DNA of 64,000 nt from Eledone cirrhosa (taxonomy: Eukaryota): positions 97,774,001 through 97,838,000 of the forward strand of contig OZ024740.1 of assembly GCA_964016885.1 (NCBI GenBank), in the 5' to 3' direction. Of the stretch, positions 1 to 64,000 are shown piece by piece. The notes beneath the pieces are model-generated. The model had not been told where the DNA came from. It saw only the letters and a list, made by a program, of their open reading frames with translations, and made no database searches. Positions within the stretch are counted from its first letter, which is position 1. The number at the start of each line of letters is the position of its first letter. A program made the position numbers and the translations under genes.

Positions 1-480
1 ATATGAAGTACACTAAATCCAATTCTCCGAGGGCCGGCCCTGGTTCTTCTAATTTGTGAGTGTAAACTCAGCCAGATTAGATTAGATTAGATTAAAGATG
101 AACCTGGACCTGATCGATAGATATTAGATATTAAACGATAAATATCTTCGATGGGTTTCTCAGAATCCGTAAGCTATGCTCTGAATTTCGTAACATGCAG
201 GTCAGTAATGTATCTTAAGATGGAACGATGATTGCTCTTCCTCAACAGGAAATTTTTTCCAGTATCCACTTAGCATAGCCTATGAGACCCGACTGCAAGT
301 GACTGTAGCAGTAACGTTTGCAGTGGAGTCTCGTGTTCTTTCTCGAGAGAAGTTCACATCCAGGTTTTGGCTGACTGAATACGCATGTGTATTTTTTTCT
401 CCCCAATGTTTTTCTCATTTTGATCTGTTTGTTCATCTTATCACTCTTTACTTTCAATTTATCTTATATTTCTAACTCTA

Positions 481-516
481 TCTTCTGATGAAAGACTAGT
501 GTACGAAACGTTAAGA
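481..516 (+). ncRNA. Minimal type-I hammerhead-ribozyme-like motif (degenerate), probably from a Penelope-like terminal repeat
   Basis: tctt-CTGATGA-aagactagtgtac-GAAA-cgtt-aaga: both core boxes, stem I tctt/aaga, palindromic ACGT mini stem III; stem II is imperfect. Confidence 0.55.
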
Positions 517-1369
517 CTCTCTTCCTGTTATGTCAAGCATTAAACTAATATATTTATTCCATGTACTGTGCTGTTTGTTTTTTATTTTGTTCTTTCTGTT
601 TAGCTTTTATATGCATATATATATGTGTGGGGGGGGGATATGCAAATATAAATTTATACTCAGAGGCACACACACATATATATATATATATACAAATATA
701 TATGCAAGTGTGTGTATACGAAAAAGAGAAATATAGTGTGTATACAGAAAAGGAAAAGAGAGAAGGAAATAAGATAATTTTTTTCCAACCTACATCTAGC
801 ATCATCAAAAACAAGAGCAAAACTAGAAGAAAAAGACATTCCCAATTTGACAAGATTGACTGATAAATAAAGAATAGCAAAAATAAAAATATATATATAC
901 TTATATGTTGATAAAAAAAATCAAGACTTTAATAAAAACAAATTTAGCTATTACCCTAAACTCGCCCACCCAATTCAACAAAATTGGCATCAACAAAATG
1001 TAAAAGAAAATAAAAGCTGATATATTACAGCAGAAATAAAATAAATATAAAACACAATAATCACATACACACACACACTGGCACACACATATATACGTAT
1101 GTATGTATGTATGTATGTTCTTCTGGTTTTATTATTTTATAAATTTTTAACAATAAACAGAGAGTCGGTTTTTAACATAGACACGAGACTCTTTTATTGG
1201 AATTTAGACAACATCTACTATGTATATATGTCTGCATGTCTGCATGCACGTGCATGTGTGCAGGTATAGATGTTATTGTATGTGTGGATGTTTAGGTTTT
1301 AAATTGTATGTGTGCATATGGACATGTTTTGTATCCGTACATGTGAAGATGCAGTTATTACATGCAGAA

Positions 1370-2875
1370 TTTTTGGAATGCTTCACATAATTATACCCTT
1401 CCATTAATGGATTTTACTTGTAATTCCTTAACTACTCGTGTTCTTTCTGGTTCTGTGAAACCCAGCTTCTCAAGATTTGCACTAAGGCAGTTAGTAACAT
1501 ATCCCAGTGCCCCTATAATCACAGTTATAAATCTGAATGTATAATCAGTGTGGAGTATCTGCAGATTTCTCATTAGTTCTACATAGATATTCTCCTTTTT
1601 TCTTATCTTTAATACTAGCTGCTGAGCAGCTAACTTCTGCTACTGTGCATACCTTCTTTTTCCTGTCCCATATCATTATATCTGGTCTGTTATACCTGTA
1701 TTTTATTGGGGTTTTGACTAACATTCCACCAGTACTGTAAGTTTTAATGTTTTTAATTGGGATATCTTTTTCAAGACAGACTACTTTGCTTATCTATATT
1801 ACTCTCATTCTGTAGCCTTCTCACAACCTATCCCAGCATGATTATTTTGCTGATAAGCATGGAGTTATTCATCCATGGATTCACTGTGGTATTGCTGAGC
1901 AATAGATGGGCTCTTATGCTTGGAGTTTCATAGAGGTTGTTGGAGGGTTATGATGTGATACTCAAGTGCTGTTTGGACTGATGTTAGGCCTCTGCATCAC
2001 TGCTTATATTTCAAGTAGAGGCAGTCTATGTCACTGTTGATGTGGAAGTTTTTTCAGTGTTGTTTAGGATTTTCGGTTTTTAACATCAATTGCTCAGATT
2101 TCATCTATCGTTCAATTGAGTATCTTAATCATTGGTATTAGGACAGGCACCGCAAACACATCGTCAGCCACTGTTTTATTGTATGCAGAGATTTCAGATG
2201 ACAATATTTTTCTTAATCTGATGTAATATTCCCTAGTTATGCATTCCTTGTTATAGATACCATCACAGGATATATTCTCGTCTATCACTAGGTATATGTA
2301 TCACTCCTCATCAAATATCAATGAAACAGTTAGACCATTGATAAAAATGTTGCTAGATTGGCTTGTAGTTTTGCTCAACTTTACAATCATATATAAACAT
2401 TTATCCTGGACAAACTCAATTCCTATATGTTTGAGAACATTGTAACCAGGTCAAGACGTTTCTTCATCCTATTTATATCCTTTGCATAGAGTTTCAGATC
2501 ATCCACAAAGAAATTATGAGCGAGGTTCGTATTTCTGTCGTCCTGTAAGCCAATCCCATATCCTTCACTTTTCTTGAGCAGAAAGGACAAGGAGTTTAAT
2601 GAAAGAACAAATAGTAGCACAGAGAGACGGTTTCCTTGAAATATATTGCTGTGAAATTCTATTTCATCAGTGAAAATAGAGTGCTCCATCTCTATTTTTA
2701 ACTTTAGGATAGTAGCCCAAGAAGAAGATAGGTTCTCTATGGCTCTGATAATAGTGTCTGGGACTTTAGCAAGTCACAGGGCCTTTATCATCCAAGAGTG
2801 GAGAACAGAATCAAATTATTTCCTGTAGTTCAGCCAGACATTAACCATATTCCTTCTAAGTTGTCATACCTTTGA
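1370..2875 (-). mobile_element. Degenerate R4/Dong-like (RLE) non-LTR retrotransposon, RT to C-terminus
   Basis: ORF fragments IFQGNRLSVLLFVLSLN..GYG..HNFFVDDLKLYAKD (RT) and VIIGALGYVT..ELQVK (RLE C-terminus); many stops and frameshifts. Confidence 0.75.
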
Positions 2876-3239
2876 CATCGCACTTTTGTATGTATGTATG
2901 TTCGTATGTATGTATCTATGAATGTGTGTTTGTATGTATATAAGTATGTATGTTTGTACGTATGTGTGTTTGAGGTTCATGAAGTATTCAGTCTTGTCAT
3001 ATTATTTGTCACACTGAATAGCAAGTTTGTACACCAAAAAGTAGAGGTAGTAGTGTTCTGCCAGCTGAATTCACTTTTAAAATAGCATTTTGTACACTTT
3101 TCTTATTATTTAAGATTGTAATGAGGGGTGAGAAGTAACCTAAAAATGCATCCATACATCTAATTGAAGTGTCTCACACAATGTCAGTAACTGGTAGAAA
3201 GGGATTTGGGATCTCCTGGTGAACAAGTCTGTCTTGGCA

Positions 3240-6200
3240 GGTGCCTGGTTGTCATCCTGCTATTTTGACAAACACAAACAATCAACCCAAAAAGAAACCT
3301 AGGGTCAGTACGACAGTTAGTCAGATAGAGTGGCACATTTCACAGCTTTAATTGCAAAATAAATTAATAAATATGATCTGGACGCCATTGCATTTGCTGA
3401 GACATGATTACATGGAGATAGCAAACTTACTGAAAACCAATTAGATTATACTTTCTTTTGTAAAGGTTTGCCTGCAGGGCAAAGTTGAGATTCAGGTGAT
3501 TTTTGCAATTAAAAACTCAATCCTAGATTGTATCCAAGAATTTCCAAGCAGTGTATCTGAATTCATGATATCTTTCTGGCTCCAGCTGAAAGATCAATTC
3601 CTGACAATTGTGAATGTTACATACTGACAATGTCATGTCCCATTGAAATAATTGAAAAATGTTATCAGGATCTTAGGAATCTGGTGCGGAAAGTTCCAAG
3701 GGAAAAGAAGCTACTCATCATGGTGGCTTTAATGTTAGTGTGGGTATAGATCATGCAACTGTTTGGGAAAATGCAACAAAAATGGACTTTTCTCATTTTG
3801 TACCAAATACCAGCTGGCTATCTGAAAAACATTCTTGAAACAAAAATAGAAATATAAAAACACATGAATGCACCCTAGGTCTAAGCCCTGGTACCTTCTT
3901 GACTATATATTACTTCACGAGACAGCTTTGAATGTCACTAGTGTTGGAATAATGAGAGTTGCAGAATGTTGGGTGGACCATAGGCTCATTAGGCAGAAAT
4001 TCAATTTCTTAATCAGGCAAAAAATCAGAAAGGTGGGATCTAAAATACTAAAGAGAATAAACACTGCAAACTTCAAATTTCATATGCTGTTGTAAAACTT
4101 TTGAGATGGATTTATGAGGGTTACTCTTGATGAAGATACCTTTGGGAGAGTTTCAAGTCTCAAGTCTATGAAGTTGCATCAAACACTTTGGGATTCAAAT
4201 CCAAGAAAGTGGCTGTTTGGTTTGCTGTTAATGACTTGGAAGTGTCCAGACTTCTGCACGAAAAACAAGAGATGTGCAATCATTCTGGAAAAGTCTGAAA
4301 ATCCCAACAAAAACAATAAGTTTAAGTCTATGAATTCAAAAGGTCAGAGCTGTCTTTGGCAAATGAAGGAAAATTGGTGCTAAAAGAAAGCCAATGAAGC
4401 ACAAGCAACTGCAGACTGCAAAGGCTCTAAAGACTTCTTTTCATATATAAAAGAGGCATTTGGCCCTAGAACAACAGCTATATTCCCTGTGAAATCTGCT
4501 GATGGACAACAACAGTTTACAGATGTCATATCCATACAGAAATGTTGTGTGTAACACTACTCTAATTTGCTTAACAGGTCATCAAGTATGAAAAAGGACA
4601 AAATTGAGAGAATGGACAAACTTCCAGTGATCAAAGAAATGTCTTCTGAGCATTCAGTAGATGGCATCACTGCAGCTGTGAAGAAATTAAATAACAATAA
4701 ATCTGGTATCATTGGTATCACTTCAGAAATATTCAAAGGATGATCAAAATACTTCACTCACTACTTTTGTATTGCTGGAGGCAGTACCACATGACTGGGT
4801 CAATGATATTTTAATATCACTTTTTAAGTTTTGTCCTAAAGATACATGTGGTAACTCCCATGGCATATCTTTGTTATGTTTTGTTAGAAACGTACCCTCA
4901 TGTATTCTTTCAGAGAATCTTCAAAAATTCATCATTACAAGAAAAATGCATGGTGCAAAACATGGGGTTATATCGATGCTTTGTATACCTTAGCAAAGCA
5001 TTCACCAATGCATTGTGGTTGGCTCTCCTGAAAAGATTGTGGATATGATTAAAGCCCTCCATAAGGATATGAAGTCTTGTAAATACAAGTACTCTTTCAG
5101 AACCGTTTGCAGTGGAAAATGGAGTAAGGCAGAGTAACCTTGAAGCACTGATACTCTTCACCATCTATCTTTGGCTATTTTGTCAAATGCCTTTGCAATA
5201 TCAGCAGAGGGAGAGTTTTTCCGATATCACTCATCAGGCAATGTGTTCAACAAGACTACAATGAGATTCAACTCTAACGTCTTCACCTCTTTAATATGTG
5301 ATCTTATATATGCAGATGACTGCAACCTAATAAGTCACACTGAGGAGGGCTTGAAAAGCCTGGTCAGAGGTTTCGACGTTGCTTGTGATGTCTTTTTGTC
5401 TATCAAAGAACATTTGAAAATGTCTCTTGTAATGCATCAACCTGCTCCTGGTAAGCAAATAACTGCACCTCAAGTCATATAAGGGCACAATGCTAAGGCA
5501 GTGACCACCTTTGAATATCTTGGCTGTAGGATACAAGCTAAAGGCAAATTGGATACTAAAATCACATCTCATATACAAAAAGGAGCAAATGCCTTTGGTG
5601 GATAAGAATTTAATGTCTGGTCACAACGTCACATTCAATTGGAGACCAAGATTGCAGTATAGATTTCATTTGTACTCTACATACAATTGTACTCATCTGA
5701 GACATGGAAGTTGTATACTCATTGTTCACCGGCATATACTCAAAATAAGCAGGAACGCATTCATTTTAGACACTGAGATTCTTGCTCGTACAAAAGCTAC
5801 ACCTACTCAATCTATGCTTATTAGGAATAAGTTAAGATGAACAGATCACATGATTTGTATGAGTGACAGATGCATCCCAAAGAAAATGTTTTATGGTGAA
5901 CACAAGCTGAGCAAAAGGTTAAATGTTAAGCCAAGGAGGGGATACAGAGACTCTCTAAAAGCGAACTTAAAATATCCTACAAAAGCTTGGGTCATGTGCA
6001 GTAGAAAGAGTAGTCTTGAGAAGTGCCATTTGGAATGGAGTTAAAGCATTTGAAATGGAGAGGGTAAAACATGTAGAACTGAAACAAATTTGCAGAAGAA
6101 TGAGACCAACAGTAAAAATGATCGATCTTATCCAGTGTTGGTTTTCAAATGCCCTGTGAGCCCTAAGTCATGCCTTTTGAATGCTGGCTTGAAGTGACAC

Positions 6201-6505
6201 TAATGAGCACTTGATGGTAAAGTCCAAGTTAACTATTCAAACTTTGTTGCTGAAAATTGGTGCCAGTACCATGTTTGTCAGAGAATTTGCAAATCAGATG
6301 GTGGATTGAAATTACATCTGAACTTACATAATAGGCACACCCAAAGTGGAAACAAGAACAAAATGAAACAACTTTATATTATTTCTGGATGGGTGTTTCA
6401 CAAACTTTCAGGACTCAAAGGCTATTTGAGATATCAAGCCAGGAAAGAACAGACATAAAGCACAAGGAATGGTCAAGCTTTGTATGGAGCAGAAAGCCTT
6501 CATTT
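3240..6505 (+). mobile_element. Degenerate near-full-length RTE (BovB-like) LINE
   Basis: AP-endonuclease motif MHPRSKPWYLLDYI, ECWVDHRLI, RT NGVRQ and LIYADDC, post-RT PKKMFYGE, C-terminal C2H2-like fingers; heavily disrupted. Confidence 0.85.
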
Positions 6506-6727
6506 TATGTACAACTAGTTGGTTTACGAAGCATTAGGAAAATTTGAAATGTAGTCACCCCAATGTAAGTGACAATAATAATAGTTAAACACAGCAGTTG
6601 AGAGTAAAGTTTCACAGGAAACAGAAATATTTAGACAGAATCATCTCAGTTCAGTTTTTTTACTATTTCCAGAAGTACTTTACTCTACATTTTCAACTTT
6701 TATCTATAGTAATCGAATATTATTATT

Positions 6728-6925
6728 GGCGGCGGTGGGTTCGCAGTATCAGTAGAGGGTCTGACGCAATGCTTTGCAGCAAAGAGTTATGGCCCTTTAT
6801 GGTCTGAGTTCAAATCCCACCGAGGTTAACTTTGCCTTTCATCCTTACGGGTTCGATAAAATAAAGTACCAGTAATACACTGGGATAATTGCTGGCCTTG
6901 TACCAAAAGTAGAAACAATTATTAT
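6728..6925 (+). mobile_element. tRNA-derived SINE family A (Nin/Deu-domain-like), full length
   Basis: B box gagttcaaatcc; core gcctttcatccttacgggttcgataaaataaagtaccag; tail ccaaaagtagaaacaattatt; about 10 copies in the window. Confidence 0.85.
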
Positions 6926-7569
6926 CGTCATTTAGCCTTGGTTAACATATGTAGCTAAAGCGTGTTTATATGCCTGGTTATAATTGCTAATAGATGTGTA
7001 TATAAATATATGCATGTTTATGTCCATAAACGAAGATGATATATGGTCTTATTTATGTGTGTATGGATGGATTTGCATGAAGGTATATATGCAAGAAATT
7101 CTTTGTAAGCATGACAACACACTTTTAGCATCATTTTCTCTTGGTCTTTCTCGGAAGAGATACATTTAATAATATTGAGCATGGTGGAATAAAGGATAAT
7201 GTAATAATCTAGAATTATGTCGATGTTCTGTCATGGTTTGTTTTTTCAGTTGCTAATTTGAACAGGGATTAAAACTCCTCCTATAAACCTGTAGTTGTCT
7301 GCTAAATAGAGCCTATGTCTTGTCAGAATAGATTATCATCTGCATAGTCAGAATGTCCCTCATGCCAATGCAACAGTCTTTCATTTTCTGCAAGCTTTAA
7401 CTACTGTATAAACCACAGGAAATATACAGGTTTATAAAGGTTGACTCCTTGTCACCATATCCCTGATGGGGTTGGCTTGACAGGTACTATGCCTTGCCAA
7501 CGAGCAACTTGCAACTATGTATAAAGATAGAACACTACACATTTTCTCCTAACTACCCGGAATAAAAAT

Positions 7570-7940
7570 TGCTTCATCCTTTCTTAAATTTACTAATTTC
7601 TATTTATTTTGTACCACTTAAATTCTTATTTCTTGATAAACTGGCATCTTTATAAACCTGTCTTAAGAAATTAAATGTTTCGGTGGCAGATTTGATGAGT
7701 TTCACACAAAATTTAATTGTGTACTGTTGTTTGATGTTTCCCTGCATCACAAACTTACCAGGGGTTATAAACATATCTGTACATAAACAGCAATAAGCTC
7801 ACAACTGACTTAATCGATCATGTTGAAACTAGTATGCAGCCAAGGTTATAACCAATACCCTTATATACATCAACAAAGTACTTCTTTACTATGTAGTACA
7901 TAGGATAACCAGTACTCTTACTTATGGGACAAACCTCTTT
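7570..7940 (-). mobile_element. Tc1/mariner relic (5' TIR plus N-terminal HTH)
   Basis: Minus-strand QQYTIKFCVKLIKSATETF resembles a mariner N-terminus; mariner-like TIR agaggtttgtcccataagtaagagtactgg at ~7910-7939. Confidence 0.65.
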
Positions 7941-8633
7941 TATTCACTCAAACATATCAAATGACATAATATCCCATTAACAGTGGCCTCACTACCATAT
8001 TCAATGGCGTGCACCATTGATAATTTCTCACTACAAACTTTAATGATACAGCGTTAACATTGAACATTAAACTTAATGGCATATATCATTGACACTGCCT
8101 CACAACAAGATTTAATGCAAGTATGGAAAAATGGATGTGAAAAGGAAACAGTTACCATTGAAGCAATGAAACAACTGAATTTAATGCCATATACCAAGAA
8201 CACTGAGTAACCACCAAATTCAATGATATTTACCACTGACACTGCCTGACCACCAAGTATCAAAGCATATACCAGTATAAATGTACACTGTTGAACTGTC
8301 CCATCGACGATCAGACCACTACCCATCGATGTTAAAGAACACCTCAACACACCCATCATCCTTCAGGAAACTCATAGATAAGTACTGGAAGACAAATAAA
8401 GATATAATAGTTACTATCAAAACAAGGGAAGGAAATACTAGTAAACTCTTACCATCACTTCCAACATTGGAAAAAACAGAACTTTCAAATAAAAAAATGG
8501 CAGATTAGGAGTGACACACAATAAAATGCTCTGATTTAGTTTCCCTTATTATTCTTTTCATAAAGGGATTTTAACCTGAAATATGGTGTCATTAAACAAC
8601 TGCATTAAACATCTTTATTACAATTATATTTTT

Positions 8634-8825
8634 ACGGTGAATTGGCAGTATCAGTAGGTAGTTGGACACTATGCTTTCTAGCATAGTTACGTCCCTTTAC
8701 GGTTTGAGTTCAAATTCCGCCTAAGTTAACTTTGCCTTGCCCCTTATGGGGTCGATAAAATAAAGTACCAGTAATGTACTGGGTATTTGCTGGCCTTGTG
8801 CCAAAAGTAGAAACAATTATATTAT
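8634..8825 (+). mobile_element. SINE family A copy
   Basis: Colinear with 6728-6925. Confidence 0.85.
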
Positions 8826-8944
8826 GAACAATTTGTGCCCCATTTCCATTGTGGTAGCCTTCTAATAAAACACTATATACATTATGTTTATTTTGGGGTT
8901 GTAATGTTTCTTTTCTTTTACTGGCAAGATTTACTATAAATATA

Positions 8945-9130
8945 GCACCCAGTCCACACTGTAAATGTGGTTAGTATTAAGAAGGGCATCTAGGTGTAGA
9001 AACCAAGCCAGAAATAGTCCTGTATGAGTAAGACATGGTCATATGATCTGATTTGTCTCACAATGGGACAACTTGTTTAATCCATGCCAGTGTGGAAAAA
9101 TGGACGTTAAACTATGTTGATGATGATGAT
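8945..9130 (+). mobile_element. RTE 3'-tail fragment (old)
   Basis: gcacccagt..gaagggcatc..ccatgccagtgtggaaaaatggacgttaa then (tga)n; matches 52920-53108. Confidence 0.65.
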
Positions 9131-11399
9131 AACAAGCGTTCATGCACAACATAGATATATATTTGTGTGTGTGACTATATATCTAGATAAAAGCTCATAC
9201 TGAGACATATCTACACTATGCAAACATAAGATGCATATATATTTGCAACTAAAAATGAATAATCAATTATTTCATGAATTTTTGATACACTTATTGACAT
9301 TTGAAAGCAGCATTGTTAACACCGTCACTACTACCAACATGAACATCGCCATCATCATCATCCTTATCATATATCTTTGAACTAATTTAGTTGATTGTTT
9401 AATCCTAGTAGTACATATGGTGTTCACTCAATTATCACCATTTAATTAATCTCAATCTAAAATCTCAGACAATCATAGATATTTATATCACTTTTTTTTT
9501 AAATCTAATTCATATATTAGAAACCTATTTACACACAGAATGTAATAATTAGGCTGCTAAATAATGTGAAAACATTTTATTTTTTTATCTATACCATAAT
9601 CAATCGGTATCATCAACCATCTCGTTTTCTAACTACTCTTTTATATTTATCGGTTATATATTTGAGCTTTGCTGTTTGCCAAATAAAAGAATTTGGTTGG
9701 CATTTTTGCAAGATATACAACATATTTTCTGTTTTTATATATTTTATAAATCAATTAATAATAGAGTGATGGGTGTGTTATATTAAGCAGTAGCACATGC
9801 AATGATCATCAGTTTAATTAGATAGCATTCATGTTGGAAACACCAGGGGCTTTGCAGATGATTGACTATTAATTCAACAATGGGTCGGTACAATTTCTCC
9901 AGTAAGTGCAGAAATCTCTGAATATGCAGGTGTGATGAGCTGCATATATTCTAGCCATTAGAAAAAGCAAAATGAATGCTTCCCCTCCGATGATGGGATG
10001 ACTCAAGTAAATAAGAACAACAAGAGGGAAGATGCAGTGTCATAAAAGATGTAAGAAATATTCTCCCCCATGGTATTAAGATTGATACAGTTGATGTTCA
10101 GTTTTTAACATCTGCATGTCAATAAATGTGAGAAAGAAGGATTGAAGTGGAATTATATAAGGCAGCTAACTAGTAACACTATATATACTCATTACTCATG
10201 CATAAATCAGAAATATTTATTACTCAATACTAACCCACTTAAACAGCAGTATACAATATTGTCTGCATTTTACATCTGACTTGCAGCTATTACTACTTCT
10301 ATTACTACTTCTTATAATTGGCTATTACCACATTTTATAATTGGCCTGGGCTTATTATCAGCTTGGTAGTCAGGGAGGGGTACCTATATTTTACATTTTC
10401 GTTTTAGTCTATTACTAGCTTTGTACAGGATTGACTAGAAAACACCTGTCCAGTTTCTATGATATAAAACAATTAGTCTTAAATTGTTTATAATTATATT
10501 TTAACCTTACATTATAATTTTATAGAAGAAACGTTTGATGTATTATGTTCTATGCATCCATGTAATACTAGAAATGTATTTTAACTGAACTGTTGATTAT
10601 TTCCAAACCTAATTAAACATATGGGTAGAATATTCAATTAGAAACTTGATCACAAATTGGTTAATATGGGATTTGAGATAGAAGTACGGGTGCTGTGTGG
10701 TAATTATAGTGATGAGATATGTATGCTGTTAAAATAAACTAGGCTATTAGTTTAATATAGACTAGCAGAGGTACCCGGCATCGCCCGGAATAACTCTCAA
10801 TGGAGTAGTTGTTCAAATGAACCAAAACACTTCCGTAAAACACGACTATGGAAGTAACAATTTATAGGTGTTGGCCCTAAAGAGTGCCTTTGAACGTTCA
10901 CTTTGAAATATCTCTGCTACGGTGCTGCCAGCTAAGACGAATCCGATGGTAACAATTTAAAGTTGGTGGCCCTAAAGAGAGCCTTGGATCATTCACTCTT
11001 AAGAGTCTCAGCGGCAGAGCTGTCAGTAAAGACGACTCCGATTTGGTGTGTCGTATTTGCTTTGCACATTTGAGATTGTAACCTAATAAAGCATGTAACA
11101 ATCGGTGGCCACAAAAACGGCCTTGGCATGATCACGCTGGAATGTCAAAACAATGTGTAAATAAAATGTCGGGAAAAGTAGATTGATTAGGTTAAAACTA
11201 CAGAACATCGATAGCAAAGTGTAATGGCAACATATAAATGCAGAAAATAGGGACATTGAACATTTATAATGTATAGCAAAAGCAACCTCAGAGGCGTACG
11301 TGGTATTGTCAAAAGGACAAAAATAGCACATGGATACAGCAAAAATAAAACACTGATTATAGTAATTACTTGTTGGCGGATGGAGTGCCTACCAAACTT

Positions 11400-11935
11400 C
11401 ATTATAGACTATATTTTGGGTTTTCTCGCAAGTTGCAAAAGGAAATAGGTAATGTCGGCTCACCACTCGAGAGCAGCCAACATATAGTTGACCATGGGAG
11501 AAGCACGGTTCTTATAAATTAAGCCCTATGACCGTCAGCGTCTGGCACTGTGATTTGTTAATCAACATGTCGAAACTGAGCCAGAGTGGGAATTGCAGCC
11601 TTCTGAATGTGAAAGGAATGTCTTTACCGGATGGATTGAGAGGTATCCTTGGTATGAAGACAGTATCCCCCTGACCCCATCCTGTAAGTATTGTTGCCTC
11701 AATAACATGAGGCATCGCCTTTTGGACGATCAGATGCATGCCATTAGAAAGCATTCAGGGTTCTAAATTCCTGAGGAGCATGACAGGGGCACTTTTCTTA
11801 AGTAGCAGTAAGTGTGGTAGCAATCCGGGAGGGTCTAGGGAGTTAAGAAATGATGTGGAGTAATTAACAACTTCATCCGGATCAGCCATAGAGTCAAGGG
11901 ACTAGTAGACATGCAGGTTTCCAGGCAAGCCCAGC
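11400..11935 (-). pseudogene. Helitron PIF1-like helicase C-terminal fragment
   Basis: PHVIEATILTG..VFIPRIPL..FTFRRLQFPLWLSFDMLINKSQCQTL..GLNL*EPCFSHGQLYVGCSRV. Confidence 0.9.
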
Positions 11936-12074
11936 GTAGTTGGAGGAAGGGTCGTAGTTAAAGGCATTCAACAACCATCATGAGTTGCAAGTCCTAGAAA
12001 TGCCACGTAACGATGATCGCCGCTGTTCACTTTGCAGAAGTCGGCCACATCGTCGCTCTATGGTTTCAGTATTT

Positions 12075-12335
12075 CATGCAACAGCAGTGGCAGCGACGTC
12101 CCTGCTTCGTCGAACGGTGCGTCGTCCTTCATCCTCTCGTGCATGAGCAGTGTATGTTGCAGTGGCATCCCTGCTTTGTTGAACGGCACGTCATCCTTCA
12201 TCCTCTCGAGCGTGAGCAGCGGCCATTGCTGTGGCGTCCCTGCTTCGGCGAACGGCATGTCGTCCTTCATTCTCTCGAACGTGAGCAGCACCTGTTGCAG
12301 CTGCGACCCTGCTTTGTCAAACGGCGCGTCGCGGC
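12075..12335 (-). repeat. 69-bp tandem repeat (~3.5 units) in the Helitron RepHel N-terminus
   Basis: tc(g/a)tccttcat(c/t)ctctcg at 12122, 12191 and 12260; 23-aa Arg/Ala-rich repeat downstream of MLPKKRTFIGR (12521). Confidence 0.8.
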
Positions 12336-13663
12336 AGCATCTTTGTTCCGTTGAAGTTCAAGCCAACTGTCATCCTCCTCCGCTCTTGCAGCTGCTGTCT
12401 GCACAGCATTCTGTGAGAGCCTGATCGCAGTCACATTTACATCTTTGGTGAAACGCCTTCGCCTAGACCTACTTGCATCATTAGATATTCGACCAATGAA
12501 AGTTCTTTTCTTGGGGAGCATTGTTTTTAGAAAATTAACCAGGGAGAACGATAAATAGTGGACAAATAACGTTTAAATAAGCAAATCTAAACATGGATAT
12601 AAATTGTGAAAAAATGTGATAAATCTATGTGGTCTGTGAAAGTGGGTATGTTTTGCAAGATTTTGTGTACCAATCAAATTTCAGGTTTTAAGTTAGGGGC
12701 AATGCAGCGTACGGACTACCTGTGATAAAGGAAATTAAGTAGTGTGGCTACAGTGGTAGGTATATAAGTGTGAGTATGTTTGTTCAGTTCGAACATAGCA
12801 ATAAGTAATGAAAGGATACAGTCAAAAATGGCCGAGGGGGTCCTCTTGCTGAATTGAAATGAAAGGAAATGTGCCTCACTGTATCTTCATCTGTAGTACA
12901 TGAATAACAACTAAGTCAAAATGAATTTTATTGGACTACCAATTATCGAAGCTATGACGCTTTGCTGTAATACAATAGCCAAATTCAATAAATGACTCAC
13001 CGGGTTTACTGCTCCCTGGGGTCCCCTTGCTTGTTTCAAATATAGACACTCTCTTCAACATCATCTTTAGGCAATGGGTAACCTATGTGTCCGGTAAAGT
13101 TAAAATCAAACGTAAACTTCAAAAGTTATGTGAACTTCAATAGATAAGTCGAAGGAGCTTACAGCCCCCCCCCCTCGCTACGGGCTCCTCTTGATAGGTT
13201 CAAGTAAAAGTTCATGTGTTCACCTTCCATTTTAAGCCATGGGTAACCAATACATCTCTCTTCGTGAAAACCAAACACCATTCAAGCAGTTTATTGCATT
13301 GATGATATCAACTTCAACATTCATCAAGTCAGTTTACTGTCCCCCAAGGGGTCCCCTACCTGAATTTGAAAGTGCATGCCTGCAAATTTGTTTGTAGACC
13401 ATAAGCAAACAAAAGATTAATTTCAGTGAAGATGGGAGGCAAACTGCAGGAATTATGGGGCCTTTATGCTGTAGTACTGCTGACTCCAAGCGAGAGGCTT
13501 AGGAGGGCAGAATCGATGTACGGAAAAATAATATAGCGTATGACGCGTAATAGCACGTCAGAAACCTATGTATTAAATTTGGTGCAAATCGGTTGTAAAA
13601 TGTAGAAATGCATGCAGTTACACAGATAGACAGACAGACATCTTCTGTTTTATATATTTAGAA

Positions 13664-13704
13664 GACTAGCAGAAAACCACCCGGTGGGTGGTTTTCTGCT
13701 AGTC
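13664..13704. repeat. Perfect palindrome with CTAG at both feet (19-bp arms, 3-nt loop)
   Basis: gactagcagaaaaccaccc-ggt-gggtggttttctgctagtc. Confidence 0.95.
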
Positions 13705-13717
13705 GATATATATTTAA

Positions 13718-13748
13718 CACACACACAAACACACAAACACAAATACAG

Positions 13749-13779
<31 letters not shown>

Positions 13780-14039
13780 CACCCATGTTCATATTTTGAG
13801 ATGCATTATTCTCAAATCAGATTATTATCTCTGACAGGAAGAACCAGTTTATAATTTTTAAGAAAAATTAAGCATACAGACATATTTTAGGAAACTTATG
13901 AATTCCTGTACACACACACACACACAAACACTTACACAGATACACACAGACACACGCACAGACAGACACACACGCATACGCTAACACACACATACACACT
14001 TAAACCTATATATATACATATATAATATACATATATAGT

Positions 14040-14105
<66 letters not shown>

Positions 14106-14325
14106 CACACACACACACATATAACACACACCCATATATAAAACACACACACGCACACACATACACACACACATATAACACACACACACATATATAACAC
14201 ACACACGCACACACATACACACACACATATAACACACACACATATAATACACACACACACACGCATACACACACACACATGCATACACACACATATAACA
14301 CCCACACACATATATATGTATATCA
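13718..14325. repeat. (CA)n/(TA)n microsatellites and a CA-based minisatellite
   Basis: Direct inspection; repeated acacacacacatataac-type units at 14105-14310. Confidence 0.9.
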
Positions 14326-14644
14326 TATGCTCAGCCCCAGTGAGTTGGTTAAAACACCAAAAGCCAGTCTTAAAGTTGTCGTCTGTAAATTCAAAGAACT
14401 CGGCTGTGTCTGGCTAGATCTCCATGGTAACTACTCCAAGGTCGCGCGTGCCATGGCTGGGAACGCAGGTGTCACGTGCTGGCCTAGAACGCTGGTTGTT
14501 GGAATCAGTGGTCGACGACATAACATATATATTATATGTGTGTGGAATAGTATAAATACTTCTTCATATTTACTAACATATATATATATTATATATTATA
14601 TATACATACATTATATATATATTATTAATATATTACATACGTAC

Positions 14645-14694
<50 letters not shown>

Positions 14695-14763
14695 TAAAAT
14701 AAAAGATTAAAGTTTAAGCAAAGAATCGCTGCTTTCACCCTTAACGGGATCTTCTGAACCTAA

Positions 14764-14804
<41 letters not shown>

Positions 14805-15131
14805 CTGGTGATTTCTCAAGAATGAAACAGTTCTAGTCTATATATATATTACACACACAGAAATGTATATATATTTCTGTGTGTGTATATATATATATAT
14901 ATATATTACACACACAGAAATGTATATACATTTCTGTGTGTATATATATATATATATTTCTGTGTGTGTATATATATATATATTACACACACACAGAAAT
15001 GTATATATATTTCTTAGAACAAAATAATTATTAATGTTTTGCTGTTCATAACAATTGGAATTGAAAAATTACTTTTGAAATTATTAGTTATTTTATTAAT
15101 GCTTAGATATGTAAAAATGAAGCAATGTTTC

Positions 15132-15324
15132 TAATAATTGTTTCTACTTTTGGCACAAGGCCAGCAAATACTCAGTACATTACTGGTACTTTATTTTATC
15201 GACCCCGTGAGAATGAAAGGCAAAGTTAACCTCGGCGGTATTTGACCTTAGACCGTAAAGGGACGTAACTCCATGCTATGAAGCATGGTGTCCGACTCTC
15301 TACAGATTCTGCCAATCCACCGCC
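15132..15324 (-). mobile_element. SINE family A copy
   Basis: Reverse complement of the 6728-6925 consensus. Confidence 0.85.
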
Positions 15325-15325
15325 C

Positions 15326-15599
15326 TAATGCCTGTACGTAGTGAGGGAGTGAGAGGGGAGAGAAAGAAAGGCAGAGGTGAAGTGACGAAGTGACTCTCTC
15401 CTCCTCCTCCATCTCCCCATTCGTCGCAGCGATAGAGGGGAGGAATGTTAGTGTGTTGAAAGAGAAAGAGTGAGAGTGAGAGAAACAAACAGACTAAAAG
15501 AGAGGGATAGCTGGAGAGAGAGACAGATAGCAACCACGCGCGCACGTGTTTCAACTGTCGGACAGACAGAGAAATTGCTGGTTATATATTATAAGGAGA
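15326..15599 (-). mobile_element. Helitron 5'-end fragment (second family)
   Basis: Minus strand begins A|TCTCCTTATAATATATAACC..ctctgtctgtc, the same layout as the 13665 terminus. Confidence 0.55.
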
Positions 15600-16659
15600 T
15601 TACTGTTTAGCTCTAACCCAACACTAGTCAATCAGCTAACCTACACTAAAAGTCGTTCCAACAATGAACACCCTCTCTTAATTCTGGCTATAACATTTCT
15701 AGGTCTGCATTATCGAATGTGTCCTCTTTTTCTTTAAAATGATAGGGCATACATTAATAGAGATTTGGCTACTATTTTTTGCAAATCTGTTAGGTTGCAT
15801 TGTTGGCTTGTTGGGTAGCACATAACATCCATGTAGGGAAAGATAGGGTAGGATGGAGTGAAGTGTGGTATCATCTAGAGAAATATATGTGTATGGAAGA
15901 GGGTTTAGAAGTGAAAGTAAATATGTTGTTAATGACATTCTGAATGTCAAAGGTAAACAGTAAAGGTTATATAGCTTTTTTTAAAAAAAAGCATGAAATA
16001 TTGGAGAGATTATGAATATCATAAGTATAACCGTGACTCTAGGCCAAACAAACTAGATTTTTAACCACACATGAATGTAGTTGAAAATTTACTTTGCATA
16101 TATGTGATTTTGGATTTTTTCCTACTGCCTTTAAATGACATTTGAAAGGCAAATATATTTTTTGAAGCATATTTAATTAACTATTTCTATTTCGGTGTGG
16201 CAGATATAATCTGGCACCTAGTTTAATGCTTTTGACATCAACCTGCCCTAAACTGGCTCTGGTGCTATGAAACAAAACTACTCATTTCAAAGAGTTCTTA
16301 CTTAAATTAAAACCTTCTAGCATAATTTGATATGAGAAACATTTGTTGAGTTGTGTTAGAAATAATCAATAATTTTAGTAAATCTTTCCCCATTATTCAT
16401 TAATTAATTTGTTTTGCGAGGCTTTTGATAGGAAATCGTGTGTCGAAACAAATATTGTTATACATAGGGAGGGTCATATTGTTGTAATAATATTGCCAGA
16501 AATAATAACAGAACACACTCACTGTTTGGTTGTTTTTTGCTTCTGTATCTGTATCGGTTATATCTCCACAGTTAATTCATTTGGTCCTCAAATGTTTATC
16601 ATTGACTGACCAACAGTAAAAAATTCAGATATAATATAGATATAAACACATATATATAG

Positions 16660-16705
16660 ACTAACAAATTTCTTTCGCTGCACATCTGCAACATCATCAG
16701 TGGTA
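16660..16705 (-). ncRNA. Hammerhead-like core (partial)
   Basis: CTGATGA-t-gttgca-gatg-tgcagc-GAAA with a 6-bp stem II; stems I and III not recoverable. Confidence 0.45.
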
Positions 16706-18554
16706 CTATTATGATCCTCCTGTTTTATTGTATATCTACACCATTTTTATTTTATATGTTTATTTATTTATTTATTTTTGTCTTCTTCTCTGCTTAAGCG
16801 TTTGTGTGTGTGTATAATGTTTGGTGTGTGTTCGCGTTTGGGTGACTGTGTTTTGGTTATTGTATTCTATCTTAGTTTACTAGTGTGTGTTTGTATGTGT
16901 CTGTTGTTATTGTGCTTGTGTATATATTTATTTATTTATTTATATTTCTCTTAAGTCAGTATTAATTAATTGAAATACACTATATTAGAAATATAGTCAT
17001 GAAACGATTAATATCCCTGCGTGGTACTTTAGTGCCTTTCCCAGAGTCCACCTCTTTGCAAGCATTCAGGTCAATTTTTTAGTTTACAGATACTTTCCTT
17101 GCTTCCATTCACCACTCTTGGAGAGAGTGGAAAAATGTCATGGGCACAACCTTATCTCACCAACCTGAGTCACCAAATAAATATTGCAAATAAAAAAAAT
17201 GATAATTTTCAAATTTATTTTATGCTACCATATTGTAAGCAATAAAGACAGGAACCATAGATTTTTAGGCCAGATTAGTGAGGCTGTTGCTGTTGCATAA
17301 ACTCCAAGTGAGTCATGATCAAGGAAGCCTACTATCAAAGGCATTCAAATCATTGCTATTCAGCCATATTTACATATAGAGCATAGTTTCATTTGTGTTG
17401 GTTGTATAATATGGTAGGGTGAAGTTTTAGTGATGCTTTGGTGTTATCTTTAGCAAATCAATCGACAATGCAGAAGCTTCCTTATTGAATCTAAATTAGA
17501 GACAGGATTCCTTTGTTATTTGATATTGAAGTTCTGTAAGTTGATAATATCAGGACAATCTGAACAGGGAAGGAACTCCATGGGGTCAGGTATGGTGGAA
17601 AAGGATTGCATAAAGAACTCAGTATGAAGTTGTTGGGGCAGATAGTAGTAGGGATAATGGGAGGGGAAGAAGTAGAGGCATCAAATGAGCTTTGGCAAGG
17701 TTGCTATGCATCACACTATGACAGAAGAAAAAAGAAACAGAAACAGCTGCAATAGTGGAAAAAGTGACAAAGGCACTTTTCTCGCCATGTTAATTAGCTT
17801 TGAGAAATTTATTGTTAATTTCTTGAAATTATCTTCCCTTTTGTTTGGGAGTCAAAACTGCTGCTAGGCTTTTCTTTTTTTTTTTTTTCAACAGAGGGAA
17901 ATGTCAATTGACTAAGAATGTTTTAATGTACAGCACTGAATAACACTCTTGTTCACCTTTTCATTACCGTATTTATAATTAAATGCTCTGTATTTTAATT
18001 TATTAATGTAGAATTTGGAGAGGTTTCTTACAATTACTAATTATTTCTTTTTAAATGGTATTTGTAACATAACAAATAGTCCTAATTATAAAATTAATTT
18101 GAAAGATTTTTACTTTAAATAGGAATGGTTGTTTTGTCTCATAGAATAAGGAGCCAGTTTTGGATGGCTGTTGTGAGACATTTGTGAAGTAGTGAAAATG
18201 ACATCAAGAAACTGAACCAGAGAGAGGAGATGAAACAGGACCAATCTGATTGGCAAGATGTCATAAGACAAAAGACCAACCATCAACACAAGCATTGTGA
18301 CACAAAGAATCAATGTAGAAATAGAAAAGAATACAAGAAAGAGAGAAGACATTTATCCTGTCATGAACAAGATGATCTCTGCTACATGGAAGGCACTCAG
18401 CTGCCCATCCATGCGTTTGTAATGTGATGAGTGAAGTAAACTAGATATTGATGTAAAAATCAAATGGAAGCCTGCAGAAGATTGTTGTTGGCTAAAAAGA
18501 AATGTAGAGAAGACTCTTCATTCTAGCAAATGTATATACTGTGACCATGATAAT

Positions 18555-18735
18555 GCACCCAGTACACTTTGTAAGGTGTTTGGTGTTAGGAAAGAGACCA
18601 AGCTGTAGAAATCACACCAAATATGGAGTATACTAGCAAGATCTGGTCACTCCTTCCTATCGAATGTTGGTCTGTGATAACCTGTTCAACCCATGCCCCA
18701 TAATAGATGGAAGTAAAATGATGATGATGATGAAT
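18555..18735 (+). mobile_element. RTE 3'-tail fragment (old)
   Basis: gcacccagtacactttgtaa..tggtgttaggaa..ccagctgtagaaatc..aacccatgc..(atg)n. Confidence 0.6.
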
Positions 18736-19149
18736 CAGTCGTGTCTGTTCTTATTCTGATTTCAAATAATACAAATGATTTCAGACTTTTGGGGTTGTTA
18801 TTGTTTAAACACAGACCCCATTTTGCATAAACTCATGCAGACTTATCATCAAATACATGTCACCCATGACCATCTCATTTTTATATTAGACATAGTCTAT
18901 GTAAAACTACATGATCCAATGTCTTCTTCCTCTTTTCAACTAACAATGTGTGTTGTAAAGGAAATTTTCTTGCTATATATTGCTGGTTGAGCAACTGTCA
19001 GTTATATAAGTGATACAACTATAACAAGTGTTTTATGGCTGTTTGCCATGCTAAAGTACTTTTGCAAGTTTCCTGACAGATTTCATACTCAGTAAGGCAA
19101 TGTTTTGCAACTAGATGCCCTTCCTGTCACTAACCTTTTTAGTTACCTA

Positions 19150-19525
19150 TTATGATACACAGGGATAAAGAATCGTTTGGGACTTTTTCCATTCACATAG
19201 ATCACACTAATGATGCAAACCTCCTTTATATTAATATTAAAGATTTTAAGAACAAAACTTGCTTGCTTTTTGATATGGCTGTATCATTTGATAGAAATGT
19301 GTCAGCAAAAGTGTATAAAATCTTGCCAAAATATAACGATAGAAATGTAGATAAACAGAATGTGGCACCTTCAAATCCAAACTATTTTGGTAGTGATGGG
19401 AGCATAAAGAAGTGTGTTCAAATGTTCCTAGAAAACATACCTGGTAAACCTAGCATCTATGAAATCCAAAAGATAATTCTAACAAGTACCACCTACATAC
19501 TTCATAAATTTCTATATTTGTAATT
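19150..19525 (+). mobile_element. R4/Dong-like restriction-like endonuclease 3' fragment
   Basis: FSIHIDHT..KDFKNKTCLLFDMAVSFDRNVSAK..ENIPGKPSIYEIQKIILTSTTYILHKFL. Confidence 0.7.
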
Positions 19526-20057
19526 TAAGTCAACACAATCTATTCTGTTTAGCTTTAATTGTAGATTTAATTGATATTTAGTACCAATCAAATATTTTAA
19601 TGCAAAATAAATGTATAACATTTTTTTACTCCTTAATACTTATTTTTATCTCCCCTACTCCTACCTTTCTATAGTTCATTTCTTTTTGTTTACTTATTTA
19701 CCCATCAACGCATGTTATGTAACTTGTTAAGTGAATATGGGGATGGAACAATAAAACTAAAGCTATCGAAAACTATCAAAATCAACAATGACTGCTCTAA
19801 ATAGCTGGTTGTTACTTGATAGACATTGTCATATATAGCAAAATCAAATGAAAATGTATTAATAATAATAAGACAGATAGTGTGCACATGTATAAAGTAA
19901 AAGATATTCTTGCAACTGTGTAAAGTGCATGGCATGAACAATCTGGTGTCTATATATTTGTGGTTTATGAATGTATCCACTGAGTTTCTTTGCTCTAGGC
20001 GTTGGGAAGATGCTCAGCAAGAAATGGAAACAGATCTGAAGAAAGAGAAAAAGGCAC

Positions 20058-20121
20058 AAATAATAATTGTTTGTACTTTTGGCACAAGGCCAGCAATTAC
20101 CCAGTGCATTACTGGTACTTT
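20058..20121 (-). mobile_element. SINE family A 3' fragment at the left edge of the Tx1 array
   Basis: aattgtttgtacttttggcacaaggccagcaattacccagtgcattactggtacttta runs into (taa)n. Confidence 0.8.
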
Positions 20122-20125
20122 ATAA

Positions 20126-20165
<40 letters not shown>

Positions 20166-20450
20166 GATTTCTTTATTGGCCACAAGGGCTGACATTAAGA
20201 AAAACATCACAGACGGGACAGGACGGTACGATATGGGTTTGGTGCGTGTAAATATGTTTATTATTTATATAAGAAAAGAAAAAAGACATAAAACATATAT
20301 ATAAACAATAAAATGAAAATTGAAACAATGAAAAATTCCCCAATAGGGGGGAAACCTCCGAGGGTTACTCGTGGCGAAAATCACACAATAGACCACGGCC
20401 ACCCTGACTACCAGGGCAAGCGCCCTCTCTCAATTTTTCCATCTCTCAAA

Positions 20451-23400
20451 CTACAGACGTATATTCAGAGTGGTCTCGTTCACTCGGACCATTCTCGCTA
20501 CATTCACCCACCTTTCAACAAACTTGCTAGAAAGCAGCACTTGCCTCTCCACCCTGATTTTCCTCTTCAAGTGAAACTTGAAAAAGTTAATCAGGGATTC
20601 GCCGAAGAGGAAAGTGTTTGTCTTTAATCCTTTTAACCTTGTCCACCACACAATCTCTTTCGCCATGGCCACCAGGCAGATGAAAACCGCCTGCCCTTCC
20701 TCCTCAAAGGAAGACGGCGAGACCATCTGCACAATGGACTCAGTCGACAACCGGTTCAGTCCCACACGTGACAGCAACTGTTCTACATAGCTCCACAAGT
20801 CAGCAATGCCCGGACACTGAACGAGTGCATGCACAACGGTTTCGTCGCTATGCGCGCATCTCGGACAGGCTCGGCTGACGGCACTTCCGTGCCTGTAGAG
20901 CTTATCTCGAACCGGTAGCGCTCCCCGGTAGCACTGCCAGGCCAGGGATTTTTGGAAGTTATCCATAGGCCCCGGGCTGAAAGTGCTCCGGAAGAGAGCA
21001 AGCAGCTGATATTCTTCCATGCCCAGGATCTCTCCGAGAACGTCGTCGCTCTTCCCCTCAACTAGTCCTCTATAGAACGCCGAGGTGGATGTTCCACCGA
21101 TACTAGTGCCCAACTGGGAGAGGGCAGTGAGCGCCTGGAGACATTCCAGTTTCCAAGCGCTATCCCTCGGTCTTTTTCTGACCCAGGACTGCAGCTCCGT
21201 CAAGGAGACGAGCTGTGGGAAAATGTGCTTGTCGAACGGCTACCACACCCGTTCACCATCAAGGAAGCACCAGAGATGTCGCAGCCTCAGCGCATGTTTG
21301 CGCATCATCAGCCATGGCATGCCCATTCCTCCACGCAACGGGTGTTGACAGCAGATGGATCGTCTGACCATGGGAGCGCGTCCCTTCCACAAAAAGCGGA
21401 AGAGGAGGCGCTCCATTTTGGTGAGAGTTGGGCTGGAGCAAGGGACGATGGTCAGGCGGTAGCAGATGACGGATGCGATGTACGCATACGCCACTTCCGC
21501 CTGGCCTTTCAGGGACAGCTTCCTCTCAGCCCATTTCTGGGTGAGGGAAGCCACCCTGCTCGTCACCTCGTTCCAGTTTTTCTCCATCTGGAGGTCCGGT
21601 CCGAACCAGACCCCGAGCAATTTAACCGGTCCATCCGTCCAACGTGCCACGACGCTGTCAGACGGCATGGAATTGCCTCTCCAGGTGCCTAGCTGCAAGC
21701 CCACCGACTTTTCCTGGTTTATCTTTGCTCCTGTCACCGTTTCGTATTCCATGAGAGCAGTGCCGAGCATCTGGATGTGTCTGGTGCTCAACACCACCAC
21801 GGTGACGTCGTCAGCGTAAGCCGACTCGGATTTCCCACATCCTAGTTCGCGTGGGACGCCCCTCATCGCCCCCAGTTTGTGCAGTAACAGCTCGAGAGCC
21901 AATACGTACAAGAGGGGCGAGAGGGGACAACCCTGGCGGACTGAGCACATGATGCTGAACGGCTGCAACAGGTGACCATTCACCCTCACAACTGAGCAGA
22001 TGTCGCTGTACATTGCTGCGATCCAACGCCTGAAAACGGGCCCAAAACCGGCTGCCTCGAGGACCGCCGCCAGGTACCGATGGTCGACCCTATCGAATGC
22101 TTTGGATTGATCCAAGTTGATCCCACCCTTGCCAGATTCCTTAACCACCCTCTCTATGATGTATCGCATGAGGTGGAGTTTGTCGTGTATGGATCTGTCC
22201 GGGATGGCGCATGTCTGCGCCTCTCCCACCAGACCCTTGACGACAAGTGCCAACCTCGTTGCTAACACCTTGGCCAAAATCTTGAACTCTGCGTTTAGCA
22301 GAGTTATGGGCCTGAAATTATCAATAACATCCCCCTTGTTCGGGTCTTTTCTCAGCAGTGCCACTGCTCCCCAGTTCACAAAACTGGGAATGCTCCCGTT
22401 CTGCTGCCAGTTGCAGTAGACGTCTGCCAAGGGGTCACCGAACAAGTCTGGCATAAATGCATAAAGCTCGTAGGGCAGACCATCTAAACCTGGCGATTTA
22501 CCTCTTGTGCAGTTAGCCATCGCTTCCCGTATTTCACCGGCTGTTATTGGCTTTTCGCAACACTGTGCTGCAGTCGTCGAGAGCCAAGGCAGTCCGTCGA
22601 GGTATGCAATGAAGTCCATGTCCCGATCCGGGCCGCTGCCGCTCCCGAACAGTTCAGCAAAGTGCTGCTGAAAAGCTTCACACATCCGCTCGGGTTCGAG
22701 CATCACGCACCCGTTTTGGTCAGACAAAGACCGAATTGTGGCTTTATTGCCACGTCGCACCTCTGCCACCCAGGCCCATTGGACGGCTTTTGTCCCCTCG
22801 TGTTTCAGAGCATGCGCTCTAGCTCTAACAACGCAGCCTTCGTGTTTTGCGTTAAAGAATTGGTCGAGTGCCAATCTCGCCGCAAGCACGTCGGTTGCGA
22901 TGCCTGTCCTAAACGCCTCTTCTAGCTTTCTGACTAGCTCTCCCTCTACTCTATTTTCCTCTATCACTACTCCTTTGCTAAACCTAATCGACTCTACTTT
23001 AATTGCCCTTTTCAGGGCGAACCACCACCTGTTGTTGACGACCGCTCCCGTCAACGCCCGCTTAACTAATACGCTAATCCGGTCTCTGTAGGCCTTGCGC
23101 GCCGGGAAAGACGCGTTCAGCTTCCAGTAACCGGGCCCTTGTCTATGAAGTCTGTCTATGTCCATCTCACAGATCACAAATTTGTGGTCTGTGTAGTCGA
23201 CTATTTTAAATTGTGGACAACTTATACTAGCCTTATCTAGTTCTCTGCAGAATACCCTATCTAGATACGATCTGGATGACCTGATGCGGTTTGTCCATGT
23301 CCACATTGGCACATTCGGGTGATCTAGTCGATACCTGTCAGACAGTTCAAAATGTCTGAGCAGGTTGGTGAGGCTCTTGCACCCTCCTCCCCTATTCACT

Positions 23401-23864
23401 AGCCCCACACGATCCCAGCCTGCATCCAAGATACCGTTCCAGTCGCCCACTAACACTAAAGAGTGGGACGTTCCAAGAAAGGTCTCTAGACGTCTGAAGA
23501 AATCTGGCCGTCCTGCCCCTGTTGGGGCGTAGACGGCTACTAGCCTGAAAGCATTGCCTTCGCTGCCGGTCACGTCCAGCACCACCGACTTACCTTCTGG
23601 GTCCAGGAAGATGGCCCGTATCGCGAGATCCAAGCCTCTCCGAAAAAGGACGGCAACCCCTCCCCCCGATCCTGGACGACTGGGAGATGCGTATACATCG
23701 TAGCCGCCGAAGATTGGTGAGAAGGCCCGTGCCTCGGAGATTCTGGTTTCACTGGTGGCCACCACATCTATGTTTAGTGACCTGAGTTCATTGAGCAGCT
23801 CACCCTGCTTCCAAGATGACCCCAGGCCACGTGCATTTATACTTCCTATTCTGAGTACAGCCAT
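20451..23864 (-). CDS. Tx1 ORF2 (AP endonuclease, reverse transcriptase, zinc-binding domain) with one in-frame nonsense codon at 21240-21242
   Basis: SINARGL, SETR, AVYAP, GDWN, TDH, KSPGLDG, NFRPITLLN, DQSKAFD, VRQGCPLSP, AYADD, CPRC..H..C; track ORFs 21240-23900 and 20451-21203 are in the same frame. Confidence 0.92.
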
Positions 23865-23896
23865 GTTGGATGAGAAACGGGGCAAATGAGAAAGGG

Positions 23897-25974
23897 TCAC
23901 TTACCTTGTTCGTGTGGTGAAGGGACAGTAGAACCGTCCCTTTCGCTGGTCATGGGTGTTTCCAAGAGGATGTCAGTGTATATCCTCTTGGTAACAGTCC
24001 CTCTGAAGTCTCCAACTGCGTTGGGGAATTTTCGTTTTAAAGGTTTGTATTGTTCTAATGAGATTTCGATGATGCTTATGTTTGACGGGACAGTTCTTGG
24101 TGTTGGTGGGGTGTAGTAATTTTTTTCCGTGATGTCTGTGTGCTGCTTTATATATTTTATGAGTTCTTTTTTTGCTAGGTTTATGGCTGTGTACTTTTTG
24201 GGGGGAGGGGTGATTTTGTTGCCGTTTTCTTCTTGTTGCTGTTTGGTGTGTGTGTCTTGTTGTGTTTGCGTTGTTGGTGTTTGTGGTGGTGTTGCTGCAA
24301 GTTTCCTTGCTGCCTTTACCCCTCTTTGTATGCCTTCGCTTTTGGAGGGTGAATCTAAGGATTTTTTTTGTTTTTTGTTTTTTTATGGCAGACTGTTTGC
24401 CACGTCACTCCCGCCTCAAACTCCATGTCGGATTCTGTGGCGTCTGGGAGGTGTATGTGTTCCACGGCTGTTGGTGGTGGTAGTGGAGCCCTCTTCGGCA
24501 ATATTGTTGCTGGTGTAGCTATTTCAAATGTAGCTATTGGTGTTGCCGCTACTGATGATGCTGCTTTAGTTATCCGTGGCCTTGGTACGGAGGCTACGGA
24601 CGTTGCCCTCCTACTTACCGTGGAAAAGGCTTCTTCGTTTGTTGCCTGTCCTGCTCTTGGTAGGAGCGGACCAGGTATTGGAAGGAGAGGGGCCCTCTTC
24701 GGTGTCTTCTGTGGGCAAAAGGCCCTGAGGTGACCTTTTGACCCACAGAGATAACATTTTGGCCATCTTCCTTCTACACCTATAGGGAGTTGGAGTCCTT
24801 CCTCAAAGTCTATGATATCGGGGATAGCCTCGATACATTCCTGGTCAGTTTGTATAAGCATTTGCATGCCTATACCTGACCAGTTCTCTCTCCCTATTTT
24901 TTCTATTTGCAGCATGGTCGGCCTGTTCTCAATTCCAGCAAGGACAGACGCGGCCAGCCAAGGTATGGGCACATCGGGTGGGACCTGGGTCACTTTGACC
25001 CTCACAATTTTCTGCCCGCAGTAGGAGGGCACCAAGACTAACTCCTCACTCTTTAGGGTTTCCAAAGAGTGAGACTTTGCTTCCTGGGGGGTGGCGAAAA
25101 GTACGTCTACTGTGGCCTACTTTCTGCCCCTGGTGATGTGGGTTTTGCGTGCCCAGACGCACCCCAAGGCCTTTTGGATTTGAGCATCCGTGGCTCTCTC
25201 CACTCGATGTGAGATTTTGCTTACGGTGCGGTAAGTCACCGTTCGTAGCTGCTGGTCCTTGAAAAAATCGGGTGGAGGTTTCAGGGAAACTCTATTTGCG
25301 CTTCTTGTCACCATGGCCCTTGCGACTGCCATCTCCTCCTCTGTGACTAACATTGTCTCGATATTTCGGGCGACACCTGCAAAAGAAGTGGTCCCTTTTT
25401 TAGCAGCACCACTATTGCTGCCGCTACTGGTCTTACTGGTGGTGCTGAGGTCGCTATTACAGGTATCGGTGTCATTGTTGTACTTTTCGCTGGTACAGTT
25501 GTTGGTGTTGTTTTCGTTGATACTGTTGCTGCTGTGACTGTTATTGTGGCTGTTGTTATTATTGTTGTTTTTGTTAATACTGTTCCTACTATTATTGTTG
25601 TTGTGGCTGTTGTTATTGTCATTGTTATTGTCGTTCTCGACCTTACCTCTGTTATTTTTGTTATTGTCGTTCTCGACCTTACCGCTGTTATTTTTGTTAT
25701 TGTCGTTCTCGACCTTACCGCTGTTATTTTTGTTATTGTCGTTCTCGACTTTACCGCTGTTATTTTTGGTGTTGTTGTTGGTGGTGTTGTTTGTGTTAGA
25801 AATATTTGTTAATTTTAAATCTGTAACAATCCTTTTTTCCTTTGTAATATTTTCATTTATATTTACCTCCGCTGGAACACTGTCTTGTTGACATGCTGAT
25901 AAAGTCTCCCTCTCTCTGTGTTGTCTGATAGCGCTCTCTCTCTTTTTTGTGTTATCCATGTTGAAATTTTTCAA
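23897..25974 (-). CDS. Tx1 ORF1 (gag-like, CCHC zinc knuckle, Asn-rich N-terminus); one stop (25117) and one frameshift (~24360, poly-A)
   Basis: CYLCGSKGHLRAFC; ORFs 25117-25974 and 24355-25065 in frame; the shifted frame stays open to TGA at 23897, just upstream of the ORF2 ATG. Confidence 0.8.
25625..25768 (-). repeat. 36-bp tandem repeat x4 in ORF1 (NNSGKVENDNNK)
   Basis: Unit gttattgtcgttctcgaccttaccgctgttattttt. Confidence 0.9.
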
Positions 25975-26174
25975 AAATATTTTTACACAAATACGAATAC
26001 GACACCCCGTAAAGGGGTGCCGTATTATTTACTACTGAAACCCCTGTATTAGGTGGGTCACTTCTTCTAAACTTTTATCAAATTTAAAACTTGAATAAAA
26101 GGTTTAGAACGGTTGAAAAAGAGGTAAAACGTTGAAAAAGACTGGAGGCGATAAGAAGCGTGGCTTCACCAACC

Positions 26175-26204
<30 letters not shown>

Positions 26205-26205
<1 letters not shown>

Positions 26206-29200
26206 CTTTCTTTATTAACCACAAGGGTTTACACAAAGTAAAACATTAAGGACAATACAGGACGGTACAAATGGGCATTTCTGCGTGTAAAAATAAAAAC
26301 AGAGGATGTAACAAAAAAAGAAACAATGAAAAATTCCCCAATAGGGGGGAGTCTTCCGAGGGACATTCGTGGAGAAAGCCCATTAAAAAGTCACAGTGAC
26401 CCTGACCACCAGGGCAAGTGCTCTCTCCCAGTTTTCCACCTTCAATTTACAGGCGCATACTCGGGCCATGCCTGCCTCTCTCAAACATCTTTCAACAAAA
26501 TGCTGGGAAGAGAGTACTTCCCTCTCTACCCTGATTTTCCTTTTCAAATGAAATTTGAAAAAGTTAATCAGGGCATCACCAAAGAGGTAAATGCTTGTCT
26601 TCAGCCCTTTCAAAGGCGTCCACCTCACTATCTCTTTCGCCATGGCCACCACACAGATAAAAACTGCCTGCTCTTCCGGGCTAAAGAAAGAGGGCGGGAC
26701 AATCTTCATGATGGTCCGTCCTATACGTGACAGCAGGTGTTCGACATAAAACCATAAGTCATCAATGCTCGGGCACTGGACGAGTGCGTGCAGGATGGCT
26801 TCATCGCCCTGCCCGCATCTCGGACAGGCCCGGCTGACAGCACTTCCATGCCTGTAGAGTTCATCCCGAACTGGCAAGGCTCCTCGGTAGCACTGCTAGG
26901 CCTTGAATTTCTGGAAGTTGTCCATGGGCCCCGGCCCGAAAGTTCTCCCGAAGACATTGGCTAGTTGGTTTTCGTCAACACCCATAGTCTCCCCAAGTAC
27001 GTTGTTGCTCTTCCCCTCCATTAATCCTCTATAGAACGACAAGGTGGAGTTTCCAGTGATTGTATTGCTCGACTGGTCGAGGGCTGTAAGCGCCTGTAGA
27101 CATTCCAGCCTCGAAGCGCTTCCTCTCGGTCTTCGCTTGACCCAGGACTGAAGCTCCACCAAGGAGACAAGCTGGGGAAACATGAGTCTAGCAAAGGTCG
27201 ACCACACCTGATCACCATCAAGGAAGAGGTGGAGATGTTGTAGCATGATTGCATGTCTGCGCATCCTCAGCCAGGGCAAGCCCAGCCCTCCGCATAGGGG
27301 GTGTTGACAGCAGATGGATCGCCAGACCATCGGAGCACGTCCCTTTCTCAAAAAGCGAAAGAGCAAACGCTCCAGTGTAGTTAGGTGAGGCTTAGGACAA
27401 GGCACGATGGTCAGGCGGTAGTAAATGACAGACGCGATGTACGCATTCGCCACCTCCACTCAACCTTTCAGGGATGGCTTCCTCACAGCCCATTTCTAGG
27501 TGAGAGCAGCCACCTTGCTCGTGAACTCCTCCCAGGTTTTTGTCTGTCTGGAGGTCCGGACCGAACCATACCCCTAGCAATTTAACCGGTCCGTCTGTCC
27601 AGTGCCCGACGACGCTGATGGACGGCATGGACCTGCCTCTCCAGGTGCCGAGTTGCAGGCCTACTGATTTTTCCTGGTTGATCATTACTCCTGTCACTAC
27701 CTCGTACTCTCTTAGTGGTGCCAATCGTCTCAATGTGCTTGCCGTTCAAGACCACTATGATGATGTCGTCTGCATATGCTGACATGGTTCTTCCGCATCC
27801 TAGTTCACACAGGATCCCCCCTCAACGTCTTCAGTTTGTGCAGTAATGGCTCGAGAGCCAATACGTGCAACAAGGACGTGAAAGGACATCCATTGCGGAT
27901 GGAGCGCAATATGTTGAACGGTTCTGAGAGGTGACCGTTCACTCTTACCACAAAGCAGATGTCGCTGTGCATTGCAGCAATCCAGCCTCTGAAGACGGGA
28001 CCAAAGCCAGCTGCTCTTAGGACTGCCGCCAGATAACGATGTTCGATCCTGTCGAAAGCTTTTGACTGATCTAAATTGATCAAAGACCCATCCATGCTAG
28101 GTTCCCTAGCTACCCACTCTACGATGTATCGCATGAGGTGGAGGTTGTCGTCGATGGATGTCTGGAATGACGCATGTTTGCGCCTCTCCCACTAGACTAC
28201 CAATGACAAGCGCCAACCTCTTTGCTAGCACCTTAGCTAAATTCTTGAAGTCTGTGTTTAGCAGAGTTTTGGTCCTGAAATTGTCTATGTTATCCCCCTT
28301 GTTTGGATCCTTTTTCAGAAGCGCCACAGCTCCTCGGCTCACAGAGCTGGGAATTCTCCCGTTTTACTGCCAGTTGCAGTAGACATCCGCCAAGAGGTCT
28401 TCGAACAAGTCTAGCATACGTATGTAAAATTCGTATGGCAGACATTCCAAACCAGGCAATTTACCCATTGTGCAGCTAAGCATTGCCTCCCGTACTTCAG
28501 CAGCTGTTATCGGCCTTTTGCAACACTCCGCTTCAGTGGCCGAGAGCCGCGGCAGTCCGTCGAGGTAGGCACTGAAGTCCATTCCACGATACGGCCCACC
28601 ACTGCCCCCGAACAGCTGAGCAAAGTGCTGCTGAAAAGCCGCATACATCTGCCCGGGATTGAGTATCATGCACCCGTCGCGGTTTGCCAATGACCGTATC
28701 GCCACCTGGGCCCATTGAACGGCTATCGTCCCCTCGTGTCTGAGAGCAGGCACCCTAGCTCTGACAACGCAGCCTTCATGCTCAGCGTTGAAAAATTGGT
28801 CGAGAGCAAATTTCACCACAAGCACGTCGGGCGCGATGCCTTTACTAAGCACTTCGTCTAATTTGCTAACTAGATTTCCTTCTGCTCTATTTTCCTCTCT
28901 TACTAACGCTTTACTAAACCTAATGGACTCTATTTTAATCGCTCTTTTCAGGGCAAACCACCATTTGTTGTTGACGATGACCCCTGTCAATGCCCACTTA
29001 ACTAATTCACTAATCAGGCTCTGTAACCTTTGCGCGCTGTTAACGACGCGTTTAGTTTCCAGTAGCCGGGTCCCTGTCTATGAAACCTATCTAAGTCAAC
29101 CACACAAATCCCGAATTTGTGGTCTGTGTAGCCGACTATCGTTAATTGTGGACAGCCTATGCTAGACCTATCTATTTCCCTACAAAATACCCTATCTAGA

Positions 29201-29548
29201 TATGATCTGGATGAAGAGATGCGGTTTGTCCAAGTCCACATTGGTACAATCTGGAAATCCAAACTGTACCTGTCAGACAGTTGAAAACGTCTGAGCAGGT
29301 TTGTGAGGCTTTTGCACCCTCCTCCCCTATCCGCTAATCCCACACAGTCCAAGCGTGCATCTAAGATCCCGTTCCAGTTGCCTACTAATACTAAAGAGCG
29401 GGACGTTCCAAGAAAGGTCTCCAGCCGTCGGAAGATTCAGGCCGTCCTGCTCAGCGTTGATTGGGGCATAGACGGCCACTAGCCTGAAAGCTTGTCATCC
29501 TCCGCTGGTCACGTCCAGCACCACCAACTTACCTTCTGGGTCCAAGAA
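26205..29548 (-). mobile_element. Tx1-type LINE copy 2 (ORF2 pseudogene plus 3'UTR; 5' part lost)
   Basis: Colinear homology to ORF2 of copy 1 with many frameshifts; own AATAAA and (TTA)n tail at 26175-26203. Confidence 0.92.
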
Positions 29549-32077
29549 CTTGCAACGTTCCCTGGTAGCAGTGCCAGGCCAGGGATTTCTGGAAGTTATC
29601 CAGATGCCCCGTGCTGAAAGTGCTCTTGAAGAGAGAGAACAGCTGATCGTCTTTGACACGCAGAGTTTCCTCAAGAATTTCATCGCTCAACCCCTCCACT
29701 AGACCTCTATAGAACGCCGAGGTGGATGCTCCAACGATATCAGAGCCCAGCTGGTAGGGGGCGGTGAGCGCTTGGAGACATTCCAGCTTCCAAGCGCTAT
29801 CCCTCGGTCTTTTCCTTATCCAGGACTGCAGCTCCACCAAGGAGACGAGCTGGAGAAAAGCGTGTCTGGCAAATGGCGACCACACATGTTCACCGTCAAG
29901 GAAGCACCAGAGATGTCGCAGTCTCAGCGCATGTTTGCGCATCATCAGCCATGGCATGCCCAGTCCTCCACGTCCCTTCCACAAAAGGTGGAAGAGAAGG
30001 TGCTCCAATTTGGTCAGAGTTGGGCGGGGCAAGGTACAACGGTCAGGCAGTAGCAGATGATGGACACGATGTCCACATTCGCCACCTCCACCCGACCTTT
30101 CAGAGATAGCCTCCTCTAGGCCCATTTCTGGGCGAGAGAAGCCACCCTGCTCGTCACCTCGCTCCAGTTTTTCTCCATCTTGAGGTCTGGACTGAAACAG
30201 ACCCCAAACAATTTAATCGGTCCTTCCGTCCAGTTCCCCATGACGCTGTCGGACAGGCTCTCCAGGTGCCAAGTTGCAAGCCGACCGACTGTTCCTGGTT
30301 TATCTTTGGTCCTGTCACCACTTCGTATCCTTGAGAGCGGTGCTGAGCATCTGGACGTGTTTGGTGCTCAACACTACCACGGTAACATCGATGGCGTAAG
30401 CCGACACCAATCTCCCACATCCCAGTTCGCGAAGGACGCCCCTCGTGGTCTCCAATTTGTGCAGTAATGGCTCGAGAGTCAGTACGTACAAGAGGGACTA
30501 GAGGGGACAACCCTGATGGACCGAGCGCATGATGCTGAACAGCTGCGACAGGTGACCATTCACCCTCAAAATAGAGCAAATGTGGCTGTACATCGCAGCA
30601 ATCCAGCCCTTAAAAACGGGCCCGAAACCGACGACCTCGAGGACCGCACACAGGTACCGATGGTCAACCCTATCAAATGCTTTAGATTGATCCAAGCTGA
30701 TCAGCGCCCCACCCGTGCCAGGTTACTTAACCACCGTCTCTATGATGTATCGCATGAGATGGAGGTTGTTGTGGATGGATCTGTCCGGAATGGCGCATAT
30801 CTGCGCCTCTCCCACCAGATCACCAACGACAAGCGCCAAACTCTTTGCTAACACCTTGGCCAAAATCTTGAACTCTGCGTTTAGCAGAGTTATGGGCCTG
30901 ATGTTGTCTATAACGTCCCCCTTGTTCAGATCTTTTCTAAGCAGCGCCGCCGCTCCCCGACTCACAAAACTGGGAAAGCTCCCGTTCTGCTGCCAGTTGC
31001 AGTAGACATATGCCAAGAGGTCGCCAAACAAGTCTGGCATGTACGCATAAAGCTCGTAGGGCAGACCATCCAAACCTGACGATTTACCCCTCGTGCAGTC
31101 AGTCAGATATCGCTTCTTGTATTTCAGCTGCTGTTATTGGATTTTCTCAGCACTGTGCTGCAGTTGTCGAGAACCGAGGCAGTCCGTCGAGGTATGCACC
31201 GAAGTCCATACTCCGATCCGGCCGCCGCTGCTACGAACAATTAAGCAAAGTGCAGTTGAAAAACCGCACACATCTGCTCAGGTTCGAGCAACATGCGCCC
31301 GTTTTGATCAGGCAAAGACCGAATAGTGGATTTGTTGCCACATCGTGCCTCCACCACCCGGGCCCATTGAACGGCTTTCGTCCACTCCTGTCTCAGAGCA
31401 CGTGCTCTAGCTCCGACAATGCATCCTTCGTGCTTTATGTTGAAGAATTGCTCAAGTGCCAATCTCACTGCAAGCACGTCGATTGCGATGCCTGTCCTAA
31501 ACGCCTCTTCTAGGTTTCTAACTAGCTCTCCCTCTACTTATTTTCCTCAATCACTACTCCTTTGCTAAACCTTATTGATTCTACTCTAATAGCCCTTTTC
31601 AGGGTAAACCACCACCTGTTGTTGATGATCGCACCCGTCAACGCATGCTTAACTAATTCGCTAATCCGGTCTCTGTAAGATTTGCGCACTGGGAACGACG
31701 CATTCAGCTTCCAGTAACCAGGCCCTTGCCTATGGAGTCTATCTAACTCAACTTCACAGATCACAAACTTGTGGTCCGTGTAGTTGACTACTTTAAATTG
31801 TGGACAATCTACACTAGCCTTATCTGTTTCTCTACAGAATACCCTATCTAAATACGATCTGGATGACCCGATGTGGTTTGCCCATTTCCACATTGGCACA
31901 TTCGGATAATCCAGTCTATATCTGTGAGACAGTTCAAAACGTCTGAGCAGTTTGTTGAAACTTTTACAACCTCGTTCTCTGTCTACTAACCCCACATAAT
32001 CCCAGCGTGCATCTAAGATCCATTCCAGATGCTCACTAACACTAAAGGGCGGGACGTTCCAAGAAATGTTTCCAGAC
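29546..32077 (-). mobile_element. Tx1-type LINE copy 3 (ORF2 pseudogene, truncated at both ends)
   Basis: Colinear ORF2 homology from mid-endonuclease to AWHCYQGTLQV. Confidence 0.92.
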
Positions 32078-32240
32078 AGTAATTTGTGGGGAGGGGAACG
32101 TCGATTAAATCGACCCCAGTACTTTACTGGTGCTTTATTTTATCAACCCCGTAAGGATCAAAAGCAAAGTTAACCTTGGTGGGATTTGAAAGGGTCATAA
32201 CTCTATGCTGCAAACATGGTCACTAACGCTCTATCATTAA
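32078..32240 (-). mobile_element. SINE family A, longer variant with an extra gtcgattaaatcgac hairpin, 3'-truncated
   Basis: actggtgctttattttatcaaccccgtaaggatcaaaagcaaagttaacc core. Confidence 0.75.
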
Positions 32241-32259
32241 TAATAATAATAATTTTTTT

Positions 32260-33460
32260 GACAGGAAATCTATTGGTTGATAATTGACAGCTACATTTCC
32301 CTTTGCTTTCTCCTTCACTATAAGGACTATTCAACTCTTGGTCATCCATGTATGGACTTCTTCCAGCTGCAAGAACTTGTTCAAGTGTTTGGCTATCCTA
32401 TTGTGCATGTTGCTTATTTTCTTGTACCAGAATCCTTTGAAACTGTGAGGGCCAGGTGCCTTTCAGCTTGCTATTCCTGTAACAAACTATTTGAAATTAC
32501 TGGAGTAAATACTGATGTTATCTTGTTTCACATTCTAGTTTCATTCATTGATGTTTTACTCACTGAAACCACTCTCTCTCATTATTATGAGAAGAAAGTA
32601 TTCCACAGATATTGTTCCAAAATTCAGTTGCTTCAACTGGATCAGGAAGCATGTTTGCCATTTTGGCTTTACCATCGAGTTCTTTATAAATCTTAGAAGC
32701 GTTTGATTGAGAAGTTTTATTTTGATAAATTGTTGTTGTTGATATTCAAAAGGCTGAATGTTTAGACTGTCACAATGTATTTTTGTCTTACATTGACTGA
32801 TCACACCAATATAGCCTACAACTTCAAGATCATATTTTTTCTAGCGTTCAGATTATGATTTCCTTTTTTAATCCTCCCAGGAGACAAACCTCCAGTCAAT
32901 GATGTTTCTCTCAATTCTATGTTTCCAGAATGGAGCTTCTTTTTTTTCCTGTTTGCCGTTTTCTCGGGCTTTAACATCCAGTCTCACAGCAACTAATAAT
33001 GCTGCACTGGTACGTAGCTTATTTGTTTCAGTAATGTTGTTGATTTTTAGATTATCAATAATGTTGTTGGTTGATTCTATCTCAGCCTTGATCTTATCCC
33101 ATTTGATGTTTTTTTATGGATGAGATCACTTGTGCTGTGTCACCTTGATAGATATCTCTTAACCTTGCTAATAAATTCTTTTCATGTTCAGTCAATACCC
33201 TGATGTTATGAATTCCATTATTAATGTCTAACCTCTGGAATCTCACCACCAATTCAGTTGAATGAGATGGCATTGTTCCTCATACTTGCTCAACTCCAAT
33301 GATGTTTTCCTTCATAGCAAGTGCTTCAGATATAACAACCGAGTTCCCCTCATCCAGATCTTCCTGGCCAGGCTATTTAACCCATAGTTGGGATGGATGG
33401 CCCTTGACTCTAAAGAGTACATCTGCCCTTTAAAAGATCTTGTATTTTGTTCTGCTGGGG
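32260..33460 (-). mobile_element. R4/Dong-like retrotransposon N-terminal relic
   Basis: Degenerate translation with ETNKLRTSAALLVAVRLDVK..APFWKHRIE and a later KGFWY..GHPGPD-like pre-RT segment. Confidence 0.5.
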
Positions 33461-33524
33461 TTCCATTTAATAGTGATAATAATAATAATATTAACAATAC
33501 TAATAATAATAATCATTCAATCAG

Positions 33525-33615
33525 AAATGTGTAAAATATATTGGTATTTTCCAATACACACTAATCAAACATTAGAGCACAATAAACCAGACATAACAAT
33601 GGTTGAAAAATTATT
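33525..33615 (+). mobile_element. RLE endonuclease fragment
   Basis: KIYWYFPIHTNQTLEHNKPDITMVEK. Confidence 0.55.
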
Positions 33616-36510
33616 GATTATCTTCAAAATGATTTGAAAATAATAAGTTGATTCTTTCAGTAGAAACAGTGTTAAAAAAAGGTTTAATATTGTTCACCTC
33701 CACCTCTTTCTCTGTCATTAAGTATCATATTTATTCCAATATAATGTGACCCACTAATTTTTGACAGTAAAATTTACTTACATATTTTACTCTTTTATAT
33801 AAAGCACACCAAAGTACTTGTGTGGTTACTTATATTTTCTATAAAAAAAACAACAATACTTTGGACTCACTTTTCTGTGAATCTCGCTGGCTATTCTCTG
33901 GAGTAATTTTCCATTCTATCTGCTGGAAACATGGAACGATTATGCCATTAGTAATGAGAAAAAATAATTATTATAATGATTCTTGTAAAAAAGAAATAAA
34001 AAGACTAAAGTGATAACCGCATAATATTGTTGCAAAATGTTATGACATTGTTTAAATTATGCGCTGAAAACAATGTCTATATGCACATCGACACTTATTT
34101 TGACTCTTAACTTTATAAAGAGTAGTATCCCTTTTAGTATAGGCCAGTAGCATAATTTCTACGTTTTAACACTTTTATTAACATATTTCTAATAGCCTAT
34201 TGTTTTCAAATAATTTCAAAAGCAATGAAGACATTGGAGAATTTAGTAATATAACTAACTTTCTCATTAACTTTATAAAAGTTCTTACATAGACTTATGA
34301 TGGGAAATATATAGATAAGTGCTTTAAAACAATGATTATTGTATCATAGTGGCTGCTTGGTACCAAAGTTGTTAAACTAATCTTTTAAAATAAATAATCA
34401 CTTTTAAACAACAGAGTGTATAGCCACACACCACAAGTGTACCAATACAATAAATAATAGCCAAGTAAACAGTGATTCCTAGCTGAAGGTAATGAAATGT
34501 ATATATTAGTTTAAGATCTCTCAGGGCTTCTACCATTGGTATCTTTATTTAAACAGATGTACTGTTGATTTAATTTCCAGTTTTGTTACATTCATTTTGT
34601 TTAACATTCAATTTCTACCTACAATTTTCATCATTCTGGTAATTTCATAATTCTGTCTATGAGGACCATGGATTAATCATATAATTCCTTCTGGCAAATA
34701 CATTTGATAATGTCTTTGAGTCAGCTAAAGTTCAGCCCCTTCAATGACTTATTTTACATTGAGCCTGACATTTTAAAAAATAATTTTTCGAATCACACGA
34801 GTAAATGCAGAAAGTTTGAAAACTGTTTAACATTAGTTTAACTAAGACTGCAATTAAGGTGCAAAAAGCATAAAATCCACCACATCACATTTACACTTGC
34901 TTAAAACAATTGTATATTACATGTTTCCATAATAAATGTTGACCATGACTTTTTAAAAATTTAATGAAAGCCTTTCTCTTTCTCCCGCTATCTCTCTCAC
35001 ATTCTCTTGCCTTGTCCCCACTCTTTTCTTTTTTCCACAAACAATCTGTTTTTCTTTCCCTCTCCTTTCTATGTAATTTCTCAAAAGTATTCTCCTCTCT
35101 GACCAGATTTTAATAAAACTGCCAAACATGTAAGATTTAATATCAAATTTACAGACCTGTTTCATAGCATTAGTTATGTTATTACTTTTTCAGTGAAATT
35201 AATAACAACCTCAAGAAAGTCAATAACTGTAGTCTTTATTGTAGACATACTCAATGAGAGAGCAGATTTTCAATTTTTCAACCATTCTTCTTAAAGTTTC
35301 ATCACCCATATCTTACTGCCAACTTTGTTCTTTCAGTTAGTACAGATCCTTTAATCAGTATTATTAGTATATATCTGTATCTACCAAACAGGGTTCTGTA
35401 AAAATCTGCTAGGCTTTGCATGATAAGGTATTGTTTAATAAAATTACATACAAATTTATTTAGATTTTCTTTTTATTCTTTCATGGGTTTCGATAATTCA
35501 GTTTTGGCTATAGTGGGGTACTGCCTTGATAAATTTCGTCTATGATGTTAACCCAAGCAATTATTATAAAAATCTGGTACTTACTTCAGCCACTATTATT
35601 TGTCAAACTGCTAGCTTACAGAACACAAAACGTGCAATATTTGTTATTAAGTAATGTAAACAGATATGAAAAGACACATTACACCAGACATGATTATATA
35701 TACATATATATTTTCGACATACAGGGAAATATGCAAATTTAACTAGTTCACATGTCTCTATATTCATTATGCAGATTTATTTACACATTTATGTATTCCC
35801 AATTAAACTCTGTACATGTACAGACATAGTGCATGGAAAAATAGATGTTAAATGGTGATGACAATTCCCCATTGTTTCCATTTAACAATTTCACTCGCAA
35901 GGGTTAGTAAACTGTACAGAAGCCTCTTGTATGAGGGTCTATGTGTTTATTTACATATACAGTTTGTTTTCTTCCTAAATATAACGATATGACAAATAGA
36001 GATAAATTAAATAAATCCTGGAGTTGATATGATTTACTAAATCTTTGGAAAGTCCTGCCCCAGAATGGTCACGGTCTAATACCTGAAACCCGCAAATGAA
36101 AATGTACATGACATCAAACATACATGCAAATGCATCAAATCATACACATATACACATCAAAAGAATTTTATGTTGGCTCAAGTGATACTAATAAGTTGCA
36201 AGATTTCATATTTAAATGTTTGTATTAGTGACATTTTAAGAGACTACTATAATATTTTGTACTTGAAAGTTTCTTCATTGCTGTTGAACTTTGCAAACTT
36301 TTACAAACATGCACACACTCTAATAAATTCATGAACATGAATTTTGTTCAATATTAATATATTAGCATATGAACACACAAACAGTACCCTCCCCCTCTCA
36401 TTCTGTCCATCTCTCTATCTCCATATAATTTTATATCAAGGAAGATAAGCATTAAATGATGATGATATATATATGAGTGTGTGTGGTGTGTATATATATA
36501 TATATATATT

Positions 36511-36647
36511 ATCATCATTGTTTAACATCCATTTTCCCTGCTAGCATGGGTAGGACGGGTTGTCCCTTTGTGAAAGATCAAGTTGAAGGACCGTGTTTTG
36601 CTCACACAGAACTGATTTTGGCCTGGTTTCTACAGCTGGAAGGCCTT

Positions 36648-36650
<3 letters not shown>
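36511..36650 (-). mobile_element. RTE 3'-tail fragment cut by (TA)n
   Basis: atcatcattgtttaacatccattttccctgctagcatgggtaggacggg..tttctacagctggaaggccttcct. Confidence 0.7.
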
Positions 36651-36718
<68 letters not shown>

Positions 36719-36851
36719 CGAAGGAAATGTTGTAAGGAACCAGGTGGACCATAACGCACCAAAGTACTCAATACTTAGGGTAGTAGAGTGGGTAATAGGA
36801 ACAAGTGAGACCCCGACGGCTGAGCTCAAGCCGTTTCGACGGCTAATTCTG

Positions 36852-36884
36852 GACTGAATGAAAATTTATTCTGGTATTTAAATA
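36852..36884 (-). promoter_or_regulatory. Putative TATA plus initiator in the PLE terminal repeat (second copy at ~39511-39543)
   Basis: TATTTAAATA (36884-36875) starts 29 nt upstream of the A of TCAGTC (36855). Confidence 0.45.
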
Positions 36885-37231
36885 GCCAAGCTTATCAAGG
36901 GGTAATTCCATATATGGTCAAAGAGACAATCACCAGGATTGGTCACATCACAAGTTAGTAGTAAATCGGTGATGGCAAATTGGTGGGGGAACGGGTAGCT
37001 AAACCTGCCGGTAGGAGAAAAAGGGAGAGGGGGTGGAGTAGACCCATTCATGCGTTGGTAGTCCCGGCTACAGCTGGGCGTGAGGTCAAAGAGGATACTG
37101 GGGAGGGGGAGGGGGAGGAAGTCGAAACGGTAAGTAGAACAATGAGGGTAAAACTATAAAAAGTACTGAGAATGAAAAAAAAAAATAAGCAGTCTGGTTA
37201 CTAAGACTTAAGTCTCTCGCTATTGCTAGGC

Positions 37232-37262
<31 letters not shown>

Positions 37263-38088
37263 ACAAATAAGTGAATAAAAGAATAGATAAATAAATTAAA
37301 AAAATATAATAAAGAATAAAAAAATAAATAATAATAATAAAAATAAACTAGGTGGGACGGAAATAAAGGGACCCTTATACGAGGTATAAGTGCGTGTATC
37401 GTACGGTGACGGGTCAACAAAAGGGGGGTCAAAATACTAAAGAGACTACCACGAAATAATAAAGGTTTCTACCCCAATCACAGGGCCAGCAACCACCCAG
37501 TGCAAGAAAGTAAACTAGTACGAGAATATAATTCAGGGTCCCGCAAAAAAAATATTAATGCTAACTCTAAGGGTACCGCCACGAAACAAAAAGTCTTATA
37601 CAAGCTACATGAAAGATCGTACGAAGTAAAAGTAAAGAACGGAAAATTAATACAGAAACACCCCTCCCCCCCCCCCCCTCCCAAAAAAAAAGAAAAAAAA
37701 GAAGAAAGAAATACTGGATAAACGAGAAATTAAAGCAAAGATGCCACTAAGAAATATAGAAGGCACGGAAAAAAGGGACAGCGGTCGGAGAAGGAGGCAA
37801 GTATCCGAAGTCTAACACCTCTGCTATAAAAAGCGGAGTCAGCCAAATCTATCATAGAATAGGGGAGGGGGTGGGGGTGTTGAAGCTACAAGGGACCGAG
37901 GGGCTACCTCAGGTGGGCGAGAAAAAGACGACGACAAAGAAAAAGAACTGGGGTAGAAGGACTAGGGAGGGATGGGGGGAAGAAGGAAATATAGAAGAAG
38001 CGATAAAAGAATGTAAAAGAAGATCTTACGTCTCCATTGGCAAGCAGGGGTTACCCATTACAAAAGAGTCAAGTGGGGTGTTATAGCC

Positions 38089-39067
38089 CTAGTCTACCCC
38101 CCCCCCCCCCCGGTCATTATGGGGTTTGAGGGCGAGGTAAGTCCTACGTAATCGGTGTTTACATGCAGTAACCAGTTCATCTTTCTTGTTTAGGAGTTGG
38201 TCCGTCGAAAACAGCATTTGTAAAGTTTCCTCCGAGCATGAATTGCACGGACGGCCTCCTACCGTGTAAGAGTTGGCTCTGGACAGTAATTTCCAAGTGA
38301 GATCATAGTTGATGTTGTTGTCCTTGAGGTCCCATATGTGGCCCGAAAGTGTAGTGGCGTGACGCCGGGCCGGGTTTCGGAAGGTATGTCTGTGTTGGTA
38401 TAGCCGGGTCTTGAAGTCACATGCGGTTAATCCTATATAAGCTTTGTTGGAGGTGTTCGTGTTCACGTTGCACTGGTAGATCACATTACGGTCTCTGCAT
38501 CTGTTGTCGAGGGGGCAAATGGATCTATCAGGACAGTTGCACCTCCTGGTCGGCTCTCCACTGCTATTTAGGTTGTTTCTTCCATCGGGGTTGAGTTTTT
38601 GTTGTTGGAGGAGACGATGTTTTGTGCGAAGTTAGGTGTAGTGCTGTAAGAGAGTTTGATGGTATTTTTGTTAATTATGTTGTGGTAGCGGTGTTGTAGT
38701 GGGAAGTGTTTTTCAATGAGCCTAAAGAAAATTTTCCCGATATGAGTTGTCACCTCGGCGTTGTGGTGAGGATTGAACCATGTTACATTGCTTGAGCGGC
38801 GGTGTCGCCTGCTGGTTCCGCTAATGGGAGCTGGACAGTAGGATATTTCCTCCCGGAAACCACTCCGCTTGAGGGCCTGGTTGTAGTAAGGCGCATGTTC
38901 ATCGAATATCTTCTCATTAGCTGACAAACGGGATATGCGGAGGGAGATGTTTTTGACCAGGTTGTTGGTGATGTCCTCGGATGGTTAGATCGGCGGTGGA
39001 TGTAGTGCAGGTTGTCATCGGGTTTCCTGTATGGGTAGTACAGGTCATTATTGAGATCAAGGGTAAC
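38089..39067 (-). pseudogene. PLE RT C-terminus plus GIY-YIG endonuclease (frameshifts at ~38975 and ~38570)
   Basis: Track ORFs 38568-38927 and 38089-38484 plus bridging frames. Confidence 0.85.
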
Positions 39068-39068
39068 G

Positions 39069-39425
39069 TTTATTTCTTTAGTCTAGCAATAGCGAGAGAC
39101 TTAAGTCTTAGTAACCAGACTTTGCTTATTTTTTTTTAATTCTCAGTACTTTTTATAGTTTTACCCTTCATTGTTCTACTTACTGTTTCGACTTCCTCCC
39201 CCTCCCCAGTATCCTCTCTGACCTCACGCCCAGCTGTAGCCGGCACTCACTACCAACGCATGAATGGGTCTACTCCAGCACCTCACCCTTTTTCTCCTAC
39301 CGGCAGGTTTAGCTACCCGTTCCCCCACCAATTTGCCATCACAGATATACTACTAACTTGTGATGTGACCAACCCTGGTGATTACCTCTTTGACCATATA
39401 TGGAATTACCCCTTGATAAGCTCAG

Positions 39426-39428
<3 letters not shown>
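39069..39428 (+). mobile_element. Inverted partial copy (C) of the PLE terminal repeat
   Basis: Near-identical reverse complement of ~39542-39897 and ~36883-37235. Confidence 0.9.
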
Positions 39429-41027
<1,599 letters not shown>

Positions 41028-41038
41028 ATATATATATA

Positions 41039-41645
41039 GTGTAAGATGTAATATGAACGTAAACAAGAAAAGAAACCCTTCATCAGCTGTTAACTGCAAT
41101 CAGGACATCAAAATCGATCAGCAGCGCGCCCAAGGCTTTTTATCAATCAAAAGGCCACGAGGGAAAGAAAAGAAAAGATAGTGAAAAGAGAGGAAGAAAG
41201 AGAAAAAAAGGAAAGAGGAAAAAACTGAATGGAGGGGGACACAGGACAATTCCACATGCAAGTGAGTAACCGAGGAGAAAATAGTATAAGTTACAATGAA
41301 CCAATTAGACTTAAGTCCTGTGATCAAATAACTGCGGAGCGAGGTTTTCTGTGCGATCTTAGCAAAGTGAGTGTGTGTAGAGAGAGAGAAAGACGTAGAA
41401 ACCGGAAGTGCGAGGGAGAAGGGAAAGGGAGATAATCCAAAAGGGGTTTACGATATGTGTGAAAACGGGCATATGGATAGAGAGAGAGAGAAAAGGGACA
41501 GAGAGAAGGAGAGAGTCGATATGAAAGCGTGGTGGGACTGCACATCGAGCAAAACAGGTAAAATACAAAATTACAAGAAATGAAGCAGGCTGTGTAGTTA
41601 CAGTAAACAAAGTGTAAGATGGTAATATGGACATAAACCCTTCAT
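41039..41645 (-). mobile_element. Non-coding element with terminal direct repeats, PLE-like (hammerhead 5' box at the repeat)
   Basis: gtgtaagatg(g)taatatg.ac.taaac..ccttcat at 41039-41086 and 41612-41645; minus-strand CTGATGAaggg; (TA)n on both sides. Confidence 0.5.
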
Positions 41646-41652
41646 ATATATA

Positions 41653-41843
41653 TAATTGTTTCTACTTTTGGCACAAGGCCAGCAATTACCCAGTGCATTA
41701 CTGGTACTTTATTTTATCAACCCCATAAGAATGAAAGGCAAATTTAACCTCTGCAGGATTTGAACTCAGAATGACAAGGGCCGTAACTCTATGCGTCAAA
41801 GCATGGCGTCCGACCCTCTACCGATACTGCCAATCCACCACCC
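41653..41843 (-). mobile_element. SINE family A copy with 21-bp flanking duplication
   Basis: Consensus match; catatatatataattgtttct at 41643 and 41843. Confidence 0.85.
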
Positions 41844-41864
41844 ATATATATATAATTGTTTCTC

Positions 41865-42660
41865 AATGAATCATCAAGTGGTGAAGTAACTTTGAAGATA
41901 ACTTGACTCCCTTCACCACAACAACAAACTTACTTGGGACCACCCACCGATGTAGGTGAGGATAGCTCTGCACAACAGCACACTATTAGTTGACTCCGAA
42001 TGAGATTTCTCCATTCAACCCAATGTATCAGGCACATGTTTTATCTACCTTACATCAGATATAGTGAAACACATTCTCATCTGCCTTCAATAATGCTCCC
42101 AAAAGATCTTTACTTTTATTGCTGTCAGTCCAAGTCCCCAGAACAACATATCAACCTTGGTTCTGACAAATTCTTTAACACCTTTATGATGACTCTCATC
42201 TCCAGGTTTCACAATGTTCAACCAGCTCACTGTACTTCCTCTTGAATGCATCATCGATGTTTATCTCCCAAGAAACATTAAGCTCCAGAATCTTTACCAC
42301 CTTCTTTCCTTGAACCACTTGATGTGATCGGATCTCTTGGTGGTAAAAGGATGGGAGTGATATTTGCCATTCTTATCAACTGCGATCTCCCAAATATCCT
42401 ATTGCAGGTCAGTTTTCTTTCTTAAAGGACTGAATTACAGCGCACTCTTTCTTTTAAAAAATTGATCCTGCTCTCCTCTAACCAATATAGCCTCACACTA
42501 TTATTCATACTCAGTATTCTCTTTTCCACTACATCAGGCAGTACTCTAAACATATGACTATATTGCCATGTGTCTATGTTCTTCCTGCTTAGTAAGCAAC
42601 TGAACAGCATGTGCTTCATTTTGTCCAGCCTTCTCTCATTTGCACAGGCCACTCTCTTCT
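41865..42660 (-). mobile_element. Old LINE endonuclease-region relic (RTE-like)
   Basis: Degenerate GDLD / NGEISF / VYADNLC-like segments; no intact frame. Confidence 0.35.
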
Positions 42661-43024
42661 ACTTTGTAACATTTTATTCTATATTACAATTCTATTATTC
42701 ACGTAATTGAATATTGGCTAGTAATCAATTTTATATGGTAATAAACAAACAAAATATACAACATTTTACGCTTTCAAAAGTTACCAATATTTACCAGTAA
42801 TTAGAATAGATTTGAAACAACAAATATGGAATAGACTTAGGATTCGTTTGTTACAATATATCACAAAGTGTATATTCCTATATCAATAACAAAAATGTTA
42901 TAGCTGTTTAATGAACCAGTCTAAACTCTTGCTTAGTTAAGAATTTAATTTAAACACACAAGGGGGCAGGGTCAGGATGTGCTGCACCTTTGTGAGGGAT
43001 CAGGTCTGGCGACAGTGATTTGCT

Positions 43025-43945
43025 CACACTGAACTGATTGTAGCTTGGTTTCTATGACTGAATGCTTTACCTAATGCCAACCACATTTACAGTGTGTGCT
43101 GGGTGCTTTTTGCCATGTCGCCTACAAGACCACTTTACAGCGTAGATTGGTTGCTTTTTGTCATGACACCTACACAACCCCTTTACAGTGTGGACTAGGT
43201 GCTTGCTTTTGTCACGACACCTACATGACCATTATAGTGTGGGCTGGGTTCTTTTGTTTTGGCTTCAGGGGGAATCACTTTATAGAGGTAGTTGGAAACT
43301 TGGGAGGGGTGGGGAAGATGCTTGGGGAAATTGTGGACGTAGGTATAGGGGAGGTTTATAGGAGGGGAGATGTGTGTATTTTAATTAGAAGTATAGTTTC
43401 AAAAGTGATAAATGTCCATTTTTCCATCACAAACATCATCACTTTTTCTTCAATTTTGACTTACTTCCATAGGTTGGGCAGGTTCTCTTCTGTAGAGTAC
43501 TTCACTACATGTTACAGTTCTTTGTCATCTCTGTTGTTTTAGTCAGGTTTTACCATTTCATCCCATGAATTCTTTGGTCTTCAGCTTCAAATAATTCCAC
43601 CATTTGTTATTGCTTTATAAAACAGGCATACTCATCATATACCCATACAACCTCAGTGTTCTCTCTTACATTCTACATGTGATCAGTTCCCACATTTTTC
43701 CATCCATCACAAATCCTCCATATTCAAGCCCTACATGGTGCTGCCATGAAACATTGAATTTCTTGTGTAGGCATCAAACAATCTGCTCTTCATTTCATGA
43801 GAGAAACCCTAAATTCTCTATTACCAGCCTCCTGAACATTTTCCACTCAATTCCCAATCTAGCAATTATGCTTTCAGTACACCTGCCTCAGGCAACAAAA
43901 GCTATCAGCTAATTCACGGGAGCTTTTCTAAACATTTAAAGGAAT
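43025..43945 (-). mobile_element. Old RTE 3' part with expanded ~40-bp 3'UTR repeats
   Basis: Four degenerate tttacagtgtg..gggtgctttttg..cctac units (43086-43255); upstream LRLYGYD / GVEWKMFRRL-like RT C-terminus. Confidence 0.55.
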
Positions 43946-46886
43946 TCATCTCCCTTGTACTGTAACTACAATAAAATGCTTTCAGTAGATTCTGTAAAAT
44001 AGTTGTGCTGGTGTAGCAATAAAATCTATTCAGTACTGCAAAGTGGTCTCGCATTTAGAAGGGCATTCAGTCAGAGAAACCTTGCTAAAATGGAATATAT
44101 CTGTCTACCAGAAGTAATGAATTGTTTAACTCATGTTGTATACAAAAATGTATAAAAATCACAGAGATAATATATGCATCAACATACTGTTTTACATATG
44201 TATGTGTGTGTGTGTGCATGCATCTGTGTGGGTATGTATGCTTGTGTGTGAGTATACAGTAGGTAAGTTGTACAGTATTGTATTTGTATCTTTATCAGCT
44301 ATAAATATTTCAGTATCTTATTAGTGATAGTCGTATAGATGAGACAGTTTATTAATTATTTCTAAGTTCATATGTTACTGCCACCATCATGAATATATCA
44401 ACATCAATGATTATATTGAGTCATTGTAAAACAAACCTCACAGATAAGTAGCTAAACATTTTCATTTGATATTCTGTGTTTCAATATTATTTTTATGTTT
44501 GTTCACTTAGATCAGTCACAAGGAGTGTGACCAAAGACTAACTAATCATCATCCTCATCAACATCACCACCATTATCATTGTTGTGCTGTCATCCTCATC
44601 ATCATCATCATCATCATCATTGTCAATATCGATCTGCAACATTATCTTCCTCATTATATTTATCACCATCATTATCATGATTTTTATATGAGTTTCTGTT
44701 GCACCACCACGAGCACATCTATGATCCTAAGATATGTCAGTAGTATTGAGCTTTTGGTATATAGAACTGTTTGTTTAGTTCATCAGTTTTGAGCTGCACG
44801 CAGCATATGTAATGTGAGTTGTGTTATTTGGCTCTCTTAATTGGAATTTGTACTTGATATGTACTGTAATAGTTTAAAAATGATTACGTAGAGGTTGTTT
44901 TGTGTGGATTGTGTTCTATTATTAGATTGCCATGTAGAATGTGAGTTGTCGGAGTGATTTCAGTTATGAGTTAGCATTTTATGTCTGTTCTATGTTGGTT
45001 TGAGTTGGACAAAGTCTGAAGCTTAATCCTGTGTCATGGATATTAAAGCAATGGGACACCAGTTAGTTACAGGTTTAATTCCAGCTACTGCTGATACTCC
45101 CATTTCTCAGCTAAGTGACCTGGAACAGTGTGACATGAAATGCCTTGCTCAAGGATACAATGCATCACCCAGTCTTGGATTTGAACCCTCAACATCAAGT
45201 TTTCCAGCCCATGTATGTTGAGAATTGATTATGTAAGGGTATGTGTTGTCTTATTTCATTGGATTCTTATGATGTAGAATATGTTTGGTTTGATTTGTTT
45301 GAGAATTTCAGGGTGTATGTATTGTGTATATATTGTGTGATGAGAGAGTTCAGTTTGAGCTGTGCTATTGAATGAAAGTGTCTTGAATAGGATATGGCCA
45401 CTGAAAAGCAGGGCTATCTTTTTGACTGCATGTAATGTTATCAGCCCTTTTGTGGTGTATCTATTTTTGTTCAGATAATACCAAGAGCTCCTTTTATTCA
45501 TACTCATACCACACATACTGTCTGTTTCAGTTTCAGCATTCTTTTACTTTGGTGGTAGCAAGATGGCAGATTCATGAAAACATATGATAGAAGGTTTTGT
45601 AGTGTTCAGTCTAGCTCCCTGACCTCTGATTTCAAGTTTGATGCACAAATACTACCAAGTATACCATGAGTAACTTCGCCTTCCATCCTTTCAAAGCTGA
45701 TGAATAAATAACCAAACCCCAAAGCAGTAGATTGGTAGAATTATTAAATTATTTGAAAATATACCTTGTATCTTTTCTGCTATTTTACGTTATGAGTTCA
45801 AATTCTATGTAGAAATTCAAATCCCTTTGTTGGTCAATGCCAATCACCCACCCATGAGCCCACAACTGGTTATGAAAGCTACAATATGGGGAATGAGATT
45901 GTTGCCATCTTCTACTCAAGTTAAATGAGGATGGTGGTGATAGTGCTGAAGACAGTTTTTATACCATCTTCTGGAAATTGTTTATTATAGTACAGTATGC
46001 GATGTCTATCCGGGACATTGAGAAGTCTATCCTTCATTATTATATATTCTAGAACTTTTGTTTGTATCTCTATTAGTCAAGACAGACATAACCTAAACAA
46101 TCGTTGCTAAGTTCTTATATCACTTCTTATGGATTTTCAGGTTGAAGTGTTGACATATTACCCAGTATACATTCCTACTAACTTTATTGTTTCTGTTCCT
46201 TAGCAAGGATAAAGTAACTGGAAATGGTAGGATCAATTATCTTATTGCAGTGGTTGCATAGTCTCTTTACTTTTACTTTTTCTTCACCCTTTATATGCTT
46301 TGCTGGATTGTTTTATTTGTTTATGCATTTTGATGATTTACATATGCAACAAATATGTTTCAGGCATATCCAGATATAAATATCTATGTGCAAGCATGTG
46401 TATACTAGTAAATTATAGGTATACATATATATCAGTGAATTATTTGAATGGCTATATATTTTTATGTATTTGGGTAAGTAGAGGAATTTAAAAAAAAAAA
46501 GATCAAACTTGTTATTTATTGTTCATATCAGTCAATGGCCTTTAACATAACAGTCCATAAAATAGAATATTTATTACAAAACTAAGTATATATATATATA
46601 CATAAGGAGAGGTGGAGAGAGAGAGAGATGCACACATATACACATGTATTACATATATATGTCCGTATTGAGTTTTGTTTCACACACTTGTGCAGCTAAA
46701 TAGATATTGTCATCGACTTACTTTGGCTTTTCCATGCTTGCATGGGTTGCATATATATATATATATATATAGTTAATTGAGAGAGACTATAGACAATCCA
46801 CCAGTTTCAGAAGTGGACATGTCAAGTAACTGATACAATATAAATAATACTATTTATGCCAACCTGTCACACAGACATTCATAAAT

Positions 46887-46950
<64 letters not shown>

Positions 46951-47300
46951 GATGATGATGATAAAGTTGATAATGGTGTGTATATATATATATCCATCAA
47001 ATAAATGTATTTTCTGTTCTCTTTCATTTTCTTTTCTGGTTGAATAAAGATAATTATGTTACAACAAGCTTGTTCTGTATTTTACAATTGTTGCTGAGAT
47101 AGTCATAGTCATCATTGTTGCTGTTGTTGTTGGTGGTTTATCTTCTTGAGAAGCTTCTCATTGGCATTCTAAACATAGCTACTCTATTTCATTTTCTATT
47201 TTATTTTTATTATCATTATCGTCATCATCATTATTAAGATTATTGTTATTATTATCATGATCACCATGATCACCATCATGAATATTATTATTATTATTAT

Positions 47301-47650
47301 GGAGGCACAAGGCTTAGTGGTTAGAGCATTGGCCTTGCAATCGAAAGGTTGTAAGTTCAATTCTCAGACCGGGTGATGTGTTGTTTCCTTGAGCAAGACA
47401 CTTTATTTCACATTGCTCCAGTTTACTCAGCTGTAGAAATAAGATGATAGGGACTGGGGTCCATATCATTCCACTGCAAAGTGGTCGTGGAGGTGCCACG
47501 GCAAAAAAAGCACCCAGCACTCACTGTAAATGAGGTTGGTGTTAGGAAGGGCATCCAGCTGTAGAAATCAAGCCAGAATCAGTTCCCGTCCCACCCTTGC
47601 AAGCAGGGAAAAGTGGACGTAAAATGAAAATGATGATGAAATGATGATGA
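47301..47650 (+). mobile_element. SINE family B, full length
   Basis: A and B boxes, CORE-like body, RTE tail, (ATG)n. Confidence 0.9.
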
Positions 47651-48109
47651 TTATTATTATTATTATTATCATCATCATCATTGTTATTCTGATCGTCATC
47701 ATCATCATTATTCTTATACATATCATCATAATAATCATTATTATTATTAATAACCTCATTGTCATCATCATCACTATCATCACCACTATCATCATCATTA
47801 CAATTTGTATCTTAATCTTCCTCTCCTTCATCGTTATTGTCATCATCATGACCATCACCAAAATCATCATCAACATTATCATCATCATCATATGCTATCT
47901 TAAGATTTCAAACTACTATTTGTGTGCATGTTTTATAAATAGAAAGGAGTTCTATGAAGGATATTAAAAACAGAATATGTACTGCCTGTTCAATTAGGCT
48001 TAACAAGAAAAAAACAATATTATACAATAACTATTGTATTTTGCTTGTTTTTATTCCCACATTACATCTTTATATCTAAAAGTTCATAAAGTATAATATA
48101 TTATTATAA

Positions 48110-48914
48110 CTAGCAGCAAAAACCGTCCTTCATGCGGTTTTCTGCTAGATGCAGTGTGCATATTGGAACACCTCAGCCTCACCATCACCCCAGGTAATGC
48201 TGCGAGTGTGCTGGCTTGCCTCAAAAATTATTAGAGAGGTTTCCCAGTGCTCCTCGCTATATTGCTATCTTTTGCTCTGGTAGCGGCTGGTTTTTCCACT
48301 CTTTCACCTGCATATTATTCTGTGGTCTAAGATGTGTGTATTATCTCACTTGTGTATTTTTTCTCATTCTTTTTTTCCTTTCCCTTTCCTTTGTTTATAT
48401 TATATTTGTTAGTGTTTTTGTTCTGTAACCATCTAAGTTATAATAAAGTAAGAAGCGCAGGACTGTGTACGGTTTATAAGTTTTTATCCCCTTAGTAAAA
48501 TAAGTTGCATTACTTTGAATAAATAATGAATGAATATTACATAATTGATCTACTAAATTTCGTGGCTGTTCATTAAATATATTTTATTACTTATTTAATG
48601 ATTCACTTCTTTAAAATGTTCAAATATCAACATTTCTGGTTAGCGATTGTTTAAATAAATATTCATATATTTCTGTCCCTAATTTTCTCCTAGTGCAGTT
48701 TATATATAATATCGTCTTTTTTTAATGTATCGTGGATTACGTTACTGATTACACAAGAGAGTGTAACACAGTTTTCGTTCAATTTCTATGTATATTGTCA
48801 ATTACAATTTTATCCGATGTATCATATCTACATGCATATATACTTGCGTAAAATATCAATATACACACTACACATGCTAGCAGAAAACCATCCGAAGGGT
48901 GGTTTTTCTGCTAG
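48110..48914. mobile_element. Segment bounded by two CTAG-footed palindromes (candidate Helitron-related non-autonomous element)
   Basis: ctagcagcaaaaaccgtccttcatgcggttttctgctag (48110-48148) and ctagcagaaaaccatccgaagggtggtttttctgctag (48877-48914); outer flanks A| and |T. Confidence 0.55.
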
Positions 48915-49387
48915 TTATATTAAATTAGTTTTTTAAAAAAAAGAGTTAATAAATAAATAAAACGTTATAATTGTTTTACCCTCCCATTTACAATTAAACC
49001 GAACGCTATCATGACTGTATGTGTGTGTTTGTGTAAATGTATATGTGTGAATGTATGTATGTTTGTGTGAATGTATGTGTATTTGTGTGAATTATGTCTG
49101 TGGGTGTGGATTTTTGTAAGTTTGTGTTTGCGCGATTATAGTTATATACTCATAATAGTTATATACTCATACATGTAGATGTATGTATGTGCACACTCAT
49201 ATGCGTCAGTGAGTAGAAAATCATAATCTCTCTTTCTCTCTCATCAGACACTCTTTCTTTCTATATATAGTGGTGGTGTTGGCGACGATATACCGGAAGT
49301 GCAACTTTGAAAAGAAGTCAATGTTAAATTACTTATTTTTATGAAATTATTTGTTTACGAAATTTAGCACATAAATTATGTAATATT

Positions 49388-49690
49388 CGGTTAACTTTGC
49401 CTTTCATCCTTACGAGGTCGATAAAATAAAGAACCAGTAATGTACTGGGTAATTGCTGACCTTGTGCCCAAAATAGAAACAATTATTTATTTAAATGGCG
49501 GTGGATTGGCAGTATCGGTAGAGTGTCGGACGCCATGCTTTCCAGCATAGTTACGTCCCATTACGATCTGAGTTCAAATCCTGTCGAGGTTGACTTTGCC
49601 TTTCATCCTTACAGGGTCGATAAAATAAAGTACCAGTAATGCACTGGTATAATTGCTGGCCTTGTGCCAAAAGTAGAAACAATTATTTAT
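49388..49690 (+). mobile_element. SINE family A tandem: 3' half (49388-49487) plus full copy (49497-49687)
   Basis: Both end in gaaacaattatttatttaaa. Confidence 0.85.
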
Positions 49691-50394
49691 TTAAAGTAAT
49701 CCAACTTATTTTACTAACTGGATTAAAAGAAATAAACTGTATGCAGTCCCGCAACCCTTGCTTTATTATAGTTTAGATACGCTGAATTGGTTGAGTAGTT
49801 AAAGTATTAGATAAAATATTTTATGATATGTGTTCCAGCTCCCTGCACTCTGAGTTCAGATCTAGTCTGGTCAATTTTTACATTTCATTTTTTTTTTTTA
49901 ATGGATACACAATTTACTACTCCATAGTGGTAGATTGGCAGAAGGACTATTATTACATACAGAACTATTATTTTTGAGATATGATGAAAATAGTGATTCT
50001 GCAAAGGAGAAGTGGTTGGTTTTATGAATTGTTCAGATAATAAATTTGCAGCAGTTGTAAAACTGTGCAAGAGGTCATCCAGTTTGCAAGGATGAGTGAT
50101 ATTCTCCAAGCATTGACTGTGTTTGTTACCTGAACTGATACTGATGTGTTGTTAGGAATGAACCACTTGGGGAATTTGACAAATATGAATCTCTTTGTGA
50201 GTAGGATTTTGAGTTGACTTCTGTCATGGACAGATGTGGAACACATATACTATCAAGAATAATTAGCATACAACTGGCTGAGTTCTGACCAGTTAGTTGA
50301 CTTGAAATGTGATAGGGTCCAAGAAGTAAGTGTTATGTTGTTTGTGTATGTATTGTAGATAATATCAACAAATGTTTGGTTAGATGAAACAACA

Positions 50395-53108
50395 TATATA
50401 TCGTCATTAGAGGACGTGACAGATGGACGGTCGTAAACACAAAACCTTCCCTAGTGAGGAATGTACCTCCCAACATAGCTTAGTTGTCAGCGACCTCACG
50501 GTCAGAACTCGATGAACCTGGAAACAGAGGCCAACCTGGAAAAGAAAGATCTGGAAGCTGAAAGACCCCTTAGCCAGTAACAGATTTAAAGATATTTTAC
50601 TCAATGCCTACGACAGTAAAGAAGAACAGATAGAGACATTCAATGTAGAAGAGCACTGGTAGTTCCTAAAAAATAACTTACTAGAGGCGACGGATGAGGT
50701 CTGTGGCTGGAGTAAGGCTACAAGCAGGAGGATAGTGACTTGGTGGTGGAACAATAAGGTAGATGAAGCAGTTAAGGCCAAGAGACAGGCATGGAAAGAA
50801 TGGAAGAACGGGGGTGCAGGGTACAATACATAGAGACCAAGAGGGAAGCTAGGCGACAAGTATACTTAGCTAGGAGGGAAGCAGAGGATAGAAAATTCAA
50901 GCATGTTTTGCAACGTGAGGACCAGAAACAGGAGGTGTTCAAGATTGCGAGGCAGTGTGTCAGAGAAAGTTGTGATGTCATTGGAGAGAAGTGTATCTGG
51001 AATGATAAAGGTGAGCTTGCCCTCACAAGTGCTGAGAAGAAAGATGCATGGAAGAGTCATTATGATAGATTACTAAATGAGGAGAATGCATTGAAGAAGA
51101 GACCCTACCCCAAGTAGACCCTATAGAGGGGCCAGCAGTACAAGTCAGCGGCAGTGTAGTAAGTAAGGCAATCAAAGATATGAAGATGGGGAAAGCAACC
51201 GGTCCATCGGGTATAGCTGCCGAGAGGCTGAAGGCATCTGGGTCGGTAGGTCACACTATAACCACACGTATTGTTAACCAGGTATTACTAGAATGTGTCA
51301 TACCAAAAGATTGGTGCAGTAGCATCATTGTCAACTGCTACAAAGGTAAACGTGATGCACTCGATAGAGGAAACTATAGAGGTATAAAGCTGATGGACCA
51401 GATCATGAAAGTAACAGAAAGAGTTATAGCACAGTTGATTAGGGATCGGGTGAAACTAGATCAGATGCAATTTGGGTTTGTACCAGGAAGAGGCACCACT
51501 GATGCCCTCTTCCTTGTGAGGCAGTTACAGGAAAAGTACCTAGCTAAAAGTAAGCCACTCTACCTGGCATTCGTCGATCTCGAGAAAGCCTTTGACAGAG
51601 TTCCACGTGCTATAATCTGGTGGGCTCTTAGAAAACTAGGAGTAGATGAATGGCTTGTGAAAGCTGTACAAGCCATGTATAGGGGAGCAGTCAGCAAAGT
51701 TAGGATTAGCAATGAGTATAGCGAGGAATTTAGCGTACAGGTTGGGGTCCACCAGGGCTCTGTTCTTAGCCCTCTCCTGTTCATCATAGTCCTGCAGGCA
51801 ATAACAGAGGAGTTTAAGACCAGATGTACATGGGAACTCCTGTATGCTGATGACCTCGCACTTATAGCTGAATCTATGGTAGAACTAGAGAAGAAATTCC
51901 AAACTTGGAAGCAGGGACTAGAAAGAAAGGGTCTCAAATTCAACATGACAAAGACTAAGGTCCTTGTAAGTAGACAAGAAAACAGAACTCAGATCCCCTC
52001 AGGGAAATGGCCTTGCTCAGTATGTAGGAAAGATGTAGGTAGGAACTCCATTCTCTGCTCCACATGCAAACAATGAGTACACAAGAGATGTAGCGGGATC
52101 TCAGGAAGCTTAATTAAGAATGTAGGCTTCACATGCAGCAGCTGTGCTGGGACAGCAAGCAGCAAACAGCCACAGGAAACAAGTACCCTCAATCTCTGGG
52201 AGGGCTCTGTAGAGACAGTAGACAGCTTCTGCTACCTAGGAGACCGAATTAGCAGCGGAGGTGGGTGTTCAGAATGTACAATAACTAGGGTGAGAACGGG
52301 ATGGAAGAAGTTCAGGGAACTGCAGCCACTGCTAGCTGCAAAAGGCTTCTCCCTCAAAATGAAAGGCATACTGTATGATGCGTGTATCCGAACAGCAATG
52401 TTACATGGTAATGAGACCTGGGCACTGAAGGTGGAAGACTTATGTAGATTAGAGAGAAACGAAGCCTGCATACTCCGATGGATGTGTAATAGTAAAATAC
52501 GCGAACGACAAAGCATAAATGAATTGAGAGAGAGACTGAGCATCAGAGGAATCAAATGCTGTGTGCAGGAGAGGCGGTTGCGTTGGTATGGACATGTGAT
52601 GCGTATGAAGGATGACAGCTGCATAAAAAGGTGCAGAACACTAGAAGTCGATGGAAACTGCGGAGTGGGGAGACCCAAGATGACCTGGGATGAGTTGATA
52701 AAAGCCGACCTTTTCCAATTACACCTCTCAAAGGCGATGACACACGACCGTGACCTTTGGCGTCACGCAGTAATACAGAGTACCCGACCTCCCATGGGTA
52801 CAAGCTGAAGCATATAGACAATATGCCCCCACACCCCCCACTGCAAGGTGGTCGTGGAGGTGCTACGGCAAAAAAGCACCCAGCCCACACTGTAAAGTGG
52901 ACGTGTAGGCGCCACAAAAAAGCACCCAGCACTCACTGTAAATGAGGTTGGTGTTAGGAAGGGCATCCAGCTGTAGAAATGAAGCCAAATCTGTTCCTGT
53001 ATGAGCAAGTCATGGTCAGACCGACCAGACACTGCCCACAAAAGGACAACCCGTCTAACCCATGCTAGCGTGGAAGAACGGACGTAAAACGGTGATGATG
53101 ATGATGAT
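50395..53108 (+). mobile_element. Young 5'-truncated RTE-clade LINE with complete 3'UTR and (GAT)n tail
   Basis: End of EN (ECTSQHSLVVSDL), KATGPSG, NYRGIKL, QFGFVPGRGTTD, FVDLEKAFDRV, VHQGSVLSP, LLYADDL, FCYLG, RLRWYGHV, GRPK; few lesions (e.g. TGA at 52074); ORF ends at 52808. Confidence 0.95.
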
Positions 53109-53689
53109 AATGTTTTAGTAGACACAGTTTGAAGGTGAAAAAGAGATCAAAATTGATTTTAAGTGTTTGTTTGTCAGTAAAGGAAGTATGCACAGGATGA
53201 AACTACTTGAAGTTGATGATTGCAAGAGATACATTTTCTGCAGTCACAGAATTAGTATGGGCTGATTGCAAGTGTCAAGAGCTTTGAGCATTGAATGAAG
53301 CTAAATCTCCCTTAAATCACAAGCTACCATTTTTGAAACTGATTGATATATTTAGTCAACAAGGAAGTCTATATCTGGTCACTTGACCTGCTAAAATTAG
53401 CACCCAAGTATCCTCCAAATCACATATTTACAGGTCTATTTAGTCAAGGCTTACATGGAGTAAATGACAGCAAGGATGTAATCAAAGGTAAATTATGTAA
53501 AAAAAAATAGATGAGGTAATTGCAGGTAGAATGTTTTGATCATAGAACTGCTAGATCAGTGCTGCTATGAGGCTAAGTAACAACAACAACTTAATTATAT
53601 GCCTCCTAAATCAGGGAACTGTATCTTTCTTAAGTCATACATGTATTATATCTTAGTCAGATAAAAAGAGCAGCACCATGACTTGTTTT

Positions 53690-54210
53690 GTGACTATTAC
53701 AATAAAAGTAATAATAAAAGTTGGAGTTAAAAGAAAGTAAAAATGGAAAACACAAAGAGATGGCAATTTAAGAATCCCAATCTGAATATAAGCTATTGAA
53801 AAAGGAATGTGTTTTAATGCTATTGCGAATTTTAAATACGCTTAATGGGCTTTGCATTAAAACAAGAATACCAATAACCTATTTATATGAATGCATTGTT
53901 GAATATGACATTGTTACAGAAGAACATATTGAAAATATATAATATCAAGAATTAAACTGAGATCTACTGGCATCACTATGACATTCACCCTGTCATGTTT
54001 GCAGCTTCCTGCTTGAGTGGCTTTTGCAATGACAGTCAATAAAAACCGCTATGTCAATCATTGAGTAATATAGGTCTGTTCTTCCTATCTGATCTAGCAA
54101 CACATTAACAATTGTATGTTGCTCTGTTAAGAGCTACACAAGGTGCTGCAGGTATAGTGATAACGTTGAAAAAAGAAGTCACCAACTTTGTGTATAATGA
54201 AATTTCCTAG
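53690..54210 (+). mobile_element. Old Helitron PIF1 helicase relic
   Basis: LRILNTLNGLC..TRI, LQLPA*VAFAMTVNK, QLYVALLRAT, TNFVYNEI. Confidence 0.7.
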
Positions 54211-54308
54211 TGTTAAAACTTTCTTAACTGTTATATAATCTGGATACGTAATTCAGATAAGTTTATACATACAAACATGCATATGTACATATACCATATA
54301 CATAGCTG

Positions 54309-54343
<35 letters not shown>

Positions 54344-54574
54344 AAGTTTGTCCTTCATCAGTGGTCTTCCAACCGTCATAGGCATTTCATCGCTTTAAAG
54401 AACATATACCTCAGGTTGGTGCGAGCAACGGCTAAAAAAAGTCGTTGGGACACGTAAATAAAGGGGACGCTAGGGTAAACAAACAAAATGGTTTAAGCAA
54501 CAGAAAGTGATGAAGAAAGAGACAAGTCCCAGATTTCTATGAATATAAATTCGGTGAAATCGTGAACGAGAGAA

Positions 54575-54813
54575 TAAAGACCATCAAACATGGTTGAAAT
54601 GTGAGCAAGGAAGGAATTTCGCACAGGTCTAATGGGAGGAAGAAGGGGTCTGGTCTGCGAATTCGGTAAACATAAGTTCTGTGAAATCGCAGACGAGAGA
54701 GAGAGAGAGAAAAAAATTCATACCGGCTTGGCCAAGAGCGCGCGAGAAAAGAATTACAGACAGGTGCGAAATTCCTTCCTTGCTCACATTTCAACCAGAC
54801 TTGATGGTCTTTA
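54575..54813. repeat. Inverted repeat, ~50-bp arms (54575-54624 / 54764-54813)
   Basis: taaagaccatcaa...tggttgaaatgtgagcaaggaaggaatttcgcac versus its reverse complement; 3 adjacent mismatches. Confidence 0.85.
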
Positions 54814-54829
54814 ACACAAACTTCAAGAA

Positions 54830-57090
54830 TCTTGTTTGTGTTAGATACATCAAGGAGAATGTGTTTTCTAAGCAACTTCCAGAAACAGCCAGAAATGTAT
54901 GTTTGATGTATTTAGCATTATTTCTGTTCTCATGATTTATCATAGAAAACATTTATCAGAATTTCTCGAAGATAGCAAGTTTATGAAGATTCTCCACACT
55001 GGCCATGCAAAAAACTCTACATTTGCTTTTATATGTTTCAATCCTAGAGAATCCCTCATTTCAAAATACTGAAAAGAATACTAAATGAGCCTGTTAGAAT
55101 AGTTTAGTTATATAAATTAAAATCAAAGTTTTTTTCTTTATTCTGTTTTCAATGGAACTTACTGTCACAGAGAAATAATGTGGTTATCTTGAAAGTGAGT
55201 GATTTCAAGGTTACCTTAATAGAGTAAATATGACTTTTCCATGTCCCCTCGAACCAGCCCCACTGGCTCGAGCTGGGAAGGGAAGCCTGCAGCGTCCAAG
55301 CCATGCTTAATGACCTTGTTGAGGGCAGCATGATGTGGAATGCGGCCGGCACTGTGGTGACAGGAAAGCGGGTTGAGGCTGAAAGAGTCCACGGTGGAAC
55401 CACAGTGACATTGGTGTGGCTGGCAGATCCGGAGGCCGAGCCTCAGGGAAACGCCGATTCACAGGCTATGGTTGTCTAGCTGTGTGCCAGTGGAGAAGGA
55501 GGGAAGGGCATGGAGCCAGGCACCACTGTGGGGTTTGGAGGCCGCACGAAAACAAGCAAACAGTGCTGGTCAAGCTGGCGCGTTAGCCTGTCTGAGGCCA
55601 GGCTGCACTGGATGGCATCCCAAGTGTGTTGGGGGGACTTGATGTCAACAGGGGAAAAAGGAGGAGGAACGTCTACTGGGCTAAGTCCCAGCCGGTCACA
55701 TGTCTCACAGGCGGCCTCACGTTCTCCGAACACAGAGGGTTCTGTTGTGTTTTGAAGAACCCTGCTGATGAGGATGCGGCACAAGGTTACCGACAAAAGA
55801 TATGCCGGCAAAGCTAGTGAGATCGGGGACCGGAGGCCAAGGCCGCCATACCTGACTGGTAAAGTGGCCTGTTGCCACCCTATGTCGTCAAATTTGACGT
55901 TGCATATCCCCTCGGCTGCTGCTCGGATACAAGTATTGAGGTCAGTGAGGAGAGATATCTGGGTGTAGCATGGAGTGCTGCAGAGTGTATAGAGGAGCTT
56001 CGGCATGGTGAAGCATTTCCTCAGCAAAAAAAGAGCTGGGTTGCCGTCAATCAAGCCCAGTCGGCTCGTGAGAGTCCGGAGCTGTTGAAGCCTGGAACTT
56101 CCCGTTCCGCGGTGGCAAAACCCTCGTCTGGGATGCACTTGTACCAACACTTTCTGCAGCCACAACCTGGTGCAGTCAGCGACTGACCCAGGTTCTGCTG
56201 CATGTCGGGCTGAGGGGGGCACACTCCTCAAATAATGGTCGCTCTCCAACAGGTTTGCGGTCGTACCTCTGGCAGTGGAGACTTCTGGTGTCCTCGGCCC
56301 CAGGGCTACCTCCTTACTCACCACCATAGGCACTGAGCTGGCCAGCCGCAGGTGTGAGCCCCGTGAGTTGGAGTGGCTTTTCCAGTGCATCTCCCTTGCT
56401 GTCCTCCGGGGAAACGCCTTCTCCATCCTTTCCGCCGGGGCTGTGGGTGGGCGCCCTCACGTACCAATACATTAGTTAAATACCATTCTTTCCTCTGATA
56501 TATCTCTAAATTATATTTTCATCAAATAATGACGTATTATATAACAGTCATGAGTAGCTGACCTGCTTAGTGATGAGATGTGGCAAAATAAAGTTACAAT
56601 TTTAGCTGACTTTTCCCAAACATTGTGTATACATAGCATAACTTTCTACGGAAGAAAATAAAATTATTTCTATTTGTATAGCCAGAACTAATGTTTTTCA
56701 GAAAACTATTCTCAAAAGAGAAAACAATGTTGAAATGTTTAAGCTGACAAAACCTTGCAACCTGGACAAACATCTGTTTGTCATTGCTGAGGTCAATCAT
56801 TGAAAAATATTTTCCATCAGCTGATGTAACTTCCATTGATTTGGTAAAGGACTTATTTGTGTTAAATATCTGTAAATCAGAAAGATTCCCTGTATCAGAA
56901 GAAATTGCATTGGAAAAAATTAGAAATGACAAAGAACTAAAATTATAGAACAAATCAACAAACGTAGGTTCATTCTGGTTGTCATCACAATAACAACACT
57001 TAACACTTTTGAAACAAAATTGTCTCAAATATCCTCTGGTTCTATTATACAAAGCGGTTTGTTTTCAGATGTTTCTATTTATCTTACAGC
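54830..57090 (+). mobile_element. hAT (Charlie/Buster, ZBED8-like) transposase relic interrupted by the CRE element and a SINE
   Basis: LVCVRYI..KQLPET, IMWLS (RWLS-like), DEMWQNKVTILADF, EKYFP..DLF..EEIALEKIRNDKELK..SFW. Confidence 0.7.
55235..56480. mobile_element. CRE-like RLE non-LTR retrotransposon with 5' inversion (55235-56185 minus; 56190-56480 plus)
   Basis: Minus: ALFLLRKCFTMPKLLY..WQQATLPVRYGGLGLRS..PAY, zinc-finger region, LEPVGL. Plus: GSAACRAE..VPLAVETSGVLG..WLFQCISLAVLRGNA. Confidence 0.85.
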
Positions 57091-57096
57091 CTTCAA

Positions 57097-57215
57097 CAAT
57101 AATTGTTTCTACCTTTGGCACAAGGCCAGCAATTACCCAGTACATTACTGGTACTTTATTTTATCGACCCCGCAAGGATGAAAGGCAAAGTCAACCTCGG
57201 CGGGATTTGAACTCA
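57097..57215 (-). mobile_element. SINE family A, 5'-truncated
   Basis: Consensus match from tail to B box. Confidence 0.85.
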
Positions 57216-59567
57216 TATGAACAATAATGTTATATAAGAACATTTGTTAAGTTATGCTTCAAAAACTAGTTTCATAATGAAACAATTAATTACATTACTA
57301 AATTCCTACAAAACTATAAGCAGTATATTTAATTAGAAATATGATAATGGAGGAGTCAAGTGACCTTCTTTTCTAAACTTTCTGCAGGTTGCAGCTTCAA
57401 ATACTGGAGAAGGATTTGAAGGTATGATGGACAACCAATAAACCAGAGAGATGGGAGGTGTTAAAGTGTCAGATTTAAGTATTTATGGCATTTGATCCAA
57501 AGCTCTGAGTTCAAATCCCAATAAGGTCAACTTTGCCTTTCATGTTTTTGGAGTCGCTAAAGTACAGTACGAGTCGAAGTGCTGTGGTTTGGCAGAACTT
57601 TAAAGTATAAAATAAGATGCTTTTAGGCATTTGTTCTTGCTCTGTGCTTTTGGAATTTTCATGTTCTAACTAGATATTTAAATAGCCGGGGCTAATCAAT
57701 TGACCAAGAGATCACAAATTATTATGAAAGCTGTAATGAGTGGGAGATAATTGTGGCCATCTTCTACTGCAGTTGAAAAATGATGATTTATTTACAATCT
57801 TTAACAGAAGACATCATGAGACATTCACATTCTCAGATTCCCTACAAGTAAAGATATTTCATTTGTTTGTATATGTTTATATAAATAAATTTCCTTGTCC
57901 ACTTTATACTTAGTGTAAATAGGAAACATTAATATGTTTAATATTGTTTTCTATTTACAATAAGTAATATATGAAAGCTGATATTTTCTTATAGAGCAGA
58001 AACTATTAATAACACAATGATTAGACTGGTAGCTATTGTACTTTTAATCCAAAGATGGGAATGCACTAAGTGCAATACACACGCACCAGTACTGCTATAA
58101 AATCTAACACTTTCATTACCTTCACCCTGTAGTTTATGTAAACAGTCTGTGAGTGCAATCGAAGTTTATACAAGTGAAAGTTGCACATGGTTTATTAAAT
58201 GCACCATACTGGTATTTATGAGTTCTTTTGTAGCAGATTGTAAACTATGAGTCTATTTCTGTTTTAAAACAGTTTTAATACATTTTAAAATCAAATCAAG
58301 GTATAATAAATGCCGACGTACAAGTAACTCTTTTAGCACCTTATTCAGTATGATGTGAACTAAAATAAGATGCTTTCAAAACAACAATTAGTTTCAAATT
58401 GTTCCATATCACAACAGGTGAATAACAGTGCCATTAGTTACAGGTTTCCAGTGGGCTTATCACTATTGAGATAATTCTGATGGTGAGAAAAAACAGATAT
58501 TTCCTATTATTGAGTGCAAAGAACTTACTTCTTATATATGCTTCATTCTAAGTATTTTGGGTTTTTTTTATCTGCTGTTATTTACAGTTTTCGGGTATAT
58601 ACATCATTAAAATTTACACATGCACATACAATATGGCTGGAAAACAAGGAGTCACCATCAAATGTATGCAGGACAGTCAGTAAAATAGCTGGTGTTAGGA
58701 AGAGCTTCTGGCTGTGAGAAGTATGTTAAAAATGGTATGTAGGAGCAAGATGTTATCCTCTGACCCATGTAGGAATGCAATAACTATAAGGACTCAGATC
58801 TCAGTTCATCATGACCCATCCAACATGTCAAGTGAATGCAGAAACAAAGATACTAATGATAGTTTGTTTTAGTGTGAGTATATACACAGACACATGCATG
58901 CACGCACACACACACATATTTATATATAAAAATTAAAAGTGGAAGTATATTTAAAGGGTCATTTTTCTTTATTCCAACAGAGTATGAGTTTTTTCAAAAA
59001 AGGAGATTTATGAAATATTAGTTTCAATGAGTAAATACATCTTATCAAATATTAAATTCCAAAATAATCAAAGATTAAGAAAAATTTTGCATAGAAAGAA
59101 ATTCAATTGAATTTTGAACAACTGTTGAGATCCCACTATCACACCCACACAAAGAGCAGTATATATAAAGAATTATTATTCTATGATAGATAAACCCAAA
59201 TATTCTCAATGCACAGAAATGAAAACTTTCTTTTCAACTTTCAATTTTTCAACTCTTCATCTTCAACATTTTTTAATGTTAATATTTGATAAGATGAATT
59301 TCTTCAACAAAAACCGGTAGTATTTTATAATCCTCCCTTTTTTTTAAATCTTCCTCACTTGGATAAAAGTAAAAAAGTAAAAAAGAAAAATGTTGCTTTA
59401 AATATACTTTCATATTTTCCACTTTTACTTTTTACATAGAATCTTTGATTTGTATGGAACTTTATCCCCCATTTCAATTACATTACACTCACACACATAT
59501 ATAATATATATATACATATATATATATATACATATATACACACACACACACACATATTTATATCTTC

Positions 59568-59904
59568 ATCATCATCATTTCATTTTACGTCCACTTTTTC
59601 CCTGCTTGCAAGGGTGGGACGGGACTGATTCTGGCTTGATTTCTACAGCTGGATGCCATTCCTAACACCAACCTCATTTACAGTGAGTGCTGGGTGCTTT
59701 TTTCCGTGGCAACTCCACGACCACTTTGCAGTGGAATGATATGGACCCCAGTCCCTATCATCTCATTTCTACAGCTGAGTAAACTGGAGCAATGTGAAAT
59801 AAAGTGTCTTGATCAAGGAAACAACACATCACCCGGTCTGAGAATGGAACTCACAACCTTTCGATTGCAAGACCAATGCTCTAACCACTAAGCCATGTGC
59901 CTTC
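59568..59904 (-). mobile_element. SINE family B, full length
   Basis: Reverse complement of 47301-47650. Confidence 0.9.
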
Positions 59905-59933
59905 ACATCTATATATAAATATATATGTGCCTT

Positions 59934-60122
<189 letters not shown>

Positions 60123-60368
60123 GAAGGCATATGGCTTAGTCCAAGCGTGAAACACCCAACAAACCCCTGCTTCCAGTTTATCCCAAATCAAGTCTTTGAC
60201 TGACCAATACACCTTCCAAAAGCGCCCCCCCCCCACACACAAATCCTTAATTGCTTGTGCGCTCACATAAACACGCTCATGAATATTGGTGAATACACAC
60301 CCGCATTGCCACACCACCAATTACACCAAAATGCACAAAACGTCCACACACAAATAAGTAGGACCAAT

Positions 60369-60423
<55 letters not shown>

Positions 60424-60521
60424 TATATATATATATATGCAGGAGGTGAGTTTTATTGTAGTACAATAAAGCAATGCAGATATCGGATAAGAAGCACTCT
60501 ACAGTGTTTGTAGGACTGGAG

Positions 60522-60850
60522 TATATATAATATATAAGATCAAAAGATGGTTAAAGGAGTTCCATGTATTTTATTATGCGCATTTCAAAAACAAACATCA
60601 TCATGCAATAATATTTGTGTTTTCATCAGATAAAACAGGAGGACATGATATGAAGGCTAAAAAACACTTGTGGATATGTTGATTTAAAACTGCACTATCC
60701 ACAAGTGTTTTTTAGCCTTCATATCATGTCCTCCTGTTTTATCTGATGAAAACACAAATATTATTGCATGATGATGTTTGTTTTTGAAATGCGCATAATA
60801 AAATACATGGAACTCCTTTAACCATCTTTTGATCTTATATATTATATATA
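60522..60850. repeat. Perfect fold-back: 155-bp arms (60522-60676 / 60696-60850), 19-nt spacer
   Basis: Arms read as exact reverse complements; each carries a hammerhead-like motif. Confidence 0.95.
60737..60803 (+). ncRNA. Hammerhead-like motif (mirror copy on the minus strand at 60569-60635)
   Basis: ttttat-CTGATGA-aaacacaaa..tttgttttt-GAAA-tgcgc-ata-ataaaa; stem III looks like a decayed GAAACGCGT. Confidence 0.45.
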
Positions 60851-60911
60851 TATATATATATATACCTTCTCAGCCCACATACCACAACAATAATATATCT
60901 TTTGTTGCATC

Positions 60912-60980
60912 ACCAGTCTGAAGAGCAGATCAAAACTAGAGTCACTGAGAGCCAATCCTCAAAAGACGTGCTTAACTGGT
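60912..60980 (+). ncRNA. Hammerhead-like motif, degenerate
   Basis: accagt-CTGAAGA-gcagat..atcctc-aaaagacgtgctta-actggt: perfect 6-bp stem I; GAAA box mutated. Confidence 0.4.
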
Positions 60981-61061
60981 CGATACACAATACATATTTT
61001 TCATATGTAAATAAAATTTCCTCGTTTTTTATATTATGTATATATATATATATATATAGAC

Positions 61062-61440
61062 CATTGTGGCTTAGTGGTTAGAGCATTGGGGCTTAGTGGT
61101 TAGAGCATTGTGACTTAGTGGTTAGAGCATTGCCCTTGCAATGTTGTGAGTTCAATTCTCAGACCGGGTGATGTGTTGTTTCCTTGAGCAAGACACTTTA
61201 TTTCACATTGTTCCAGTTTACTCAGCTGTAGAAATGAGATGATAGGGACTGAGTTCCATATCATTCCACTGCAAAGTGGTCGTGGAGGTGCCACGGCAAA
61301 AATCCACCCAGCCCTCACTGTAAATGAGGTTGGTGTTAGGAAGGGCATCCAGCTGTAGAAATCAAGCCAGAATCAGTTCCCGTCCCACCCTTGCAAACAG
61401 GGAAAAAGCGGACGTAAAATGAAATGATGATGATGATGAT
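61062..61440 (+). mobile_element. SINE family B with triplicated A-box head
   Basis: cttagtggttagagcattg three times at 22-bp spacing, then a normal body and tail. Confidence 0.9.
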
Positions 61441-61781
61441 AAATATATGTGTTGATTCTGAGTTGAGTCGGGTATAACAACAGTAAATATGATGCTCTAT
61501 TCATATGAAATCCTCAGGGATGTGCAATCCAGATAATTTAATACGAATGAAACAGTTCTGATCCAGTAAAAGCATTTTCTATATAAGCCACCCACCCTCT
61601 CCTTATATATATTTATATATAATGGTTGTTTTGGAAGCCTCTACAATGCAGAAGTATAAATCTGCAGGGAAAAAATCAGTTGGCAGTAGCAAGAAAGGGG
61701 ATAATGAGGAAAAGAAATCTAAAAAGAACTGTAAAATGAAATGAAAACCAGAAATGAAGATACCTTGGAATAAATTTAATT

Positions 61782-61820
61782 GTCCTTATATTTCGGATTA
61801 CACATCCATCGTCAGGGGAT
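61782..61820 (-). ncRNA. Minimal hammerhead-ribozyme-like motif
   Basis: atccc-CTGACGA-t-ggat-gtgta-atcc-GAAA-tata-aggac: perfect stem II, palindromic ATAT stem III, one mismatch in stem I. Confidence 0.6.
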
Positions 61821-61889
61821 TTTGAAGGAACTTCGGAGTTTCGCTGAAAAAGTATCTACGTTTGTTGTTCATCTCTGTGTCATATATAT

Positions 61890-62067
61890 ACTGTAAATGA
61901 GGTTGGTGTTAGGAAGGGTATCCAGCTTTAGAAATCAAGCCAAATCAGTTCCTGTATGAGCAAGGCATGGTCAGCCGACCAGACACTGCCCACAACAGGA
62001 CAACCCGTCTAACCCATGTTAGCGTGGAAGAACGGACGTAAAACGGTGATGATGATGATGATGATGA

Positions 62068-62070
<3 letters not shown>
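61890..62070 (+). mobile_element. Short 5'-truncated copy of the RTE 3'UTR
   Basis: Nearly identical to 52935-53108, including the segment absent from SINE B. Confidence 0.9.
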
Positions 62071-62101
<31 letters not shown>

Positions 62102-62444
62102 ATCAATCAATCAAAATCACACATGTGATGCATCTAGTCATCAGTGGATCATTCTAGACGTTCGAGTGTGTGTCCACCATAGGATTTCAGTGAGCCTCGG
62201 AAATGCTTGGCAGTTCCCATCTCCTCTTCAAGCATCCAGTCCTTCCATAAGTTTAGCCTGGCAGCAGAAGATAACACTTTGTACAGTATTGAAATAACAT
62301 TTCTGTAAATCAGTTTGCTCTACTTTGAAATAAAGAGTGGGTAATGCTATGCCTGGATTTGAAATATACATACATTCAACTGCCTCTCACAAAGCTTCCA
62401 TCTACCAAATTCTACCCACAACTCAAAATATGGTTGAAGACACA

Positions 62445-62670
62445 TCATCATCATCATCACCGTTTAACATCCATCTTCTATGCTAGCATGTGTTAGATGG
62501 TTTTGTTCCATTTGATGCAGGAATGGTCGGAAAACCATGTCTCGCTGGCATAAAAGCGTCTCTGGCAGGTTTATTTTACAGCTGGATGCCCTTCCTAACA
62601 CCAACCACATTTACAGTGTGGCCTTTTCAACATGTCTCCTACATGGCCACCTTACAGTGAGGACTGTTGT
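62445..62670 (-). mobile_element. RTE 3'-tail fragment (related subfamily)
   Basis: (cat)n accgtttaacatccatcttctatgctagcatg..cagctggatgcccttcctaacaccaaccacatttacagtg. Confidence 0.75.
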
Positions 62671-62964
62671 GTCATCAATACAGTGGACGGAACTGGAGAG
62701 GGTTGTTGGAGTAGGGTGTACATTTGGTTAAGAGGTGCCTACTGACTGTAGGTTTGTATGCAATGGCAGTTGGGTCTTCTGTACAACTGCATGGTGACAA
62801 AGGTCTCGATCCAGTGTCATTGTCTTAGAGAGGTGTAGGTGAGTAAGGTCTGTTTTATATCACCTCGTCCCTGTAAATTCTAAAGGGTTATATAAAGGTG
62901 GATTGACTGAAACAAATGAATATCAGAGAAAATACCTAGTAATATTTGGATATTGGCCTTTATA

Positions 62965-63099
62965 ATAATAATTGTTTCTACTTTAGGCACAAGGCCAGCA
63001 AATACCCCAGTGCATTACTGGTACTTTATTTTATCGACCCCCCCCCCCCCCCATAAGGATGAAAGGCATAGCTAACCTTGGGATGATTTGAACTCAGAA
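62965..63099 (-). mobile_element. SINE family A, 5'-truncated, with poly-C expansion
   Basis: Consensus match. Confidence 0.8.
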
Positions 63100-63746
63100 C
63101 ATTACAGCTGGTTTGAACAGAAAGAGGTGAGAGAATTCTGGCCTGATACAGCCGGTTTAAATGTCAAAGGGTTAAATTTAAAACAGGCACAAAGATGAAA
63201 GAAGGGGTTAATAAGATATGATAATTGTTTGCCAACATGCAGAAGGTATTGTAGAGGAGGGTGTAACATGGAATCACAATTCTGCAAAATATATTTTCTA
63301 ACCAGTGAGCCACACCAGTAAAAATAGAAAATAATATATTGAGGCATAGAAAGCAACATGACAATAATAGACAAACTGCTTATCTAACCATGCAGCCACC
63401 CACTCACTCCATCCTTCAATGGCAATGCACCTCTTTTATACATTTTTATTTCGAGACAAGACAAAGATTACTATGGATTTTTATAAAAAGGAATTTGAAG
63501 CAGCAGCAATGGAAAAGAGAAGTGTGAATAAACCAGAGAGGTGAGGAAGTGAGGGTGGGATGACGAAACTAAGAAGGAAAGAAAAGAGAGAAAACAATAT
63601 TCATGTCTGTGTAGGTATATGTGAATGTGTGTGTTTGTAGTACAATAACCTAGAAAAAGAATACGTGGTATCATGCTGAAATATTGCACCATATTACTTA
63701 TCTATTCTGTCGCTGAGCTATTTCAATCCTATTCTGACTACATACA

Positions 63747-63797
<51 letters not shown>

Positions 63798-64000
63798 TAT
63801 ATATGTTCATGTATATGTGTGTGTGTGTGTGTATATATATATATTTGTATGTGTGTGTTTATGGAAACCTTTTAACATATACGTATGTATGCATTTAGAC
63901 TCACATACTCAAATATGACTATACAAATATGTATGTACATATACATACATCATATATACATATATACTGCCATTGTTCTTCAGAGTATCATAACAAAGTA

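What the first reader, a model, noticed from the sequence alone, without database searches (positions are those of the whole stretch)
13664..13704. Two-faced Helitron terminus: a tiny CTAG-footed palindrome fused CTAG|TC to a Helitron 5' end
Seen: a perfect 19-bp-arm hairpin, CTAGCAGAAAACCACCC-ggt-GGGTGGTTTTCTGCTAG, so each strand ends in ...TCTGCTAG|T. Its minus-strand CTAG abuts the Helitron's first bases (TCTTCTAAATATATAAAA) with no spacer. Its outer 10 bp (gactagcaga) equal the Helitron's true 3' end at 10760-10769, so 10760-13704 acquires pseudo-TIRs. Two more relatives occur at 48110 and 48877. Established: Helitron RepHel (an HUH nuclease) uses a 5' TC and a 3' hairpin plus CTRR, and CTAG|TC is the head-to-tail/circle junction. 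Bacterial REP/REPIN hairpins with a GTAG foot are handled by the HUH enzyme RAYT. Inference: this ~37-bp unit may be a minimal, orientation-independent HUH substrate, i.e. a eukaryotic REP-like parasite or docking site of Helitrons.
Basis: partly seen in the sequence, partly recalled or inferred. Interest (0 to 1): 0.78.

Follow-up and report, generated by a model that had tools for sequence, protein, structure and literature searches.

The report
Helitron that caps other Helitrons
The short palindrome is the tail of a rolling-circle transposon (Helitron) family whose copies almost always sit directly in front of another Helitron's start, likely because its transposase targets those starts, which would be a rare site-specific Helitron living on its own relatives.

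Summary
The hairpin is real, but it is not a free 37-bp unit: 0 of 144 fetched copies were solo. It is the 3' end of a Helitron family, here a 1.93-kb non-autonomous element (15599→13666) fused CTAG|TC to an older 2.9-kb Helitron. That fusion is the rule for the family. Only 20 of 718 type-A tails are followed by T+non-C, and 17 of those are mutated Helitron heads. All 40 elements sampled by their 5' end alone end at another Helitron's first base, as do 9 of 9 tailed RepHel-bearing copies. About 31% of one resident family's heads are capped. Caps are closer to their relatives than their partners are (53 of 55 pairs) and show no clustering on the partner tree. An older family with the same palindrome arms inserts at ordinary A|T sites. 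Best reading (inferred, 0.75): a Helitron whose own divergent RepHel integrates at resident Helitron 5' nick sites. The palindrome has served as 3' end in both orientations, which supports 'two-faced'; the REP-like parasite and docking-site ideas fail. No cap-free allele was seen and no biochemistry was done. My ten paper searches found only sporadic head-to-tail pairs.

The parts
13666..13702 (-). 37-bp palindromic 3' terminus of the cap element: inner GC hairpin, 11-nt spacer and CTAG, with an upstream arm that pairs through the CTAG
   Evidence: 1685 pattern copies
13666..15599 (-). Non-autonomous cap Helitron, type X, 1934 bp; starts A|TC at 15600|15599 and ends at the palindrome
   Evidence: colinear with complete copy L047; nearest cap 1.1% different
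15570..15599 (-). Family 5' end (A-type head), shared with the 9.68-kb RepHel-coding copy L314
   Evidence: junction also in contigs of sample S1
13664..13667 (-). Head-to-tail junction point (G|T of CTAG|TC at 13666|13665) between cap and resident Helitron
10762..13665 (-). Resident 2.9-kb defective Helitron (partner B), with TC head and ordinary hairpin-CTAG|T tail
   Evidence: 6.1% from family consensus, nearest of 29 relatives 6.9%
11390..11910 (-). Broken C-terminal Pif1 helicase remnant inside B
   Evidence: PF21530, E 2.5e-10
10762..10790 (-). Ordinary 3' end of B; source of the chance 'pseudo-TIR' match
48432..48914 (+). A'-family non-autonomous Helitron, 483 bp; same palindrome arms, ordinary A|T insertion (control family)
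48110..48148 (-). Degenerate A'-type palindromic 3' end with about 18 bp of body left

Best explanation
The palindrome is the 3' end of a Helitron family whose copies sit directly before the first base of other Helitrons, likely because the family's own RepHel transposase integrates at resident Helitron 5' nick sites. Shown: the anatomy (A-type TC head, variable body, palindromic CTAG tail), the near-universal CTAG|TC junction, an autonomous-type partner of 9.68 kb with Rep and Pif1 domains and the same ends, and use of the palindrome in both orientations. Inferred: RepHel nicks the resident at A|TC as it would a donor 5' end, joins the host A to the incoming TC, and joins the incoming CTAG to the resident TC, giving host-A|cap|resident. 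Repeated events would give stacks of different caps. Because both strands read hairpin-spacer-CTAG, a head lying on the other strand can adopt the same tail, which would have produced types Z, Y and X. Recognition likely needs more than the first ten bases of the head.
For: Junction frequency: 718 type-A tails, 20 followed by T+non-C; 17 of those are mutated heads, 2 lie in a cap-internal microsatellite and 1 in (TA)n. 40 of 40 elements chosen by head alone end palindrome|head. RepHel-bearing copies: 11 places; 9 have the tail and all 9 abut a head, 8 independent, 4 of the 9 abutting another cap's head. Resident B1 heads: 1237 uncapped against 550 after CTGCTAG; 30 of 30 of the latter read were palindrome tails and none was B1's own tail. 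Independence: 26 label changes on a 58-row B1 tree against 25.8 shuffled, and both 100%-supported B1 subfamilies hold solo, A, Y and Z copies; at least 8 partner head types by eye. Order: cap nearest-neighbour distance is below the partner's in 53 of 55 pairs, medians 1.3% against 5.0%, the 2 ties being one locus fetched twice. Distance to consensus is lower in 13 of 15 A and 8 of 8 Y pairs. Pooled private substitutions 22/3716 against 48/4557, p=0.029. Window: cap 1.1%, partner 6.4%, and no near-identical sibling of the partner among 40 scored candidates. Controls: A' tails 13 TC against 158 T+non-C; A' is older (5.3% against 0.6%); ordinary tails abut an intact head exactly in 1 of 130, with about 5 near or mutated. 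Head-like 10-mers in background DNA are 30 non-head to 5 head; 0 of 25 A' heads are capped. Four stacks have clean A|T empty sites in paralogous repeats. The A body|palindrome and palindrome|B1 head joints appear in raw reads of two other samples. RepHel forms and cleaves CTAG|TC junctions precisely in vitro (PMC5876387, passages).
Against: No allele or paralogue with the partner present and the cap absent was found, so the order of events rests on divergence. Nearest-neighbour and consensus distances are inflated by sub-lineages in the partner families. Per-locus tests on private substitutions were not significant (A p=0.17, Y p=0.11). Capped B1 copies are not older than solo ones (1.1% against 1.8%, p=0.07). 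The B1 tree is poorly resolved (3 of 55 branches starred). The sibling search scored 40 of 226 candidates. TC after type-A tails was not counted directly genome-wide; only the T+non-C complement was. All fetched unselected samples come from contig C1. Nothing shows which protein made the junctions, every RepHel copy read is broken, and no sequence feature explaining the specificity was identified.
Confidence: 0.75

Rival explanations
1. Co-mobilisation: cap and partner are joined off-chromosome (circle-circle exchange or strand transfer between two RepHel complexes), or move by read-through, and land together at an ordinary A|T site.
For: It gives the same final structure and clean A|T empty sites. 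Capped B1 copies are slightly less diverged than solo ones. The RepHel copies carry an older internal 3' end followed by a head-like sequence and the present tail, so read-through has happened in this family. Read-through and composite transposition are documented (PMC4778049, PMC4224331, passages).
Against: The order is strictly cap then partner: of 49 cap heads none follows an ordinary tail. Cap type is not clustered on the partner tree. Caps are much closer to each other than partners are, and the two distances do not correlate (rho 0.19, p=0.18). The window's partner has no close sibling. Caps can insert alone, rarely and at head-like sites (L021, L081, L084).
Confidence: 0.16
2. Docking site: other Helitrons insert at the CTAG|T foot of a resident palindrome.
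For: RepHel cleaves CTAG|TC junctions (PMC5876387, passages). One maize pair was read as possibly formed this way (PMC2267711, passages). About 5 of 47 A' tails are followed by a head-like sequence by script.
Against: It needs about 99% occupancy of young caps. The older A' family with the same arms stays mostly unoccupied. Caps look younger than their partners.
Confidence: 0.05
3. Solo, REP-like 37-bp mobile unit handled by RepHel.
For: High copy number; 343 copies have TC at both feet; both strands are usable as ends.
Against: 0 of 144 distinct copies are solo. Of 24 copies with TC at both feet, 19 have an A-type head behind one foot and the other 5 carry the X body.
Confidence: 0.01
4. Ordinary rolling-circle tandem arrays, or an assembly artefact.
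For: Head-to-tail arrays are a known Helitron product (PMC5876387 introduction, passages).
Against: The neighbours are different families; stacked caps are of different types (L012, L027, L300, L301, L312); the joints occur in raw reads.
Confidence: 0.03

Closest known systems
Canonical Helitrons (HLE1), e.g. Helraiser/Helibat1 (PMC4778049, PMC5876387, PMC11417382; passages read)
   Same: 5' TC, 3' hairpin 11 nt before CTAG, no target duplication, A|T insertion, Rep plus Pif1 transposase, non-autonomous derivatives, CTAG|TC junction chemistry.
   Different: The target is almost only the first base of another Helitron rather than dispersed AT-rich sites. The hairpin extends through the CTAG, making a two-way terminus. 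The RepHel is divergent (best database match 45%, 32-40% to 40 other RepHels of the genome) and has an N-terminal Ulp1/C48-like domain (just above cut-off).
Sporadic heterologous head-to-tail Helitron pairs: maize r1 pair (PMC2267711, passages) and abutting insertions in Myotis (PMC4778049, passages)
   Same: Exact CTAG|TC joint between different elements, read as consecutive insertions.
   Different: Single or few cases with the order unresolved; here it is the rule for a family with over a thousand copies and an autonomous-type partner.
Paramecium telomere-targeting Helitrons (PMC13085455, passages and section 18 part 1)
   Same: Helitrons inferred to have a strict target and fixed orientation.
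   Different: The target is telomeric repeat and the clade is separate; here the target is another transposon's 5' end and the termini are canonical.
Bacterial IS elements that insert into other elements' ends (IS4321/IS5075 into Tn21-family inverted repeats) and REP/REPIN-RAYT (both recalled; search returned nothing)
   Same: A mobile element using another element's terminus as target; hairpins with a conserved foot handled by HUH enzymes.
   Different: Different enzymes and hosts. The palindrome here never moves alone, so it is not a REP.

Membership tests
Canonical Helitron (HLE1) | 5' TC after host A | tested here: met
   Window 15600|15599; 38 of 49 heads follow an A (one of them 2 nt after a palindrome), 10 follow a palindrome (one mutated), 1 follows T
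Canonical Helitron (HLE1) | 3' hairpin 10-15 nt before CTRR, followed by T | tested here: met
   Inner GC hairpin, 11-nt spacer, CTAG|T
Canonical Helitron (HLE1) | No target-site duplication; clean A|T empty site | tested here: met
   Four cap-plus-partner stacks match paralogous empty sites; an empty site for the cap alone was not found
Canonical Helitron (HLE1) | Autonomous partner encoding HUH Rep and Pif1 helicase with the same ends | tested here: met
   L314: PF14214 E 2.9e-37, PF05970 E 6.6e-63, read through stops with X; 11 places
Canonical Helitron (HLE1) | RepHel falls in the HLE1 clade | tested here: inconclusive
   Hits are RepHel-type proteins of plants and animals; the tree had no labelled HLE1/HLE2 references and a long branch
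Canonical Helitron (HLE1) | Dispersed insertion at AT-rich AT sites (typical behaviour, not strictly defining) | tested here: not met
   40 of 40 sampled elements end at a Helitron head
Canonical Helitron (HLE1) | Rolling-circle transposition by RepHel | not testable with these tools
   Needs a cell or in vitro assay
HLE2 / Helentron | Short terminal inverted repeats, T|T insertion, endonuclease domain in Helentrons | tested here: not met
   TC/CTAG ends, A|T sites, no endonuclease hit
REP/REPIN-like solo hairpin | Occurs as solo or paired units in unique DNA | tested here: not met
   0 of 144
REP/REPIN-like solo hairpin | Hairpin with conserved tetranucleotide foot cleaved by an HUH enzyme | tested here: inconclusive
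   Hairpin and CTAG foot are present; cleavage is inferred from junctions only
TIR transposon / MITE (10760-13704 as one unit) | Terminal inverted repeats with target duplication, moving as a unit | tested here: not met
   The match is 8 bp of shared tail plus 2 flank bases; the palindrome belongs to the element on its other side

The most novel reading that the evidence does not exclude
A eukaryotic HUH transposase lineage has become a site-specific integrase for other Helitrons' 5' ends: a Helitron hyperparasite that uses resident elements as safe landing sites, puts its own start in front of theirs, can carry them along by read-through, and spawns new families from a two-way palindromic terminator.
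Probability: 0.6. Interest if true: 0.85.

Novelty: new variant of a known kind. Interest (0 to 1): 0.74.

Why it matters
How Helitrons choose and join a target is the least understood step of their transposition. A family with about 99% specificity for a defined 20-40 bp sequence, beside a control family with the same tail and ordinary targeting, makes that step testable by swapping heads, tails and transposases. It would explain heterologous head-to-tail pairs and 5' end turnover as targeted events rather than accidents, show transposon-on-transposon parasitism among rolling-circle elements, and point to a naturally site-specific eukaryotic DNA integrase. It also warns that repeat libraries for this genome will fuse or mis-end these families.

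Tried and rejected
Solo unit, docking site, pseudo-TIR element and RCA tandem array were rejected (see rivals). Looking for the autonomous partner among 40 long-ORF RepHel loci found no A head or palindromic tail (many ends lay outside the 10-kb stretches); it turned up instead in the head-only sample. Read laying showed no cap-free allele: sample S1 carries the cap's 5' junction; the flank at 10300-10759 had no coverage at 97% identity, for unknown reasons, so nothing was concluded from it. Comparing host flanks among fetched loci gave empty sites for whole stacks only; the L312/L318 pair share a host-repeat site but have different partners. A metagenome scan found only 27-42% relatives among the 80 loci kept of 560 and their ends were not examined. 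The fold of the N-terminal domain was queued and never returned; a sequence search of solved structures gave only weak SUMO-protease hits, E 0.09-0.55. One Fisher test treated 698 tails as TC without counting them and is not used. L140 was dropped as a misaligned subtype; L128 and L132 were dropped from the tree as near duplicates. A further sample of 20 two-TC copies could not be fetched, so that class rests on 24 of 343 copies. Earlier findings of this scan: none for this genome or sequence. The Yang and Bennetzen 2009 maize paper was not held; I saw it only as cited in PMC12477314. No supplements were read; Supplementary Fig. 4 of PMC4778049 may bear on how common abutting insertions are.

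Full report
1. Observation. The sequence at 13664-13704 is a perfect palindrome with 19-bp arms and a 3-nt loop; CTAG to CTAG it spans 13666-13702. It folds at -22 kcal/mol, z about -11.5. Its minus-strand CTAG touches the TC head of a 2.9-kb defective Helitron (13665→10762) that has an ordinary hairpin-CTAG|T tail and a Pif1 remnant. The match to 10760-10769 is 8 bases of shared tail motif plus 2 flank bases. The genome (G000, 3.0 Gb; an animal, octopus-like by my recall of its repeats, not tested) holds 1685 exact-pattern copies against 0 for the control, 343 of them with TC at both feet.

2. It is a 3' end, never solo. The first 54 copies examined (the first places listed on contig C1, three more two-TC copies and two from the window) fell into five bodies: A 22, A' 11, Y 11, Z 5, X 5. 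Over all fetched loci, 0 of 144 distinct copies had unique DNA on both sides. In the window the palindrome ends a 1934-bp X cap that begins A|TC at 15600|15599 and is colinear with L047. The hairpins at 48110 and 48877 belong to A', which has another head.

3. Caps end at other Helitrons' first base. Of 718 type-A tails, 20 are followed by T+non-C; 17 of these are mutated heads, two lie in a cap-internal microsatellite and one in (TA)n. To avoid selecting on the tail I took 40 consecutive heads from a list of 1064; all 40 ran to a palindrome joined to a Helitron head. From the partner's side, family B1 has 1237 uncapped heads and 550 after CTGCTAG, and 30 of 30 of the latter read were palindrome tails. 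Partners comprise at least eight head types by eye, including other caps, giving mixed stacks. Controls behave differently: A' tails are followed by TC in 13 of 171 copies, ordinary tails abut an intact head exactly in 1 of 130 with about five near misses, and 0 of 25 A' heads are capped. Head-like 10-mers in 606 kb of background loci were 30 non-head to 5 head, so a short AT-rich preference cannot explain the pattern.

4. The autonomous partner does the same. L314 is a 9.68-kb element with the A head, a RepHel frame (PF14214, PF05970; a few stops and frameshifts), the A body and the palindrome, fused to a B1 head. This RepHel occurs at 11 places; 9 retain the tail in the fetched stretch and all 9 abut a head, 8 independently. 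It is divergent: 45% to its best database match, 32-40% to 40 other RepHels of the genome, with a weak N-terminal Ulp1/C48-like domain. Eight of these copies hold an older hairpin end followed by a head-like sequence before the present tail, and the last 27 bp of the A body resemble A' (81%). I infer that the palindromic tail was acquired from an A'-like element and that targeting belongs to the head and transposase, not to the palindrome.

5. Order and independence. On a 58-row B1 tree, cap labels need 26 changes against 25.8 shuffled, and both well-supported subfamilies contain solo, A, Y and Z copies (resolution is otherwise poor). Caps are closer to their nearest relative than their partners are in 53 of 55 pairs (1.3% against 5.0%; 82 caps collected, 27 lacked a value or had a cap as partner). 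In the window the values are 1.1% and 6.4%, and a genome search found no close sibling of the partner among 40 of 226 candidates scored. Pooled private substitutions are 22/3716 against 48/4557 (p=0.029), but the per-locus tests were not significant and capped B1 copies are not older than solo ones. A' is older than A (5.3% against 0.6%) and somewhat older than B1a (about 4-5%), so it was probably available as a target and was rarely used. Four stacks have clean A|T empty sites. No cap-free, partner-present allele was seen; raw reads of two other samples carry the joints, so they are not assembly artefacts.

6. Two-way terminus. Relative to the element, the asymmetric core is forward in A (47/47), reversed in Z (18/22) and forward in Y-like (24/25) and X (5/5). 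L084/L085 show an A element inserted backwards into another A's microsatellite, the structure from which Z would arise. Y carries an inverted head of another Helitron joined CTAG|TC on the opposite strand, as expected from a Z-capped element re-used from the other side. L327 shows a longer, head-like form of the X junction, so the window's plus-strand CTAG|TC is likely such a relic. Occasional loop flips (4 Z, 1 Y, some A') mean orientation is not proof in any single copy.

7. Mechanism. Shown: anatomy, frequencies, controls, relative divergence. From established work: RepHel needs the 5' end, terminates at the hairpin, and forms and cleaves CTAG|TC junctions (PMC4778049, PMC5876387; passages). 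Inferred: this RepHel nicks resident heads at A|TC and completes two strand transfers that place the cap in front (0.75). Co-mobilisation (0.16), docking at the palindrome (0.05), arrays or artefact (0.03) and a solo unit (0.01) are the rivals.

8. Comparison and novelty. By ends, empty sites and domains the family is a canonical Helitron; clade placement was inconclusive. Heterologous head-to-tail pairs are in print as single or few cases (PMC2267711, PMC4778049; passages), a review cites preferential insertion near other Helitrons (PMC12477314, passages), and Paramecium Helitrons are inferred to target telomeric repeats (PMC13085455, passages and section 18 part 1). Ten searches of the held library returned no family that targets Helitron 5' ends and no two-way terminator; most hits I saw only as listings, and subscription papers and Repbase reports are not covered. 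Passages of PMC13282606 (octopus repeats), PMC6544945, PMC13286980, PMC4224331 and PMC11417382 did not mention it. Verdict: new variant of a known kind, interest 0.74.

Noticed in passing
window 60522-60850: Perfect 155-bp inverted repeat with a 19-nt spacer beside (TA)n, MITE-like or fold-back.
   Followed up: no
window 20900-32100: LINE with endonuclease and reverse transcriptase frame at 21243-23900 (-) and two further degenerate copies in tandem; another RT fragment at 51081-52073.
   Followed up: partly
L347:1150-1959 (-); L314:2388-3000: The cap family's RepHel begins with a Ulp1/C48 SUMO-protease-like domain (Pfam E 2.8e-4, just over cut-off; weak SENP1 hits). Role unknown; a candidate for targeting or for countering host silencing.
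   Followed up: partly
L314:9030-9075 and seven other RepHel copies: An older internal 3' end (hairpin, then a tail ending ATAG) joined to a head-like sequence: a fossil of capping followed by read-through.
   Followed up: partly
A' tails listed; L026, L032, L073, L139, L320: The loop of the palindrome is inverted in a minority of copies, suggesting hairpin-driven loop flipping.
   Followed up: no
G000 C16, C19, C20, C27: Near-identical RepHel matches recur about every 100-150 kb, apparently inside very large tandem units.
   Followed up: no
L312:6500-6619 and L318:3139-3257; L330, L051, L213: The same A|T position of two host repeats has been hit independently by different Helitrons: insertion hot spots.
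   Followed up: partly
window 10300-10759: No coverage at 97% identity in any of four runs although neighbouring unique DNA at 15600-17600 was covered in sample S1; filter, divergence or local rearrangement not distinguished.
   Followed up: no
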